Below the pieces are notes generated by a model, which worked only from the letters and a program-made list of their open reading frames with translations, ran no database searches and was not told where the DNA came from. Position numbers and translations under genes: made by a program. 64,000 bases of DNA from Candidatus Micrarchaeota archaeon (GTDB lineage Archaea > Micrarchaeota > Micrarchaeia > Norongarragalinales > UBA8480): positions 11,737 through 75,736 of the forward strand of contig JAKAOM010000003.1 in assembly GCA_021812145.1 (NCBI GenBank), given 5' to 3'. Below are positions 1 to 64,000 of this stretch, piece by piece (positions within the stretch are counted from its first letter, which is position 1; every line of letters starts with the position of its first letter).

Positions 1-2
1 GA

Positions 3-2393
3 ATGCTTGTAGATTTCGTAGGGATTAAAAACAGCAATGGCACTTACACCACAGCGCTGGTTGCAGGCGAGAATTACTCTTTTGATTTTTATCTGGCCAG
101 GAGCGGGGCCGAAAGCGTTGGTTTGTATGTAAGAATTGGAGGAAGCGGAGGTTTTGATGGCGGTTCTATAAACGCCGGCGGTTTTTCAGGAAGTGGAGTT
201 GGTGTTGAATCCGGTGGTTTTTTGAGCGATCCCCAGCCTGAATGCGTTGATTTGAATTCATCCTATCAAGACAATGCAAAATGGGTTGAGCTTGTTTTCC
301 CCTCCAGCAGTCAGGATGTTCTAGTTCCCTTTACCGTTCAGTCCAACTTTTCAGGACAGCTTCAGGTTTTTTACCGAGGTTTTGGCTTGAAGGACGGCTT
401 TTATTCAAGAGAGCCTCAGGATCAGTTTTTGGGAGGTAATTTTTCATCCCCTTCTATTGCCGAGTGCTACGCTCAAACTTTGGAAAAGGATTTTCTGGTT
501 ATCCAGCCTAACGTTACCTCTTCCAATCAGAGTGGAACCGTTTTCTTCAATTCCTCCTCTTATCAGAATGGGGATTATGTTTTTTACAAGCAGGGGGTTG
601 GAATTTCAAGCGCCAGCGGAAGCTTGAATTATTCAATGCAAGCCGACCCTGTAATGCCTGGAGATGTATTCAATTTAAGCCTGGAGCACGACGCTAACTG
701 CAATATATTGGTTGGAAACTTCAGCGGGGCAGACTCTGGCTGTTTTACCTATAACAACAGCAATGGATTCGTGGCTTTCATCGCTTCCCCGTTGAACAAG
801 AATTGCCCTGTTAAGGTTGAAGGCAACAGTTTTATTGACTCTTCAGGGCCTGTGTCAAGCGTTACCGCCCTTTTGAAGCTTGGAGCCACCTGTAATGTCA
901 ATGTTGGTGGGTATGCTAGCTTCACGGTTAATTTGGCTAGCATTCCTAGTTTTTATCTTCTTCCTCAAACCAGCGATTGGAATGGAGGCCCTGGCTTGAA
1001 TTATCTTGAAAGCGAGTTGCAGGGTTCGAGAGTTTTAAACGTAAACGGGTTTAACTTTTCATTCTCCTCTCCGGGAGTTCAGGCTTTCCAGTGGAGCGGC
1101 AACGGCACTTTAAGCGTTGGGGAGAACGGCTTGGAAATTTCATCTCAAACCTATTCATCCAACGGATCTTCTTTTCTCGCTTCAGGCAACAGCATTATAG
1201 GATCTATTCAGAATTCCTGCAGCGACCAGTTTTGCTGCGCTTCAGGCTGGTGCCAGAACTCAACCTTCAATTCAATGCTTTCATTTTTCAATTCAAGCGT
1301 TTCTTCTCTTGCAAATCAAACTGTATTCAGAAGAGGTTCGGGTCTTCCCTTTGACTATTTTTACCCTTCTTCAAACGCTAGTTTTTACACGGTTGCTCAG
1401 TTAAGCCAGGGCGTTTCCAATGGCTGCGGAGGCAAACCAGGAGTTTTTTCAGTGTCGCTTTCGTCTTTTAACGGAAGCAATTGGACTTTGGCTTTAAACC
1501 CGTTAAACCTTTCCACAAGCTTGAACGAAAACTGTAATTCAACCCAGCTTTGCGGTTTCATAAGCGGTTTGAACGGATGCGTGCAATCTTCATCCAACTC
1601 AACTCCCCTTACCTTAGACCAGCTTCAAAAGCTTACCTTCAATCTTGTCAATTGCATGTACCCTGTATTTCACGGCGCTCCTGTATGCTATGCTTACTAC
1701 AGCGCTTTCTTCCCAAGAATAGAGCTTGGAATTATCACCTCAACTTCTTCTTTAACGCCTGGAGAAAACGTGGCTTCAAAGCTTAGAAATTCTTTATTCC
1801 AGGCTAGCAACGTTAATTTTGACTTGTTCAAGAATTTCGGCCAGAATACTCTAGACTGCAACATTCCCGTTGACTTTCCGACTGCTCTTGTAACCAAAAC
1901 TGTTTCATCATCTTTATGCGCTTCGTCTCAAACTCCGCCAGCCCCAGCGCCAAGCCAAAATTCAGTGCCTTCTGGATGCAGCGCTGAAAAAACAGCTACG
2001 CAGGACAGTTCTATAGCTAAGTTTTTCTCCACTCTAGCTCAGGGAAGCCAGGGCAACGCTGTCTTCAACTCGTTGAATTCCCTTGTGGCGGTCTACTGCA
2101 CTTCTGGAACTGCTGTATGCTGCACTCCCAAGCAGGGTTCGATTCTGCTCAGCGTTAAGGACAATCAGATTTACCTGATGATCGCGTGGGGGGTTAACGC
2201 GAATTGCAACCCTGTATTTCCATTGACCAGCGGAAGTCTTTCAAGCCTTTGCAATTGGGGCACGAGCATTGGAGGTGCTTTGATGAGCTACATGTCTTCC
2301 AACGGCGCTGACTTTGAGATGAGTTTGTCCAGCACTGACTTCGCTCCAAATTCTCCTTCTTCAACACCTGCTAAATCGTCTACTTCTAAGTAA
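3..2393 (+). CDS. Secreted Ser/Asn/Gly/Cys-rich surface protein (5' end may lie outside window)
   Basis: 796-aa ORF open from the window edge. It has dozens of N-x-S/T sequons, many Cys and no TM helix. Function is unknown. Confidence 0.6.
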   Translation: MLVDFVGIKNSNGTYTTALVAGENYSFDFYLARSGAESVGLYVRIGGSGGFDGGSINAGGFSGSGVGVESGGFLSDPQPECVDLNSSYQDNAKWVELVFPSSSQDVLVPFTVQSNFSGQLQVFYRGFGLKDGFYSREPQDQFLGGNFSSPSIAECYAQTLEKDFLVIQPNVTSSNQSGTVFFNSSSYQNGDYVFYKQGVGISSASGSLNYSMQADPVMPGDVFNLSLEHDANCNILVGNFSGADSGCFTYNNSNGFVAFIASPLNKNCPVKVEGNSFIDSSGPVSSVTALLKLGATCNVNVGGYASFTVNLASIPSFYLLPQTSDWNGGPGLNYLESELQGSRVLNVNGFNFSFSSPGVQAFQWSGNGTLSVGENGLEISSQTYSSNGSSFLASGNSIIGSIQNSCSDQFCCASGWCQNSTFNSMLSFFNSSVSSLANQTVFRRGSGLPFDYFYPSSNASFYTVAQLSQGVSNGCGGKPGVFSVSLSSFNGSNWTLALNPLNLSTSLNENCNSTQLCGFISGLNGCVQSSSNSTPLTLDQLQKLTFNLVNCMYPVFHGAPVCYAYYSAFFPRIELGIITSTSSLTPGENVASKLRNSLFQASNVNFDLFKNFGQNTLDCNIPVDFPTALVTKTVSSSLCASSQTPPAPAPSQNSVPSGCSAEKTATQDSSIAKFFSTLAQGSQGNAVFNSLNSLVAVYCTSGTAVCCTPKQGSILLSVKDNQIYLMIAWGVNANCNPVFPLTSGSLSSLCNWGTSIGGALMSYMSSNGADFEMSLSSTDFAPNSPSSTPAKSSTSK

Positions 2394-2452
2394 GTGTTGA
2401 ATTAAGAAAAAGCCATTCTGGAGGGTTTTGTACGAAGGGAATAGAATTTTGT

Positions 2453-3160
2453 TTAGTTCTGATTTTTGTTTTTTATAAGCTCGTCGTCGGCCCTTTTAAG
2501 CGCCTGCATTGAATCGTTGTTTATTTCGGAAACACCGTAGGTTATGCTTGAATTTGTTTTGCTAAGCGTTTTTTCCTTTATTCTCGCTATTATCTTTTCA
2601 GCTTCTACCTGGCTTGTCTCAGGCATTATCACCAGGAACTCGTCTCCTCCGAACCTTCCCATAAAATCGGTTTTTCTCAGGCTTTCTTTTATTTTTTCAG
2701 CCACTTCCCTAAGCTTTTCATCTCCTTTCAAATGCCCGTTCTTGTCGTTGAATTTCTTGAAATCGTCCAAGTCTATCATTACCACTGAACCGCTCTTGGT
2801 TTTTTCAAGTGTTTTTTCTATCCTCCCCCTGCTCAGCGTTTGTGTTAAGTGGTCAGTGCTAGCCTCTTTTTCAAGGCTTTCCATAACTTCGGCTGAATCC
2901 ATCGCCTCCTTGAATTTTAATGCTGCCTTTCTGAATGCTTGAATGTGGTTTTCGTTTAGATCCTCTTTTTGCAGCAGGATTGTTCCGTCTGGGGTGGATA
3001 GCGCTGATTGGGTTATTATTATTGAAGCGTGGGGGCAGGCTGCGAATTTTTTTTCATAGTTGCAGTCCGTGCAGTGTGTTTTGCATTGTATTTCCTTTTT
3101 ATGCTCGCAGTACACTGCAGCTTCGTTTTCGCATTGACTGCATTTCATTTTGTTTTCCAC
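2453..3160 (-). CDS. GGDEF-domain diguanylate cyclase with Cys/His-rich N-terminal zinc-finger-like region
   Basis: Motifs DHLTQTLSRG, IDLDDFKKFND..GHLKGD and GRFGGDEFLVIM are present. RKTD lies 5 residues before GGDEF (RxxD I-site). The N-terminus reads CSQC..CEH..CKTHCTDC..CPH. Confidence 0.8.
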   Translation of the reverse strand: MENKMKCSQCENEAAVYCEHKKEIQCKTHCTDCNYEKKFAACPHASIIITQSALSTPDGTILLQKEDLNENHIQAFRKAALKFKEAMDSAEVMESLEKEASTDHLTQTLSRGRIEKTLEKTKSGSVVMIDLDDFKKFNDKNGHLKGDEKLREVAEKIKESLRKTDFMGRFGGDEFLVIMPETSQVEAEKIIARIKEKTLSKTNSSITYGVSEINNDSMQALKRADDELIKNKNQN

Positions 3161-3225
3161 GTTTTTTCCAAGGTTTTATGTTTAGTTTGAGTTTTTTAAT
3201 AATTTAAAAGTAAAAAAATAAAAAT

Positions 3226-3249
3226 AGCGCGGGTGTTTTTTCCCGCGCT
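3226..3249 (-). terminator. GC-rich hairpin followed by a T-run (minus strand) downstream of ftsZ
   Basis: AGCGCGGG-N8-CCCGCGCT is a perfect 8-bp stem. On the minus strand it is followed by TATTTTTATTTTTTT. Confidence 0.5.
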
Positions 3250-3260
3250 TTGTTTTGTTT

Positions 3261-4322
3261 TTAGAACTGAACTGACTGCATTTGGTATGGGGCGGTTTCC
3301 TTTGACTTCGAGGTTTGGCCTCCTACCAATTGGTCGCTGTTTACTCCGGTTAGAACCGCGGTAACCTGAACAGAGTCTCCCTGGTCTTCGGTTATTCTGG
3401 CTCCCCATTTCACGTAGGCGTGGTCGTCGAAGTTGTTGGTTATTCCCTCTCCGATCTTTACAGCGTCTCCAAGGCTAAGCGATTTGGAGTTTCCTGATAT
3501 TAGGATAAGGGCTCCTTTCGCTCCGGCGGTTTCGACGTCAAGCAGCGGGTGCGATAGGGTTGAGTCTATTGCGTCCTGCACCTTGTTTGACCCTTTTCCC
3601 TCCCCGACGCTTATCATTGAAACGTCACCGGTTGAAACTATCATTTTTACGTCGGCGAAGTCGATGTTCATAAGGCTTGGAAGCATTATAGTGTCTGATA
3701 TTCCCTTGACGCTTTTTGACAGAAGAGTGTCGGCTACCTGGAATGCCTGGTTCATTGGAAGGTTTGGAACATAGCTTACCAACTTGTTGTTGTCAACTAT
3801 GATTACCGTGTCGCAGGCTTTTCTCATCTGTTCCAATCCCCAGTCGGCTTTTTCAAGTCTCGCTCTTTCAAGTGCGAACGGGAAGGTGACGACTCCTATA
3901 GTTATAGCTCCTATTTTTTTCGCCACTTCAGCCACTACTGGGGCGGCTCCTGTTCCGGTTCCTCCTCCCAGTCCTGTTGTGACGAATACAAGCTCGCTTC
4001 CGTCAAGTGATTCAGCTATGTTTTCTCTTGCTCCTTCGGCTGCTCTTTGCCCGACTTCAGGGTAGCCTCCAGCTCCCATTCCCTTTGTTATGCTGGCGCC
4101 TATAAGCATTTTCTTGTCGGCGTTTATTTGTTTCAAATGATTAGCATCGGTGTTTATCGCTATTGTTTTAGCGCTTTGTATTCCCATTGATTTGAGTCTG
4201 TGCACTGTGTTGGTGCCTCCTCCTCCTACTCCAACGACGGAGATTTTTATTTCCTCTGGCTTGAACTCTCTTTTTTGAGCGGATTGAGAGTTTTGAAGAG
4301 CGCTTGCAATCAAACTTTCCAT
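3261..4322 (-). CDS. ftsZ: Cell division GTPase FtsZ (paralog A)
   Basis: Tubulin signature [21 protein letters not shown]-terminal [18 protein letters not shown] and DTVIIVDNNKL. Confidence 0.95.
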   Translation of the reverse strand: MESLIASALQNSQSAQKREFKPEEIKISVVGVGGGGTNTVHRLKSMGIQSAKTIAINTDANHLKQINADKKMLIGASITKGMGAGGYPEVGQRAAEGARENIAESLDGSELVFVTTGLGGGTGTGAAPVVAEVAKKIGAITIGVVTFPFALERARLEKADWGLEQMRKACDTVIIVDNNKLVSYVPNLPMNQAFQVADTLLSKSVKGISDTIMLPSLMNIDFADVKMIVSTGDVSMISVGEGKGSNKVQDAIDSTLSHPLLDVETAGAKGALILISGNSKSLSLGDAVKIGEGITNNFDDHAYVKWGARITEDQGDSVQVTAVLTGVNSDQLVGGQTSKSKETAPYQMQSVQF

Positions 4323-4416
4323 TTATATCACCTTATTATTTTTTTTCGGAAAGCTTCCAACAACTAACCCTTGAAATTCGCTTTCCTTTGGTGGGTTTTT
4401 AAAAAAATAAAAAATC

Positions 4417-5490
4417 TTATCCTATAACTTCAATGTCGTAGCCAGGCTCTCTCTCCACTTTTTTTTCAACATGGCCTACTATGTTGGAGCTTTTGACTCC
4501 GGTGACTATGGCGGTTATTTCTATCTTGCCGTCGAATTCAGGCACCAGTCTGGCTCCCCATTTCACGTTGGCGTCTACGTCCATTCTCTCTGTTATCAAT
4601 TCTCCTGCTTTTATCGCATCTCCCAGGGTTAGGTCAGCTCCTCCAGCAATGTGGATTATGGCTCCCTTTGCTCCTTCGAAGTCAACGTCAAGAAGCCTGT
4701 TTTTCAGAACTCCTTCAACCGCGTCTTCTACTTTTGAAGCTCCCTTTCCTGTTCCGACTGCTATCATTCCAACATCTCCGTGGCCCATGATGGCTCTGAC
4801 GTCGGCGAAGTCGATGTTTACAAGAGAAGGCTGTGTTATGGTGAATACAAGCCCTCCGATTGCTTTTCCGAGTATTTCGTCAGCAACCAAGAACGCCTGG
4901 TTCATTGGAAGGTTTGGAACTATTTGAACCAACCTGTTGTTGTCAAGTATTATTACCGAATCTGCTATTTGCCTTAGCCTGTTTATTCCCTCGTCTGCTT
5001 TTCTCACCCTTGCTCTTTCCAAAGCGAACGGGTAGGTTACCATTGCGACTACTATAGCTCCCTGCTCTTTTGCCACTTCTGCAACTATTGGGGCGGCTCC
5101 TGTTCCGGTTCCTCCTCCCATTCCTGCAGTCAAGAAGACCAAGTGTGATCCTTTCAAAGCTTCTTCAATTGCACCTCTGTCAACCTCAGCGCATTTTGCC
5201 CCGACTTCAGGAAACCCTCCGGCGCCAAGTCCTTTTGTGATGCTTTTTCCTATCAATATTTTCTTGATGCTGTCGTCAAGTATTTGGAAGTGCTGTTTGT
5301 CTGTGTTTACTGCGATTAAATCGGCTCCTTTTATTCCGATTTTTTTAAGTCTGTTTACGGTGTTGTTTCCTCCTCCTCCGACTCCGACTACGTTTATTTT
5401 AATCTGATCCGTGTCGTTGTTGTTTGACGCGCTGGAAGAGTAGTTTTTTGACAGCGCGCTTTTGACGATATCGTCCATCATGTTGTCCAT
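4417..5490 (-). CDS. ftsZ: Cell division GTPase FtsZ (paralog B)
   Basis: [38 protein letters not shown]. It is clearly paralogous to 3261..4322. Confidence 0.95.
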
Positions 5491-5669
5491 TTATAAAATC
5501 ACCTTAAATGTTAATGTATTTTTTTTATAGGATAACATTTAAAAGCTTTTTGTTGTTAAAAATATATTAAAAATTTTAAAAATGGTTTTTCATATCATTT
5601 TTTGAATTTTTTATTTTTTTTGATATTTTTATATATTGTTGAATATTTTTTTAAATGGTGGTTTTAAAA

Positions 5670-5837
5670 ATGGCGGATTCGGAAAGTTTTCTTTTGACCG
5701 TTCCAGTTGACTGGAATTTGAACATTTACGCTACCGACAAGAGGAAATTCGGAAGCATTCAGGACTATGTTAGAGAGCTGATAAGACGAGACATAGAAGC
5801 TTTTGAAAAAGAAGAGAACAACAACAAGAAGGCGTAA
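5670..5837 (+). CDS. Small ribbon-helix-helix-like protein (CopG/ParD-like C-terminal motif), function uncertain
   Basis: The ATG at 5670 gives MADSESF... The motif SIQDYVRELIRRDIEAFEKEE resembles RHH antitoxin/regulator helices. No partner toxin is present. Confidence 0.35.
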   Translation: MADSESFLLTVPVDWNLNIYATDKRKFGSIQDYVRELIRRDIEAFEKEENNNKKA

Positions 5838-5909
5838 TTTTAATTTTTTCATAGGTAAAATTCTTATTTTATTTCCTGAAAAGAAAAAAAATAGTGCTTA
5901 AATAAAAAT

Positions 5910-8900
5910 TCACAAATACTGTGATAATTGGAATTGCTGTTGCGGTTCTTTCTTGAACGTGTCGTCTATTTCTTTTTTTATGAGTTCAAGCCTCTGCTGA
6001 AGGTATTTTGGAGTATTGTACTGCGCCGCTATTTTTTGCGACACTTCCATGTATTTTTCTATTCCCCCTTTGTTTATGGTAAGTATTATTTTTCCCCCGC
6101 ATTTTTCGCATTTTCCCTTTAGCGGAGGTCTTCTGTAGTGGTTGTTGCAGTCGACGCACCTGAATTCCTGGGATCCGAACGAGTGGAGGTTTCCGTACAA
6201 GTCGGGAAGGAAGTGCGACGTTATTATTTTTTCAACCGCCTTTGAAAGATTAACCGCCTTTATTTTTTTCATCAATTCAATCTCCGCGTTTATTTTTTCG
6301 TTCATGTTTTCGAATTTAACGTAGCTTGTTGTCGTGGGACCTTCGAATTCTGTTTCGTGAGTGTATCTTATTCCTTTGAAAGGTTCGTCTTTCAGTTTGT
6401 CGTTTATTGTTTTTATCTTCACGTCCGAAGGGTTGATGTTTTGAAGCGTTGCTTCGTAGAATTCAAGAGGGTAGCTGTCGCACACGTCCATCGCGTAAAC
6501 CTCGTCGTCTACCTCCATAGGATTAAGGTTTGTTGTTAGTATGAGCGGCGCGTCCATCTGCCCTCCTCTCGTTGTCGGCAGGTAGGATTTTGAAAAGTTG
6601 AGAAGCGCGTCAAGCATTAGCATCGAGCCGGCCTCGTCACCGTCCGCGTTTCTTCTTATCGCGCAGTGAAGGTAGGGGTGGGCTATTATCCCCCTTATTT
6701 TTGTGAATCCGATTATTCTTGTAACCACCCCTGCGCTTATGTGCGGGGCTATAGTTATCATGTACTGCCCTATAACGTCCTGAATAGTATTCGCGTTGTA
6801 GAATCTTGAAAGGTTGTACTGGTATTCTAAAAGATCGTCGACGAATTTAGTTATTTTCAGCAGGTACTCTGCAGTGTATTCAGACACTATGACGTCCTGC
6901 GGGTTTAGCTCTATCACCTGATCTGTGTTTTCAATCGGCTTTCCGTTTGCGTCTTCCGAGTAGCCCAGCTCTTTTATCTTTTCAACGCTTGTCCCGGTCT
7001 CTTTTATTTTGAAGTGCGTAGCGGGTATTTCCATCGCGTCGAGTCTTATCGTTCCGTCCCTGAAAACGCTTAAATCGTATTTGGCTCTCAGCACTCCCTT
7101 TTCAAGTCTTTCAGCTATTTTGTCCCTTGATATCAACCCTTCCACTCCCTTTATTTCAGGCGGGATGAACGCTGTTTTTTTGAATGCCTTTTCCAGCTCT
7201 GCCTTTAGGTTCACGATCTGCTCTCCGTGCGATGCTGTTTCGGTTTCGCATTTAGGGCATTTTTTTGATTGGGTTATTACCCCGCATTTTGGGCATTTCC
7301 TCGTCTCTATAGTGGGCTTCTGGCAGTTTAGGCAGGTTTGCTGGCTTGTTTGCTGTTTGCATTGCGGGCAAATCCTGTAGGCGATGTCTACCGTTACGCT
7401 TTCTTTTTTCGTCAGGCTTCTCGCCTTGCCTCCTGTTTTTCCCATCGGGAAAAGCACGTGCACCGGCGGCTTCATTTTTCTTTCCTTCGCCTTTTCAGGC
7501 CTTCCCATGCTGGCGCCTATGTAAATGCCGGTCTTCTTCATTATTTTAATCCCGCTGGCTTTTTCCAGAATTGCAATCGAGTCCTGCTCTTCTATTTCAA
7601 TTATTTTTTTTGAGTTTATTTTGTTTCCCTCAAGAACGCCTAGAGTGTTGAGAAGCGCGAGCGCGTGGTCTTTTTGTATTATTGTTTCTTCCAGCTGCAG
7701 GTGGGGTATATTAAGCGTTTCAAGGATTTCTTCAACTCCCTTTTTTATTTTCAATTCCCTGAAGTCGAACCATTCGAAGCGCATGTTGGAATTTTTTTCA
7801 AGGTGTTCAGCCAGTTTTTTTATTTCTTCTACCGTTAGATCGTGCCATTTGTAAGTATATTTAGGCGCCAGCGGAATTCCTTTTTTTGCAATTTCAAACG
7901 CCTCTGCAAAGTTCATTTTTTTTATTTCTTCAATTGTTTTTTTGACTCCGTTTTTTTCAAGAACCTGAATATACCATTCGTCGCACCAGCTTGCCGGTGC
8001 AAGAGGATGGTTTGCTTTTAGAAAATCCCCATAATTTACAAGCAAGTCCCCTAGGCTCAGTATTTCAGCAACTTCTTTTTTCGTTTTTTCCGCCTCCTCT
8101 ATTGTGTTTATTGTCTTGACCTCCCCTGATTTGGTTTTAATCGTGGGGCCGTCTATCGTGGTGCAGGGAGTGAGCGTGCATGCCTTTCCCGGCCTTTCTA
8201 TTTTCATCTGCGTTCCTATTACTGGAAATTCTTCGAGTATTATCATTGTTGCCGGGTTTATCGCTTTTGCTGCTATCCCTGTGAATCTGGTTCTCCCGTA
8301 TCTGAGAGTGAACCCTCCCTTTGTCATAGGATAGGAGAATATCGGCCTGCCTGCGACTATCTCGTTCAGATATTTTTCAACCGGTTTTATTTTTGTTTTT
8401 GATTCTTCTGTTTTTGCAACTTTTACTATTTTTTCAATCCATTTCCAATCCAGTCCGAAATTTTTGGATATTTTTATGACTTTGAGCGCTTTAAGGCATA
8501 TCCCCTCGCTTATAACCAAGCACATTCCCCCTCTTACCTTGTTTGTTTCAACATTGAGCGTGTTCTGATGCACCGAAACTTCATAATCCTCTGTTGGCTC
8601 TCCTGTTATACACACGCTGCAGCTTGAAATCACGTGCTTTACCTCTTCTTCAGTTGGGTTGTATTGTCCGACTCTTGTCCTTGCAGCGTAGAGGTTCGTT
8701 TCTTCAGCGTATCTTTCAAGCTCTCCTTCGGTTGGCCTGTAATTAGAGATTCCCAGCTTTATTCTGCAATAATCTGTTAATATAACCGAGAATGCCTGTC
8801 CTGTTCCACCAGCTCCTCTTATAGGCCCTGAAAAGTATATTGCAGCGTACTCGCTGCCGTCCGGGTTTTTTTTTATTTCCACCTTGGAAATTCCTTCGAT

Positions 8901-9242
8901 TGGCGCGCTCACCACCGCTTCTGTGAAAAGCGCCAGACCGGTCCTAACCGCCTGCTCTAAAAGCTGCTGTTTTTCACCCTGCATTATTTTTTGGTTTATT
9001 ATCAAATCCGTTACGCTTTTTATTATCTCCTCCCTTGGTTTTTCTTTCATTTCCCTTATGTAAACGCTGACTCCTGCTGGTCCTACTAGCCCTTCCACTC
9101 TTGAGGCAAGGTCCTGCGTTGGAATAACCTCGACGTGGCTTGCCGCGTCTAGTCCTTTTGCCCTTGCCTTTTCCGCTATCGAGTAGAGCTTTTTCACCTG
9201 CGCGCTTATTTCTTCAGAATAAATTGCTTCTTTCATTTTCAA
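5910..9242 (-). CDS. polC: DNA polymerase II (PolD) large subunit DP2
   Basis: 1110 aa with a typical DP2 N-terminus, Cys clusters (CPQC..CLNC, CPKCG..CPKC, CVDC..CEKCGG) and conserved blocks (GRPEKA, HPYLH, RRNADGDE). The track start is TTG at 9242; an ATG at 9236 is also possible. Confidence 0.95.
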   Translation of the reverse strand: MKMKEAIYSEEISAQVKKLYSIAEKARAKGLDAASHVEVIPTQDLASRVEGLVGPAGVSVYIREMKEKPREEIIKSVTDLIINQKIMQGEKQQLLEQAVRTGLALFTEAVVSAPIEGISKVEIKKNPDGSEYAAIYFSGPIRGAGGTGQAFSVILTDYCRIKLGISNYRPTEGELERYAEETNLYAARTRVGQYNPTEEEVKHVISSCSVCITGEPTEDYEVSVHQNTLNVETNKVRGGMCLVISEGICLKALKVIKISKNFGLDWKWIEKIVKVAKTEESKTKIKPVEKYLNEIVAGRPIFSYPMTKGGFTLRYGRTRFTGIAAKAINPATMIILEEFPVIGTQMKIERPGKACTLTPCTTIDGPTIKTKSGEVKTINTIEEAEKTKKEVAEILSLGDLLVNYGDFLKANHPLAPASWCDEWYIQVLEKNGVKKTIEEIKKMNFAEAFEIAKKGIPLAPKYTYKWHDLTVEEIKKLAEHLEKNSNMRFEWFDFRELKIKKGVEEILETLNIPHLQLEETIIQKDHALALLNTLGVLEGNKINSKKIIEIEEQDSIAILEKASGIKIMKKTGIYIGASMGRPEKAKERKMKPPVHVLFPMGKTGGKARSLTKKESVTVDIAYRICPQCKQQTSQQTCLNCQKPTIETRKCPKCGVITQSKKCPKCETETASHGEQIVNLKAELEKAFKKTAFIPPEIKGVEGLISRDKIAERLEKGVLRAKYDLSVFRDGTIRLDAMEIPATHFKIKETGTSVEKIKELGYSEDANGKPIENTDQVIELNPQDVIVSEYTAEYLLKITKFVDDLLEYQYNLSRFYNANTIQDVIGQYMITIAPHISAGVVTRIIGFTKIRGIIAHPYLHCAIRRNADGDEAGSMLMLDALLNFSKSYLPTTRGGQMDAPLILTTNLNPMEVDDEVYAMDVCDSYPLEFYEATLQNINPSDVKIKTINDKLKDEPFKGIRYTHETEFEGPTTTSYVKFENMNEKINAEIELMKKIKAVNLSKAVEKIITSHFLPDLYGNLHSFGSQEFRCVDCNNHYRRPPLKGKCEKCGGKIILTINKGGIEKYMEVSQKIAAQYNTPKYLQQRLELIKKEIDDTFKKEPQQQFQLSQYL

Positions 9243-10712
9243 TCATTTTTCAATATTTTCATCCGCCGCGAATTTTTCTATCTTAAGTATTCCCGTTCTC
9301 ATGTCATATATCGGCACTTCTCCCGGGCTTGGCGTTAACCCTCTCTTTATTTGGTTGCTTGTCGTTTTCTGCCAGCAGCCGCTGTTTACTACCGTGGTTC
9401 CCCTGTATTCCGCGTACCCCTTTTTGTGTATGTCCCCGAAGTGCATCACGTCCGGAATTTTGTCGTTGTCTATAACCATTTCAGAACCAGCGGGAACTAT
9501 AGGAGGTTTTGACCCGTATATAGGGTTCAACAGTCTTCTTTTCAGCATTTCAATAGCTGTTTTCTGCGGGCTTGTAAATCCGTCGCTTGCTTCCTGAATG
9601 TTTGATATGAGAGAATATTGCGAAGCTCCGTGATAAAGCAGCACTTTGATTCCGTGTATTTCAACAAATCCCGGATTGTTTATGAAGTGAAGATTTGAAT
9701 ATCCTTTTACAGATTTTATGTACTCGTCGTCTATTCTAGTCTGCGGTTCTGAAAGTCTCGAAGCGTCGTGGTTGCCTGGAGTTAGAATAACTTCTATGTA
9801 TTCGGGAATGCTTTTAAGGAACTCGCCCAGTATTTCGTACTGAAGGTAGATGTCGTTGTTTTCAAGGTCTTTTTCCTGCTCAGGGTAAGTTCCAATCCCG
9901 TCCACCAAATCTCCGGCTATTGTTATGTATTTTATTTTTTCATATGCCTTGTTTTCGGTCTTTCCGTTTAGAAACGATATGAACTTGGTGAACTCTTTCT
10001 TCATGAACAGCTTGCTTCCTATGTGAATGTCCGATATCATGGCCAGGCTTATGTCCTCCTCTGTTGTTTTTTTCTGCTTGTAGGGAATGTCGGGCCAGGT
10101 TATCGCTTCTATTATGAACAGGTCTTTTGACTGCTTTCCGTCTATAGCTATCACCTCGTCTGGGATGACCTGCCTAGCGCTTTCCATTATTTTAGAGTCT
10201 TTTCCTGCGAAGCATGTCAAAGTGTCTTCCTCGTCTTCTATTTCTATTATCATGTGTCCGTTCTTGGTTTGTTTTTTCGATTTGACCATTCCAATAACCC
10301 TTGTTTTTGCAAGGGTTTTCTTTGCTTTTTCTATTGTCGTTAGCGGGTTTGAGTTTATTCTGGTCGCAAGAGTACCTTTTAGCTTTTTGAACCTTTCCCT
10401 GAAATATTCGACAAAATCGCCGGTAGTGCCAAGCGTTTTTTTGTTCGTGAGGCTGTCTGGATGGATTTTAATGTTTCGGTCTACTTCTTTGGCGGCTATT
10501 TTTCTGCTAGGTTCTATCACAATTATTTTTTCTTCCAAATCTTGTATTGCTTTTTCTATGTCTTTTTTTTCAAGGTAGAATGAAGAAGTGTTTTTTGAAG
10601 CGTTTTCAAGCACTCTTTCAGGGCTTTCGCTGTTCAATATAAGCTGTATTTCCTCCCTTCCCGCGATCAGCTTTTTAGCCGCGAGGAACTCCACCACTTG
10701 CTTTTCCTCCAA
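9243..10712 (-). CDS. polB: DNA polymerase II (PolD) small subunit DP1 (calcineurin-like phosphoesterase domain)
   Basis: Motifs ISDIHIGS, AGDLVDG, PGNHD, YHG and FGDIHK. It directly abuts the DP2 start, so the two are probably translationally coupled. Confidence 0.9.
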   Translation of the reverse strand: MEEKQVVEFLAAKKLIAGREEIQLILNSESPERVLENASKNTSSFYLEKKDIEKAIQDLEEKIIVIEPSRKIAAKEVDRNIKIHPDSLTNKKTLGTTGDFVEYFRERFKKLKGTLATRINSNPLTTIEKAKKTLAKTRVIGMVKSKKQTKNGHMIIEIEDEEDTLTCFAGKDSKIMESARQVIPDEVIAIDGKQSKDLFIIEAITWPDIPYKQKKTTEEDISLAMISDIHIGSKLFMKKEFTKFISFLNGKTENKAYEKIKYITIAGDLVDGIGTYPEQEKDLENNDIYLQYEILGEFLKSIPEYIEVILTPGNHDASRLSEPQTRIDDEYIKSVKGYSNLHFINNPGFVEIHGIKVLLYHGASQYSLISNIQEASDGFTSPQKTAIEMLKRRLLNPIYGSKPPIVPAGSEMVIDNDKIPDVMHFGDIHKKGYAEYRGTTVVNSGCWQKTTSNQIKRGLTPSPGEVPIYDMRTGILKIEKFAADENIEK

Positions 10713-10781
10713 ATCTGAAACCCACCTTTTCCTGGAGGATTCAATGCTTTTTTTGTTGAAATCCTCTTCTGCTTTAAAATG

Positions 10782-11042
10782 TTATTTTTTTCTGTGCTTT
10801 TCCTTAAGCATTTCGATTTCGCTGAGAATGTTCCACAAGCTTGTTCTTGCGTGCATTGGCAGGTTAACGTCGTTAACTATATCCTCCAGTGAATATGTCA
10901 TCATGCTCAAAAGCGTGGGCATGTCTTCCTGTTCGTTCATTTTCTCGCTAACGTCTTCTATTCTAGTTCTTATGTTTTTTGGTATGGAGTTGTCTTCAAT
11001 AAGATTTGAAAGCATTTGCCTTAGTGCGTCCTTTTCATTCAT
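10782..11042 (-). CDS. UPF0147-family small archaeal protein
   Basis: 86 aa. SIPKNIRTRIE and DVNLPMHARTSLWNILSEIE match my recollection of the UPF0147 repeat pattern. Confidence 0.55.
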   Translation of the reverse strand: MNEKDALRQMLSNLIEDNSIPKNIRTRIEDVSEKMNEQEDMPTLLSMMTYSLEDIVNDVNLPMHARTSLWNILSEIEMLKEKHRKK

Positions 11043-11184
11043 TTTTAACCGCCTTTTGTTTTTTTAAAGAAGTCCTGCTTTTTCCCACAATTTTTACCAC
11101 TATTTACCATTTGTTATTTATTTAATTGTTTTGATTGAAATTTTAACACCTGCAAGCTTTAACTGCTTCTTGTTTTTATGCGAG

Positions 11185-11300
11185 CGGGCCCGATGGGATT
11201 CGAACCCACGACCTTTTGCTTTCTCCTTTGATTTTAGGAGGCAACTGCTCTATTTGCTCAGTTTTAATCGCTTAAAACTTCCAAGCTGAGCTACGGGCCC
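11185..11300 (-). tRNA. tRNA-Arg(CCU) containing two putative introns (about 28 nt in the D-loop, 14 nt after position 37)
   Basis: Acceptor GGGCCCG/CGGGCCC and T-arm GTGGG-TTCGAAT-CCCAT. Removing the inserts gives a canonical D-arm (GCTC AGCTTGGTA GAGC) and anticodon loop (CTCCTAA). The locus is 116 nt against 74 nt expected for the mature tRNA. Confidence 0.75.
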
Positions 11301-11358
11301 GTGTTATTTTCTTGTAGAAAGTTTTTAATATTGTTTTTGTTTACTTTTTCTTTGATTT

Positions 11359-13311
11359 TTGATGAGTTCCACACCTTTGACTGAGTTTGGAATTGTTGTT
11401 TTCCTAGCCTTGACTGCCGGACTTATTCTGGCAAGGATTGGGATCAGTTCTAGTTTGGGATTCATATTAGTTGGATTGCTTTTGGGAGATTCAGGGCTTC
11501 ACTACCTTTCAAGCACAGGCGTTTCCGCGATTTTCGGAGAACTAGGCCTTATAATGATAATGTTTTATCTGGGGATGGAGATTAGCGTCAAGCGCCTGAA
11601 GGAAACGGGCGCTGTTTCTTTCATTCTAGTTTTGGTGGAGATGACCGTATCGTTTTTGTTCGGTTTTTTCGTTTCAAAGCTTTTCGGTTTAAGCGATTTC
11701 GAATCTTTTATAATTGGAAGCATTTTGATAGCTACCAGCACTGTTGAAGCGGTTAGTTTTATTTTTGAGAAGAACGCCGTAAAGGCTTTGGAATCTAGGA
11801 TTGCGATGTCCGGGTTGGTTATAGAAGATTTCGTTTCCATTCTGGTGCTTGTTTTCATTTCAACATTCGGCTCCACCCACCAGTTTGGGTTGGCGGTAGT
11901 AAACGGGCTAATATTTGTCTTCGCCATGTTTTTTGTAGTGAGCAGGATTTCAAAGAGACTTTTCGATGTTCTCCAGTCGTGGGGGCAGTCAAACAAAATG
12001 GTTTTGTACGCTCTAGCTATTGGCGTTGTGGTTTCTTACATAGGTTCTTTTCTTGGAGTGTCCCCTGTGCTTGGCGCTTACTTCGCAGGTTTTGCGTTGA
12101 GCGATACCAGCTACAGTGACCGGATTAAAAGGGAGCTTGGTTTCTTCAAGAACTTTTTCATTCTTTTCTTTTTTGTTAGTTTCGGAGCAAGCGTTTTGAT
12201 TCCGTCGGTCTTGACCAAAATGCTTTTGCTTGGCGTGGTACTTTTCATTGGCTACGTGATATTGAAGCTCTTGGTTTATGGTTTTTTTGGAGTGGCCCTT
12301 GGGTTGAATGTTTTAAGCTCCCTGAGCGTGGCTTCGATAACAATGAGCCTGGGGGAGTTTGGTATCATAATAGCGTCAAGCGCGGCAGCGTTAAGCCTGG
12401 GGGGAACACCTATTTTCCCAAACTCTTCTGATTTGATACTTGTAGCCTTTGTGTTGATTGTTCTGACCACCGTGGTTTCTCCGTTTATTTTTGAAAGGGT
12501 TGACGTTATAAGCGATTTGATTGTTGATTTTTACCCTGCCGGCGTTCGTGAGCATGTAAGAGGCATGGGCTTGAAAGTGAGGGATTTTGAAAAGTCGATT
12601 TCATCATCTTTTCTAAACAACGAGTGGGTTAACAGCGTTGAAAAAATGATATTGAATCTTGCAATAGCCTTTTCGATAATATACCTGAGCTTCATAGTTA
12701 ACATAGAATCCTTTCTTACCGGTTTTTCCCTTCCAATCCAGCTTTCGGTTGCGTCGCTTCTTTTGATTCTGATTGTATGGCCCATGTACCGAGTGGTGGA
12801 GGAGTTTAAGTTTCTAGTGTACAAAGTTTCTTTTTCCACTTCCAGTAGGATGTTTCCGTTGACTGACGAGAATTCTTTGATTGTTGATAGGCAAGTAAGC
12901 GATTTGTTTACCTCTTTTTTCATAAGCGCGGTAGGATTTGCCAGCGTTGTCCTTGTATACCTAGACTTTGGCTTGAATGTTTTCGCCCTTCTGATTCCAG
13001 CCGTATTTACAATGCTGGCTTTCATGTATTTTGGGAAGAGTGTTTCCAGTGTTTTCGACTATTACGGCAAGTACCAGGAGGTTTCTTTCGGAGAGGGAAG
13101 AAGCAAAAGAATAATCGCGGTTTCAGACGAGTTCGACAAGGATGAAGAGCTTCTTAAAAAACTCAACCTTACCCGAATCGAGGCTAGGGAAAAAATTCAG
13201 GACGCTTTGAGGAGCGGGGATGCCAGCAAAGCCAGACTTCTGGTACTGCAGCTGCGGGATGATGAAACCGCTTTGATGAAAACTTTTATGAAAAAACCAA
13301 AGCCGAGCTGA
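11359..13311 (+). CDS. Cation:proton antiporter (CPA/Kef-type Na+/H+ exchanger family) with extra C-terminal TM/soluble region
   Basis: 650 aa and polytopic. The N-terminus LTEFGIVVFLALTAGLILARIGISSSLGFILVGLLLG is typical of Na_H_exchanger proteins. Confidence 0.7.
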   Translation: MMSSTPLTEFGIVVFLALTAGLILARIGISSSLGFILVGLLLGDSGLHYLSSTGVSAIFGELGLIMIMFYLGMEISVKRLKETGAVSFILVLVEMTVSFLFGFFVSKLFGLSDFESFIIGSILIATSTVEAVSFIFEKNAVKALESRIAMSGLVIEDFVSILVLVFISTFGSTHQFGLAVVNGLIFVFAMFFVVSRISKRLFDVLQSWGQSNKMVLYALAIGVVVSYIGSFLGVSPVLGAYFAGFALSDTSYSDRIKRELGFFKNFFILFFFVSFGASVLIPSVLTKMLLLGVVLFIGYVILKLLVYGFFGVALGLNVLSSLSVASITMSLGEFGIIIASSAAALSLGGTPIFPNSSDLILVAFVLIVLTTVVSPFIFERVDVISDLIVDFYPAGVREHVRGMGLKVRDFEKSISSSFLNNEWVNSVEKMILNLAIAFSIIYLSFIVNIESFLTGFSLPIQLSVASLLLILIVWPMYRVVEEFKFLVYKVSFSTSSRMFPLTDENSLIVDRQVSDLFTSFFISAVGFASVVLVYLDFGLNVFALLIPAVFTMLAFMYFGKSVSSVFDYYGKYQEVSFGEGRSKRIIAVSDEFDKDEELLKKLNLTRIEAREKIQDALRSGDASKARLLVLQLRDDETALMKTFMKKPKPS

Positions 13312-13566
13312 ACGTCTTGTTTTTTTATTATTAGTCAGACGCGATCAGCTTCATCACTTGAAGAATTGAAAGGTTTAATTACAGGAGCCTCTCAAAACCT
13401 CGCTTTCAGCCAATAATCTTTCTTATCATCACTGCATCTTTTATGTTTTCAAATGTTTTTAAGCTTTTTCTGTTTTAAATAACAAAACAATTTCGTCATT
13501 GTGGAGGGTTATGATTGGCTTAAAGTGATAATTAGATAATTAACCCAGTTTCTTGTTACGTTTTAG

Positions 13567-13638
13567 TGGGCTCGCGGAGAATCGAACTCCGGATCTCCTC
13601 CGTGTGAAGGAGGCGTCTTACCACTCGACTACGAGCCC
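13567..13638 (-). tRNA. tRNA-Val(CAC)
   Basis: The reverse complement folds as GGGCTCG TA GTCG AGTGGTA AGAC G CCTCC TTCACAC GGAGG AGATC CGGAG TTCGATT CTCCG CGAGCCC A. It is 72 nt with no encoded CCA. Confidence 0.9.
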
Positions 13639-13667
13639 AAGCGCTTAAAATGCCGCGCTTGGCTGTT

Positions 13668-14054
13668 TTACTGGTTTTGTGTCTGCTCCTGTGTTTCCTG
13701 TTTAGGCTGAGCTGTTTCTTGAACCGTCTTTTCAGTTTGCGCTGGCGCCGATTCAGGCTTTGTTTCTGAATATCGTTCGCGTCTTTCATGATAGTGGCCG
13801 AACTCCCTGTTTTCCCTTCTCTGCTTCTCCCTCTGCATTTGCTGTTTTTTCTTTTCGTATATTCTCAAGTGCCTTCCGCATGCCGGGCAGTATGCAAGTT
13901 CTCTTGAAAAGAACCTTGTGTAATTCTCGTCCTGTATGTCCTTCCTGTCAGCAGGGTTTGTGAAAACCACTTTCTCTAGAAAAACAGCTTTATCTCTTCT
14001 AACGTTTTTACCGCATTTAGCACATATAACCATTCTTTCCTTTCCTCTTCCCAT
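13668..14054 (-). CDS. Ribosomal protein eS26-like zinc-ribbon protein with long Q/E/R-rich C-terminal tail
   Basis: The spacing C-x2-C..RRDKA..(35 aa)..YC-x2-C-x-H matches the eS26 architecture. The last ~55 aa are low-complexity (QQMQREKQRRENRE...QETQEQTQNQ). Confidence 0.55.
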   Translation of the reverse strand: MGRGKERMVICAKCGKNVRRDKAVFLEKVVFTNPADRKDIQDENYTRFFSRELAYCPACGRHLRIYEKKKQQMQREKQRRENREFGHYHERRERYSETKPESAPAQTEKTVQETAQPKQETQEQTQNQ

Positions 14055-14123
14055 TTCTAAACCACCTTTTTTTTCAGTTATTTTTTTGGACTGGCTTTTT
14101 ATTTAAACCTTGCCTTTTGTTTT

Positions 14124-14891
14124 TTAGGCGTTTTTTTCAAGGTTTTTTATTTTTCCAATGTTTAAACCGTTTAAAAGTACCGCTTCGCAATCGCCCACGT
14201 TAACAAGATGCTTTATTACCGGGCTTAGGCTGGACAGTTTGTGGTTGGCTTCAATTCCCCTTTTAGGTTGGTTGAACACGTTCATCCCTGTGAAATCAGA
14301 AAAGCTTGGCATTATTATAACCGTTTGTTTGCCTGTGGTTTTCCTCTCCGCGTTTCTTTTAACCTTTCCTATTACCCATACTTTTTCCTTCCACAAATAA
14401 CCGTACTCCCCGCTGAATTTTATTCCTGGATGCTCGTGGCTTATTATCAAGTAATCAGTTTGCAGTGCTTTTTCACTCGGCCACGCGTGCCCGTGCAGTA
14501 TAGCGTATGTTTTATTGTTTTCCCTCAAGAAAAGTTCTTTGACAACGCTTATTTTTTTGCTTTCTATTTTCTCTATCTGCGTGTCGTGGTTGCCCTTTAC
14601 TATTGTTATTTTCTCGCATTTTATCTTTTCCAGAAGTTGCCTGAGCGTTTGAAGGTTCAATTGGTTTGGTGTAGGCGTTCTAGTTCCAGGGGATACTATT
14701 ATATGCTTGGCGTCTCCCCCTATTATCAAATCTTCACCTGGTTTTAAAAGATTGTTTATTTTCTGTATTGTCCAGTGAAGAGGTATGTTAACACCCTTCA
14801 ACGCCAGTTCTTTTTCAACGCCTATGTGCAGGTCTGATATTATAACGTTGTTTTTTATTTTAAGCGCGGCTTGACCTGTGATGAACTTCAT
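14124..14891 (-). CDS. Metallophosphoesterase (archaeal SbcD/Mre11-related type)
   Basis: Motifs ISDLHIG, GGDAKH, GNHD, LHGH and SHEHP. Confidence 0.8.
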   Translation of the reverse strand: MKFITGQAALKIKNNVIISDLHIGVEKELALKGVNIPLHWTIQKINNLLKPGEDLIIGGDAKHIIVSPGTRTPTPNQLNLQTLRQLLEKIKCEKITIVKGNHDTQIEKIESKKISVVKELFLRENNKTYAILHGHAWPSEKALQTDYLIISHEHPGIKFSGEYGYLWKEKVWVIGKVKRNAERKTTGKQTVIIMPSFSDFTGMNVFNQPKRGIEANHKLSSLSPVIKHLVNVGDCEAVLLNGLNIGKIKNLEKNA

Positions 14892-14898
14892 TTGAGTT

Positions 14899-15210
14899 TC
14901 ATTTTTTTTTTCCTTTCTTTACTGCGCCTGTTTCCCCTATTTTTCTTTTTGTCCTGCTTATAAGAGTCATTTTGGCTCCGCATTTTGGGCAGAAGGGAAT
15001 TATACTGGCCTTTCCTCTTTCTATTATTTCCTTTTTGCATTTCTTGCATTGAAATACCTTCTCTTCTATTGTAAACTCTTCGTTTAAATCGTTGACTCCG
15101 GTTGTTTCATGCTGGTCGTAATCGTAATCACTTTCGTAGTCCATTTCCTTCTGCGATTCCTCATCTTCCTCCTCGTATTCTTTTTCCTCTTTTTCATAAT
15201 CGTCTTCCAT
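14899..15210 (-). CDS. Acidic protein with C-terminal zinc ribbon
   Basis: Contains CKKC..(14)..CPKCG. I prefer the internal ATG (MEDDYEKEE) because an A/T box (TTTTTAAAT) sits ~35 nt upstream of it, inside the longer ORF. Confidence 0.5.
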   Translation of the reverse strand: MEDDYEKEEKEYEEEDEESQKEMDYESDYDYDQHETTGVNDLNEEFTIEEKVFQCKKCKKEIIERGKASIIPFCPKCGAKMTLISRTKRKIGETGAVKKGKKK

Positions 15211-15399
15211 AAAACATCTCTCTTTTTTTTTTCTTTGCCATTTAAAAATTTTTCGCTTAACTGATTTTACACGCTCTGCCCTTACCCTCATAGATACCTT
15301 TAAATACCTCCTAGTAGAATTATTTATTTGAATTTTAAGAGGGAGTTTTGCTAAATTCCCTCTGTAAATTTTAAAAAATTTTAGAGGTTGGTGTGAAAA

Positions 15400-15555
15400 A
15401 TGGTAAGGAAACCTTTTGGTGGATACACTATTAGCTTCGGAAGCGTTTCAAACGTAACGCTTGGGCAGGTCTTTGGATCTGGAAAAGTAACTCCTAGCGA
15501 GATGACGAAGAAGCTTTGGGCTTTCGTTAAGGCAAAGAAACTTTCAAGCCAGTAA
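15400..15555 (+). CDS. Unlisted 51-aa basic protein with SWIB/MDM2-like motif
   Basis: The ATG is preceded by GAGGTTGGTG. The sequence is MVRKPFGGYTISFGSVSNVTLGQVFGSGKVTPSEMTKKLWAFVKAKKLSSQ, and TPSEMTKKLWAFVKAKKL resembles the SWIB core. It falls below the 60-aa track cutoff. Confidence 0.4.
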   Translation: MVRKPFGGYTISFGSVSNVTLGQVFGSGKVTPSEMTKKLWAFVKAKKLSSQ

Positions 15556-15621
15556 ATCGGTTTGGTATTTTCTTGATTTTTTTTATTTTTTATTTTTCTT
15601 TTTTTTTCTAATTATTGTTTT

Positions 15622-16440
15622 TCAAAACACTTCTAATTTTGTTTGCGTTTTCTGGTTCTTAATTTGCTTCTTTATCGCCTCCGTAACAGGGGTTAGAATG
15701 TAGCCTTCATCCATGTTTCCTAGCACCTCGCATTTGTCGGGGTTTGCCCAGGCGTAATAAGCGATGTACGCGCAGAAAACAGCGTCCAACCTGTCTTCGT
15801 AATCCTTGAGTTTTTGCGCTTTAAGCCTTCTTACGTTTGTTTTCAGCAGATCGTCAAGTTCGAGTTTTGTTTTGGATTTTTTAAGCCCTGCAAGAAGGCG
15901 CTGGTATTTTTCAAACGCGCTCCACCTGGATTCATAGTCCCTTTTCGGTTTTGCTTTGTAGGGAATCACTTTTTCAAGATCGAACAGCACGACCATTGAA
16001 GGGTGCGGGTATACCTCGAAGAATTTTCTTGAATTTTCGAATTTTTTAATGTACGGATCTTGCTTGAAACCTTCCTTTTCAAGAAGCTTCGATATTTCCT
16101 CCCCCCTTATCTTTCCCGACCACTGGCTTAGCCTTTTTCTATTCGAAGGGTGGGCCCCTGCGTTGTATTTTCTGAATAAATTTCCCACTATCTCCTCCGC
16201 CTTTCTTCTCCCACTCTCGTTTGGAACTATCAGCGGCGCGTCTATTGCTATGAACGAATTTTCGTTTTTTGCCTTTTCCCTTACATATTTTATAATGTCA
16301 GCATCCGAGAAAGTCAAGTCGGCGCTTATTAATTTTGATTTTGTTTTATCTCCCTCTATAACCGCTATTCCAGACCCGTTTTTTGTTGACCAGGCTAGGT
16401 CTATTCCGATAAAAAGCATAAGGTTTGACTTGTTAGTCAA
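15622..16440 (-). CDS. DUF429-like (RNase H-fold) protein
   Basis: The N-terminal FIGIDLAWSTKNGSGIAV, internal AIDAPL and C-terminal DRLDAVFCAYIA pattern is typical of DUF429. Confidence 0.55.
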   Translation of the reverse strand: MTNKSNLMLFIGIDLAWSTKNGSGIAVIEGDKTKSKLISADLTFSDADIIKYVREKAKNENSFIAIDAPLIVPNESGRRKAEEIVGNLFRKYNAGAHPSNRKRLSQWSGKIRGEEISKLLEKEGFKQDPYIKKFENSRKFFEVYPHPSMVVLFDLEKVIPYKAKPKRDYESRWSAFEKYQRLLAGLKKSKTKLELDDLLKTNVRRLKAQKLKDYEDRLDAVFCAYIAYYAWANPDKCEVLGNMDEGYILTPVTEAIKKQIKNQKTQTKLEVF

Positions 16441-16458
16441 GATTTTTAATTTTTACGT

Positions 16459-16983
16459 TTACAAAACGGATATCGCTATATACAGCAGCATGACTAGGGT
16501 TAGCGAGACTATTGCGGTAATTGTTTTTCTTGCTTGGTTTTTGTTTCTGCTGGATTCTTCAACCGCCCACCCGAATATCAGAAAATTGTAAAACGGAATT
16601 ATGCTGAATAGAAGACTGCTGAACAGGTAGGTGTGAAGTATTAAAGGAATCAGCCAGAGTGTTATCAGTCCGGCGGGAATTGAAACCAGCGCTAGGCTTA
16701 ACGCCATTGAAATGCTTGAAGCGTTGACTATATTTTCAGCCTTGTTTTCCCCTCCAAGGATTTTTGCCGCTCCAGCGCTTAGCAGTATCATTGCTATTAT
16801 AAGCGCTAGTGTTGTGATGAATTGAGTTAAGGTTTGGCTTACCGATTGGCTTGTGGTGGGAATGCTCAGTATAGCCGCGCTTGCTATAACGGCTATAATA
16901 ACCTTGGTCAGGTTGAAGTTTTTCGACAATCTGTCCAGTTGTTTTTTGTTTAAAAGTACAACTTTCAGGCTTTCTGTTTTCAT
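16459..16983 (-). CDS. Polytopic membrane protein (4-5 TM), last gene of the cyclase operon
   Basis: Hydrophobic segments run throughout. Its start overlaps the upstream cyclase stop by 4 bp. Confidence 0.5.
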   Translation of the reverse strand: MKTESLKVVLLNKKQLDRLSKNFNLTKVIIAVIASAAILSIPTTSQSVSQTLTQFITTLALIIAMILLSAGAAKILGGENKAENIVNASSISMALSLALVSIPAGLITLWLIPLILHTYLFSSLLFSIIPFYNFLIFGWAVEESSRNKNQARKTITAIVSLTLVMLLYIAISVL

Positions 16984-17864
16984 GTTTCAATCACGTGTAT
17001 TTTTACGGGTTTTTCTTTTCCCTTCACCATCTCCTTTTTTTCAATCGCCTTTATTTTCATCTTTAATTTTCTGAACGTTGAATCGGTTATTGCTATCTCC
17101 CCTGCCTTCGCCACCCCCTGCATTCTTGAAGCGGTGTTGACCGCGTCTCCTATTGCCGTGTAGTCCATCACCTTAGAACTTCCGATGTTTCCTATAACCG
17201 CTTCGCCGGTGTTTATTCCAATTCCAACGTTAAGGTTTTTCTTCTTGAACTCTCTCTGCATTTCAATTGCGGTTTGAACCGCGTTGTCCGCGTGGTTTTC
17301 ATTCTTAACCGGAGCGTTGAATATCGCCATGACTGCGTCCCCTATGAACTTGTCCACCATTCCATCGTGCTTCTGTATTATTTTCGTGGCAGTGTTGAAG
17401 TATTCGTTGAGTATTTTAACCACTTTTTCAGGCTCTGTCTTTTCAGACATCGACGTGAATCCCCTAACGTCTGAGAATAAAACTGTTATCTCCTGCCTTT
17501 CCCCTCCGAGCTTTAGCTTTCTCTGCTTCATTATCTTTCTTATAACATTGGGATTGACATATTTTTCGAACATTCCCTTCATCCTGTTCTTTTCCTCCTG
17601 CTCCTTTTTTCTTTTCTCCTCCATTTTGTCGTACGCTATGAACAGAATAAGCGGTATGAAAGTTGCTATCATTGAATATTTTTGAAAAACGTCGTTTAGC
17701 CTTCCCCCGTAGAAAGCGAACCATAGCTGCGTTGAAAATAAGAGAAGGAATGCGAGTATTGCGAGTTGCGTCGAGCTTCTTGTTTTAAGGTAGTTTCCCG
17801 CTGTTTTCATAAGGAAGTAGAGCGAGTAGGTTAGCAAAAAAAGGTAGAGGTATGTTTCTATCAT
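16980..17864 (-). CDS. Membrane-anchored class III adenylate/guanylate cyclase
   Basis: Three N-terminal TM helices followed by VLFSDVRGFT, DKFIGDAVMAIF, GIGINTGEAVIGNIG and YTAIGDAVNTASRMQ. Confidence 0.85.
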   Translation of the reverse strand: MIETYLYLFLLTYSLYFLMKTAGNYLKTRSSTQLAILAFLLLFSTQLWFAFYGGRLNDVFQKYSMIATFIPLILFIAYDKMEEKRKKEQEEKNRMKGMFEKYVNPNVIRKIMKQRKLKLGGERQEITVLFSDVRGFTSMSEKTEPEKVVKILNEYFNTATKIIQKHDGMVDKFIGDAVMAIFNAPVKNENHADNAVQTAIEMQREFKKKNLNVGIGINTGEAVIGNIGSSKVMDYTAIGDAVNTASRMQGVAKAGEIAITDSTFRKLKMKIKAIEKKEMVKGKEKPVKIHVIET

Positions 17865-19294
17865 TTGGCTTGCTTCCTTTTGGATGGTTTTCTTGTCATG
17901 AAGTAGGCTGCGCCCATTCCTCCCAAAGCCACGATTGTAGCCAGAGTCCAGAAGCTAATTCCAAGCGTTATTCCACTGCTTTGCGGCGTTGTTACAGGCG
18001 ACTGCGCTTGATTTGAAGGTACTGCTATTGTGTTCACCATGTAGGCTGCAAAAACGCTTAATCCCGTAGAACTGAACGTTATAGTGTAGTAATCCCCGTT
18101 GTCTTGAATTGAATAATTCAAAAGCTCTATGCTCCCATCATGGTTTCTGAACAGCTCCATATCATTTAGGGATATAGAATCTCCTTCAAGCGATTCTTTG
18201 GAAACGTTAATCGAGAAGGTCGCGTTTTGTATGTTTTCGTCGCTTAAATTTTGATCTATCTGTATTATGAACAGAGGTTGGGATAGGGTGAAGTTTCTTG
18301 TTTCTGCAATTTTTTCAAAACCAGTTGAGTTTGTTTCATTCTCCCTTGTCATGTTGAAGTAGAATTCGGTAACATTCTTCTTTATTGAAACGTTCATGTC
18401 CACCACTCCGACGATCGTGGAGTTGTGCAGCCTTACATTGAAACCCCTTATTTCGAGATTTTTTCCATTCAGATAAGATGTTTCGTTGTCTATTGTTATG
18501 CTCTGATTTGTAGAGTTGAAGTTCATTGACACTGTCTCGTATTCCAGGGATTTGAGGAGAAGCCTTAGCTTTTCAATAAATAGGCTTAACTCTTCAGGGT
18601 TCTGTTGCGCCAGTATTACGTCGAGCCTTTCGTTTATCCGGTTAGAATCAAGAGGGTAGATTTTGGTGATGTTGTCGATGTATTGAGCTGTTATCTGTCT
18701 TGATTCGTTTGCTATATAAACCCACACCAATTGCTTTTGGCTGTCATATTCTGACTGAAGAATCGTCTTTTGCTGCGCTATAGTGCTGTTTAGCGTGAGA
18801 AGTTCCTGCATGCACTGGCTTGCGTTTTGCGAGTTTGCTACAACCTGTTCTGATGACGATTGCAGTTCTTGGTCAAGCTGGCCTGTTAGGTTTTGAGCGT
18901 AATTATTAAATTGAACCACTTTGTTGACGGCAATATCTACGCTGTTGGCGTTAAGTGTTGGGAAAGTGTATTCGCCGATTTGTTCAAGCGTTTGGTTGAA
19001 GGGATGTACTGCAAAACCGCACTGCAAGCTTTGGTTATAGAACGCTTCGTCGATGACTGAAACCGCGCTTTGAATATCCTGCCGTTCGGTTATAAGGGTT
19101 GTCGCCAGCATTTTTTGAACTCCCGCCTGGTCGTAGTGGAACAATTGTTCTGTTAGGAATATCATGCTCTGGTTTTGAAATTGGCTTGTAGTCTGGATTT
19201 GAATTGCAGTTGGTTCTGTTGGCATTGCTATCAGCAGAGCGCCTGTCACTAATGATGCTAAGATTGAAACCAATAGCAATATTTTCCCGTTCAT
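17861..19294 (-). CDS. Extracytoplasmic N-glycosylation-rich protein with signal peptide and C-terminal TM anchor
   Basis: N-terminal MNGKILLLVSILASLVTGALLIA and C-terminal WTLATIVALGGMGAAYFMTRKPSKRK, with many N-x-S/T sequons. Its stop overlaps the cyclase start by 4 bp. Confidence 0.6.
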   Translation of the reverse strand: MNGKILLLVSILASLVTGALLIAMPTEPTAIQIQTTSQFQNQSMIFLTEQLFHYDQAGVQKMLATTLITERQDIQSAVSVIDEAFYNQSLQCGFAVHPFNQTLEQIGEYTFPTLNANSVDIAVNKVVQFNNYAQNLTGQLDQELQSSSEQVVANSQNASQCMQELLTLNSTIAQQKTILQSEYDSQKQLVWVYIANESRQITAQYIDNITKIYPLDSNRINERLDVILAQQNPEELSLFIEKLRLLLKSLEYETVSMNFNSTNQSITIDNETSYLNGKNLEIRGFNVRLHNSTIVGVVDMNVSIKKNVTEFYFNMTRENETNSTGFEKIAETRNFTLSQPLFIIQIDQNLSDENIQNATFSINVSKESLEGDSISLNDMELFRNHDGSIELLNYSIQDNGDYYTITFSSTGLSVFAAYMVNTIAVPSNQAQSPVTTPQSSGITLGISFWTLATIVALGGMGAAYFMTRKPSKRKQAK

Positions 19295-19398
19295 CCCAAC
19301 TTATATATAATCAGCTATGATTTTTAATGGTTTTGGACTGTCAAACCCTCAATTGCGTTTCACGAGTGTGAAACTAGACTAGTATTTTCTTTTGAGCT

Positions 19399-19671
19399 TC
19401 AGCTTATGTTAAAACTCGCGTTGTTTAGGGTTTGATTCAATTCATTTGTTATATTGTCTATCTGTCCTAACGTTTGGTTTATCTGATCTGTAAGATTGTT
19501 TATGTCGTTTACCACTTGAGTTTGATTCGGATTAAGATTTGCGGTATTAAGATTTCCACTTGAATTTTGACTATTCTGAGTGCTGCTGGAATTCAGCGGG
19601 TTGAAGTAAATTAACCCTCCTATTATTACAAGGATTATTATTATAATTCCAGCTATCATGTAGTTTTTCAT
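19399..19671 (-). CDS. Small N/Q-rich membrane-anchored protein
   Basis: N-terminal TM helix (AGIIIIILVIIGGLIYF) followed by N/Q/T-rich repeats. Confidence 0.45.
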   Translation of the reverse strand: MKNYMIAGIIIIILVIIGGLIYFNPLNSSSTQNSQNSSGNLNTANLNPNQTQVVNDINNLTDQINQTLGQIDNITNELNQTLNNASFNIS

Positions 19672-19702
19672 TCAAACACCTTTTTTAATTCTTAATTTTA
19701 AT

Positions 19703-19734
19703 GAAAGGAGGGGTTTAAAAACCCTTCTCCTTTC
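19703..19734 (-). terminator. Imperfect hairpin downstream of 19752..20654
   Basis: GAAAGGAGGGGTTT-AAAA-ACCCTTCTCCTTTC, flanked by T-runs on the minus strand. Confidence 0.4.
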
Positions 19735-19751
19735 ACCGTGCTTTGACTTGC

Positions 19752-20654
19752 CTAACCTGTTTCGTTTCCGGTGTTGTTTTCACTGACTGACTCGTTTGCT
19801 GTGGCGTTCAAGCCGCTGTTTGTTTGGTTTGCGGTTTCGTTTTCCTGCACTGAGCTGTTTTCCTGAGCCGAGACGTTTTCGGGTTGGTGGGTTTCAGCTT
19901 CCATGTTCCAATGCATTGGAGGTTCATGATTAACAACTCTAATCATGTCGTCTCTGAAATTTGAAAGCATATCCCTGAACCTGAACATTAATCTAGCTGC
20001 CTCGCTCACGTATTCTCCAGGCCCATTGCCCGAGGTTACAGTAGAGTTTGTTTCGTTCAACTGCAACTGAATCTGGGTGAACTCGCTTTGCAGCGCGGTC
20101 ACGTTCATTCCGTCTGATTTCATTTGGCTTAGAATGGTTTGTATTCTGTCCATCAAGCCACCCGCAACTTCAACAGTGTCTCTTATCTTGTTTTGCTCGT
20201 AGGTTAAAACCTCGTTGTTCACAGAGTCTCTTATGTCTGAAAACTCGTGGTACATCTGGTTTGTGTAGTTCCTTATTTCGGTAAGGTTTCCGTTCTGTAT
20301 TGAATTGTTAAGGTTTTGCTCTATCTGCATTATGTTTGAAATTGACTCGTTCAAACCGGTTGTTGGAATTCCCTCCTTTTCAAGTCTTGCTTCTATACTC
20401 TGAAGCTTTTCCAAAGCGTTTTGAAGCCCGTTATTTACCATATTGGACATTCTTTCACGCTCCTGACTTGTTAGATTAAACCTATCCATTTCTGAATTCA
20501 TCATTGTTCCATTCGTCAGGTTTGAGGTAAAGTTGGTATTATTCCTATAACTTATCAGCATTCCTTGATTCATGCCGCTTCCCATGCTAGTCGGAAACGC
20601 GGTTACCGCGCCGATAGGCAGGATGAAAAGCAGGGCAAGTAAAATTTTGTTCAT
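19752..20654 (-). CDS. Secreted Asn-rich, probably coiled-coil protein
   Basis: Signal peptide MNKILLALLFILPIGAVTA followed by N/Q/E-rich helical segments with many sequons. Confidence 0.55.
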   Translation of the reverse strand: MNKILLALLFILPIGAVTAFPTSMGSGMNQGMLISYRNNTNFTSNLTNGTMMNSEMDRFNLTSQERERMSNMVNNGLQNALEKLQSIEARLEKEGIPTTGLNESISNIMQIEQNLNNSIQNGNLTEIRNYTNQMYHEFSDIRDSVNNEVLTYEQNKIRDTVEVAGGLMDRIQTILSQMKSDGMNVTALQSEFTQIQLQLNETNSTVTSGNGPGEYVSEAARLMFRFRDMLSNFRDDMIRVVNHEPPMHWNMEAETHQPENVSAQENSSVQENETANQTNSGLNATANESVSENNTGNETG

Positions 20655-20917
20655 TTTTTATCACCTTTTTTCTTAGAAAGTGTTGATTTTCAAAATTTCA
20701 AAAAACAAAAACTTTGAAAAAAAACATTTTCTTCATTTTTGAATGTTGTTTGAGTTTTTTGTTCTTTATAAATATTCTTAAAAGAAAGCTTTAACCGAAC
20801 CTTTTCAATGCTTTGTTTTAACTTTTTAAACTTTAGAAATATTTTTCTGCCTTTTTTATGGCTTAGATGCCCTCCGATTTTTAAAAAAAGCGTTTTAAAC
20901 CCTGTTTTTTGAATTTT

Positions 20918-21898
20918 TTACTTTCTCGTCATTTCGACCCGATATTTCTGTATTTCTAGCTTTTTTATGACACTGCTTATTCTTTTCATGTTTTTTATAG
21001 TTAGGACATAGTAAGTATTTTTACTTGGATCGTATCCTTTTTTGTAGTAATTATTTATTCCAACGTTGTATGCTTTAAGCGCTTCTTTCAACTGCCACCA
21101 TTCCGGCTGCCTGTTGAAGAAGGCTCTCCTTTCCTTCATTTCCTTTGCTATTTGAGGGGTGTTTTTGTACAAGTTTTTCTTAATCCAGTTGATGTACGTC
21201 AATCCCGCCTTCATGTTCAAAATAGGGTTTGTTTCGTACTCCCTGACTGGCAGTGACTCAATTAAACCCTCATTTATCATGCCTTTTATTGTTTGGGTTT
21301 GAAGTCCCATCAGACCGAAAGCCGAAGCGCTGCTTTCAGCTTTTGGATTGTACGAGCTTTCTGTTTGTATTATTGCATGTATCAAAAGAGGTGGAATGTT
21401 GTACTCGTGAGCAAGCTTTCTTACAATGCTTCTGTACGCTAGAAAGTTTCTTTCAAGAATTCTCTCGTTGATTTTATGCTGCATTTCCTCCAAACCTGGC
21501 TTAATTTTCACTTCAACTGCAGGATGTCTAAGCTCGTTGCCTGTTTCAATGCTGGCCACCACTTGAGGGTGTTTTAAATCAACAATAGGCGGTTTGACTT
21601 GTTTAATAATACTAATAGATTCAGTTTGGTTGACTTCAGGCTTTTTTACCATCTGTGTTTGAATTTTCGTTTCTTTAAGCGGCGGGTTAGACTGCTGTAC
21701 TCTTGCTGGCGTTGCAAGCGTGGCAAGCAAAAGCAAGGTTGAAATGAATTTTTTAGCTTTCCCTCCCGATGTTCTTTCCCTTCCCATTGTAAGAACCTGA
21801 TTTTTAGCCAAATAGTCTTGAACCGATGTTCTGGCAGTTTTAATCTCTTCAGGTTTTTTACTGAACCTTTCAACTTTTTGATTTTCGAACAATTCCAT
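20918..21898 (-). CDS. SLT-domain lytic transglycosylase-like protein, membrane-anchored
   Basis: LIHAIIQTESSYNPKAESSASAFGLMGLQ matches the SLT catalytic E-S..(GLMQ) block, and the TM helix is FISTLLLLATLATPA. The start may be the internal MGRERTSGG. Confidence 0.7.
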   Translation of the reverse strand: MELFENQKVERFSKKPEEIKTARTSVQDYLAKNQVLTMGRERTSGGKAKKFISTLLLLATLATPARVQQSNPPLKETKIQTQMVKKPEVNQTESISIIKQVKPPIVDLKHPQVVASIETGNELRHPAVEVKIKPGLEEMQHKINERILERNFLAYRSIVRKLAHEYNIPPLLIHAIIQTESSYNPKAESSASAFGLMGLQTQTIKGMINEGLIESLPVREYETNPILNMKAGLTYINWIKKNLYKNTPQIAKEMKERRAFFNRQPEWWQLKEALKAYNVGINNYYKKGYDPSKNTYYVLTIKNMKRISSVIKKLEIQKYRVEMTRK

Positions 21899-22020
21899 CT
21901 ATTTTTAAAGAACGTTTAATATTTTTTAATCCTTCTTTCAATGTTTTTTACGTTTTCTTTTTAAAAGGGTTTAAGAAACATTTAAAACTCTTAATGTTTT
22001 GAGTTTAAGCGGTAGTAAAA

Positions 22021-22653
22021 ATGAAAAACGAGAATTTTGATTTAATCCTGATCATACTATCCATTTTGCTTGTTTTCGCATTCTACTCGCTTCTTCCTGC
22101 AAGCATTGCCTTGCATTGGAATTACCTGAACGTTCCTGATTTTTACGCTGGAAAAATCTGGCTTTTTATTTTCCCTGTCTTGATGATAATAGCCTTCCTC
22201 GTCATGCGCAAGTTCCCGCATGTCAGAGACTTGAAAAAGGCCCATGAGTTTGTCAATCTTCACTACTCTGATTTCGTATCGCTTGTTATACTCTTTCTTT
22301 TATACGTCGAAGGAGTGCTTCTTCTAAGCAATCTCTACTTCTACCCCTTCAGCATTTCCGACTTTTTACTTCCGGCTTTTTCAGTTTTCTTCTACTGGAG
22401 CGGGAAGAACATGCCCTACCTTAAGAGAAATCACTGGATAGGGATTAGAACCCCCTGGACTGTGGCAAGTGACAGGGTTTGGAAGGATACGCATAATGAA
22501 GGGAAGAAGCTTTTCAAGATTTTAAGCCTTATATTCATGCTTTCACTTTTCATTTCAAACCCCGTTTACCAGTGGATTGTAGTTTTGACTTCTTTGCTGG
22601 TGGTTGGATTTGTCTTGATTTTATTTTCATTTTTTGACGCTAGCTCAAAATAG
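22021..22653 (+). CDS. SdpI/YhfL-family membrane protein (DUF1648 + SdpI)
   Basis: The motif HWIGIRTPWTVASDRVWKDTHNEGKKLF together with the TM layout is typical of the SdpI family. Confidence 0.7.
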   Translation: MKNENFDLILIILSILLVFAFYSLLPASIALHWNYLNVPDFYAGKIWLFIFPVLMIIAFLVMRKFPHVRDLKKAHEFVNLHYSDFVSLVILFLLYVEGVLLLSNLYFYPFSISDFLLPAFSVFFYWSGKNMPYLKRNHWIGIRTPWTVASDRVWKDTHNEGKKLFKILSLIFMLSLFISNPVYQWIVVLTSLLVVGFVLILFSFFDASSK

Positions 22654-22691
22654 GGAAGTATTGTTTTAAAATATAAAAAAAGGTGGTTTGG

Positions 22692-23048
22692 ATGGATTTT
22701 CAAGTTGTTACTTTGAACTATGTTCCCGGAAAGAAAATTGTTAAAAATTTCGGCTCTACTTTCGGAATAGTCGTCAGAAGCAGGGGGATTGGTGGAAACA
22801 TTGTAGCTGGTCTGAGAAGCCTTTTTGGAGGGGAGATCAAGGAATACAGTGAAATGCTTTCTGAAGCAAGGGAACATGCCATTCAAAGATTGGTGGAGAA
22901 TGCAAAGAACCTTGGCGCCAACGCGGTGGTTGACATGCGTTTCGACTCTTCTGATATAGGCAGAACAATGACTGAAGTGGTAGCGTACGGAACTGCAGTT
23001 CTGGTTGAGGATGATTCAAGCAAGCCACAAAATGTCTCGCTTAGATAA
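22692..23048 (+). CDS. YbjQ/UPF0145 family protein
   Basis: GGEIKEYSEMLSEAREHAIQRLVENAKNLGANAVVDMRFDSS...VVAYGTAV. An AGGTGG lies 7 nt upstream of the ATG at 22692. Confidence 0.8.
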   Translation: MDFQVVTLNYVPGKKIVKNFGSTFGIVVRSRGIGGNIVAGLRSLFGGEIKEYSEMLSEAREHAIQRLVENAKNLGANAVVDMRFDSSDIGRTMTEVVAYGTAVLVEDDSSKPQNVSLR

Positions 23049-23094
23049 TTGCTAAATACGTAAATTGCGGTCTAAACGTATTTGGGGTTAAAAA

Positions 23095-23622
23095 TTATTT
23101 TAGCAGTTTTTCTCTTTTTTTTATTTCTTCTTCAAACTCTCTTTCAAGTTTTGTTAGATACAGCTCGTGCATGTGCCTTGCTATCTGCTTGACCCACTTC
23201 CTGTCGAACCCTTCCCATTTTTCAATTGTTTTTTCCCTTAAATCAGGGTTTGTTGGCAGGGTCATTTTTTCTGTTTTTTCTATCCTATCTCCGAATATTT
23301 GTTTTATTGTCTCTTCTGTTTCTTCTAATGTTGGTTTTTGTTTTCCAGTCTTGCTTCTTATCTTCTTCATCATCCAAAGCGCTTCCTGCATTGTGGCTGG
23401 CTGTATTTTGTTTTCAGGCGTTTGTATGAATTTTATCATTTCTGGTTTTATTATGGTTGTTTTCGGCTTTTCTATTTTAGGGTTTTTTTCAAACGGCTTC
23501 ATTGAGTGAGGGTTTATTAGTCTAACTTTTTTTCTATCTTTTATCTTCCTGCCGTAAGCGTCGTAAAGCTCTGCTTTAGATTGTTGTTTCTCAACACGAT
23601 TGAATTGTATTACCTTTCCCAT
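23095..23622 (-). CDS. Lys/Glu-rich hypothetical protein
   Basis: 175-aa ORF with no recognisable motif. Confidence 0.45.
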   Translation of the reverse strand: MGKVIQFNRVEKQQSKAELYDAYGRKIKDRKKVRLINPHSMKPFEKNPKIEKPKTTIIKPEMIKFIQTPENKIQPATMQEALWMMKKIRSKTGKQKPTLEETEETIKQIFGDRIEKTEKMTLPTNPDLREKTIEKWEGFDRKWVKQIARHMHELYLTKLEREFEEEIKKREKLLK

Positions 23623-23728
23623 ATCTGTTTTTTTATTTCAGTTAATATTTTTAACTGTTTTCGCCTTTTACAGAAATATAGCAGACGTGCTGAAGGTGTG
23701 ATATCAGGGGCTTTTACCTTCAACCAGT

Positions 23729-24019
23729 CTAAAAATCGTCGTTTAAAAGGAAAACTCCTATGGCAGTGAAAACCACTCCAAGCCCTATGTCTATAAGCAT
23801 TCCTTCAACAAGCGCTGTGTTGGTAAGGTTTGCAACGTCTTGGGTTGCCTGAAGCTGGGCTTGCTGTGTTGTTGTTAGCGTGGTTGAAATGCTTTTAAGA
23901 GCGCTAATCTGGTAATTAAGATTGGCTGAAACTGTTAAATATTGATTCCCTTGATAAACGCCTACTGCCAAAATCATAACCCCAAAAAGAAGAGCAGCGA
24001 TTCCAATTGATTTCTTCAT
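23729..24019 (-). CDS. Small protein with N- and C-terminal TM helices
   Basis: MKKSIGIAALLFGVMILAVGV ... GLGVVFTAIGVFLL. Confidence 0.45.
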   Translation of the reverse strand: MKKSIGIAALLFGVMILAVGVYQGNQYLTVSANLNYQISALKSISTTLTTTQQAQLQATQDVANLTNTALVEGMLIDIGLGVVFTAIGVFLLNDDF

Positions 24020-24156
24020 TTATTCTACCACCTTTTTTTTGTCATTCAATTCTTTCATAATTATGCGGCTGTGGGACATAAGTCGTTCATTAACCCGCAT
24101 AACAACAAGTAATATTTAAACGGTTATTTAAAACTTGCCTTTTTTTTCACGCTGGC

Positions 24157-24190
24157 AACGCCGGCGGAGTGGGGTGCCAAGATTAATAAA
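24157..24190 (+). promoter_or_regulatory. Conserved motif copy a (AACGCCGGCGGAGTGGGGTG) plus TATA-like box ATTAATAAA, 24 nt upstream of the tnpB ATG
   Basis: Member of a 6-copy motif family (see findings). It follows a T7 run, and the motif-to-TATA offset is 25 bp. Confidence 0.5.
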
Positions 24191-24213
24191 CTCAAGTCAA
24201 CTTCAGTTAAATT

Positions 24214-25479
24214 ATGAAGGTTTATAAAACTTTAATTCAGAAGAACGCTCCTTCCAAAAGAGTGGAAGGTTTAATGAATTGTTTTAAAGAAATGGTGAAT
24301 TACAGCGTTAAAATTGCTTTAAACGAGAAGATAACTTCTAGGAATGCTTTGTCGAAAAGAGTTTATAAAAAGTTAAGCGGGAATTTTAAAGTTCCTAGCT
24401 ATTATTACGTGGAGAGCGTGAACAAAGCAATCGGAATAATCAAGAATTATAACAAGGTTTTGAGGAAAAGAGAAAACAAGAAGACTAGAGAAAAAAAAGA
24501 AGGATTTAAAAAAATTTTGTGGAAGGATTTAAGAAAACCTATTGTCAGAAAGCCTTTCCTCTCTTCTTACTTCGGCTTTAAAATCAAAAACAATCAATTA
24601 TTAATTCCTGTTGGCGTGAGGGATTTCGAAACGATTCCTTTGAATGATTATGTTCAATCTAAGCTTGAAGAAGAAGTTGAGGTGAGGAGTTTTACCATAA
24701 CGCCCAACAAGCTTTGTTTAACTATTGGCAAAACATTCAAACCAGTAGAGTGTTTAAACACTTTAGGTGTGGACAGAAACCTAAACAATGTTACAGTTGG
24801 AAATGAGAGTCACCACCTCGCTTTCGACTTGTCTTTAATTCCCAAAATAAAGAAAAGATATAGAAACAAACTGAAACACTTTCACAGAAACGATGTTAGG
24901 ATTAGAAGAAAGCTTTTCAGCAAGTATGGAAAAAGGGCATCCAATAGGGTAAAGCAGGTTTTGCATAAAACTTCGAAAATGATTGTTGAAAACGCTCTTC
25001 AAAGCAGGGAAGCTTTAGTTTTGGAGAATATTAAAGGTTTGAAAGATATTACTTTTAAAGGAGACGGCAAAAGCAAAAAGAAGAGGTTTTCTTTTCACAA
25101 CGCTTTCCCTTACTTTATGCTCGCCCAACAGTTAAAATACAAAGCTGAGTGGGATGGTTTGCAGATAATTCAGTTGTCAAGAAAGGAAACTAGAAACTCA
25201 AGCGTTCAGTGTTCGGTATGTGAGTGTGAAACTCGAATAGTTCCAGAACGGTTGGTTTTCTGCGAGAATTGCGGTTCTTTGTTTGATAGGGATGTGAATG
25301 CTTCGTTTAATATTGCGAAGCGGGGTCGGACAAGGCTGAAACGATCCTTCATTAATGAAAAAGGCTCTTCAGGTGAAGCGATGGTACTGGAACCCAATGA
25401 CCTTACAAAAGTAGGCGAGGCAGTCCAGCCAGTTGATGAGGAGAAGGAGTTTAAATCAAAAACATTAAACTGTTTTTGA
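24214..25479 (+). CDS. tnpB: TnpB-like (IS200/IS605 OrfB, RuvC + zinc ribbon) RNA-guided-nuclease-family protein; no tnpA present
   Basis: LGVDRNLNN (RuvC-I D), ALVLENIKGLK (RuvC-II E), CSVCECE..(11)..CENCG zinc ribbon and FDRDVNASFNIAKRG (RuvC-III D). Confidence 0.85.
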   Translation: MKVYKTLIQKNAPSKRVEGLMNCFKEMVNYSVKIALNEKITSRNALSKRVYKKLSGNFKVPSYYYVESVNKAIGIIKNYNKVLRKRENKKTREKKEGFKKILWKDLRKPIVRKPFLSSYFGFKIKNNQLLIPVGVRDFETIPLNDYVQSKLEEEVEVRSFTITPNKLCLTIGKTFKPVECLNTLGVDRNLNNVTVGNESHHLAFDLSLIPKIKKRYRNKLKHFHRNDVRIRRKLFSKYGKRASNRVKQVLHKTSKMIVENALQSREALVLENIKGLKDITFKGDGKSKKKRFSFHNAFPYFMLAQQLKYKAEWDGLQIIQLSRKETRNSSVQCSVCECETRIVPERLVFCENCGSLFDRDVNASFNIAKRGRTRLKRSFINEKGSSGEAMVLEPNDLTKVGEAVQPVDEEKEFKSKTLNCF

Positions 25480-25480
25480 C

Positions 25481-25810
25481 TTATTTACCAAAGCCATAAT
25501 CGTGCATTGGATTCTTCTTTCTCTTCATAAGCTCCTTCTGTATTTCCTTCAAATTGTCGTTTATGGCAAGGTTTGGCTCTCTGCTTGTTGTTTTTGCAAA
25601 AACCCTACCTCCTTTTTTAAGAGTCACTCCAGTCTCTATCTCGTAGTTTTCTTTCTTGCTGTGCAAGTTTACCTTAACGTGAACGTTTACGCTTTCGATT
25701 TCAATGCTTTTAACCTTTCCAATGGCGGCAGCTATTTTTTCTTTTATCGATTCAGAGTAGATAGTCCTGTCTCCAGTTATGTTTATTCTTTCAATCAAAT
25801 CAGAGTCCAT
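25481..25810 (-). CDS. HPF/RaiA (S30EA)-like ribosome-associated inhibitor homolog
   Basis: By eye the 109 aa align with bacterial HPF: INITG-----SIKEKIAAAIGKV, VNVHVKVNL, then LAINDNLKEIQKELMKRKK against AAIDGLIDKLARQLTKHKDK. Confidence 0.5.
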   Translation of the reverse strand: MDSDLIERINITGDRTIYSESIKEKIAAAIGKVKSIEIESVNVHVKVNLHSKKENYEIETGVTLKKGGRVFAKTTSREPNLAINDNLKEIQKELMKRKKNPMHDYGFGK

Positions 25811-25852
25811 AAATCATTTTTAAACACAATGATTTTTAAATGTTTTTAGTTT

Positions 25853-27145
25853 TCAAAGCGCAGGCAACAGGTTTATAATTATTATAACAAGAACGACTAG
25901 GCTTGCAAGCGATGTAAGCCTTGCCGCGGTCTTCTTTCCTTTCTTCTCCTTCAACTCCTCGTACATTAGCCTAGCCCCGTCAGTGATGTAAAGCGGGAGG
26001 ATGTTTATCACCGCTATAGAAATGCTTAACAGCACTATCCATTCAAGCGTTGTAGAAACACTGTTAATAAGCCACCCTGGAATGAAATAGAAACTTGCTA
26101 TAAAGTTAGCTCCCGATATGCCCAGAAAACCTTTTTGCATGAAAGTGGCGTTAAGGTTTTCTCCGTTAACCGTTACAGGAACAACCTCCCCTTTAACCGT
26201 TGCAGAGGTAAGGTTGGCGAGTTCTTGGATGTTTGTTATCTGCGTGTTGTTGAACGAAGTTATGACGTCGCCGCTTTTCAGAAAAAAGCTTGCAGTCGTG
26301 TTGGGCATAACCTGCTCAACCACCACTCCTTTTGATTGATTGTTGTAGAAAAGCATGAATGGTATTGTTATAATAGTGAAAACTACGAAAAGGTAGAAGT
26401 TTGCAGCGCTGCCTGCTATCAAAGCCCTTCTTTTGTTGTTGATTGTTGTTTGCGACAACTTTTTTTCGTCAGGCTCCACGAACGCGGCTATTGGAATGAA
26501 AGAAAGCAGAACAACCCCGCTGTTTTTTATTTTGATCTTTTCAATGGAGAACAAGAGAGCGTGAAACGCCTCGTGACTAACTATAATAAGTATTATCGCG
26601 ATTAAAGCCTCCCCTGGAATTGTAACGAAGGGAATTGCCAGAGTGGCTCCGGCTTGAGTGGAATGAGCGAAAAGTATTGCGTACGCGTTTGACCCCATCA
26701 AAGCAACCCCCATCAACGCCAAACCCCCTATCAATCCAGAAACAAGCACCAGAATTGAAGGGTTGTTCAATTCAAGAAGCGCTAAAAAAATAATGAAAAG
26801 AGTGGTGTAAACATAGAATTTTTTAGAATTTCCAAAAACATAGTAAGAATATGCCGGGCCGAAGCTTATGGCAAGGCCTAAATCAGTAAGTTTCTTGATT
26901 AATTTTTCATGCTTCAAAGCCAGCCTCTTGATTTTTTCCAACCCCTTCTCTGTCCTTTTGATATTTAAAAGCAGGTAATAATTTTCGGTGTTGAAGGCAA
27001 TGCTGAGAGTAACGCTGCAAGCCACCATAACAATAAGCACTAAAATGAGCTTTTCCAGAAAGTCAATCCTTGAAAAAGCAACGGCGAAAAAAATCAACAC
27101 TAACGCAACGAAAGCAACGAAACTCGCAGTTCTTTTAGAATTCAT
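25853..27145 (-). CDS. Site-2 protease-type (M50) membrane metalloprotease with PDZ-like insert
   Basis: HEAFHALL (HExxH) lies in a TM helix and NILPLYITDGARL matches NxxPxxxxDG. The protein is polytopic. Confidence 0.75.
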   Translation of the reverse strand: MNSKRTASFVAFVALVLIFFAVAFSRIDFLEKLILVLIVMVACSVTLSIAFNTENYYLLLNIKRTEKGLEKIKRLALKHEKLIKKLTDLGLAISFGPAYSYYVFGNSKKFYVYTTLFIIFLALLELNNPSILVLVSGLIGGLALMGVALMGSNAYAILFAHSTQAGATLAIPFVTIPGEALIAIILIIVSHEAFHALLFSIEKIKIKNSGVVLLSFIPIAAFVEPDEKKLSQTTINNKRRALIAGSAANFYLFVVFTIITIPFMLFYNNQSKGVVVEQVMPNTTASFFLKSGDVITSFNNTQITNIQELANLTSATVKGEVVPVTVNGENLNATFMQKGFLGISGANFIASFYFIPGWLINSVSTTLEWIVLLSISIAVINILPLYITDGARLMYEELKEKKGKKTAARLTSLASLVVLVIIIINLLPAL

Positions 27146-27296
27146 TTTTTTAACCTGCTCAACTCTTTATTGTATTTAACGAACAGACAATTTTTTAACC
27201 CTCTATGTTAAAAAACCTTTTTTGTCTGTTTTGGAAAAGGTTTTAAATACGCTCTTTTAAAGATTTTAATCATTCCAATTACAAAAGGTGCTGGCA

Positions 27297-27656
27297 ATGG
27301 ATTGCGAAGTTTGCGGAAAAAGAGAAGCGGTCGCGATAGCAATAGTGGACGGCGCTAGACTCAACGTTTGCGAAACCTGTCTTAAATTCGGAAGGCTTGA
27401 AAAAAAACTATTTGATGAAAACCCCGAGCGCGGTTTTGACTCTGGTCAAACGGAGCTTGTCCTGATAGATGGCTACGGTCGGGTTTTAAGCGCGGCCAGG
27501 CTAGGCAAAAAAATGACTGTTCAAGATTTGTGCAAAAAATTGAATATCAGCGAAAGGGATATTGAAAAATTCGAAAGCGAATCGCTTAAGCCTATTGAAA
27601 AGATAGCTCGAAAGCTTGAAAGAGAATTGAACGTGAAGATTCTCGTAGAGGAATGA
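27297..27656 (+). CDS. Archaeal MBF1-like protein (zinc ribbon + Cro/C1 HTH)
   Basis: MDCEVCGK...VCETC, then LSAARLGKKMTVQDLCKKLNISERDIEKFESE. Confidence 0.75.
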   Translation: MDCEVCGKREAVAIAIVDGARLNVCETCLKFGRLEKKLFDENPERGFDSGQTELVLIDGYGRVLSAARLGKKMTVQDLCKKLNISERDIEKFESESLKPIEKIARKLERELNVKILVEE

Positions 27657-27706
27657 ATAGTGCCGGGCATATATATTTTTAAATATTAACCTGTTATTTA
27701 TCTTCA

Positions 27707-28099
27707 ATGAATTTCAAAGGTCAAAGCGCTGTTGAATACCTTCTGCTTGCCGGCGGAGTGATTGTCTTCGTTGTTATAGCAGTAGTGTTGGTAAAAAACG
27801 TTGTCTTAACCCCCACTCAAAATGTTACTTCAAATCTTTCAAATCAAATAACAAATTATATTAACGCTTCAAACCAGACTGGCGTTTTTGCAATTCCCAC
27901 TTCAATTCAAAGCAGTAGCTACAGTTTTTCAAACATTGGCGGAGGAAGCGCTGGCGGTTTAAACGGGTCCGCATCTTCAGGAGTGGTCATGAACAGCACA
28001 AACTATGAGTTTACTAGCGCTTACATTACTTACCAACCTATTGGTTTAATAAAGAGCAGCGACTACGCTTTATGCGCTGGCCCTGCTTGCACTGGGTGA
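27707..28099 (+). CDS. Archaeal type IV pilin-like protein (class III signal peptide)
   Basis: MNFKG|QSAVEYLLLAGGVIVFVVIAVVLV, a KGQ cleavage motif with Glu at +5 and a hydrophobic helix. Confidence 0.65.
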   Translation: MNFKGQSAVEYLLLAGGVIVFVVIAVVLVKNVVLTPTQNVTSNLSNQITNYINASNQTGVFAIPTSIQSSSYSFSNIGGGSAGGLNGSASSGVVMNSTNYEFTSAYITYQPIGLIKSSDYALCAGPACTG

Positions 28100-28104
28100 T
28101 TTCA

Positions 28105-28926
28105 ATGGATTTTAAGAATTTTAAGGAAAGTTTCAAGCGCCTTGCGCTTTTGAGTGTTTTTATTTTATCGTTTATAGGCTTTGCAAGCGCTTCAATGCCT
28201 GCATTGATTGGTTTTCAGGGAACTTTAACAGACAAAAATGGCGTTGCGCTTAACGGCAGCGTTTCAATAACTTTCAATATCTACACTTCATCTTCTGGCG
28301 GAACTTCAATTTACAATGAAACCGACTCAGTAACAGCAAGTAACGGTTTGGTAAGTGTTTTAATCGGAGCCAACAATCCATTAACTTCTCTCTCCTTCAA
28401 CCAACCTTACTACCTTGGCGTTAATGTTAATAACGACGGTGAGATGGCCCCCAGGCTCGCCTTGAGCGACGCTCCTTACGCTTTCAACTCAATAACAGCT
28501 GTTAATTCGACTTATTCCAACAGTTCGGTAAACGCGAGCTACTCTTCAACCGCGAACAACTCTGCCTTTCTCGGTGGTGTTGCTGCTAGCAGTTATGTTC
28601 AGAGTGGTAGTAGTCCTTCTTTCAGCGGTTTGACTATAACCGGCAGCGCTTCAATCGGAGGTCACACGCCATGGACAAACGCAACCTGTTCCTGGACTAG
28701 CCTATCCACCTCACCTACTATTCCAGCTAATGGAGGATATGGCACGGCAACTGCTTCATGCAATTCTGGATTCACAGCAATAAGTGGCGAGTGCACTGCA
28801 GGCCTATCTGTAAATATGACTATAGCTGGATTTTATCCTAATTCAGGAGGGTGGTCGTGCTTTTTTTACAATCCCGCTTCTACAAGTGGAGTTGGCGCAG
28901 CTGAAGCTTTGTGCTGCCCAAGTTAA
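28105..28926 (+). CDS. Secreted protein with fibre-like N-terminal domain and Cys-rich C-terminus
   Basis: The internal ATG gives MDFKNFKESFKRLALLSVFILSFIGFASA, a signal peptide. The IGFQGTLTDKNGVALNGS...YYLGVNV...PRLALSDAPYAF pattern is seen in tail-fibre-like proteins. Confidence 0.55.
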   Translation: MDFKNFKESFKRLALLSVFILSFIGFASASMPALIGFQGTLTDKNGVALNGSVSITFNIYTSSSGGTSIYNETDSVTASNGLVSVLIGANNPLTSLSFNQPYYLGVNVNNDGEMAPRLALSDAPYAFNSITAVNSTYSNSSVNASYSSTANNSAFLGGVAASSYVQSGSSPSFSGLTITGSASIGGHTPWTNATCSWTSLSTSPTIPANGGYGTATASCNSGFTAISGECTAGLSVNMTIAGFYPNSGGWSCFFYNPASTSGVGAAEALCCPS

Positions 28927-28981
28927 TAAATAGTAGCTATTTTAATTGTTGTTGCTAACGTTGACATGCAATTTATATTTG

Positions 28982-29311
28982 GTGATTAGTGAAAAAACGG
29001 AAGGCAATTTAAGTAGTTTTGCGTTCTTTTTACTTCTATGAGTGTTGGAAGTGCAGTGTATGAACATGACAGGAGATGCTATAATTACCGCAAAACCAGT
29101 ATGTCAAAGCTTGATAAAAGCAGGTTAAGCGCATTGAAGGCTGCTTGAGTTTTGATAAAGAAAGATTTCATAAGTATTATGGAATTAACAAACAAAATTA
29201 TTCTGACTACATTAAAGAAATGGAGTTCTGATTCAACCACAGAAAAGAACCACTTTATCCATTACTAATCCAGCATAATACTCCAATTTGCTCCTAAAAT
29301 TCACTAATCAC
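28982..29311 (+). mobile_element. Decayed IS1595-family element / MITE with 12-bp perfect terminal inverted repeats
   Basis: GTGATTAGTGAA (28982-28993) and TTCACTAATCAC (29300-29311). The interior reads IEGCLSFDKERFHKYYGINKQNYSDYIKEMEF*FNHRKEPLYPLL, an IS1595 transposase C-terminal signature with an in-frame stop. Confidence 0.6.
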
Positions 29312-29312
29312 A

Positions 29313-29530
29313 TTATATTTTATAACTGCTACCCACATGCTTCTTTTTTTCGCTGTTGTGTTTTTCCTCGCTTCCTACCGCGTAGATTTTGTCTATTCTA
29401 GCCCCTCCGCTGACGTGGAATTTGGCTGATTTTGCAAAGACTTTTCAGTAGGGGTTCTCGAGTTTTGCTTTTCTTGTTTTTTTAATGAAGTTTTTGGCTG
29501 TTTTTCTCGTGTGGTTGTCGTATTTTTGAA
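29313..29530 (-). pseudogene. 3' fragment of a paralog of 29880..30926
   Basis: The reverse complement encodes ...ENPY*KVFAKSAKFHVSGGARIDKIYAVGSEEKH, against RFHVSGGARIDKIYAGGSEEKH at the C-terminus of the intact gene. It has an internal stop and abuts the IS remnant. Confidence 0.5.
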
Positions 29531-29879
29531 GATTTACTTTTTGCGAGACATACTGCTTTATAACTTTCTCTAATAATACTTGATGTTGCTATTATCATAA
29601 ATTTAAATGTTTAAAATACTTCAGTATAATGAAGTAAATTACATATTTTAGTTCAATATATTGAATTATTTTTGACTAGTTTAAACCATATTATAGCCAT
29701 ATTTTACATCATTCACAAGAAAAGTAAAAGAAAGCCTTCTGTGAATAAATCTTGCAGCAGTTGAATTCCATTTTTTTATAAATCCATTTTATCGCATTTT
29801 TATGTGATTATAGTGCTTTTCAAAAAATTTATTTTAAGTACCTCCAGCGTGTTTTTAACACATTCAACGTTAAATCTGC

Positions 29880-30926
29880 TTATTTTTGATAGACGTATGA
29901 CACTGCGATTCCCAGGCCTCTGTGTTTCTCCTCACTTCCTCCTGCATAGATTTTGTCTATCCTCGCCCCACCGCTTACGTGAAATCTGAGTGTGTCCTCT
30001 GGTTTTCTTCCCAGAAGTTGGAAGTATTCTTCAATGCCGAATTTCCTTCCTTTGTAGAGTTTTTTGATAAGACTCCTGTTTTTATTTTTGAATCTTTGGA
30101 ACGCGCCTGGCTTGTTGTCTATGCTTCCTTGCAGAAGCCTCCATTTTAGTTTTTCTCCATCAATCATATTTTTAGTCAGTTCTTGAAATTCTGACAGTTT
30201 TTTTGTAAGCTTTTCGTTCTCTTTTTCGTTCTTATGCGTTGCGCTTATGATTTCTCCGTTTTTATCTCTTTTTATGTCCATATCTGATTTTTTGAACAAA
30301 GATTCGGTGTGGTAAAGTCTTTCCATAGCTATTCTTTCCTGAGTTTTTTTAGGCAGTCTGAGAAAGCTTTTTTCATCCTTTAGTTTGACGTTGAATTTTT
30401 CCTCTATGTAACTCTTGAATTCAGCGTTTTTGAACAGCATTTTGTTAAGATCCTGTATAGGGCTGTGCGTTCTTATTTCAAGTCCTTTGTATCTTCCCAT
30501 AAATGCGGAGAAACCGTTAACCACCGTTTCTCCAATAGTTTTGGCATGATCTAGGTGTTGTTTTCTAAGTTCGTGTGCTATGCGCACGTCTTTTACCTTT
30601 ACATCAGGATCTACTGTTAACTGATATAAGGTTAGTTTGTCTCCTTTTTTGTCCATCCTTTCTTTAATGTTACCATATCCTATATGTTCACTCCAGGATG
30701 GTTTGAAGTCTTTTGTTATTATCCCGCTCATTTGTCCTATGACTTTTTCCTGTTTTCCCTCTCTTTGGTTCAATACTGCAACGAATTCTATCCCGTCGTT
30801 TACCCTGTTTTTTAATTCTTTTTCATCTACCTTCCGGTCCCACCTGCTATTTATCAATTTTTTAATACCTTCAATGTCCTTTTCCTCTGCCTTTCTGAAT
30901 CTTATATCGCTAGCGGATATTTCCAT
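29880..30926 (-). CDS. Hypothetical protein, possibly with an N-terminal GNAT-like acetyltransferase domain
   Basis: The N-terminus IRFRKAEEKDIEGIKKLINS resembles GNAT starts. The remaining 348 aa are not recognisable. Confidence 0.35.
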   Translation of the reverse strand: MEISASDIRFRKAEEKDIEGIKKLINSRWDRKVDEKELKNRVNDGIEFVAVLNQREGKQEKVIGQMSGIITKDFKPSWSEHIGYGNIKERMDKKGDKLTLYQLTVDPDVKVKDVRIAHELRKQHLDHAKTIGETVVNGFSAFMGRYKGLEIRTHSPIQDLNKMLFKNAEFKSYIEEKFNVKLKDEKSFLRLPKKTQERIAMERLYHTESLFKKSDMDIKRDKNGEIISATHKNEKENEKLTKKLSEFQELTKNMIDGEKLKWRLLQGSIDNKPGAFQRFKNKNRSLIKKLYKGRKFGIEEYFQLLGRKPEDTLRFHVSGGARIDKIYAGGSEEKHRGLGIAVSYVYQK

Positions 30927-30959
30927 ACTTTTGTTAGGACTATTAAAGTTTTAAAGGGT

Positions 30960-31604
30960 TTATGCTCTGGCAGTTATGAAATTTGGCCGTATTGTTTGAG
31001 TGTCAAAGAGAACTGCTTTTTTGAACATTAGAGACGCCACCTTAACAACTTTTGTGTTTCCTATCATTTCAACCCCTTCTTTTTTGTGCACGTGACCGCA
31101 GAAGTTGAGCAAGGGTTGATATTTTTCTATTATTTCTTTTATTGAAGTGCTTCCGATGTGCATTCCCCTCTCTTCATCAAACACTCCAAAGGGCGGGGTG
31201 TGGGTTACAAGAATTGTTTTACCTCCTTTTGCCTTTTGAAACAGTTTTTCCAGGCCATTGTATATTTCGCTCTCGCTTTTCTCGTTCACTGTGTGGAACG
31301 GCCCGCGCGGGCTGGAGCCGAACCCTATGAATGTGAATTCTTGAATCCTTCTTACTTCATTGTCTATGCTCACTCCTTTTTTTCTGAAGTATTCCTGCAG
31401 TTCTGGGTTTTCGTTGTTTCCGTTTATTGTCAGAGTTTTTTCAGGCTTCGTTATATCAAGCATTCTTTCAGCGTAGTCCACCGAATCAACGGCAGAATCA
31501 CCCAATATAAGCGTTAAGTCTGGATTGTTCTCCTTTTCGATAATTTCAAGAGTTTCAAGCGCTTCCTCTTCTGAGTGAAGATCAGATGCAGCAAGTATTT
31601 TCAT
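30960..31604 (-). CDS. Calcineurin-like metallophosphoesterase
   Basis: ASDLHSEE, LGDSAVD, NGNNE, VTHTPP and CGHVH. Confidence 0.8.
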   Translation of the reverse strand: MKILAASDLHSEEEALETLEIIEKENNPDLTLILGDSAVDSVDYAERMLDITKPEKTLTINGNNENPELQEYFRKKGVSIDNEVRRIQEFTFIGFGSSPRGPFHTVNEKSESEIYNGLEKLFQKAKGGKTILVTHTPPFGVFDEERGMHIGSTSIKEIIEKYQPLLNFCGHVHKKEGVEMIGNTKVVKVASLMFKKAVLFDTQTIRPNFITARA

Positions 31605-31606
31605 TA

Positions 31607-32002
31607 TTACAACCTTTCTTTTGATGCTTCAAACTCTTTGATTATGTTTTTGTCATAGGTTGCTATTTTTGATTGCGTTGTAAGCGCTAGATGAACTATC
31701 GAAGCGTCTATGAAGCTTAGCTTGTGTCTTTGTTTTTCAAATATTTTGATAGTGCTTTCAAAATCGTAGTAATCGAGGTGGTATATTTCAACATTTTCAG
31801 TGCTTTTGATTGCTTCAATAAATGATATCGCTTTTTGTAATCCTGCTTTATTGTTGAGAACTGTTGCTGTTTCGTTAACAACATAATCGCTTATAAGTTG
31901 TGTTTCCATTTCAATCTTTTTCATTTCTGAAATCGCCTGTTGGTGAAAGGCGTCATCTTCGTGTAAGAGCGCTACCAAAAAGGAGGTGTCAATTATTATC
32001 AT
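31607..32002 (-). CDS. vapC: PIN-domain toxin (VapC-like)
   Basis: MIIIDTSFLVALL.., with later acidic residues (SDYVVNE, SFIDAS). It overlaps the upstream antitoxin gene by 4 bp. Confidence 0.8.
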   Translation of the reverse strand: MIIIDTSFLVALLHEDDAFHQQAISEMKKIEMETQLISDYVVNETATVLNNKAGLQKAISFIEAIKSTENVEIYHLDYYDFESTIKIFEKQRHKLSFIDASIVHLALTTQSKIATYDKNIIKEFEASKERL

Positions 32003-32232
32003 TTATATATCACTTCATCTACGTTTGTGCTTAGATTCTTTCCTCCTCCTTTGAATTTGATTTTTTCATACGCTTCAAGAAGGCTTTTATACTTCTTTTT
32101 GGTTTCTGTCTCTTTTCCAAACATCATAAGGTTGCGTATTGCTTCAGCCGTGCTGAGATTATGCTGTATTGCATAATCATGTATAATATGCCTTGTTTTT
32201 TCATCCACGCCGCGTATTGTATAAGTGCTCAT
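31999..32232 (-). CDS. vapB: VapB-type antitoxin (RHH-like)
   Basis: The 77 aa begin MSTYTIRGVDEKTRHIIHDYAIQHNLSTAEAIRNLM, a beta-strand plus two helices. It is coupled to the PIN gene. Confidence 0.6.
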   Translation of the reverse strand: MSTYTIRGVDEKTRHIIHDYAIQHNLSTAEAIRNLMMFGKETETKKKYKSLLEAYEKIKFKGGGKNLSTNVDEVIYK

Positions 32233-32269
32233 GCTGATATTATTTAAAAACTTAAACTTTTAAATGTTT

Positions 32270-32285
32270 GTATTACGTGTAATAC
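32270..32285. other. 16-bp palindrome GTATTAC-GT-GTAATAC in the 60-bp spacer where strand codon bias flips
   Basis: Read directly from the sequence. It is the only obvious structured element between 32232 and 32293. Confidence 0.5.
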
Positions 32286-32292
32286 TGTTGTT

Positions 32293-33015
32293 TCAGCTTC
32301 CGAGTATGCTTTGAAGCTGGGCTGGGGATTGGACTCCCACGTAAATCTTGCCGTTAATGAAAAAAGTAGGGGTTCCCTGCACTCCTAGATTTCTCCCAGT
32401 CTGAGTATCCTGCATCACGCTGCTGTTGTACTTTCCGCTTTCAAGACAGGAGTTAAACTCGCTTGAATTCAACCCAAGGTTCAAGGCATATTTTTCCAGA
32501 TTGGTAACGCTCGCCCAACCGCTGTTCTCCCCGCCCTGATGCGAATACAGATAATTATGATAATTCCAGTACTGCCCCTGATCGCCTGCGCAGCGAGCGG
32601 CTTCGGCAGCGCTTAAAGAGTCAGGGCCTATAAGAACAAAATCCCTGAAAGCGAAAACAGCCTTTCCCGAATTCACATAATTCATTATTGTTTGTTCAGA
32701 TTCGTTGTAGAAAAGCCCGCAGTAAACGCACTGATAATCGGCGAATTCTACAATCTGGTTTGGAGCCGAAGCGTTTCCAATGTAATCGCTCCCAAGAGGA
32801 ACGACTAAACCCTTGCTGGTTGTGTTTTGGCCTGAATTAACGGTTGTTGAATTGTTCTGGCTTGAAGCGTAAACATTTAAATTCCCGTTAGAATTCAGCT
32901 GGCCTGTGCTAACAACCGAGTTTGAAATAACCCCCGCCCCGTAAATAATAGCCACTGAAATCAAAACCGCTGCTACTATCACTGCAATCCAAGTGTAATC
33001 TTTTCCCTCTTTCAT
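32293..33015 (-). CDS. DsbA-like thiol:disulfide oxidoreductase, membrane-anchored
   Basis: EFADYQCVYCGLF (CxxC), an N-terminal TM helix and C-terminal GVQGTPTFFINGK. Confidence 0.8.
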   Translation of the reverse strand: MKEGKDYTWIAVIVAAVLISVAIIYGAGVISNSVVSTGQLNSNGNLNVYASSQNNSTTVNSGQNTTSKGLVVPLGSDYIGNASAPNQIVEFADYQCVYCGLFYNESEQTIMNYVNSGKAVFAFRDFVLIGPDSLSAAEAARCAGDQGQYWNYHNYLYSHQGGENSGWASVTNLEKYALNLGLNSSEFNSCLESGKYNSSVMQDTQTGRNLGVQGTPTFFINGKIYVGVQSPAQLQSILGS

Positions 33016-33078
33016 GCTTTTAACATTTTGAACGGATTGTTTAAATTCCTTTTGATTGATTTTGAACGAAAAGCGGTT

Positions 33079-33567
33079 TTAGGCATAGCCGACCCTGCAA
33101 GATTCGCAGTTAGCGTCTATTTTATTTGACGTTAGATAAATGGAAACTAGAAGCAGGAGAATGGTAGCTGCTTTTATCTCAGATGAATATTTTGAAAGTA
33201 TAAGCATTCCCGGAAGGCCTATGAAGGAAATGAGGAAAACCGCGCAGGCAGTGCAGGTTGCCACCCCTGTAACCCCTGCTATCAACCCTGCCATGAAAGC
33301 GCTCAAACCTCCCACCACTCCCCTTTTCGAAATTCTCCCAATAACGTCGAAAGAATACAGTTGAAGAGTCAAACTCAAAGCGAAAAGAATTGAAACGATT
33401 AGAATGAAAGCATAATCCAACCCGGTGATTGTATTAGACGCGTTCAATGGATTGTAGGGAATCGTGGTCAAGGCAAGATAAAAAAGAATCGCTGAAACAA
33501 CCGCTATTATTATTGAAATCGAAAGATATTTTAGGTTGGAACAGCATTTTTTTATGTTATTTAGCAT
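33079..33567 (-). CDS. 4-TM membrane protein with CxxC pairs (candidate redox partner of the DsbA-like protein)
   Basis: ATCTACAVF lies within TM3, CESC is C-terminal and a CC pair sits near the N-terminus. It is adjacent to the dsbA-like gene on the same strand. Confidence 0.45.
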   Translation of the reverse strand: MLNNIKKCCSNLKYLSISIIIAVVSAILFYLALTTIPYNPLNASNTITGLDYAFILIVSILFALSLTLQLYSFDVIGRISKRGVVGGLSAFMAGLIAGVTGVATCTACAVFLISFIGLPGMLILSKYSSEIKAATILLLLVSIYLTSNKIDANCESCRVGYA

Positions 33568-33901
33568 ACTTCTTCATGAAATCCTTTATGAAAGGAAGAG
33601 TGTATTTTTTACCTTCAAGAGCCTCATACATAAGGTAAAGCCACACAACAAGGAAAACTACTCCGAAAACAAAGCTTAAAAACCAAATTATAACCTGAGT
33701 GAATGGAATGAATGAAATTAAAAATTCGATTATCCTAAGAACAATCCACACAACAAGGAAAACAACGCTTACAACAATCGACTGAATAGAGTGAAATTTT
33801 ACAAAATCGTCATCCTCCTTGAAAACAAGCATTAAAATCCCGCTTAAAACAAGCAAAACGTAAGAAGCGGCCGCCAAAACATTGCTATCTCCTTTTTTCA
33901 T
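33557..33901 (-). CDS. DUF4870-like small membrane protein
   Basis: LAAASYVLLVLSGILMLVFKEDDDFVKFHSIQSIV is the family's signature N-terminus. Confidence 0.5.
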   Translation of the reverse strand: MKKGDSNVLAAASYVLLVLSGILMLVFKEDDDFVKFHSIQSIVVSVVFLVVWIVLRIIEFLISFIPFTQVIIWFLSFVFGVVFLVVWLYLMYEALEGKKYTLPFIKDFMKKYAK

Positions 33902-34029
33902 AACTTCACAATAACGTTTTAAATGCTTTTAAAACTTTCCTTTTGAAGAATCTTTTTTTTCAAATACCAAAAAGATTAAAAAGGATTCAAGAGAATTTTC
34001 TAAAAAATCCAAAAGGTTTGCAAAAGCGA

Positions 34030-37000
34030 ATGAAAACAAAAGGCCAAGGCGCTCTCGAATATATATTATTACTAGCCGGCGTTTTGCTTGTAGTTGCAAT
34101 AGTGGTGGTGATACTTAAAAGCATTGTTTTAGCGCCTGCTTACCAGAACGTCAATTCCTCAAACGCGGTTCTTTCAGACCTTGAAAACGTCAACATTGCA
34201 TTGCCATCAAACAGCTTGTTTTACATTAGTTTTCCTGGCGGCCCTTTAAGTCTAACTTCAGGCCAGGCGGTATTGTTCGTTAATAATAACGACACGGCCC
34301 AAAACCTTACTGTTCTAAACCCAGACGGAAGCACCTACTATACATCAACACTGCAGCCGGGCCAGAACGTAACGCTAACCTTCACAAATTCAGGCAACTA
34401 CCAAGCTTCTTTCACAGGTTCAAGCGGAGTTCAAACCATAACCGTTTCAGGAGGTTCAACCCCCCCATCAAGCAACTGCGCGCCGCCAGCAACAGGAAAT
34501 TGGGTGGTAAGTGGAAGCGTGGTTTGCAGCAGTACCACCATAATATTAAATGGAAGTTTGATAGTGAACTCTGGAAACAGCATTTCTCTTAACAGTGTAA
34601 CGCTTCAAATCAACGACTCGTCAGGAGTGGGAATAAACATAAACGGAGGAAGCGCGAACATTCAAAGCAGCGTCATAAACAATTACACTTCAACCACATT
34701 CAACTTCACAGTAGCCAGCGGTTCAAACTTCACTCTTCAAGGCTCGACAATAAGCGGTTTGAACACAGGAGTGGCTTTTCTAGTCGAATCAAACAACGCT
34801 CAAATAATATCAAACACAATTCAAGGTGACTACGCTTTAACCGTTTTCAACGCTACCAACGATATAATACAAGGCAACACTCTTCAAGGCAACACAAGAG
34901 GGCTTTACCTTGTAAACTCAAGCTACGATACGATTTCAGGAAACAACATTCAATCCAATTCTGGAAGCCTTTTTGTGAATTTTAATGGCGCAAGTCTAAT
35001 CGGAACCAGCGCTGGAAACGTTTACAGCCAAAACACTTTCAACAACCTGCCCTCTGGCACCGACTTAATAATTGGCGCTACAAACGGGGATTCAGTAAAA
35101 TACAACACGTTTGAAAACTCACAAAATGGTTTAGAAGTAGGCATTAACCAGAACATGCTTATAACCGAAAATCAATTCACAAACCTCGAACAGGTTGGAA
35201 TAACCCTTATCTATGAAGACTCTGCAAACACTGTAACTTCAAACACCTTCAGCAACGTTGGGCAGGGAATTTCAATTCAAGACTCTTACGGAGATATAAC
35301 CGTTCAATCAAACACGTTCACCAACAGCAGCGCGGTTTATGTTACAAACTCCACCTCAGATAATGTAATCTCGAACACGTTCAACCTTTACCCAGGCCAA
35401 ACAGGAGTGTTATACTCCAGCAACACCGCTAACCTTCTTGTAAACTCAAACACTGTCAATAACGGGGACTACGGCTTCAACGGACCTGTGGGAGGAGGAA
35501 GCAATTTTTCAAACATAACCATATCAAACAACGTTTTTTCAGGCCAGGCGGTGGACGCTATACACCTGTATAACATTGAAAACTCCACAATAACCGGAAA
35601 TACAATCTACAATTCAGCAGGCTATGGAATCGACGTTTTCGGAAGCAACAACTCTAATATTTCAGGCAACACAATCCAGAACAGCACTACTTTGGACGTT
35701 CAGGTTACCTACAATTCAGGTTGTTCCTCCCCATCAAATAACACGCTGATTCAGTCAAACAACTTCTCTTTCGGAGTTTTCCGCTCAACAACAGACAGCG
35801 CTGTAAACGACGTTGGCGTCTGCTCTGACTGCAACAATTCAGGTTCAGGAACTATCACAAGCATTCTTCAAAACCTGCCTAACAATAATTCAATAACCGT
35901 AAGTCAAGAAACCTGCCCGACCCCGCCAAGCTCAGGTTGCCCTTACGTAGAAACTTCAACCAACGGAGATTGGACGTATCAAGGAGGGACAATCCTGGGT
36001 TTGGTTACACCCTACCTTGCCGCCTGGAGGACAGAAAAACTCTACAACACCGGCGCTTCTACCAATCTGTCTGTTATGATTCATGAAATCCCTTCGGAAA
36101 CCGGCTATTACAATGGGTTTAAGCTTTTGGTTGTGGACCACCCCACCGGGCAAGCCTTCTTTAACCAAGATGAGGATTCAACTCCCTTAATTGTAAACAA
36201 TCCTTTGAATGTTTTGAACTGCACTGACTCCTACGATAGGAATTGCCTGCCCCAGATTCAAAATAACGAGTTCTCATTCCTTCAAGGTAAGTCCGCAATT
36301 CAAGGCTTTACAATCCTAAACCAGCAGAACGCGGCCCAAAACGCTTGGTTCTCCCCGATCAACTTTTCAAATCCACTACAACTCAATGATTGGATTCAGC
36401 TAACCCTGCCTTCAGGATGGAAGAATGCCTCTGAAATAAAACTTTTGGTAACCGGAACCGCTACCGGCTTGAACTCTCTTGCAGAAGACTACTGGGGAGA
36501 GAACGGTTTTAACCACAATATCGTAGGGTTTTTAATTCAAAACACTCCTCTGGCAGATATTGTAAAGAAAGGCATTTACTACTTCTCGAGTTTCAGTGTT
36601 GAAGCCCAGCAGGCCGACGGTTCCTGGAAAGTTGTTGTGGGAAACAACAATTGCGTTTTGGATGACTACAAAACGTGCGCTATATCCATTCCTGTTGAAG
36701 AAGTTCAAACAGGAAGGGTTAGAATTGTTGAACCCGCCTTTGTCAACGTTATTGATTCTGTTAAAGTCGACTATACACCAAGCTTTGCCTTTGTCTCTTC
36801 CATTCTCCCTTCAAGCATTAACGCAGAAGGCATTTCTTACGCCGAGAGCAATTCAGGTCTTTTAACTAGTGAATTAACAGTTCCGGAGAACAATTTCGTT
36901 ATTGTCAATTTTACAGGACTTCCCCCAGTAAAACCTGGCTTTAAGAGAACCTATTTCCTTGACTTCAACGGCTGGTACGACCCGCAACCAATTCAGGATT

Positions 37001-37167
37001 TGAGTTTAATACAAAAAACAATAAACAGCCTTAAACTTGCCGACGCTATAAGCCAGGTTGCTTTTTTGGGCTCTCCAATTATAGAAGAGCAGATTTTCCT
37101 GAAAGCCTATCCTGAAAGCGTTATTTGCAATGTTTTCGCTTCAAAATTCTGCGTGAAAAGTGATTAA
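34030..37167 (+). CDS. Giant pilin-signal adhesin-like protein with parallel beta-helix (PbH1/NosD-like) repeats
   Basis: The ATG at 34030 gives MKTKG|QGALEYILLLAGVLLVVAIVVVIL, a class III signal peptide. More than 15 repeats of the type N-x-I-x-G-N-T/ISNN follow, then a ~430-aa C-terminal domain. Confidence 0.75.
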   Translation: MKTKGQGALEYILLLAGVLLVVAIVVVILKSIVLAPAYQNVNSSNAVLSDLENVNIALPSNSLFYISFPGGPLSLTSGQAVLFVNNNDTAQNLTVLNPDGSTYYTSTLQPGQNVTLTFTNSGNYQASFTGSSGVQTITVSGGSTPPSSNCAPPATGNWVVSGSVVCSSTTIILNGSLIVNSGNSISLNSVTLQINDSSGVGININGGSANIQSSVINNYTSTTFNFTVASGSNFTLQGSTISGLNTGVAFLVESNNAQIISNTIQGDYALTVFNATNDIIQGNTLQGNTRGLYLVNSSYDTISGNNIQSNSGSLFVNFNGASLIGTSAGNVYSQNTFNNLPSGTDLIIGATNGDSVKYNTFENSQNGLEVGINQNMLITENQFTNLEQVGITLIYEDSANTVTSNTFSNVGQGISIQDSYGDITVQSNTFTNSSAVYVTNSTSDNVISNTFNLYPGQTGVLYSSNTANLLVNSNTVNNGDYGFNGPVGGGSNFSNITISNNVFSGQAVDAIHLYNIENSTITGNTIYNSAGYGIDVFGSNNSNISGNTIQNSTTLDVQVTYNSGCSSPSNNTLIQSNNFSFGVFRSTTDSAVNDVGVCSDCNNSGSGTITSILQNLPNNNSITVSQETCPTPPSSGCPYVETSTNGDWTYQGGTILGLVTPYLAAWRTEKLYNTGASTNLSVMIHEIPSETGYYNGFKLLVVDHPTGQAFFNQDEDSTPLIVNNPLNVLNCTDSYDRNCLPQIQNNEFSFLQGKSAIQGFTILNQQNAAQNAWFSPINFSNPLQLNDWIQLTLPSGWKNASEIKLLVTGTATGLNSLAEDYWGENGFNHNIVGFLIQNTPLADIVKKGIYYFSSFSVEAQQADGSWKVVVGNNNCVLDDYKTCAISIPVEEVQTGRVRIVEPAFVNVIDSVKVDYTPSFAFVSSILPSSINAEGISYAESNSGLLTSELTVPENNFVIVNFTGLPPVKPGFKRTYFLDFNGWYDPQPIQDLSLIQKTINSLKLADAISQVAFLGSPIIEEQIFLKAYPESVICNVFASKFCVKSD

Positions 37168-37169
37168 AA

Positions 37170-37601
37170 ATGAACATAACAAGAATAACAATAGGCGTTT
37201 TCGGATTGGCAGTGCTTCTAATAGCAGTCTACTTTCTTTTCCTATCCCAAAGCCAAACCGCTCAAGGCGGGCCTTCAGCCACTACTTCAAACGTTTCAAA
37301 CCCCCTCCCTCCTTCAATGCCATCAGGGCAAACCTCCCTCCCGACAAACTCCTACACCCAATTGAACTTCTCTTTTCCAGGAGAGCAGCTTCAAGTAAAG
37401 AATTATTATGTCAAAATGCTAAACTACACTAACACCACTGCCTTTCTTCAGCTTTTAGATTCAAACCAACAAGTTTTGGGAAGCCAAACGCTGCTTTTGA
37501 ACGAGCCCTTCTCAACCACCTACTACACCGCTGTTTTGGAAAGCGTTTCAAACGGCTCGGTAAACGTCGGTGTTGAAATAAATGGGGTTGTAATCAAATA
37601 A
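37170..37601 (+). CDS. Small signal-anchored secreted protein
   Basis: ITRITIGVFGLAVLLIAVYFLFL is the TM helix. It starts 3 nt after the adhesin stop. Confidence 0.5.
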   Translation: MNITRITIGVFGLAVLLIAVYFLFLSQSQTAQGGPSATTSNVSNPLPPSMPSGQTSLPTNSYTQLNFSFPGEQLQVKNYYVKMLNYTNTTAFLQLLDSNQQVLGSQTLLLNEPFSTTYYTAVLESVSNGSVNVGVEINGVVIK

Positions 37602-37743
37602 AACTCTTGGGTAATTTTTCATAAAACAGGGTAAAAGATTAATTAGCGCGCTATAAAAAACGCAGGGTTTGAACTACTGTAAAATTTTTTCAATAGTTAG
37701 TTTTTTAAAACACCCCTGCTTTAAAATTAAATAAGGTGATGCT

Positions 37744-38085
37744 ATGATGGACGAGTTTGATAAGGCGAGAGATTTGGGATTGATTGGTTTGGGGCTTCTG
37801 GCGGTTTCAACCTCTAAATTGGTTTCCAAGGTTGACGACATGATAGCTAAAAACCAGGTTAATAAAAAAGAGGGGCAGAAACTGATAAAAACACTCAAAC
37901 AGGAGGGAGAAAACAGGAGAATGGAAGTTGAAAACCTCGTCAAAAACGAGTTGAAAGACTTCTACAAAAACGTCTTCGTTTCAAGAAAAGACTTTGAAAA
38001 ACTGGAGAAAAAAATTGAAGCGATAGAGAAAAAAATAGAGAAAAACCTGGGTAAAAACCTAAATTCAAAGAAAAGAAAAAAGTGA
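37744..38085 (+). CDS. K/E-rich helical protein (phasin-like?), directly upstream of ubiB
   Basis: 113 aa, probably coiled-coil, ending in the A-rich run AAAAGAAAAAAGTGA. Confidence 0.45.
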   Translation: MMDEFDKARDLGLIGLGLLAVSTSKLVSKVDDMIAKNQVNKKEGQKLIKTLKQEGENRRMEVENLVKNELKDFYKNVFVSRKDFEKLEKKIEAIEKKIEKNLGKNLNSKKRKK

Positions 38086-38209
38086 TTCAAAAATAGAAAT
38101 AGACTTTTTCAAGGGAAGCGTCAGGGAGTTCAAGCGTTTTCAACGCATAGTAGGCGTTTTCGTAAAATACGGTTTTGGAGGCGTTTTATCAAAAATTTCA
38201 GAACTCGGA

Positions 38210-39736
38210 GTGCACGAAAGGCAGAAAATACAAAAACTGCCTGAAGGAGTGCGGTTGAGACTGGCTTTGAACGAGCTAGGGCCAGCGTTCATAAAACTCG
38301 GCCAGCTTTTAAGCACAAGAACAGATTTCTTCCAGAAAGAAGTTGTCGACGAGCTTGAAAAACTAGATGACAACGCCGAACCATTCGACTTCTCTGAAGT
38401 TGAAAAAATCTTCAGCGAGGAAACAGGCTTGAAAATAAGCGAAGCGTTCAAAAGCTTTGAAAAAAAACCAATAGCATCAGCGTCAATAGCTCAGGTACAC
38501 AAAGCTGTTCTGAAAAACGGTTCTGTGGTAGCAGTAAAAGTTCAAAGGCCCAACGCAGAGGAAGAATTCAAGACAGACGTTGAAATTCTGAAGCAAGCCG
38601 CAACCCTCATTGAGAAATATTTCGAGGAAGCGAGAATATACAACCCCTCTTTAATGGTGGAGGAGTTCGAAAGAAGCGTAAACCGAGAGCTGGACTTTAG
38701 AGTAGAAGCTAGAAACGCGGAAAGGTTCAGGAACAACTTCAAGCAATTCAAGGACGTTCTAATTCCAAAAGTTCATTCAACTCTAAGCGGGAGGAAAATA
38801 CTTGTTCTGGACTTCGCCGAAGGTGTTTCGGCAAAGCAGCTTAAAGCATCCGCCAAAGAAAAAAAGGAGTTGGCCGAAAAAATAACCTTCCTCATAAGCA
38901 AGCAAATCTTTATCGACGGGTTCTTCAACGCCGACCCGCACCAGGGTAACTTCCTATTCACCAAAAAGAAAGTGGCGATGATAGACTTTGGAATGGTAGG
39001 TTTTGTCGACGACGAAATGAAGGAGATAATAGGAGGGTTGTACTCCAACCTGGTTCAGAAAAACCTTGACGCTTTCATGGATAATTTTGTTAAAATATCC
39101 AAAATATCAGACGAGTCGGACGTGGAAAGCTTCAAAAGCGAAATGAACGACTTCATAGAGGAATTCTACGGCGTAACGCCAAACCAGATAGAAATAGGAA
39201 GAATCTTCTTTGAGTTAAGCTCCATGGCAAGAAGATACAAAATCTCAATAAACCCGAAGTTTTTGCTTCTTGCAAAAGTATTCGTAAGCCTTGAAGGAAT
39301 GCAGAAAACCCTTGATCCAGACTTCAACATGATAGAAAACGCAAAAATCTTCATAAAAGAAGTGGCCAAAGAACAATCCAAACCTTCGAATATCGCAAAG
39401 AAAACAATGAAAAACCTATCCTCAATCCAAACCTTCCTAACAACCTTCCCGCCTAAAATAACGCAGATACTTGACAAGGCAGGCTCCGGCAAATTCAAAA
39501 TGGAGTTTGAACACGTAGGACTTGAAAAACCTGTTTACAGAATAGACCGGGCGGTAAACAAAGTCTCAATAAGCATGATAATAGCCGCGCTTCTGGTTTC
39601 AAGCTCCCTGATAATACTCGCAAAGGCAGGCCCGCTATTCGACGGTTTTTCTATTCTTGGGTTTTTTGGGCTTGCGTTGGCGTTGTTTCTAAGCTTTTGG
39701 CTGGCCACCGCAATACTTCTTGAAGGAGAATTCTAA
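38210..39736 (+). CDS. ubiB: UbiB/ABC1 (AarF) atypical kinase family protein with 2 C-terminal TM helices
   Basis: LRLALNELGPAFIKLGQLLSTRTDFF, ASIAQVHKA, FNADPHQGNF, IDFGMVG. The frame is open from 38063 and encodes a family-typical N-terminus, but the first canonical start is the GTG at 38210. Confidence 0.85.
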   Translation: MHERQKIQKLPEGVRLRLALNELGPAFIKLGQLLSTRTDFFQKEVVDELEKLDDNAEPFDFSEVEKIFSEETGLKISEAFKSFEKKPIASASIAQVHKAVLKNGSVVAVKVQRPNAEEEFKTDVEILKQAATLIEKYFEEARIYNPSLMVEEFERSVNRELDFRVEARNAERFRNNFKQFKDVLIPKVHSTLSGRKILVLDFAEGVSAKQLKASAKEKKELAEKITFLISKQIFIDGFFNADPHQGNFLFTKKKVAMIDFGMVGFVDDEMKEIIGGLYSNLVQKNLDAFMDNFVKISKISDESDVESFKSEMNDFIEEFYGVTPNQIEIGRIFFELSSMARRYKISINPKFLLLAKVFVSLEGMQKTLDPDFNMIENAKIFIKEVAKEQSKPSNIAKKTMKNLSSIQTFLTTFPPKITQILDKAGSGKFKMEFEHVGLEKPVYRIDRAVNKVSISMIIAALLVSSSLIILAKAGPLFDGFSILGFFGLALALFLSFWLATAILLEGEF

Positions 39737-40536
39737 ACCCTGCTTTTTAAACCGCTTATCTGCTTTGCAATCTCCCTAACTCCCTTAGCCCTCTGCTCGG
39801 CGAATATTATAACAAAAAGATAAGCTAAACCGCCGGCTATAAAAGCGGCAAGCATTGAAACCTCGGTTGCGAAAAAACCGTCGTAAACAGAAAGAAACAC
39901 TATAGATAGTATTGAAAAACCATACACAAATTCGAACAATCTTGTCTTGACAGTGGATATCGCAATCACAACCATGGCAAGTATAACCATGTCTATAACC
40001 AAGTCAAGCAATTCAGGAACATAACTATATATCCCGTAAGCCTGAGTGATTACTGTGTTTACAGACCCGAGCATGTAAAAGAAGGAAATAACCATTATGA
40101 TTAAAATCAATATCAAATCCATTATCTTTCTCCTATTCAATTGGACGAATATCTCGTTAATGAAAAAATACGCGGCTGCAGCCAGCATTATATGCCCCGC
40201 AAGGTTGAGAAAATCCCCTGCAAACAACGGAAGCACGTTAAACGCGAAAAGCAAATAACTAATTTCGCTCAAAATAAGAAAAATAGAAGAATAGTACGCG
40301 AAAGATAACCCCCTGCTTTTAAGCCTTATATTGTAAAGAGAAGCCGCCATCACTATAGATCCTGCAAGCAAGCCTATGAAAAAAATAATTTCAAGCAATT
40401 CGGACGGGATTACCCCTGAAAAAACGGACGCTAAAATCAAAGCCAGAATAATTCCGTACGCAAAACTGAATTTTCCCATAATTAACTTACGATTGATAAT
40501 TTTTAATATCTTTCCATTAAACGCAAAATATTTCAA
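39733..40536 (-). CDS. Polytopic membrane protein (7-8 TM)
   Basis: Hydrophobic throughout. The start may be the internal MGKFSFAYG. Confidence 0.5.
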   Translation of the reverse strand: MKYFAFNGKILKIINRKLIMGKFSFAYGIILALILASVFSGVIPSELLEIIFFIGLLAGSIVMAASLYNIRLKSRGLSFAYYSSIFLILSEISYLLFAFNVLPLFAGDFLNLAGHIMLAAAAYFFINEIFVQLNRRKIMDLILILIIMVISFFYMLGSVNTVITQAYGIYSYVPELLDLVIDMVILAMVVIAISTVKTRLFEFVYGFSILSIVFLSVYDGFFATEVSMLAAFIAGGLAYLFVIIFAEQRAKGVREIAKQISGLKSRV

Positions 40537-40547
40537 AAAGGTTAAAA

Positions 40548-41366
40548 ATGCATTCCATGGAAAAATTTAAAATGACTCACTTCTTAGCATATATGATGAA
40601 AGATAAAGGGAGCGGCTTTCAATTTGTACTCTTGGGGCTGGTTATAGCCGTTTTAGGGTCAATTCCGTACTTTTTCAGCATTATCCCAAACTCATTCTAC
40701 AACCTTTACTCAGATATAATGTTCTTACTTCTTTTAGGTTTGATACTATTAACCTTCACAAAAGTTAAAAGAACCTTTCCAAGCCTGAAATATTTCAACT
40801 ACGGAATACTGCTAATGTTCATAGCAACAATATTCAGGCTATTCTCAGATTTAGGTATTATACCCGTCTCCTTAAGCGTGATCCTAATCGCCATAGCCTA
40901 CGTTACGATTCTGGCAAGCGCTCTGAACATTTTCTCCGACGTGTTCATCCCCAAACAATACGAGAACGCTGCCATAGCAACAATGCTTGTAATATTCATA
41001 ATAGCGCTGGCTTTTCAATTTCACTCGTTTTACTTCTCCGGAATACCCTCGCTTCAGAAAATCTACTACCTTTTAATACAACCCGCTGATTTGATAATGA
41101 TGCTTTCAACAATACTTCTCGTAATAATAATAAACTCAAAGCTTTTCCTTAAAGTGTACGGATGGCTTATTCTGGCGTTCATTCTGCTTTTCATTTCCGA
41201 CTTCTTCGGAGTTGGGAGCAGGGTGACTGTTTTGCACAACGCTTGGGATTTAAGAGACGTTTTGGTATTCATAGTATATCTGTGCTTCATAAACTTCATA
41301 AGACAGCATATAGACGTCAACCTTGAAGAATTCTTCAAGCCAGCCAAAATAATCCACAAAACCTGA
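40548..41366 (+). CDS. Polytopic membrane protein (7-8 TM), divergent from 39733..40536
   Basis: Similar in size and TM layout to its divergently transcribed neighbour. Confidence 0.5.
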   Translation: MHSMEKFKMTHFLAYMMKDKGSGFQFVLLGLVIAVLGSIPYFFSIIPNSFYNLYSDIMFLLLLGLILLTFTKVKRTFPSLKYFNYGILLMFIATIFRLFSDLGIIPVSLSVILIAIAYVTILASALNIFSDVFIPKQYENAAIATMLVIFIIALAFQFHSFYFSGIPSLQKIYYLLIQPADLIMMLSTILLVIIINSKLFLKVYGWLILAFILLFISDFFGVGSRVTVLHNAWDLRDVLVFIVYLCFINFIRQHIDVNLEEFFKPAKIIHKT

Positions 41367-41437
41367 AACCTCTCTTTTTAAGCAACTCAAAACCTAAATA
41401 AAAAAACTTAAAAACATAAAAAACTCTAAAACAGTTA

Positions 41438-42457
41438 ATGAAGCAGGCGGATTTTTTCGAAGGAATAAACGAGAAAAAAATGAGCGAAGCTCTGAAGCAA
41501 GCGCTTTCCTCAATACCTACTATTGCAAAGGCTAGCGTCAGAATAGCTGAGGACTGCGAGCCCGGTGAGATACATCTTATAATACCAAGGGGAAACATGA
41601 TACTGCACGACGCGGTCAAGGAAGCAATGTCAAATCAAGACAAAAAAGTTAAAAGAATAATAGTGCCCGTAACCCAAGTAGGGTCATACCTTCCTGGAGA
41701 GCTTGAGGAAATACTGATGCAAAAACTTGAAAAAATACCGCCAAACTCAACCCTGCACTACCTAGACGAGTGCGAAACAGGAGACAACAGCGTTCAACTA
41801 TCCAAAGCGCTTAAAAAAATAGGTGATAATTTAAAACTAAACCTAAAAATAGACTTGGTTGCAAGCCACGGAGGTTCGAAAATAACAAAAGAAAACATGA
41901 AAAAACTCAAAGAATTAAACGCCAAAATCCACCCGGTAACAGAAACCCCCTGGATGGACAACCCCCCAATAGAAGGCTACTTTTGGGCCAAGGATTTTCT
42001 CGATGTTTCAAAAATACTTGAAGGTATAAGCGAAAAAAACGCAAAAAAGATAAATAAAACGTTCAACTCGATAATGTACTCTCAGCACGATTGGGTAAAG
42101 AATAGAAAGACAAAAACGCTTAAAATAATAAGATACGACTCGCCAGAATACCTTGAAAGGCCGTTCCAAACGCTTAAAGCACTGCACAAAGCCTTCAAAA
42201 AAACCAAGCTGGACAAAAAATACCGCGTTGCCTTGGACAGAAAAAACAGGATTATATACATAAACGACAAACCTACGCGCGCAAGCCAACTTCTAGAACC
42301 CTCCCAATTAACTTCAGATATTTTCAAGAAGGAAGATCCAAACAGAAAAATAGACAAATACACCCTTCTAAGAGTCGGCCACCCCTACTCTGAAGCTGCT
42401 TTTAAATACAGAGAACAATTGTTTAACGAAATTAAAAGACTATCAATAAAAAGTTAA
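41438..42457 (+). CDS. Hypothetical protein, weak PRTase-like pattern
   Basis: KRIIVPVTQVGSYLPGEL and TLHYLDECETGDNSVQLSKAL loosely resemble the hood and PRPP-loop of type I phosphoribosyltransferases. Confidence 0.3.
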   Translation: MKQADFFEGINEKKMSEALKQALSSIPTIAKASVRIAEDCEPGEIHLIIPRGNMILHDAVKEAMSNQDKKVKRIIVPVTQVGSYLPGELEEILMQKLEKIPPNSTLHYLDECETGDNSVQLSKALKKIGDNLKLNLKIDLVASHGGSKITKENMKKLKELNAKIHPVTETPWMDNPPIEGYFWAKDFLDVSKILEGISEKNAKKINKTFNSIMYSQHDWVKNRKTKTLKIIRYDSPEYLERPFQTLKALHKAFKKTKLDKKYRVALDRKNRIIYINDKPTRASQLLEPSQLTSDIFKKEDPNRKIDKYTLLRVGHPYSEAAFKYREQLFNEIKRLSIKS

Positions 42458-42490
42458 AAAAACACAAATTTGAAACGTGAATTAAAAAAA

Positions 42491-43291
42491 ATGGAAAACC
42501 AGCAAGAAACGGCAAGAAAAATAGTAAAAAGCACGGCTGAAATACTAAAAGAAGTAAAACCTGAAGATAAAATCATATTCCTAGGAAGGGACGCCCTACC
42601 CCACTATGTCACGGCAAGAAAACTTGCTGAATCGATGAATATAGACAGAAGTCAAGTGAAGTTGGTCCAGTCAGGTAAGTTCATGCTTCAAGCAGCAAAC
42701 CACAACCCTGCTGAAAAAAGCAGCCAAAACAGGAAAAACCTTGAAAAATACCTAAAAAAGCTGGAACTTCAGAAAACAATGGAAAAAGAGGGAAAAGTAT
42801 TGATAGTGGACACTGGAATTGGAGGAACTCAGGTGAAAGCGCTTGAAAAAATAATACACCAAATGCACAAGGGAGTAAAAACCCAGAAAAAGCTGATTAT
42901 ATCATCCAACCCCTACATACAGGGGGTGGAAAAAACCGTTCCGCTTCACCTAAAAGATGAAAAAATCAAGAAAATATTTGAAAAAAGAAAGAGAAAACAA
43001 TTGAGAAAGGGTAAAGAAATCGAAGACAGCAAAAAATTGTTTGAAGAGCTAAAAGACAGACAGGAAGAATTCTATGAAAAAGCGGTGACCGACGTGCTGA
43101 GACTGGAAAACCTGCCTAAACTAACTGTGCCCATAAGCGGTTATGATAAAAAAGGAAAACCAATATATAAAGGAAAAATAGAGCCGGGAGATCCACCGCC
43201 AAACTTCCAGGAATACAAAGAATTCAACCAGAAACTCTCAGACGAGATAACAAAATATATTGGAAAAATTAAACGCTTAAAAAAAGCTTAA
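42491..43291 (+). CDS. Hypothetical protein, weak PRTase-like pattern (distant paralog of 41438..42457?)
   Basis: DKIIFLGRDALPHYVTARKLAE and GKVLIVDTGIGGTQVKALEKII resemble the PRPP-binding VLIVDD..TG.T. The ATG at 42491 is preferred over the TTG at 42470. Confidence 0.3.
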   Translation: MENQQETARKIVKSTAEILKEVKPEDKIIFLGRDALPHYVTARKLAESMNIDRSQVKLVQSGKFMLQAANHNPAEKSSQNRKNLEKYLKKLELQKTMEKEGKVLIVDTGIGGTQVKALEKIIHQMHKGVKTQKKLIISSNPYIQGVEKTVPLHLKDEKIKKIFEKRKRKQLRKGKEIEDSKKLFEELKDRQEEFYEKAVTDVLRLENLPKLTVPISGYDKKGKPIYKGKIEPGDPPPNFQEYKEFNQKLSDEITKYIGKIKRLKKA

Positions 43292-43668
43292 TTCTTGAAA
43301 ACTCCCTTAAAAGACTTACTACTTCCAAATAAACTCCTGTACCTGGAGTTAAGAGAAGAATGATACTCTGAAGCTGACCTCCTAACGTCAGGATTGCGGA
43401 ACTCGCGGCTTACATTTTTAAGAGTTTTCAAAGCGTGATCCCAAACAACCAAACTCCTGTTTTTTGAAGCAGTGCTGCTGATTTCGTTCAGTTCACGCTG
43501 AGCCAATAAAACAAGGTTGGGGTGAACCCTCCACTCCTCCTGAACAGGATTTAACTTCATAATATTTTCATGCATCTTGTCAATCTTTCTAATCTCCCTG
43601 CGCTCCCCAACAGCGCTTACATAATTCTTCAACCTTTCAAAAGCCATGGTAAAAATAGTGACGCTCAA
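43288..43668 (-). CDS. Hypothetical protein
   Basis: 126-aa ORF with T/G-ending codon bias, which fits a genuine minus-strand gene in this half of the window. Confidence 0.45.
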   Translation of the reverse strand: MSVTIFTMAFERLKNYVSAVGERREIRKIDKMHENIMKLNPVQEEWRVHPNLVLLAQRELNEISSTASKNRSLVVWDHALKTLKNVSREFRNPDVRRSASEYHSSLNSRYRSLFGSSKSFKGVFKN

Positions 43669-43718
43669 TCTTTTAAACCTTTTTCAACCCTAATAAAACA
43701 ACATTTGCAAACAAAACG

Positions 43719-43928
43719 GTGACAAGATTGAAAGAAAAAGAACGCAAACCAACCTTCAACGACGCGCCTAAACCCAACGGATTTCTAAAACACCCTTCTT
43801 TCACGCCAGACCATCCTTCTTTCATGCCTAAACCCCACGGCGTGACGCCGCAATTCCCAAAAATCGAAGTGCCAAAACCAGAAAGCGTCAACGGCTTTAA
43901 AATCAAAAAAGATTCCAACCGCAAATAA
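43719..43928 (+). CDS. Small Pro/Lys-rich hypothetical protein
   Basis: GTG start. I prefer it to the antisense 43673..43924 ORF on codon bias only. Confidence 0.3.
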   Translation: MTRLKEKERKPTFNDAPKPNGFLKHPSFTPDHPSFMPKPHGVTPQFPKIEVPKPESVNGFKIKKDSNRK

Positions 43929-43982
43929 ACATTACCCTAAAACAACCGACAATTATAAAAACAATTCAACCCCCAGAAATAA

Positions 43983-44846
43983 ATGATGTCCCTACACTTT
44001 TTAAGTCAAATAAACGAATGCAAAAACACGGACGAATTTGTAAAACTTCTAATACCCACCTTGCGAAACGGAAAAATAACCGTTAAAAGAAAACTTACAG
44101 AACAAGAAAAAAGAAAACTGAGAGCGCCAGCAGACTACGTTACCCAACTAGTATTCTATGAAAAGGGAGAAGCTAAAATACCCTTTGAGCAAAAGCACAA
44201 GATAATACTTCACTTTCAAAGAATGTACCACGGCAACAACTACAAATATCAAATGGCAGTAGGCAAATATTCAACCGCGCTTGAAAACCAGGATATGAGA
44301 GACACCTACACCGCAGATTTTATAGCCAACAGAAAACCATACAGCGGAACGGTCATAGAGAACCTCAAAATACCTATGGAAACCATAGAAAAACTAAACC
44401 CTGAAATAATAGATCGAAACGGAACGCCAGTCGCAGTCATAGAACTAACCCAGGAACAGGTAAACCGGATAACTCCCTACTCCAATGCAGGAAACTTTCT
44501 ATGGAAACTCACCGGCTACCTACGATTCCACGCAGGAGAAAAAACAGAAAAAGACAAAAAAATACTTGAATCCTACTTTAAAGGACAAAAAGACGGTGTT
44601 AAAACCTACCTCCCTGAATTCTTCGAAAAATTCATAAGATCAAACCAGAACCAATTAAAAGAAATAATAAACTCTGAAAAAACAAAGGAAAAAATAGCAG
44701 ACGAAGTATCGCGAAAATACGGCATACAACTAAGCGGGTACAAAATAGAAAGCTTCGCAAAACTAGAAAACTACCTCAAAAGAATACCAAAAACAGAAAA
44801 ACAGGCGATGCTAAAAGAAATAGAAGAAATTCAGGTAAGAAGATAA
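43983..44846 (+). CDS. Hypothetical protein (287 aa)
   Basis: No motif recognised. Its stop overlaps the start of the MazG-like gene (ATAATG). Confidence 0.5.
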   Translation: MMSLHFLSQINECKNTDEFVKLLIPTLRNGKITVKRKLTEQEKRKLRAPADYVTQLVFYEKGEAKIPFEQKHKIILHFQRMYHGNNYKYQMAVGKYSTALENQDMRDTYTADFIANRKPYSGTVIENLKIPMETIEKLNPEIIDRNGTPVAVIELTQEQVNRITPYSNAGNFLWKLTGYLRFHAGEKTEKDKKILESYFKGQKDGVKTYLPEFFEKFIRSNQNQLKEIINSEKTKEKIADEVSRKYGIQLSGYKIESFAKLENYLKRIPKTEKQAMLKEIEEIQVRR

Positions 44847-45151
44847 TGAAGAACTACAAGCTCGTAAGAGACAAAATACCTGAAATAATAAGAAAAAAAG
44901 GGTTAAAACCAATAACGCACGCCGCGTCAAAAAAAGAATACGAAACAAGACTAAGGGAAAAACTCGTAGAAGAAAGCAAGGAATTCCAGAAAAGCGGTGA
45001 AAACGAGGAACTCGCAGACATACTGGAAGTGATAAACGCGATAATAAAAACAAAGAAAACCACGATTAAAAAAATAGAGAAAATAAGAAAGCAAAAAAGA
45101 AAAGAAAGAGGATCATTCGGAAAAAAAATAATACTAAAAATAAACAGATGA
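44846..45151 (+). CDS. MazG-like all-alpha NTP pyrophosphohydrolase
   Basis: YKLVRDKIPEII...LREKLVEESKEF...EELADILEVINAI is the typical small MazG/house-cleaning NTP-PPase pattern. Confidence 0.7.
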   Translation: MKNYKLVRDKIPEIIRKKGLKPITHAASKKEYETRLREKLVEESKEFQKSGENEELADILEVINAIIKTKKTTIKKIEKIRKQKRKERGSFGKKIILKINR

Positions 45152-45214
45152 AAAATCACTCGGCGAAACAAACCGCGCTTTAACCAAATAACCGATTTTA
45201 GACATTAAAAAAGA

Positions 45215-45595
45215 TCAGCCAAAAGCCAGCCAAACAAGAATCGTCAAAACAACGCTGGAAACAAAAGAATAAATATGAATCTTCCTGGCCATAACCAAAT
45301 CCTTCAAATGACCCACTGTGCTTCCCACCTTCCCTCTCTTACCCCCAGAACCCTCAAAATCGTAAATTCCAGCCCTGGCGAAACCAGCGCAAAACTTGAA
45401 ATATCCCTGATACGCCCCTTCAAAACCAGCCATAAAAGGAAAAAAGGAAAGCCAAACCCAAAAACTACCCCTCAAAAAATAAACAAAAACAATAGCAACC
45501 AAAAAACCAACCAAACCAAGCAAATACCTCTTCCTAATCTCGTTCTTCCCAATATTGCAAACCCCTGGATTGTACAAAACCATTGATAAATACAA
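45215..45595 (-). CDS. Small membrane protein (3 TM)
   Basis: Hydrophobic segments are present. No family was assigned. Confidence 0.45.
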   Translation of the reverse strand: MYLSMVLYNPGVCNIGKNEIRKRYLLGLVGFLVAIVFVYFLRGSFWVWLSFFPFMAGFEGAYQGYFKFCAGFARAGIYDFEGSGGKRGKVGSTVGHLKDLVMARKIHIYSFVSSVVLTILVWLAFG

Positions 45596-45651
45596 CCGTT
45601 ACAACAATTTAAATGTTTGCAAAAACAGGCGAAGTCATGTAATAAACAAAT

Positions 45652-45831
45652 ATGAAACAAGAACCACCTATATTCATGCAAGATTCAAAAACATCTGAAA
45701 TACTAAAAGAAGTAAAGGAATGCATACCCCCAAAAACAAGAGTCTATATCGTAGGCGGTGCTATAAGAAACGCACTATATTTCAAAATATTCAACAAACC
45801 TCTCAAACCAACGAGGTTTTATGTAAACTGA
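45652..45831 (+). pseudogene. N-terminal fragment of a Pol-beta-type nucleotidyltransferase, truncated by an IS scar
   Basis: TRVYIVGGAIRNALYFKIFNKPLKPTR parallels FWLIGGFVYRTLASVWYGVARPVVDLD in 49630..50196. The reading frame ends before the expected DxD motif. Confidence 0.5.
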
Positions 45832-45905
45832 TAGCGTATAATATTACAGTGCTGATAAACGCTATTTACGAGCTAGGAATACAGCCAAACCTACTTAGAC
45901 TTTAA
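45798..45905 (+). mobile_element. 3'-terminal fragment of an IS related to the transposase at 62186..63376
   Basis: Encodes ..SQTNEVLCKLIAYNITVLINAIYELGIQPNLLRL*, against ..AQKNEALLKALCHNIVVLIHEINELGIPLNQ* at the C-terminus of the intact transposase. Confidence 0.55.
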
Positions 45906-45906
45906 T

Positions 45907-46299
45907 TTAGCGTGTTGGTCTTTTTGTCGAACGTTTCTCATAAAGTCGAGTTTCTGCAATATGATGTTCTCTGTCTGGAGCTACCACTCCATGAACAACT
46001 TCAAAAGCAACCGCTCGTTTACGATCTTCTAAAGGAATTTGCGATATTACCTCAGCAATGCTTGGCGCAAAGTGTCCCACTCCGTTAGGTTCATGAATAG
46101 TTTTAATTATTTTGTAAGGCTTTTGATTGATATCATACGCTATTTGTGTTAGTTTTGGGCTATATGTAAATGCACTATTGATAGGGTCTTCTTCCTCTAT
46201 GTAGCATAAATCTTTTCCTCTTCCAATTCTAATAACTGGTTTTATCCTTTTTGTAAGTTTCTTGAGATCAGCATTTGATATTTTTGGCATTCCTGACAT
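45907..46299 (-). CDS. Hypothetical protein (130 aa)
   Basis: ORF preceded by GGTGAT. No motif recognised. Confidence 0.5.
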   Translation of the reverse strand: MSGMPKISNADLKKLTKRIKPVIRIGRGKDLCYIEEEDPINSAFTYSPKLTQIAYDINQKPYKIIKTIHEPNGVGHFAPSIAEVISQIPLEDRKRAVAFEVVHGVVAPDREHHIAETRLYEKRSTKRPTR

Positions 46300-46566
46300 G
46301 TTATCACCTTATTATTAGAATTAACCTGTTTAAAAAGCTTTATTGTTGCTCAAAAAATCTTAAAAACGCTCAGAAAGTAGTTTTATAGAAGGAGTTTATG
46401 AGCAAAGCTACCTACGCTGGAGGAAAAATCAACGCTATAAAACTCGTGGAAAAGCTTGGAATAAACGAAAACATATTCAACTTCAAAGCAATAAAAAAAC
46501 TAAAAAAAAAACCAGTAATTACAACCTCGTAAAAATCAATACTAACACTAGAACAAGAAAAACAAA

Positions 46567-47160
46567 TTGACGAATACGGAAAACAAGCCAATCTTTTTCT
46601 CCTCAGGAACCCTGGAAACGCTCTTCTTCAACACGCCAATCACAGCCAAATTATCCATAATTACAGAATTAAACGCAAATAAGTTAAAAAAAGCACCACT
46701 CCAAAAACAAAAAAGCTTTAAAACCCTAACAAACACAATCCTTAAATCAATGGAAGAAACCCAAAAAATAATGAAAAACGCTGACTTAGAAAACGTAACG
46801 CTAAGACGCAAACTAATAAGCAACCTGCAAACCAAACTTGAAAAACTCGAAGCTAATCCAGAATACAATAATGAAAAAATAATAAACTGCTCAAAAAAAA
46901 TAGGCGCGGGACTCTTCCACTTGGCAAGAGACTACGGAAACAGGGAAGACTACAAAGACGCGGGAAAATACCTGCTAAAAGCAGTCAACCTAAGCGTTAA
47001 AAAAAAATCGCATACAGAAAAAGAACAAAACGAAATACTAAACATGACAAAAGCAGTGGTGGAATCATTCAACCAAACAGGACAAAAAACAAAAGCAAAA
47101 GACGCAAGCGAAATGCACAAGATAATATCATCAAGATTCAACAAAGAAAACCTAAAGTGA
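46567..47160 (+). CDS. Hypothetical K/N-rich protein
   Basis: TTG start in the track, so the true start is uncertain. Confidence 0.4.
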   Translation: MTNTENKPIFFSSGTLETLFFNTPITAKLSIITELNANKLKKAPLQKQKSFKTLTNTILKSMEETQKIMKNADLENVTLRRKLISNLQTKLEKLEANPEYNNEKIINCSKKIGAGLFHLARDYGNREDYKDAGKYLLKAVNLSVKKKSHTEKEQNEILNMTKAVVESFNQTGQKTKAKDASEMHKIISSRFNKENLK

Positions 47161-47244
47161 CTTTTACCAATTGACGGAATAAGAGACGCGTGGGAATTTG
47201 AAAACGACAAATACAACTTCTCATCCAATGAAACAAGCAAAAAA

Positions 47245-47478
47245 ATGAAAGCAAACCTCAACAAATTTGCGACAAAAATGAAAAGAATAATGAAAACGCG
47301 AGAACAAACACCTATCTTGAAAAAACCACACCTCCACCTACAAACCCACATAACAACAGGACCAAAAGAAAAAGACTTCATCACGCTAAGAGCAGAATTC
47401 AAAAACCTAGAAAACCCCTACCAACACACAGGCCTAAAACCAATCCCAATAAAAAAACCTAAAAAACCAAACATTTAA
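47245..47478 (+). CDS. Small basic hypothetical protein whose 3' end lies in direct repeat A
   Basis: Ends ..FKNLENPYQHTGLKPIPIKKPKKPNI. The peptide KNLENPYQHTGLKP recurs at 48842-48883. Confidence 0.3.
   Translation: MKANLNKFATKMKRIMKTREQTPILKKPHLHLQTHITTGPKEKDFITLRAEFKNLENPYQHTGLKPIPIKKPKKPNI
47401..47442 (+). repeat. 42-bp perfect direct repeat, copy A
   Basis: AAAAACCTAGAAAACCCCTACCAACACACAGGCCTAAAACCA, identical to 48842-48883. Confidence 0.9.
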
Positions 47479-47576
47479 ATACATAGTATACTATATAATA
47501 TTCATAAAATATACAATAGTATAATATATGATTAAAAAGTGATTTTAGAACGGATAGGGAAACTCTAAAACTGGTT

Positions 47577-48818
47577 GTGGCAGACCAGAGAAAAAAAATA
47601 GAAGAACAATACAAAAGGAACATAATCCAAAGAGAAGTAACCCCAACCATAGATCTGAAAAACCCGACAGCCCTGGCAATACTAGGAGTAAGAAGATGCG
47701 GAAAATCAACTCTATCCACGCAACTATTCAACGGGCAAGACTTCGGATACATAAACTTCGATGATGAAAGACTGCTCGGAGCGACAAAAGACGACCTGAA
47801 CACCATACTCCAAATATTCTACGAACTGTACGGAACAAAACTAGAAAACATAATACTCGACGAAATACAGGAAATCTACGGCTGGGAGCTATTCGTAAGC
47901 AGACTCAGAGACACAAAAAAAGTGATTATAACAGGCTCAAGCTCCAAACTCCTAAGCAGCGAACTATCAACACACCTAACAGGAAGACACCTAGACCTTC
48001 TACTATTCCCCTTCAGCTTCAAAGAACTGCTAAAATACAAGAAAATCGAAACCCGCCCAAACCCAACAACCGAAGAAAAAGCAGAAATAATGAAAACGCT
48101 CGAAGACTACCTAAACAACGGAGGATTCCCTGAAAGACTGACGATAGGAAAACAAATCACAAAAAACATATACGAAGACATCATAACCAAAGACGTCGTC
48201 ATACGCCACAAAATCAAACACGTGAACGACCTAAGGCAAATAGCGCGCTACATGATAGCAAACACGGCAAAAGAATTCACCTACTCCTCACTCAAAAACA
48301 TAACCAGAGTAAAAAACATGATAACCCTAACCAACTGGGTAAAATACATCGAAGAAGCATACCTCGCCTTCACAATAGAAAAATTCTCCTACAAACTCAA
48401 ACAAACAATACTAGCCCCAAAAAAAACATACAGCGTGGATAACGGAATCACAAACGAGATAAACACAGAACTAACCAACAACAAAGGAAGACTCATGGAA
48501 AACACCGTGGCGATAGAATTAATAAAAAAAAGCAAAAACCAAAGAAAATTCAACGTCTACTACTGGAAAAACCAACAGGGAAAAGAAGTAGACTTCATAA
48601 CACAACACGACAAAACACTACAACTAATACAAGTAACCAACGCCTCAAACCAAGAAAAAATACAAAAAAGAGAATACGAATCACTACTAAAAGCCTCAGA
48701 AGAACTACAATGCAACAACCTAACCATAATAACCTGGGACTACGAAAAAAACACGACAGTACAAGGAAAAAAAATAACACACACCCCACTCTGGAAATGG
48801 CTACTACAACAAGAATAA
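47577..48818 (+). CDS. AAA-family ATPase (AAA_14 + DUF4143 type)
   Basis: ILGVRRCGKSTL (Walker A), ILDEIQEIYGWELFVSRL (Walker B), C-terminal GKEVDFI. GTG start in the track. Confidence 0.8.
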   Translation: MADQRKKIEEQYKRNIIQREVTPTIDLKNPTALAILGVRRCGKSTLSTQLFNGQDFGYINFDDERLLGATKDDLNTILQIFYELYGTKLENIILDEIQEIYGWELFVSRLRDTKKVIITGSSSKLLSSELSTHLTGRHLDLLLFPFSFKELLKYKKIETRPNPTTEEKAEIMKTLEDYLNNGGFPERLTIGKQITKNIYEDIITKDVVIRHKIKHVNDLRQIARYMIANTAKEFTYSSLKNITRVKNMITLTNWVKYIEEAYLAFTIEKFSYKLKQTILAPKKTYSVDNGITNEINTELTNNKGRLMENTVAIELIKKSKNQRKFNVYYWKNQQGKEVDFITQHDKTLQLIQVTNASNQEKIQKREYESLLKASEELQCNNLTIITWDYEKNTTVQGKKITHTPLWKWLLQQE

Positions 48819-48841
48819 AAAAACTAAAAAAACCAACCTCC

Positions 48842-48883
48842 AAAAACCTAGAAAACCCCTACCAACACACAGGCCTAAAACCA
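48842..48883 (+). repeat. 42-bp perfect direct repeat, copy B
   Basis: Identical to 47401-47442. Together the two copies bracket the AAA ATPase gene. Confidence 0.9.
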
Positions 48884-48926
48884 CTCAAATAAGAATTACA
48901 CTCCTTCTAAACTTCCCATCTTTTTT

Positions 48927-48960
48927 ACGCCGGCAGTGGGGGGCGCAAAAGCTTTTAAAC
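48927..48960 (+). promoter_or_regulatory. Conserved motif copy b (ACGCCGGCAGTGGGGGGCG) plus TATA-like CTTTTAAAC
   Basis: It follows a T6 run. It lies 89 nt upstream of the ATG at 49049. Confidence 0.45.
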
Positions 48961-49048
48961 TTAAAGAGAGCAAAATATAATTACATCGCTATCATCATCC
49001 TATCCTTGAAAAAAGAGGGGGGTCATGATAGTTTAAAAACCGATTCCT

Positions 49049-49576
49049 ATGACCGAAGAAGGCATTGAACAATATATAGAACACTATAGAAAAAAACTGA
49101 GCACAGGCCAAGGCTTAGACCAGCAAAGAAATGACATAAGAAAATTCATGCACAAAATTTACAGAATCCAAAACCACAGCACCATAGAAGGAAAACAAAC
49201 ACTAGGAAAAGCAATAGACGCGCTAAACGAAAGCATACCAACACACCCAGACGCCGGAGGATCAAAAATAAGAAAAGAAACAATGACTGCCATGACAAAA
49301 CTAGCTACAATGAGCGAAACACCCTGGATAGTGCAAAAAACCCTAGACTCGCTCCTACAACACGCAGAAAACCAAAGTCAACTAACAAGACTCCACGCCC
49401 TACAACACGCCGACAACCTACTACAATCAGAACAAAACATGTTCATCCCACTCGAAAAAGACAAAAACAAAGAAAAAATACGAAACAGCGCCCTAAAACT
49501 AAGCAAAGAAACCCACGGATACATCAAAGGACAAGCCATCAAAATAGCAAAAACGAACATCCACTCATTCAATTAA
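49049..49576 (+). CDS. Hypothetical helical protein (175 aa)
   Basis: ATG start and strongly A/C-ending codons. No motif recognised. Confidence 0.5.
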   Translation: MTEEGIEQYIEHYRKKLSTGQGLDQQRNDIRKFMHKIYRIQNHSTIEGKQTLGKAIDALNESIPTHPDAGGSKIRKETMTAMTKLATMSETPWIVQKTLDSLLQHAENQSQLTRLHALQHADNLLQSEQNMFIPLEKDKNKEKIRNSALKLSKETHGYIKGQAIKIAKTNIHSFN

Positions 49577-49580
49577 ACAA

Positions 49581-49603
49581 CCACCCCCTACACTGCCAGC
49601 GTC
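49581..49603 (-). promoter_or_regulatory. Conserved motif copy e, inverted (GACGCTGGCAGTGTAGGGGGTGG on the minus strand)
   Basis: On the minus strand it is preceded by a T6 run. It lies between convergent genes, so it is probably not acting as a promoter here. Confidence 0.4.
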
Positions 49604-49629
49604 AAAAAACAGTACGCCATCAAACATTT

Positions 49630-50196
49630 TCAAGGAAAAACAGGAGTGAAACCCAACTCTCTAGCCTTACCCTCAATAAAATCATTAACAGACAAACCCT
49701 TCATCCTAGCAGCATACTCGGCAAAACCCAAATCATTAACACAAACCACCCTATCCACCAAAGCCTTAATCCCAACATTCCCTATAACTTTTCTTTGAAC
49801 ACAATCATAAGCGATCGACTGAACGTTAAGAGGAACGCCAGACAAAAAACTCTCAATACTAGGCTCCACACCACGCTTCAAAATCGAATAAACGTTATTC
49901 AAAGGAACATAATCCACAACCAAACCCCCACTCACAAGCTTAGGATTACCATACCTATTCTTCTTAACCACCCAACCCTCGGGCAAATCAAAAACATCAA
50001 CAGGCCTCTCAACCAAAAAATCCAAATCAACAACCGGCCTAGCCACCCCATACCAAACACTAGCCAAAGTCCTATAAACAAAACCACCAATCAACCAAAA
50101 ACCACCAACACAATTCCCCTCCACAACACCTAAAACATCCAAAAAAACAGAATCGTCAACACCACTCAAAAAATCACCAGTAACATCCATAAACAA
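49630..50196 (-). CDS. Pol-beta-superfamily nucleotidyltransferase-like protein with extreme Val/Gly-rich composition
   Basis: WLIGGFVYRTL..(12)..VVDLDFLV fits the GG-x-x-R ... DxD NTase pattern. 34 of 188 residues are Val, and the coding strand is very A-poor. Confidence 0.5.
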   Translation of the reverse strand: MFMDVTGDFLSGVDDSVFLDVLGVVEGNCVGGFWLIGGFVYRTLASVWYGVARPVVDLDFLVERPVDVFDLPEGWVVKKNRYGNPKLVSGGLVVDYVPLNNVYSILKRGVEPSIESFLSGVPLNVQSIAYDCVQRKVIGNVGIKALVDRVVCVNDLGFAEYAARMKGLSVNDFIEGKARELGFTPVFP

Positions 50197-50277
50197 ACAA
50201 CTAAAACAAACAAAAATAAAAAACCAACACCCTCAAAAAAACAAACAAACACTAAAACAATATAAATAATCTAAACT

Positions 50278-50307
50278 CTAAATAGTAGTATCTCCTCTAC
50301 TATTTAG
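50278..50307. repeat. 11-bp perfect inverted repeat with 8-nt spacer
   Basis: CTAAATAGTAG-TATCTCCT-CTACTATTTAG. Confidence 0.85.
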
Positions 50308-50352
50308 TTATAATGGTAGCGACAAAACCGACAAAACCTCAGAGGTAAAAAT

Positions 50353-50414
50353 TGCGGGATAGTGCGGGATTCTGCGGGATACTCTAAACACTTTTGCGGG
50401 ATACTCTGCGGGAT
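50353..50414 (+). repeat. Iteron-like array: TGCGGGAT x5
   Basis: Copies start at 50353, 50363, 50373, 50395 and 50407. The first three are spaced exactly 10 bp apart, and copies 3 and 4 share CTGCGGGATACTCT / TTGCGGGATACTCT. Confidence 0.85.
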
Positions 50415-50418
50415 TCTC

Positions 50419-50438
50419 GACCCCAAACTGCCGGCATA
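50419..50438 (-). promoter_or_regulatory. Conserved motif copy f, inverted (GCCGGCAGTTTGGGGTC on the minus strand)
   Basis: This is the reverse complement of GACCCCAAACTGCCGGC. It directly abuts the iteron array. Confidence 0.4.
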
Positions 50439-50480
50439 ACCTCAGTAGGATTACATTTTAAAATCATTTAATACCATAGA

Positions 50481-52337
50481 ATGTTGAAGATGAGCAAGCA
50501 GTATAACCGATGCCAGAGGCATGGGTGTCACAACAGGGTTTCAAAGAAATGCAGGTTTTGCGGCAGGCTTTTCTGCGGTTATCACAGCACTCCAACACTT
50601 TGCTTAAATCCTAGAATGGTTCAAGAGGTCAAACAGTCGGATTATGAAAGGTATAAGAAGTATAACGAGGATTGGGATAGAAGGGACGGCCACCCCTGTA
50701 TGAAATACACTGAGTGGTGGAACTCAAACTATGAAAAAAACAAGGACTTGAAGTACGAGCAAACAAAAAAATCCCTGGACCACTTGTCACAAACACCAAC
50801 TTACAGCTTTCCAAGCAGGACAGAAATCATAAACCAGAATGAAAGCTATTACAACCCTCAAAAAGACTATAACCCGCCTTATGACAATAATCCTGAACGG
50901 GCGTACAAACCTGAGAATTATCACCCTCCAGAACGCAGCAGCAAGAATTATGAGGAAACAACCTCGAATAAGAAATTAATAACAGGGATTATTATTATAT
51001 TTTTAATTATGGTAGCAATTGCGGCTTTAACTTACTATTCCCAGAACGAGAGTTCAATAAACAAGGAAATAGGCTTGATGACTATAATAAAATGTTCTGA
51101 CAACACCACAAGCGGTTCTTGCTCTTTAAACCAGCCTTTTTACTGCAATAACGGAAAGTTGATATACAACGCTACCGAATGCGGCTGCCCTAGCAACACT
51201 ATCCTTGATTCAGGCTACTGCAGGCAGTACAAGAACTGCGCTGATTACACTAAAAGCGGTAACTGCTCTCAAACCAAACCATTATTCTGCTTTGATGGAA
51301 ACTTAACTGACAACGCTTCAACATGCGGTTGCGGGCCTGGTCAAATAGCTGATGGCGAAGATTGCAGACCAGTCATAAACTGCTCTGACGGAACTCCTGA
51401 CACGCAATGCTCAACAAACCAACCTTACTATTGTTTTAATGGAACTCTGGAACAAAAAGCGTCTTTATGCGGCTGCCCTGCATACCTGCAACAAAATGGA
51501 GATAACTGCACCAACCCCTACCCGTCTGACACAACGCGCTCATACTCATGGGAGTACGGAGGAAACACATATCAAATATCACTAAACCTTAGCAGCGATC
51601 TAGCAGCACAACTCGACCTAATACCAAATACTTACACAACAACCTTAGAACAGTATTTCAACTCCATAATAAACAACACCTACCAACAACTAGCAATCAA
51701 CGACATCATAAAACAAACAACTGGAAACGGAGACTATCAACTATTAAACGCGCTGGCCATGGTTCAAACCCTACCCTACGATTACACCTCCTACCAAAAC
51801 AGCGTTTTAAACCCCTCGCTGTCAGAAGCAAGATACCCTTACAGAACGCTGTATGATCAGACAGGTGTTTGCGAAGACAAAAGCCTTCTAGGCGCGGCGA
51901 TAGCAGAGCAGATGGGCTACGGCGTAGCATTATTTCAATACACTGCAGAAAACCATATGGCGCTAGGAATAAAATGCCCTACAGAACTCTCAAACTACAA
52001 CTCAGGATACTGCTTCCTAGAAATGACTACTCCCTGCAGCAAACTAACTTACAACGAAGGAAACTACACAGGAGGAATACAACTAACAAGCACGCCACAA
52101 ATAATAGTAATATCGGACGGAAAGAGCCTATCCTATCAAACAGTAGAAAACGCTATAACAGAAATAAACAACTACAAACAAGCATCAGACATGATGAGTC
52201 AACTACAAAACGAGATTTCAACATCCAACGTAAACCTCTACGATCCAAACAGCGTAAATCAATACAACGCTCTAGTAGACCAATACAACTACTATGTTAA
52301 AGTGTACAACACATTCAACAGCTGCAACACAACGTGA
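50481..52337 (+). CDS. AN1-like zinc finger / TM / 3x six-Cys repeat / transglutaminase-like (Cys-His) domain protein
   Basis: CQRHGCHNRVSKKCRFCGRLFCGYH, TM helix ITGIIIIFLIMVAIAALTYY, three ~48-aa repeats (C.D.T..G.CS...P.YC.NG.L...A..CGCP) and GVCEDKSLLGAAIAEQMGYGVALFQYTAENHMALG. Confidence 0.55.
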   Translation: MLKMSKQYNRCQRHGCHNRVSKKCRFCGRLFCGYHSTPTLCLNPRMVQEVKQSDYERYKKYNEDWDRRDGHPCMKYTEWWNSNYEKNKDLKYEQTKKSLDHLSQTPTYSFPSRTEIINQNESYYNPQKDYNPPYDNNPERAYKPENYHPPERSSKNYEETTSNKKLITGIIIIFLIMVAIAALTYYSQNESSINKEIGLMTIIKCSDNTTSGSCSLNQPFYCNNGKLIYNATECGCPSNTILDSGYCRQYKNCADYTKSGNCSQTKPLFCFDGNLTDNASTCGCGPGQIADGEDCRPVINCSDGTPDTQCSTNQPYYCFNGTLEQKASLCGCPAYLQQNGDNCTNPYPSDTTRSYSWEYGGNTYQISLNLSSDLAAQLDLIPNTYTTTLEQYFNSIINNTYQQLAINDIIKQTTGNGDYQLLNALAMVQTLPYDYTSYQNSVLNPSLSEARYPYRTLYDQTGVCEDKSLLGAAIAEQMGYGVALFQYTAENHMALGIKCPTELSNYNSGYCFLEMTTPCSKLTYNEGNYTGGIQLTSTPQIIVISDGKSLSYQTVENAITEINNYKQASDMMSQLQNEISTSNVNLYDPNSVNQYNALVDQYNYYVKVYNTFNSCNTT

Positions 52338-52341
52338 TTAT

Positions 52342-52923
52342 ATGCCAGACTTTAATTATTGGTCAAAAAGAGCAAAAAAATATGAAGATCCACTCTTTCA
52401 ATGGCTACTTTACGATCGTGTGCAAAATAAACTATTAACTTTTATAAAAACAAAACAGGAACCTAAGAAAATAATTGATATTGGTTGTGGAACTGGACGT
52501 TTACTGCGTAAAATAGAAAAAATATGGCCAAAAGCACAACTTATAGGTATTGACCCATCAGAAGGAATGATAGAAAAAGCAAAAAAACTCACGCCAAAAG
52601 CAAAATTTTACATTGCGAGGGCAGAATCTATACCACTACCTGATAATTCAGTTGACATGATTTTAAGCACACTTTCATTTCATCACTGGTCAGACCAACC
52701 TCAGGGAGTAAGCGAAATATGGCGAGTTTTGAAACCAAAAGGCCGATTATACATAGCAAATAAAACACTCCCAATATCTTTAAAACTATATTATATTTTA
52801 AAAGGAAAACCATACTACAAAGCAAAAAATATATTCAGTAAAGCTGGATTTAAAATAGAAATTAAAAAAATAAACTATATCTATATATTATTTAGAATAG
52901 AAATGATTATTGGAAAAAAATAA
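52342..52923 (+). CDS. Class I SAM-dependent methyltransferase
   Basis: IIDIGCGTGRLL (motif I), LIGIDPSEGMI, VDMILSTLSFHHW, LKPKGRLYIA. The ATG at 52342 is preferred over the upstream overlapping start. Confidence 0.85.
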   Translation: MPDFNYWSKRAKKYEDPLFQWLLYDRVQNKLLTFIKTKQEPKKIIDIGCGTGRLLRKIEKIWPKAQLIGIDPSEGMIEKAKKLTPKAKFYIARAESIPLPDNSVDMILSTLSFHHWSDQPQGVSEIWRVLKPKGRLYIANKTLPISLKLYYILKGKPYYKAKNIFSKAGFKIEIKKINYIYILFRIEMIIGKK

Positions 52924-53065
52924 AAAAGGTTACATTGTAAAAAGTAAACAATGAAAGATAAAAAAATTATATAAAATATGTTAAAGAATTTTCCTTATTT
53001 TTGGCGAATATTTTTTTAGAACATTCGAGTTCCGTTAAGTATTTAAATGTTGTTAAATAAACCAT

Positions 53066-53302
53066 TTGTTAGATTATGTTATGGTTGTAAATAATATGGA
53101 GTTACCACAAGTTAATATTATTGTAACTATTGTTTTAATTATTATCGTTGCCGGCATTACATATTTTGTGCAGCAAAACAGTTATGTGTCAAATATTTCA
53201 GCATTACAATTACAACAGAATAATTATATATTAAATATTTCAAATTTACAATCACAACTTAGTCAAACACAAAATCAACTACAAGCTTCAGTCAATAAAT
53301 GA
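53066..53302 (+). CDS. Small signal-anchored N/Q-rich protein
   Basis: TM helix VNIIVTIVLIIIVAGITYFV followed by Q/N/L repeats. It lies in a very AT-rich segment. Confidence 0.4.
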   Translation: MLDYVMVVNNMELPQVNIIVTIVLIIIVAGITYFVQQNSYVSNISALQLQQNNYILNISNLQSQLSQTQNQLQASVNK

Positions 53303-53349
53303 AAAATTTAATTATATACATTAGGCTATAATTTTTAGGTGTATTAAAT

Positions 53350-53694
53350 ATGGAAGAGAATATTGTTTTTGAATACATAAAATCAAAAAAAGAAATTACA
53401 TTTGTAGAATTGGAAGATTTTTGCAAAGAAAATAAATTTATAGAAGAAGACAAATACTTCCACTTATTAACTTTTAAAGAATACCAAAATGTGATTGCAT
53501 GGGAAAGTAAGAATAAGAAACTTATAGATATTACAACTTCATTACTAAACTCTAAAAAAATATCATTTAAAAGTTGTGGTATGTTTTTTTATCTAACAGA
53601 TGGCGTAGGTTTAGATATGCCAATAGCTAAAAAATTAAAAAATTATAAAGAACCACATTGGATACCATGCCTAATTTATGCAAATGTTGAATAA
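53350..53694 (+). CDS. Hypothetical protein (114 aa)
   Basis: ORF in the AT-rich island with no recognisable motif. Confidence 0.45.
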   Translation: MEENIVFEYIKSKKEITFVELEDFCKENKFIEEDKYFHLLTFKEYQNVIAWESKNKKLIDITTSLLNSKKISFKSCGMFFYLTDGVGLDMPIAKKLKNYKEPHWIPCLIYANVE

Positions 53695-54074
53695 AGTTAT
53701 CAAATGTTATAAATACTGTTAAATATTAAATATACTCTTTTTGAGAAAAACAAATACCTCTTGATGAAAAAGTGAAAGTTTTTAAAGTCAGGCTAGTTTT
53801 AATACTATAAGGGTGATTTGTTTTTTATGGCGCGTAAGAAAGAGAGTGTTTTAAGTTTTATTAAAAATAGGAGATTGTTATAGTTAGGGCTTAGTTTTTG
53901 GATAGGAGTTAGTTTGATGAGCATTTTTAATGTTTGGAAGATCAGCACTGATAAAAACGCGCTTTCTTATTCTTGGATCATGTTTTTCATCTCCGTAGTA
54001 GCCATCATTTTAGGCGGTTTTTACTGGGTTACTACAAATAAAAAATAATTCAACGTTAAATCAGAAAAAGAAAT

Positions 54075-54536
54075 CTAGTATTTTCCTTTGATTACGAAAA
54101 ACGAGCCTCGGATCGTTCCCGCCAGTTTGGATTTTTGCCTGGCGAACTTGAACTTTCCCAGCTCTTTTGGCACTTCCATTCCTTCAGAAAGCTTGAACCC
54201 GACAGCCCGCTTTTTAGGATCGTCAATCGTGTAAAGAACATTAACCCCAAGGCCGTCTTCGTAAAACACGTACGACCATTTGATGTTTTCCACTTGAAAA
54301 CTTGATGTTTCCAAAGGTTTTGCCGCGAATTCAATACCACGCTCTTCTTTCAATATTTTTTTAACATAATCAAGGGTCTTCCGGCCTTCTTTAGCAGGAA
54401 CAACAGTGAATTTATGATTGTACTTATTCATAAAATAACGGGCTTCATTGGCACGCAAGCCAGCAAGCGCTCTTGCCACAGGCGAGGATTCCAAGCCGAC
54501 AGTGGACACGTTCTTAAAATCAACTTCATACGCCAT
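54075..54536 (-). CDS. Hypothetical protein (153 aa)
   Basis: The internal ATG (MAYEVDF) is preceded by GGGTGG. Confidence 0.5.
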   Translation of the reverse strand: MAYEVDFKNVSTVGLESSPVARALAGLRANEARYFMNKYNHKFTVVPAKEGRKTLDYVKKILKEERGIEFAAKPLETSSFQVENIKWSYVFYEDGLGVNVLYTIDDPKKRAVGFKLSEGMEVPKELGKFKFARQKSKLAGTIRGSFFVIKGKY

Positions 54537-54704
54537 TTTCAACCACCCTTTATTTTTTTTAGGATTAAGGTATAAACAAACCAAGTATATATAATTATGT
54601 TTTTTTACTTACCCACAACCGTTCTAATAGTTTTCTTCATCTTCCTAGCATTCTTCCTACAAGAAGAAACCTTCCTTGAACTCTTCTTTCATTTACCTTA
54701 TTTT

Positions 54705-55457
54705 TTATGAAGGTTTGATCACGTTTTTGATTTCTTTTTCTTTGAAGCCAAGTTTTTTCAACTCTTTGAGTGTTTCAGAATGCGTTGTAACTTTTCTTTT
54801 TATTTCTGAGTACTTCTCTTTAATCATCTCTTTTTCATCAAGCTTTTGTAGTTTTTTAGTTATCGGCAAGGTTAAACCGTACTTTTTTTCCAGGTCCTCT
54901 AGCTGATTGTAAAGAGCACCGTAAAAAGGGCGTGTTCCGCTTTGATTCTCGCATTCTTTCAGTATAACATTCCAGTCGATTGTCGAACCGCGGATAATCA
55001 AATAAATATCATTAACGTCATCAGGACGTTCGGTGACGCCTTTAAAAAGAATCACATCTTCATTTGAAACTATCCTAACAGATAGTTTACCATAAACTTC
55101 GAGAAGCTGAGAACGTCGAACAATGCTTTTTGAGAGTTTAAGCGCGCCGCATACCGTTTCTATAAACAAGTCGAACCTGAAACCGTTCTTTTCAAGAAAA
55201 TTCGCCTCCATTCTACGGTAAGGCGTTTCGACTCTGACCGGCTCTTTAAAGCCCATCCGCCCTATGGCTTTTGTAAAAACGTCAAAATCCTTTGAGTTTT
55301 TTAGAATCAAGTCAAGATCCTTGGTAGCCGTTTTCTGGTCTCTGAACGCCATCGCGCCCCCTCCAACCATAAACACTTCCACACTTTCTTTCAGTAACCC
55401 TCCTATCTGCTTGAAAACCTCGTTCAAGTCGTCCTTTGTAAAACTTTTTCTAATCAT
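54705..55457 (-). CDS. Nucleotidyltransferase-fold protein, AbiEii-like toxin candidate
   Basis: VFMVGGGAMAFRDQKTATKDLDLIL fits the GG..(R)..DxD NTase core. Its start overlaps the upstream regulator stop by 4 bp. Confidence 0.5.
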   Translation of the reverse strand: MIRKSFTKDDLNEVFKQIGGLLKESVEVFMVGGGAMAFRDQKTATKDLDLILKNSKDFDVFTKAIGRMGFKEPVRVETPYRRMEANFLEKNGFRFDLFIETVCGALKLSKSIVRRSQLLEVYGKLSVRIVSNEDVILFKGVTERPDDVNDIYLIIRGSTIDWNVILKECENQSGTRPFYGALYNQLEDLEKKYGLTLPITKKLQKLDEKEMIKEKYSEIKRKVTTHSETLKELKKLGFKEKEIKNVIKPS

Positions 55458-56413
55458 CTTAACTCCAACTTCATTTTATCGTAAAACGCTACCTTTCTTC
55501 TTGTCTCATCAAACTCTTGCGCCACACCATACTCTTCTGCAATTTTTTTAAGTCTTTGAATGTTAAACCTGCCCTCATTCTTAGCAAAAAACAATTCAAG
55601 AACCAGAAGATCCTGCTGTTTAAGCTTGGCTAGCAAGAGAGCGTGAGCAAAAAAATCTTCTATAGTTAGCTCTTCTTTTTTCTCATCAAGATTGAAGTAA
55701 TAATCCCTGAACGAGGTTAGCGTTGCTTCCAAGCCTTTCTTGGCAAGCGCGCTCACACCGGTTTCAGAAAAGAACTCCGGAACTTTACCAGCAGTAGTTC
55801 TAACAATCGCGTGCTTTCTAACCCTAACCGAAGCGTTTTCAACACCCTCAAGCTTTTGCTGAATTAACAATTGAATATTATCAGCATAAGAAATCGCGAA
55901 CGAGTACACCAAACTATCTGAAACAATAATGGAATTGTTCTTCTTTTGAATCAAGCCCGCGCCTTCAAGCCTTCGCAAAACCTTGTAAAGAGTCGTTTTA
56001 GAACAACCAGCTTCTTTTAAAAGAACTTCCATGCTGGTTCCCTCCTCTTTTCCAAAACCCAGAACACCAAGCATTGAACCCTGATGGTGTGATATTATCT
56101 GATGCGCGTCTCCAATGGCGCTGACCAAAACGCTCAAAGCAAAACCTGAAAGAAAACCTTCTATATTAGAGCCAGGCCTTGAATCTGAAAGGATTTTGAA
56201 AGTTTGAGCATGCCCGGCAATAGAAAGTCTCACTGTTTTTCTAACCCCCTGCTTTTCTGTTAACACCAAACCTTTCTCATTTAAGTCTTTTAAAACGCGT
56301 GACAAAAAACTTCTCTTAACGCCCAACCGCCATGCCAAAGCTCCAGCCGACCACTCTTTCTGGCAAACCAACCGAAGAACCCTAATCTCTATTTCACTTA
56401 ATTTAAACTTCAT
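55454..56413 (-). CDS. Double winged-helix transcriptional regulator, AbiEi-like antitoxin candidate
   Basis: Two wHTH segments: AGALAWRLGVKRSFLSRVLKDLNEKGLV and LLKEAGCSKTTLYKVLRRLEGAGLI. Confidence 0.55.
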   Translation of the reverse strand: MKFKLSEIEIRVLRLVCQKEWSAGALAWRLGVKRSFLSRVLKDLNEKGLVLTEKQGVRKTVRLSIAGHAQTFKILSDSRPGSNIEGFLSGFALSVLVSAIGDAHQIISHHQGSMLGVLGFGKEEGTSMEVLLKEAGCSKTTLYKVLRRLEGAGLIQKKNNSIIVSDSLVYSFAISYADNIQLLIQQKLEGVENASVRVRKHAIVRTTAGKVPEFFSETGVSALAKKGLEATLTSFRDYYFNLDEKKEELTIEDFFAHALLLAKLKQQDLLVLELFFAKNEGRFNIQRLKKIAEEYGVAQEFDETRRKVAFYDKMKLELR

Positions 56414-56604
56414 ATATTAAAATTAGTTAATAATACATTAATAAAGTTAACTATTATTTATAAAAAACATTTATAAATGTTTATATTGCAATATATATTT
56501 GTTGGAGATAACTGCAGTTTTTTACTGAAGTGAAAAACCCTGTCTTTTGAATAGCAAACATTTAAATACTTAATTAATTATTAATATATTAGAGGGCGAT
56601 TAAC

Positions 56605-56787
56605 ATGACAAACCTATATTTTAAAGGAGTTGGAATCGGGCTTGTAATAGCTTGGGTTACAACCTTCCTAGCTTACTGGCTGCAAAGCAAGGGAATAAAG
56701 CACACAAAAATTCCCATACCAACCGCGCTCATACTGTTAGAGATAGTGTTAAGCGTGATATTCCTCGCAGTATCATTTTTAACATAA
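56605..56787 (+). CDS. Small 2-TM membrane protein upstream of arsR-family gene
   Basis: 60 aa with two hydrophobic helices. It ends 12 nt before the arsR-like start. Confidence 0.4.
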   Translation: MTNLYFKGVGIGLVIAWVTTFLAYWLQSKGIKHTKIPIPTALILLEIVLSVIFLAVSFLT

Positions 56788-56798
56788 CGTGATAATCA

Positions 56799-57107
56799 AT
56801 GGGAACAGTGTGGAAGGCTTTAGCAGACGACAGCCGCAGACAAGTTTTGCTCATGCTCATAGAAGGCGAGATGACCCCCAGCGAAATGGCAGCCAAGTTT
56901 AACTTCACCATGCCGGCCCTATCCACCCACCTAAAAATTCTAAGAGACGCTGGACTAATAGTAGAACGCAGGGAGGGAAAGAGAAGGCTCTACTCGCTAA
57001 ACGCCAACGGCATGAACGAACTATTCGAATTCGTGGACTCGTTCTGGGCCTACCCGCTGCACAACCTAAAAAACTACTTCAAAGGCAGAGCGAAACACAA
57101 GGAATGA
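56799..57107 (+). CDS. ArsR/SmtB-family winged-helix regulator
   Basis: ALADDSRRQVLLML..GEMTPSEMAAKFNFTMPALSTHLKILRDAGLIVERREGKRRLYSL. Confidence 0.85.
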   Translation: MGTVWKALADDSRRQVLLMLIEGEMTPSEMAAKFNFTMPALSTHLKILRDAGLIVERREGKRRLYSLNANGMNELFEFVDSFWAYPLHNLKNYFKGRAKHKE

Positions 57108-57240
57108 TTTTTCTCTAAAGGCAGCGAATTACAAGAAAAACCACAAAAAATATGGAATTTCAAGAAAAAACCATACGAATGAATGAAGTTTTAAAAAAAA
57201 ATAATTACAAAAAAATGATTTAACGCCGGCAGTGAGGGGT
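57051..57240 (+). repeat. Repeat R1 (~190 bp): last 57 nt of the arsR-like gene plus downstream region ending in motif copy c
   Basis: Near-identical to 61145-61338 apart from a few substitutions and A-run length changes. The left part also matches 59290-59391. Confidence 0.85.
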
Positions 57241-57256
57241 TGAAAGATTTATAAAC
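57222..57256 (+). promoter_or_regulatory. Conserved motif copy c (AACGCCGGCAGTGAGGGGT) plus TATA-like ATTTATAAAC
   Basis: The motif-to-TATA offset is 25 bp. It lies 82 nt upstream of the ATG at 57338. Confidence 0.5.
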
Positions 57257-57337
57257 ACTGAAAAGTAGATTTATAATAACGAAGAGAGGCCCTCATCTCT
57301 TTTTGCATGCCTCTGCCCTTGAAAAAGGTGAACATGT

Positions 57338-57652
57338 ATGAATACATACGCTGAAATTAAAATAAAAAGCAGGATATCCGAAAACCTGGCCACGCGAGAG
57401 TCAGCCGACAGCTTCTTTAACACGATAGAAAAACTACGCGCAGAAAAAATAATCGTCAACTTCTCAGGTGTGACGTTCATGTCAAGATCTTTCGCCCACC
57501 AGTACCTAACAAGAGAGAAAGAATCAAACAAACAGATAACAAACACTCACGAGCCAAAAGAAGTTAAAAAAATGCTTGAATTGGTAAAAGAATCAAAAAA
57601 CGCTCCTGCCATACACTTCAACACAGGCAGGATAGCCGCCCTGCATTTGTAA
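57338..57652 (+). CDS. STAS-like DUF4325-type protein
   Basis: LATRESADSFFNTIEKL...KIIVNFSGVTFMSRSFAHQYL matches the DUF4325 pattern (tR..a......v.lDF.gV..is.SFadE). Confidence 0.5.
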   Translation: MNTYAEIKIKSRISENLATRESADSFFNTIEKLRAEKIIVNFSGVTFMSRSFAHQYLTREKESNKQITNTHEPKEVKKMLELVKESKNAPAIHFNTGRIAALHL

Positions 57653-57812
57653 AAATCTTCCATGAAATCTAAACCACAAACTAAAACAGGAAAAGTTTCA
57701 AAAAACTACCTCAAAAAGCTTGAGAGGATACGCAAGGGAAAGTTCACAAGAGTGAAAAGCTTCGCAAAACAATACAAAAACCAGCATTAAACGATAAATT
57801 AATTTTTTATTT

Positions 57813-57986
57813 TTACCAGTACGCCTTGTTGGCCCAGATGAAAAAACCTATCAATACAATCAAAACTAAAAATAACACCATCACCGCGCTCAACCCTATA
57901 TACCACCAAATCGCTGGAAAAGCGACGACTATTGCTATTGCAGTGAGGATGAATTGAGCTTTTTTGCCAGGATCATCATTTAACAT
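57813..57986 (-). CDS. Unlisted 57-aa 2-TM protein
   Basis: MLNDDPGKKAQFILTAIAIVVAFPAIWWYIGLSAVMVLFLVLIVLIGFFIWANKAYW. It falls below the track cutoff. Confidence 0.3.
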   Translation of the reverse strand: MLNDDPGKKAQFILTAIAIVVAFPAIWWYIGLSAVMVLFLVLIVLIGFFIWANKAYW

Positions 57987-58141
57987 TTTTCAACAAACAA
58001 ATTATGGTTGAATATATTAAAAATGTTTTTACACCGCTTAACAAATATACACAAGTAAGAAACACTCTAAGCTTTGGATTTAATAGCAAAAATATAATAA
58101 ACACAAACAACATAACTATTATTTGTAAGGTGATGCTATTC

Positions 58142-58375
58142 ATGAAGAGATATTTTAGAGTGATCATAGAAAAGGATGAGGACGGGGTTTACATTGCAAC
58201 AGTGCCTGAACTGCCTGGATGCGTTTCTGACGGCAAAACAAGAAGGGAAGCGCTTACAAACGTCAAGGAAGCAATATCAGGCTATCTGGAAACACTAAAA
58301 GACATGAATTGGACTATGCCTAAAATTGTAGGGGTGGACAGGGTGCTGGTGAACGTAAATGCCGCACCTGCCTAA
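58142..58375 (+). CDS. hicB: HicB-family antitoxin
   Basis: YFRVIIEKDEDGVYIATVPELPGCVSDGKTRREALTNVKEAISGYLE. Confidence 0.8.
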   Translation: MKRYFRVIIEKDEDGVYIATVPELPGCVSDGKTRREALTNVKEAISGYLETLKDMNWTMPKIVGVDRVLVNVNAAPA

Positions 58376-58580
58376 CGTTTCCGCCTCTAAAGTCATAAAA
58401 GCCCTTTGCAAGATAGGCTATGTTTTCAACAGGCAGAAAGGAAGCCACATAATACTAGTAAACCCAGAAAGACACAAAATAGCCGTAATTCCAAACCGCA
58501 AGGAAATACCCACAGGAACGCTAAGAGCAATAATAAACGAAGCAGGCCTCACGGTTGAAGAATTCCTAAAACTATTATAA
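58359..58580 (+). CDS. hicA: HicA-family mRNA-interferase toxin
   Basis: SASKVIKALCKIGYVFNRQKGSHIILVNP...IPNRKEIPTGTLRAIINEAGLTVEEF. It overlaps hicB by 17 nt. Confidence 0.85.
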   Translation: MPHLPNVSASKVIKALCKIGYVFNRQKGSHIILVNPERHKIAVIPNRKEIPTGTLRAIINEAGLTVEEFLKLL

Positions 58581-58587
58581 AAATAAT

Positions 58588-58642
58588 TTACACAAGTAAG
58601 AAAAACTCGGTTCTTATAAAAAAAGAGGCTTTGTGTAAGTAA
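58588..58642 (+). repeat. 55-nt imperfect-palindrome element X1 downstream of hicA
   Basis: TTACACAAG ... CTTTGTGTAA form 9 bp with one bulged T. About 70% identical and colinear to 62088-62142. Confidence 0.6.
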
Positions 58643-58678
58643 TTCAGAAAATCGGTGATTACTTGCACAGAAAAGCGA

Positions 58679-59206
58679 TTATTTAAGCAGGTTTTTCATT
58701 ACTTCTGGCATGGATTGTTTCACCTGTTTTTTGACCTGCAATTTAGTGAACAGGTCTTTGAGTTCTTGCTCGTTATCTGCTTCTATTTCAAGTGATGGGC
58801 GATATTTTTCTATATCCTCAATGAACACGCGGTTTTTTCCTAACTGGTACTGCCACCCTTGCCGTGAAAATTCAAACCCAAAATCAAAATCTTTGCCTAA
58901 CTCTTTTTCAATAAAATTCAGCGCTTCTTTTTCAGTATCAAATTCTTTCCTTAAGGCGACTTTGTCTATTTTGCCTATCTTTTGAAACTCGGTCTTTTTT
59001 CTAACCAGGATAACGTTTTTTGTGTTCCAGTTGTTTTTGGAAAGAACTCGCACTCTTAAGAAGTCGTCCGTTAGATTGTATGTTTCTTTCCTGGGAACAA
59101 AAATTATGTCTTTAAAGGCATAATTGCTTTTGAAAACGCCGCCAAGACCCTCAACTTTTTGCCGAGCAATTTCAACACTTTCTATTATCCCCCTGCCTTC
59201 AATCAT
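58679..59206 (-). CDS. CYTH-like (class IV adenylate cyclase / triphosphatase fold) protein
   Basis: DDFLRVRV, then RQGWQYQLGKNRVFIEDIEKYRPSLEIEA, resembles CyaB/CYTH (alRiR ... K.R..y....v.lD.v.glG.f.EiE). Confidence 0.45.
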   Translation of the reverse strand: MIEGRGIIESVEIARQKVEGLGGVFKSNYAFKDIIFVPRKETYNLTDDFLRVRVLSKNNWNTKNVILVRKKTEFQKIGKIDKVALRKEFDTEKEALNFIEKELGKDFDFGFEFSRQGWQYQLGKNRVFIEDIEKYRPSLEIEADNEQELKDLFTKLQVKKQVKQSMPEVMKNLLK

Positions 59207-59289
59207 ACAAATATTTTGGGTAAGGAAGTTTAATTAAAGTTTAGAACTGTACACTTTTCCCTCATGGCTCCCCCCTTGCATCACTCCGG

Positions 59290-59391
59290 AACGGCATGAA
59301 CGAACTATTCGAATTCATAGACGCGTTCTGGGCTTACCCCCTGCACAACCTAAAAAACTACTTCAAAGGCAGAGTGAAACACGAAGACTAA
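59290..59391 (+). pseudogene. Orphan copy of the arsR-like gene 3' end (repeat R2)
   Basis: Encodes NGMNELFEFIDAFWAYPLHNLKNYFKGRVKHED*, against NGMNELFEFVDSFWAYPLHNLKNYFKGRAKHKE* in 56799..57107. No upstream HTH part is present. Confidence 0.8.
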
Positions 59392-59485
59392 AAAATAGCA
59401 AAACTAAAAAAACCTGAACGGAAAACCTTAAATACAACCTTAATCTTAAAATAAGAAAGTAAGAATTATAGAAAAGGTGATTCAA

Positions 59486-59761
59486 ATGAACGTGGAGATG
59501 ATAAGAATGTCTTCAAAAGGCCAGATAGTGATACCTCAAGACATAAGGCAGTATGTCAGCGCGGGAGAAGGAACGGCTTTCGCCGTCATAGGAAGCAAGG
59601 ACACCATAGTGCTTAAAAAGATAGAAATGCCTTCCAAAGAATCTCTAATAAAAGAACTCAAAACAATGGCTGAAGAAGGAAGCAGAAGAATGAAAAAACT
59701 AGGCATAAAAGAAGAAAACGTCAACTCAATCATACACAAAAGAAGGTTAAAACAGCAATGA
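59486..59761 (+). CDS. AbrB/SpoVT-family antitoxin
   Basis: IRMSSKGQIVIPQDIRQYV. AGGTGA lies 8 nt upstream of the ATG at 59486. Confidence 0.8.
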   Translation: MNVEMIRMSSKGQIVIPQDIRQYVSAGEGTAFAVIGSKDTIVLKKIEMPSKESLIKELKTMAEEGSRRMKKLGIKEENVNSIIHKRRLKQQ

Positions 59762-60159
59762 AAGTAGTTTTCGACACCAACGTGCTTATATCATCAACAA
59801 TATTTGACAAAAGCGAAGCTCAGAAACTATTATTCAAGCTTATTCAACTTGAAATTCCAATCTTCTCATCAACGCAGATATTAGAAGAATATCAAAACGT
59901 GCTGAAAAGAGACTTCAAATACTCTGACGAAGAAACTGCAAACATCACAAAAAAGATGCTGTCCTTTCTGACACTTGTAGAATCAAATCAGAAAATCAAC
60001 CTCATAGAAGAAGACCCAGATGACAACAAAATCATTGAATGCGCTGTGGCGTCAAACTCCGATTTTATCGCCACCTACGACCCGCACCTGATCAAAATCA
60101 AGAAATATTGCGAAATAAGAATAATAACGCCCACAGATATGAGAAGATTGCTAAAATAG
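59758..60159 (+). CDS. PIN-domain toxin
   Basis: MKVVFDTNVLISS.., later EDPDDNKIIECA and FIATYD. 4-bp overlap with the antitoxin gene. Confidence 0.85.
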   Translation: MKVVFDTNVLISSTIFDKSEAQKLLFKLIQLEIPIFSSTQILEEYQNVLKRDFKYSDEETANITKKMLSFLTLVESNQKINLIEEDPDDNKIIECAVASNSDFIATYDPHLIKIKKYCEIRIITPTDMRRLLK

Positions 60160-60193
60160 AAACGCACTCGCGTAGTAAATAAGCGCAAACTTT

Positions 60194-60224
60194 ACAAAAA
60201 CATGGAATTTCAAGCAAAACCATG
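60194..60224 (+). repeat. Short copy (R2') of the central hairpin of repeat R
   Basis: ACAAAAACATGGAATTTCAAGCAAAACCATG, against ACAAAAAATATGGAATTTCAAGAAAAAACCATA in R1. Confidence 0.6.
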
Positions 60225-60300
60225 CTAAATAATTGTTGCTTTTTGGGTTTTAATGCATAATTTTTTAATCCAGTTCGATTCTAATATTTGATGATTTGTT

Positions 60301-60639
60301 ATGGTTGAAGTTAGGAATAAGAGAAGTGGTGTTGATGAGGCTGCGTATTTGAACGCTGCTCATTTGAAGCTTGCCGGCGCTGATCATAAGGTTATAGCTA
60401 ATTATTTGAACGCGAGGCATGGCCATGAGAGTATTGCCCTGGCGTTGCACAAGGTTGGTTTTGGCGAGGAAAAGATAATTTCGGCGTTGAACCAGAAAGA
60501 GCTTGGCCTGACCAACGCTGACAAAGCGAGAAGCTTAAGCATGCTCGTTGATAATTACAAGGACTTGCGTTTTAAAAAGATAGGAAAGGAGATAGAAAAA
60601 CTTAAAACCAAGCGGGTTTCAGGTTTAAAGCAAAGGTGA
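60301..60639 (+). CDS. Orphan protein, paralog 1 of a tandem pair
   Basis: YLNAAHLKLAGADHKVIANYLNARHGHESIALALHKVGFGEEKIISALNQKELGLTN aligns with the next ORF. Confidence 0.5.
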   Translation: MVEVRNKRSGVDEAAYLNAAHLKLAGADHKVIANYLNARHGHESIALALHKVGFGEEKIISALNQKELGLTNADKARSLSMLVDNYKDLRFKKIGKEIEKLKTKRVSGLKQR

Positions 60640-60645
60640 TTGTTT

Positions 60646-61089
60646 ATGGCGAGAGGCGGGATAGATGAATCGTTTTTTAGAGGTTTTGGTAAGCGTAATG
60701 TTGATCCTTTGGAACACTCACCGCGCGGCTCTGGCACCAAAGCTGAGAAAGCTTTTCACTCGCCGGAGGACGAGCATGACTTGAAGAAAATGGAGCTTAA
60801 AAAAATAAACTCGACACTAGACGCGTCCCATCTTAAAGCTGTCGGAGCTAATCACAAAATGATAGCCGCTTTTTTGAACATGAAGTACGGCCACGAGTAC
60901 ATTCCCTGGGCGTTGTACAAAGCAGGTTTCAGCGAAAGAAAAATCATCTCGGCAATAAACCAAAGAAAACTAGGGCTAAGCAACACAGAAAAAATGAGAA
61001 GCCTACACAAACTACGCACCGACTGGTACCTACCACTAGAAAAAATAGACAAAGAAATAAGAAAACTAGGACGACAAAACCAACCATAA
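60646..61089 (+). CDS. Orphan protein, paralog 2 of a tandem pair
   Basis: LDASHLKAVGANHKMIAAFLNMKYGHEYIPWALYKAGFSERKIISAINQRKLGLSN. It has an extra ~45-aa N-terminus. Confidence 0.5.
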   Translation: MARGGIDESFFRGFGKRNVDPLEHSPRGSGTKAEKAFHSPEDEHDLKKMELKKINSTLDASHLKAVGANHKMIAAFLNMKYGHEYIPWALYKAGFSERKIISAINQRKLGLSNTEKMRSLHKLRTDWYLPLEKIDKEIRKLGRQNQP

Positions 61090-61144
61090 AAAAAAGATTT
61101 TAGTTCATACTAAAAAAACACTCGTTTTTGAGAAAAAAGAGAAT

Positions 61145-61338
61145 TACCCGCCACACAACCTAAAAAACTACTTCAAAGGCAGAGTGAAACACAAAGAATG
61201 ATTTTTATCTAAAGGCAGCGAATTCCAATAAAAAACCACCAAAAATATGGAATTTCAAGAAAAAATCATACGAATGAATTAAGTTTTAAAAAAAAAATAA
61301 TTACAAAAAAAATGCTTTAACGCCGGCAGTGTGGGGTG
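61145..61338 (+). repeat. Repeat R3 (~194 bp): 18-codon arsR-like 3' remnant plus downstream region ending in motif copy d
   Basis: YPPHNLKNYFKGRVKHKE* followed by sequence colinear with 57108-57240. Confidence 0.85.
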
Positions 61339-61354
61339 CTAGGATTTAAATATT
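61319..61354 (+). promoter_or_regulatory. Conserved motif copy d (AACGCCGGCAGTGTGGGGTG) plus TATA-like ATTTAAATATT
   Basis: The offset is 25 bp. The box lies ~24-30 nt upstream of the ATG at 61376. Confidence 0.5.
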
Positions 61355-61375
61355 GTTTAATATATCTAAATTCAG

Positions 61376-61720
61376 ATGATAAAAGATATGAGTGTGACTG
61401 AACAAGCCTCAAAAGATATATTTATATACTTTAATGATATAAGTATAACTATGAAACAACAGCAAATTCAAATAATGCACTCGCCCACTCTAAACACGGT
61501 TTTGATGGTTGAAAAAACGCTTCAAGACTCAAAACAGGTAATAAAAGTGTCAGAACTGAAAAGAAGGCTTCCAAGACAGGTGATGCACAACACCCTTCTT
61601 CAAATACTAGACTATCTTCAGGAAAGCGGAAAAATACTCGTAACAACCAAAGGGGTTGTCTGGACCTACACCCCTCAAAACGTTATGGAAAAACTAAAGA
61701 GAGGGGGGCTAGAACTTTGA
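61376..61720 (+). CDS. Winged-helix-like small protein, candidate antitoxin/regulator
   Basis: VIKVSELKRRLPRQVMHNTLLQILDYLQESGKILVTTKGVVW. It overlaps the next gene by 4 bp, and the start is uncertain (internal ATGs exist). Confidence 0.45.
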   Translation: MIKDMSVTEQASKDIFIYFNDISITMKQQQIQIMHSPTLNTVLMVEKTLQDSKQVIKVSELKRRLPRQVMHNTLLQILDYLQESGKILVTTKGVVWTYTPQNVMEKLKRGGLEL

Positions 61721-62073
61721 AAACAATCAAGGTCATTCTTAAAAGCCAGGCAAGGAAAGAATATGAAACACTATCCAAACTTGTGCAGGAGCAGAGAAAA
61801 GAAGGCAAAACAAACTCAGAAGAAATCCAGCTCCTGAAATCAATAGACAAAAAAGTGGAAATACTAAAATACAACCCGGCGTACGGGAAAAACATACCTA
61901 AAAAGCTAATTCCAAACACGCTTGACGTCGACAACCTATTCAGACTAGAGCTAACCAACTACTGGAGGATGCTCTACACCATAAGAACAAACGAGGTTGA
62001 AATAATAAGCTTCGTATTATACATAATCGATCACCCAACATACGACAAAATGTTCGGATACAAAAAACGCTAA
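61717..62073 (+). CDS. RelE/ParE-superfamily toxin-like protein
   Basis: The C-terminal FRLELTNYWRMLYTIRTNEVEIISFVLYIIDHPTYDKMF resembles the RelE/YoeB core (yR.iY.i..n.v.i....i..H..Y). Confidence 0.5.
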   Translation: MKTIKVILKSQARKEYETLSKLVQEQRKEGKTNSEEIQLLKSIDKKVEILKYNPAYGKNIPKKLIPNTLDVDNLFRLELTNYWRMLYTIRTNEVEIISFVLYIIDHPTYDKMFGYKKR

Positions 62074-62087
62074 AAACCTAAAACAGT

Positions 62088-62142
62088 TTATACAAGTAAA
62101 CAACTAGCTTTTGAGAAAAAAACGGCTTTGTGCATAAAGTAA
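62088..62142 (+). repeat. 55-nt imperfect-palindrome element X2 downstream of the RelE-like gene
   Basis: TTATACAAGTAAACAACTAGCTTTTGAGAAAAAAACGGCTTTGTGCATAAAGTAA. Colinear with X1 (58588-58642). Confidence 0.6.
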
Positions 62143-62176
62143 AACTTTGTACACAACTTTAAGACTTTGTACACAA
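62125..62176 (+). repeat. Three direct repeats (G/A)CTTTGT(G/A)CA(T/C)AA at ~20-bp spacing next to the transposase 3' end
   Basis: GCTTTGTGCATAA (62125), ACTTTGTACACAA (62144) and ACTTTGTACACAA (62164). Confidence 0.7.
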
Positions 62177-62185
62177 GAATTTTTT

Positions 62186-63376
62186 TTATTGGTTTAGGGG
62201 TATTCCTAGCTCGTTGATTTCGTGGATTAGGACTACTATGTTGTGGCATAGGGCTTTTAGTAGGGCTTCGTTTTTTTGAGCGGTTTCGTCTTTGCTTCTT
62301 ATTAGATCTGTGAATTTGCTTTTGATCATGCTGAATGTGGCTTCCACATTGCTTCTTAAGTGGTAGTGTTTCAGGAATTCTTCTCTGTTGAAAGTGAAGT
62401 AGTTGAACATTTTTCTCCATATGAAGCCTCTTCCAGTAGTTTTTATTGACACGTTGGTTTTGAACGGTATGTATGCTGTGCCTCCTATACTATCAATGAA
62501 AGAGTAATTGTCTGAGGCGTGGTAGCCTTTGTCTGCTGATACTTCCTGTATGTTGAATCCGTTGTTCAGGGTTTTTTGTGTTAAAGGTATGAAATAAGGG
62601 TTATCTGGGCTCGCTCCTCTTCCAACGTCCACAGCGGTTATTATGTTGGTTTTGACTCCCACGCACACATGCATTTTAACCCACTCATGTTCTTGGTCGG
62701 TTTCATGCTTTTCCTTGCAGTACTCGCTAAAACGGGTTGTTCTGAAACCGCTTGAGTCTATGGCGAAGCTGGTTTCCACGCTTTTTAAAGGCAGGGATGA
62801 AAGGGTTATTAGCTGTTGTATTACAGGGGTTAGGCTTTCTTTTCTCATGTACTTGCTTACGGCGCTGAAACTCCATGCTTTTTTCACGTAATTCTTATCT
62901 TTTGCATCCCTTAGATCGCTCATGAACCTTCTTAACGAGAACATTGTGTACACTTTGAGTGTTGAGGCGAAAACCGCGTCTCTTGTTGAAACTTTAGGCC
63001 TGCCTAATGCTTGCTCTGGCTCTTCTATACTATTGCATAAGTCTGAAAGCAGTTTAAGGAAAACCTCTTTTTCCTGCGTTTGGCTTTGGTTGTAGGCGCT
63101 CCAGTTTTGCGGGTATGTAGGTCTTTTGAATTCAAAAACTTCGTTTTTCCCATAGGCTTTGAGTATTATCGTTCTAACAGCGTGAATGTGCTTGCATATA
63201 TTGCCGTTTGTTTCAAAGTCCTGGCACGTGCAGGTGAACCTGTCGTCTTTCTGCCTTACTATGTAGTTTCTGCCTGGATTGCTTTTGCTTGGAACGTTCC
63301 ACTCTCCATCATGCCTTCTCTGTATGTGAGCATGCCTTGCAAGCCACCTTCCTCTTTCCTCTCTCCTATCCACCAA
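62186..63376 (-). CDS. DDE transposase (IS4/IS5-like) with N-terminal SWIM zinc finger
   Basis: CTCQDFETNGNICKHIHAV (SWIM CxCxnCxH), AIDSSGF, VSADKGYHASDNYSFI, VEATFSMIKSKF. Its codon bias is opposite to neighbouring minus-strand genes. Confidence 0.8.
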   Translation of the reverse strand: MVDRREERGRWLARHAHIQRRHDGEWNVPSKSNPGRNYIVRQKDDRFTCTCQDFETNGNICKHIHAVRTIILKAYGKNEVFEFKRPTYPQNWSAYNQSQTQEKEVFLKLLSDLCNSIEEPEQALGRPKVSTRDAVFASTLKVYTMFSLRRFMSDLRDAKDKNYVKKAWSFSAVSKYMRKESLTPVIQQLITLSSLPLKSVETSFAIDSSGFRTTRFSEYCKEKHETDQEHEWVKMHVCVGVKTNIITAVDVGRGASPDNPYFIPLTQKTLNNGFNIQEVSADKGYHASDNYSFIDSIGGTAYIPFKTNVSIKTTGRGFIWRKMFNYFTFNREEFLKHYHLRSNVEATFSMIKSKFTDLIRSKDETAQKNEALLKALCHNIVVLIHEINELGIPLNQ

Positions 63377-63412
63377 AAATCATCTTTTCTTAAACACCTC
63401 AGCCCATTTGTG

Positions 63413-63500
63413 TTCTACTTAGAATAAGGAAGGTCAAATATATAAGTCTTTCTACTTAGAATAAATTAGGAGAAGATTTAAATATCTTTCTACTTAGAAT
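63413..63500 (+). repeat. Three copies of the palindromic 13-mer TTCTACTTAGAAT at 37/38-bp spacing
   Basis: Copies at 63413, 63450 and 63488; each contains TTCTA-CT-TAGAA. They lie between the transposase start and the small + strand ORF. Confidence 0.85.
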
Positions 63501-63508
63501 TTAAAGCT

Positions 63509-63676
63509 ATGAAAACAATAGGAGTTTTCAAGGTAAAAGTTCACCCCTCGACAGACAAGAAAAAGCTAAGCGATGGAAACGTCAAAAACTACGAGTATGG
63601 CAGCGTTAGCTTAAGAAACCCTATACTGACAGAATACATAGGAAAAGAAGTAGTGGTAAAAGTACTAAAAACATAA
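63509..63676 (+). CDS. Unlisted 55-aa DUF2080-like (putative transposon-encoded) protein
   Basis: MKTIGVFKVKVHPSTDKKKLSDGNVKNYEYGSVSLRNPILTEYIGKEVVVKVLKT. The ending ..EYIGKEVVVKVL recalls archaeal DUF2080 proteins. Confidence 0.4.
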   Translation: MKTIGVFKVKVHPSTDKKKLSDGNVKNYEYGSVSLRNPILTEYIGKEVVVKVLKT

Positions 63677-63732
63677 AAATAAATTAGACAAACAGAAAAT
63701 CTTAATAACTAATCACCTTTCAATAAATAGCA

Positions 63733-64000
63733 ATGGAATCCTCTAGAAAGGAACATCATAATAAACTGGTTGAATCTAAAAAAATTGGCCCGCTTAAAAT
63801 TATTCAATGGATATTAACTATTCTTGCCCTTCTAATTTTTATTAGTTTACTAACAACTTCCGTTTTATCAGCATTTTTCTTCCTTTTAATCGCCATAGTA
63901 ATATATCCTGACTTTAACAAGTTATTAACCAAATATTTCAATATAAAACTTTCAAGGCCTTTACGAATCGCTCTGATTATAATTTTGTTTTTTGCTTCTT
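63733..64000 (+). CDS. Membrane protein, 5' part (runs off the window)
   Basis: The ATG at 63733 opens a frame that stays open to the window end. TM helices: IIQWILTILALLIFISLL and AFFFLLIAIVIY. Confidence 0.4.
   Translation, partial: MESSRKEHHNKLVESKKIGPLKIIQWILTILALLIFISLLTTSVLSAFFFLLIAIVIYPDFNKLLTKYFNIKLSRPLRIALIIILFFAS

Follow-up and report, generated by a model that had tools for sequence, protein, structure and literature searches.

The array described here lies within a 64-kb stretch of DNA, hereafter the window, from a Candidatus Micrarchaeota archaeon, a member of the DPANN. It starts at an intact arsR-family regulator gene of 102 aa (56799–57107, +; Pfam HTH_5, E=1.9e-12), the putative target of recombination. 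The gene is preceded by its conserved partner, which encodes a 60-aa membrane protein (56605–56787, +); an ORF of 60, 61 or 67 aa precedes arsR in all relatives. Downstream of arsR follow unit 1, which runs from a DUF4325 gene through hicBA to a CYTH gene; an orphan arsR 3′ end (copy B); unit 2, with an AbrB-PIN pair, a repeat fragment (copy D) and two paralogs; a second orphan 3′ end (copy C); a wHTH/YoeB-like pair; and an insertion sequence (IS). The units are 0.8–2.3 kb in size.

A previous sequence-only reading of this DNA had noted that the 3′ end of arsR and the stretch behind it recur between the cassettes, and BLAST bore this out (B, E=3.5e-35; C, E=1e-74; D, E ~1e-4). The reference copy A (57006–57240, +) comprises the last 34 arsR codons and 135 bp downstream (A2). 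Copy B (59290–59391, +) is an orphan 3′ end of 34 codons, in frame and with its own TAA stop, with the translation NGMNELFEFIDAFWAYPLHNLKNYFKGRVKHED up to that stop; it is 92.8% identical to A over approximately 97–98 nt (59290–59386/91), and its stop codon ends the homology. Copy C (61145–61337, +) holds the last 18 arsR codons with their own TGA stop, followed by the 135-bp downstream stretch with its box, and is 92.2% identical to A over 193 nt. The downstream stretch, repeated at 61202–61337, is 91.9% identical by itself; the homology thus extends 135 bp beyond the stop, with coding and non-coding parts both approximately 92% identical. Copy D (60196–60223, +) is a 29-nt piece of the downstream stretch (89.7% identity), also matched by an 18-mer with one mismatch, and its match is significant but marginal. 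The complete arsR gene is attached to copy A only, and the three diverged copies separate unrelated cargo. The left edges of the repeats differ (codon 70 versus codon 85), as do their extents (98, 193 and 29 nt).

Alignment of the three longer copies, proposed earlier as a way to define the crossover core, yielded a 31-nt run identical in A, B and C, with variable flanks (P=0.008, random placement of the 8 variable sites). The core 28-mer occurs exactly three times, versus 0.00 expected in 100 shuffles. In arsR orthologs, the DNA sequence of the core codons is also among the most conserved, and selection on these codons alone may account for the identical run. The shared core shows no dyad symmetry, with 97% of shuffles reaching its level. 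A central hairpin had been described in the downstream stretch, but no stable structure was found and the RNA folds did not surpass those of shuffled sequences (z=+0.27, z=+0.46). Copy B carries five amino-acid changes, all conservative, several of which are ortholog states (e.g. FVDAFW, GRVK..ED), and its TGA-to-TAA change still leaves a stop. Because frame and stop are kept and the amino-acid changes are conservative, B and C resemble 3′ ends displaced from other, functional arsR alleles rather than copies in decay.

The inter-repeat sequences show no relationship to one another, and the cassettes, each with its own TATA-type promoter, face both ways. The earlier gene assignments held for hicB/hicA, PIN_3, the DDE and SWIM transposase, the paralogs and the YoeB/RelE-like toxin, while those of DUF4325 and CYTH are weak. 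Unit 1 contains the DUF4325/STAS-like gene (57338–57652, +; Pfam E=7.4e-5, 22.8 bits versus a cut-off of 23), the hicB-hicA toxin-antitoxin pair (58145–58580, +; Pfam HicB_lk_antitox E=1.1e-12, HicA_toxin E=5.4e-19) and, as its last gene, the CYTH-like gene (58679–59206, −; Pfam CYTH E=0.0035, below the cut-off), which is present also in contig L012. In unit 2, the AbrB/MazE-like and PIN toxin-antitoxin pair (59477–60159, +; PIN_3 E=2.1e-18) is 32–36% identical to the MazE-PIN pair of the related locus L009, and the putative AbrB assignment comes only from this MazE/AbrB-like relative. The two paralogous genes (60301–61089, +; 55% identity over 85 aa, E=1e-29) have no assigned function and no Pfam or PADLOC match. 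The last pair (61451–62073, +) consists of an 89-aa antitoxin-like gene, whose true start is 61451, and a YoeB/RelE-like toxin gene; it has its own promoter at approximately 61415 and is 80% identical to the pair P0122/L014:5735-6004, with DNA homology to L014 confined to 61411–62064. The IS, a DDE transposase gene with a SWIM zinc finger (62186–63376, −; Pfam DDE_Tnp_1 E=1.5e-19, SWIM E=7.8e-5), closes the array.

Further repeats bracket genes in the window. A 46-nt repeat of an ORF 3′ end encloses one defence-type gene plus its promoter: the left copy (47400–47445, +) is the 3′ end of ORF 47245–47478, the right copy (48841–48886, +; 98% identical) reads KNLENPYQHTGLKPLK up to its stop, and between them lies an AAA_14/DUF4143 ATPase gene (47577–48818, +; Pfam E=2.4e-33 and 5.8e-25; PADLOC PDC-S01 E=1.7e-99). 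Repeats of this kind are absent from 1–40 kb of the window. The hicBA pair is bracketed by a 15-nt exact repeat (24 nt at 92%), R2a (58048–58062, +) and R2b (58589–58603, +), for which the background chance of a shared run of at least 12 nt is 0.008. Two more copies of this cassette-end element, R2c (61102–61138, +), which adjoins copy C, and R2d (62085–62121, +), at the end of the last unit, are 81.6% identical over 38 nt (E=0.004).

The sequence-only reading had also described the repeats as promoter-bearing separators of the cassettes, which does not hold in general. The GCCGGCAGTG motif is a box located close to promoters, and five copies of it are present; among the arsR repeat copies, only A and C have it. 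In A, the 21-nt box TTTAACGCCGGCAGTGAGGGG (57219–57239, +) lies 6–9 nt upstream of a TATA-like box. Copy E (48923–48943, +) is located upstream of ORF175 and copy F (49585–49606, −), inverted relative to E, on its far side, while the degenerate copy G (24157–24180, +) is upstream of a TnpB-like gene (24214–25479) with an identified TnpB-like domain. The box is an element separate from the arsR repeats.

Since the source is a metagenome-assembled genome, an assembler might have concatenated or mis-joined strain variants sharing the arsR 3′ end. Contigs from related samples break near the arsR repeats, and the junctions from B to AbrB and from R2c to C are known only from the window's own assembly, with no other record found. 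However, L012, from the Logan assembly of SRR13206618, is 100% identical to window positions 57061–59370 and provides an independent link between the CYTH flank and an arsR fragment missing the 5′ part of the gene; both of its ends fall in the shared 30-mer, as would be expected of a genuine repeat assembled at k=31. L001, from another sample and 98.5% identical, spans arsR, the downstream stretch and DUF4325. The first two repeat junctions are confirmed by independent assembly. In addition, the copies are approximately 8% diverged; all three share at most a 31-nt run, and pairs of copies are identical around this core for only a few nt more, lengths far below the final k-mers of k141 contigs. 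Copy C also retains imperfect homology on the left side of the identical run (7/10 nt), which a k-mer mis-join would not give, and two orphans remain however the three left flanks and the three right flanks are matched up. We therefore consider an assembly artefact highly improbable.

The arsR orthologs across Micrarchaeota share 76–88% identity, and the genes downstream of arsR differ among the loci of eight relatives. No repeats or array were found at these eight loci, and the presence of the array is lineage-specific. In a close strain, neither an empty site nor a different arrangement turned up, and L001 shares the first junction. Local arsR duplicates or paralogs, eroded by deletions and unrelated insertions, could also have left 3′ fragments; the repeats are direct, local and approximately 8% diverged, and an IS and other insertions give the region a mosaic structure. 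Nevertheless, the mutually unrelated inter-repeat sequences do not fit simple tandem duplication, neither the arsR 5′ part nor the 60-aa partner gene has left a remnant near B or C, and no tandem arsR genes were found in the relatives examined. Copy B, moreover, keeps frame and stop with only conservative changes, some matching orthologs. In-situ duplication and decay is thus quite unlikely.

In related Micrarchaeota, 12–15-nt copies of tRNA 3′ ends bracket integrase-less units of 1.0–1.2 kb (tRNA-Ala in L016, tRNA-Ala in L014 and tRNA-Arg in L009/L010), at three of seven distinct tRNAs versus a chance expectation of ~0.002 each. The tRNA-Ala gene of L014 is followed by two units in tandem, and there the match of the two downstream copies to each other extends to 18 nt. 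The two repeat variants in L014, which differ at one position (A or C), correspond to two distinct tRNA-Ala genes, a pattern that would be expected after crossover in an att core. The tRNA-linked units include homologs of the YoeB-like and AbrB-PIN pairs of the window, and an identical toxin, P0122, is found in three distinct settings.

The stated absence of an integrase and of canonical attC sites was upheld in the window: no integrase, Cas1 or other recombinase was detected among ORFs of at least 150 aa across the 64 kb (Pfam, PHROGs), and no candidate (0) was found for the R″/L″–L′/R′ architecture. The relatives' loci contained no recombinase, and no attP-bearing virus or plasmid was found. 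Small cassettes enriched in toxin-antitoxin and defence genes, as in chromosomal integrons and CALINs, including archaeal ones (PMC9668308), had suggested a likeness to integrons, in which an integron integrase would have captured the cassettes at attC-type sites. This likeness did not survive the analysis. Integrons have IntI, attI, structured attC sites and mostly promoterless, co-oriented cassettes, whereas the array has none of these: the window contains neither attC candidates nor a tyrosine recombinase, no IntI, attI or Rfam match at E≤1 was found, the cassettes have their own TATA-type promoters in both orientations, and the repeats are copies of a host gene 3′ end, not imperfect palindromes. 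An integron or CALIN-like array is scarcely credible here.

We tentatively favor the reading that the array arose by successive additive recombination at the arsR 3′ end, with a site-specific recombinase as the most likely catalyst. Each incoming DNA piece would bring its own arsR 3′ end, and crossover within the shared stretch would join this end to the resident arsR; the gene would stay intact, the cargo would be inserted, and the former arsR 3′ end would be displaced downstream as an orphan. Repeated rounds would yield unit 1, B, unit 2, C and the wHTH/YoeB-like pair, and the IS would have landed at the far end afterwards. We infer this order, as well as a circular intermediate and the enzyme; the candidates for the latter are an integrase supplied in trans and the homologous recombination of the host. 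Most likely, the catalyst would be a tyrosine-type site-specific recombinase whose gene lies at another place in the genome or on a helper element, and the units may be decayed or cis-mobilizable mini-elements that retain little beyond addictive toxin-antitoxin genes. The earlier proposal that the repeats are scars of successive integrations at a target gene 3′ end fits the data and is supported, because the orphan ends resemble displaced functional 3′ ends, a second gene in the window and three tRNA genes of related Micrarchaeota show the signature, and the relatives' arsR loci are free of the array. Additive recombination is further supported by the same signature at the 46-nt repeat and the 15-nt hicBA repeat in the window, and by precedent in archaeal elements and integrase-less CIMEs.

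Several observations speak against a site-specific mechanism. No recombinase, attP-bearing virus or plasmid, or empty site in a close strain was found, the repeat extents are heterogeneous, and the core lacks dyad symmetry; the A/C repeat also extends for 135 bp beyond the stop codon with its identity unchanged at 92%, which a site-specific mechanism would not require. The same stacking could have been made by host homologous recombination with DNA of ~8% diverged lineages carrying the arsR 3′ segment and their own downstream genes, through a Campbell-type single crossover of a circularised fragment or through one-sided homology and an illegitimate join. The duplicated length would then be whatever homology the fragment carried. 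At 46, 98 and 193 nt, the repeats have sufficient length for homologous recombination; they seem to begin and end at arbitrary places (codon 70, codon 85, the stop codon, immediately beyond the box), and the equal divergence of coding and non-coding parts in A/C (~92%) is as for orthologous haplotypes. A plausible native downstream region follows each orphan (the 135-bp stretch after C; AbrB-PIN and remnant D after B), and both the 64 kb free of a recombinase and the core devoid of dyad symmetry fit this alternative. An archaeal integrase can itself give outcomes like those of homologous recombination, with segments of ~104 bp (PMC8371274). However, host recombination is inefficient between 92%-identical segments of 50–190 nt, would need circularisation or an illegitimate join every time, and leaves unexplained the 15-nt hicBA and 12–15-nt tRNA-end brackets, which are too short and look like att cores. 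We regard host recombination as possible but less likely, and a site-specific recombinase remains our tentative choice.

The earlier suggestion of an undescribed cassette-accretion system was overstated, as bacteria provide documented cases of tandem integrase-less accretion at the 3′ ends of genes, namely CIMEs (PMC5704250) and ssrA islands (PMC3146451). In CIME/ICE accretion, such as that of ICESt1-type elements at a protein gene's 3′ end in Streptococcus (PMC5704250), the targeted gene remains intact, units are bounded by repeats of its 3′ end, arrays grow as the site is re-used, and units lacking integration genes persist between att sites, as in the array. The known cases, however, are bacterial, measure several to tens of kb and normally have an integrase-bearing related element in the array or genome, whereas the array has a DPANN host, units of 0.8–2.3 kb, no visible integrase and repeats of 98–193 nt that are 8% diverged. 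The ssrA islands of Dehalococcoides (PMC3146451) likewise lie in tandem downstream of one conserved gene with direct 3′-end repeats, in a strain-variable part of a small genome, and some lack an integration module; in contrast to the variable repeats and missing recombinase module of the array, they have repeats with a constant length of 20 bp, and in most of the islands a serine-recombinase module overlaps attL.

Archaeal elements integrate in 3′-distal parts of protein genes, including that of an AsnC-family winged-helix regulator, supply a replacement 3′ end with a new stop codon and form arrays (PMC6563490), and archaeal att sites span 13–243 bp (PMC8371274). Unlike the array, these elements are 5–100 kb in size, are recognised via integrases and mostly have short, exact repeats (PMC6563490, PMC8371274). 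Remnants at Sulfolobus tRNA genes, some with vapBC (PMC3718332), resemble the units of L009, L014 and L016 as degenerate insertions by tRNA genes with toxin-antitoxin pairs among the survivors; they are recognised by int-gene fragments overlapping the tRNA, whereas the Micrarchaeota units contain no int fragment. Tandem accretion at the arsR 3′ end is thus probably best read as a known kind of event, comparable to CIME/ICE accretion, ssrA islands and thaumarchaeal elements in gene 3′ ends. What is unusual here is that no recombinase lies nearby, that the units are very small and that the repeats are long and diverged.

Our analysis revealed that the 3' end of the arsR-family gene and the stretch downstream of it recur as direct repeats between unrelated gene cassettes. 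The array runs from arsR through a first unit (DUF4325, hicBA and CYTH genes), copy B of the repeat, a second unit (an AbrB-PIN pair, copy D and two paralogs) and copy C to a wHTH/YoeB pair and an IS. The reference copy, A (57006-57240, + strand), comprises the last 34 codons of arsR and 135 bp of downstream DNA. Copies B (59290-59386/91, 97 nt, 92.8% identical to A, E=3.5e-35), C (61145-61337, 193 nt, 92.2%, E=1e-74) and D (60196-60223, 29 nt, 89.7%, E about 1e-4) were recovered on the same strand, confirming that the repeats noticed in the sequence-only reading are real, and a 28-mer of the shared core occurs three times where none is expected. Only A is joined to a complete arsR gene (56799-57107), and the orphan copies B and C separate unrelated cargo; direct 3'-end repeats bound each unit, with the target intact at one end. 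The central hairpin that had been proposed for the downstream stretch was not borne out, since the stretch folds no better than shuffled sequence and matches no Rfam family; a structured RNA or hairpin at this place was rejected.

The left part of the array is backed by two independent assemblies. The Logan assembly of SRR13206618 (L012) reproduces 57061-59370 at 100% identity, and an assembly from another sample (L001, 98.5% identical) runs from arsR across the downstream stretch into the beginning of the DUF4325 gene, and has the first junction in common with the window. Both ends of L012 stop inside the shared 30-mer, and the same 26-mer opens and closes this assembly, which fits a circle and flanking repeats equally well. 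Exact-protein look-ups for the PIN protein and paralog 2 returned no record, so that the junctions from B to AbrB and from R2c, of the weak repeat family R2 near the cassette ends, to C are without independent support. It is very improbable that the repeats were produced by the assembly.

The orphan ends can be translated in frame, B as NGMNELFEFIDAFWAYPLHNLKNYFKGRVKHED and C as YPPHNLKNYFKGRVKHKE, each closed by a stop codon at the same position as that of the live arsR gene. All five replacements in B are conservative, several of them being states found in orthologs (FVDAFW; GRVK..ED), and the stop codon itself is altered from TGA to TAA. The conservative changes and the retained frame and stop fit 3' ends that would have diverged within working arsR genes and would later have been displaced. 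Decay in place would not fit this pattern, and duplication of arsR in situ followed by decay is quite improbable as the origin of B and C. A, B and C share an identical run of 31 nt (P=0.008 with the eight variable sites placed at random). We do not take this run as proof of an att core, because the same codons are among the most DNA-conserved in orthologs and dyad symmetry, which was looked for in the 31-nt core, was not found. AACCTAAAAAAC did not convince as a recombination signal common to the arsR repeats and those around an AAA_14 gene: eight matches were found against about two expected, but only about five are independent and the strand is A-rich.

The labels first given to the cassettes hold, with some caveats. 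HicB/HicA and PIN_3, which are Pfam matches, and the DDE/SWIM transposase are firm assignments; DUF4325 and CYTH are weak matches, and the AbrB/MazE-like partner of PIN is supported via its relative. The two cassette genes annotated without a function are true paralogs of each other. The last pair consists of a YoeB/RelE-like toxin, whose homologs carry PF06769 or PF05016, and a conserved partner of 89 aa that starts at 61451. Judged by small antitoxin and toxin genes that adjoin or overlap and bear family signatures, these pairs belong to the type II toxin-antitoxin (TA) systems. Next to the DDE/SWIM transposase gene lie three copies of CTTTGTRCAYAA on one side and a 38-nt tandem repeat of 2.3 copies on the other (62125-62176; 63413-63500). 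Terminal inverted repeats of this IS were not found.

Other repeat-bracketed units are present in the window. An AAA_14/DUF4143 ATPase gene (47577-48818) is enclosed, together with its promoter, by direct repeats of 46 nt (98% identical; 47400-47445 and 48841-48886), and its PADLOC match is PDC-S01, a candidate defence family (E=1.7e-99). On the left, the repeat is formed by the 3' end of a 77-aa ORF (47245-47478); on the right, it closes with its own stop. Within the first unit of the array, hicBA lies between exact 15-nt repeats (58048-58062 and 58589-58603; 92% over 24 nt); the probability of sharing a run of just 12 nt by chance is 0.008. No comparable repeats were found in the 1-40 kb part, where all repeats are paralogous genes. 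Insertion of a transposon or MITE is not supported, as the unit ends are without inverted repeats and a short direct bracket is present only at hicBA. R2, the second and weak repeat family, is located at cassette 3' ends (about 58046, 58587, 61102-61138 and 62085-62121); its sequences (TTTAYACAAGTAA...GGCTTTGTG) are found at the 3' ends of two cassettes besides hicBA, and one adjoins orphan copy C. One R2 copy folds modestly (z=-2.3) and the others do not fold or fold differently, so attC-like palindromes were rejected, and R2 more likely represents cassette 3' flanks with T-runs.

A 21-nt box, TTTNACGCYGGCAGTGNRGGG, with the GCCGGCAGTG motif, occurs at five sites, each 6-9 nt upstream of a TATA-like box. 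Two sites lie within copies A and C (57219-57239 and 61316-61336, + strand), two form an inverted pair (48923-48943 and, on the minus strand, 49585-49606) around ORF175 (49049-49576), and a degenerate site lies upstream of a TnpB-like gene (about 24157-24180, + strand). Duplication of arsR does not account for the GCCGGCAGTG motif. The pair around ORF175 (48923/49606) is TIR-like but unique. Similarity is confined to the 21 nt, and a common promoter or leader module reaching beyond the box was rejected as not significant (P=0.07-0.9). A scan with TTTNACGCCGGCAGTGNGGGG gave one match in GTDB representatives and one in JGI metagenomes (L002 and L013), which are chance hits to GC-rich coding sequences of bacteria, and none in IMG/VR; the box is lineage-restricted. 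It may be an operator common to several accessory genes, a propagated (mobile) promoter element or a relic recombination site.

The locus belongs to a metagenome-assembled genome from Micrarchaeota (DPANN), and the orthologs of its ArsR-family protein (76-88% identical) are labelled Micrarchaeota or Micrarchaeaceae. The 1-40 kb part has the usual housekeeping content, such as DNA polymerase D, two FtsZ and tRNA-Val, and from about 47 kb on the window is a mosaic of accessory genes. Between 42000 and 51000, the + strand shows an extreme excess of A and C (AT skew as high as +0.51, GC skew as low as -0.36), independently of the orientation of the called ORFs, and minus-strand ORFs of this segment, e.g. 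49630-50196, may be stop-poor shadow ORFs or very oddly composed genes. Upstream of a 618-aa gene at 50481, about three copies of the short tandem repeat TGCGGGATAC are followed by two copies of a 12-nt variant (50353-50418). The segment 53000-54000, with a GC content of 0.26 versus a window mean of about 0.40, contains a handful of small ORFs, has a near-tandem repeat of 42 nt (53180-53257) and is probably foreign DNA. This DPANN archaeon also encodes a GGDEF-domain protein (2453-3160, minus strand, E=7.9e-28) and a protein with a class III nucleotidyl cyclase domain (16980-17864, minus strand, E=1.1e-31); archaeal GGDEF proteins are uncommon.

No integrase or recombinase was found with Pfam and PHROGs among the ORFs of at least 150 aa in this 64-kb part of the 335,887-bp contig, and an integrase acting in trans may be encoded elsewhere on the contig or in the MAG. 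The attC scan of both strands of the window, with our own RYYYAAC...GTTRRRY pairs and paired L sites, gave no candidates. Both results agree with the sequence-only reading, in which neither an integrase nor a canonical attC had been seen. The likeness to integron arrays drawn in the same reading has to be abandoned, since every testable defining feature is absent: besides the empty attC scan, Rfam gave no match to the window at E<=1, and the window has no PF00589-type protein that could be IntI, and no tyrosine recombinase. TATA-like boxes lie ahead of each unit, and CYTH and a 57-aa ORF run in the opposite direction, so that the cassettes are neither promoterless nor co-oriented. An integron or CALIN is thus hardly credible. 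Searches for a source element were likewise negative: the arsR core and the AAA_14 repeat gave no match in IMG/VR that would indicate an attP-bearing virus, the ArsR, toxin and AAA_14 proteins had no match in IMG/VR, and the whole array had none in PLSDB and INPHARED as plasmid or virus sources of attP.

In eight arsR loci of other Micrarchaeota (ArsR 76-88% identical), the pair of a 60-aa membrane protein and arsR is kept and the downstream genes differ. Neither repeated arsR 3' ends nor an array were found in these eight loci, indicating that the array is lineage-specific; these relatives are too distant to serve as empty sites. P0122, the closest homolog of the window toxin (80% identical), is found together with its partner in three distinct settings. 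In the related locus L016 (5122-6446), a 1.2-kb unit of one ORF and a TA pair is bounded on one side by an intron-containing tRNA-Ala and on the other by 15 nt identical to the 3' end of that tRNA. In L014 (3948-6446), the 3' end of another tRNA-Ala is repeated after a single FAD-oxidoreductase gene and again after a TA unit, giving two units in tandem; the downstream copies differ at one base, each matching a different tRNA-Ala, and have an 18-nt repeat in common. In L009 (6802-7873), and likewise in L010, tRNA-Arg, about 3 kb from the arsR of that genome, has an exact 15-mer of its 3' end 988 bp downstream, and the unit holds only a MazE/AbrB-PIN pair homologous to the AbrB-PIN of the window. 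Copies of 12-15 nt of the tRNA 3' end were located 1.0-1.2 kb downstream of three tRNA genes out of seven distinct ones in the loci analyzed (chance about 0.002 per gene). No integrase was seen in the tRNA-linked units and the surrounding 10-20-kb loci, and two unannotated genes of about 335 aa adjoining the L014 array, considered as hidden integrases, were rejected, as they have no Pfam or PDB similarity. A 28-nt stretch just 5' of AbrB-PIN (59444-59469) is 93% identical to positions 7632-7659 of L009, 5' of MazE-PIN, with the proteins only 32-36% identical; this stretch may be a conserved operator.

Taken together, the observations argue for an additive recombination process that acts where a conserved gene ends. 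Incoming DNA would bring a copy of the target gene's 3' end, and recombination inside the shared 3' end would leave the target gene whole; the cargo would go in, the old 3' end would be pushed downstream, and repetition would generate an array. The successive integrations at the arsR 3' end that had been proposed at the outset stand in outline, given the orphan ends, the repeats bounding unrelated cargo and the parallel units; the epithets "integron-like" and "undescribed system" do not. Bacterial tandem integrated elements and accretion with integrase-less CIMEs follow the same logic (PMC5704250, PMC3146451). Archaeal elements enter the 3'-distal parts of protein genes, including a gene for an AsnC-family regulator, and form arrays (PMC6563490, PMC8371274); the recorded archaeal att sites measure 13 to 243 bp (PMC8371274), and TA pairs are among the degenerate tRNA-linked insertions of Sulfolobus (PMC3718332). 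The additive logic is already known; the very small recombinase-less units, the long diverged repeats and the DPANN host are unusual here.

We tentatively favor a trans-acting, site-specific recombinase and regard the units as decayed or cis-mobilizable mini-elements, because the short brackets at tRNA ends and hicBA resemble att cores and a crossover would suit the repeat variants of L014. The 15-nt brackets of L009, L016 and hicBA are also of the right length for the 14-15 bp target duplication of a casposon. However, the two differing repeat variants of L014 fit an att crossover better than a target duplication, and a casposon is not supported, with no Cas1 match and no TIRs in the window. 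The main rival to the trans-acting recombinase explains the same architecture by homologous recombination of the host with DNA of lineages that have diverged by about 8%. This rival better accounts for the long repeats with arbitrary edges, the equal coding and non-coding divergence in A and C, the presence of the live gene's downstream stretch after C as well, and the lack of a recombinase in 64 kb; weighed against the att-like brackets, we consider it somewhat unlikely.

DPANN archaea have tiny genomes, are host-dependent and are mostly uncultured, and to our knowledge the gain and shuffling of their accessory genes are poorly documented. The arsR locus and the tRNA-linked units of its relatives suggest that TA and defence genes of DPANN archaea move in packets of minimal size, recombining with conserved genes at their 3' ends. 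That integrase-less 1-kb units recur at the tRNA genes of relatives leaves room for a general cassette-capture mode in Micrarchaeota, in which recombinase-less units of 0.5-2 kb with their own promoters, bounded by target 3' ends and carrying TA, defence or single metabolic genes, would be stacked at the 3' ends of tRNA genes or small conserved protein genes by one trans recombinase or by host recombination. Such a general mode appears unlikely at present; if true, it would be a functional counterpart of integron/CIME arrays without attC or a resident integrase, and could be one of the main ways in which these reduced genomes acquire genes. If the units are the last remnants of ordinary integrated elements, the locus would be a routine though tidy case of TA genes outliving their vehicles. 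If a trans recombinase or purely homology-driven insertion is at work, the locus would provide a concrete, testable model of gene flow for these lineages, and orphan gene ends would become a marker for variable islands in DPANN MAGs.
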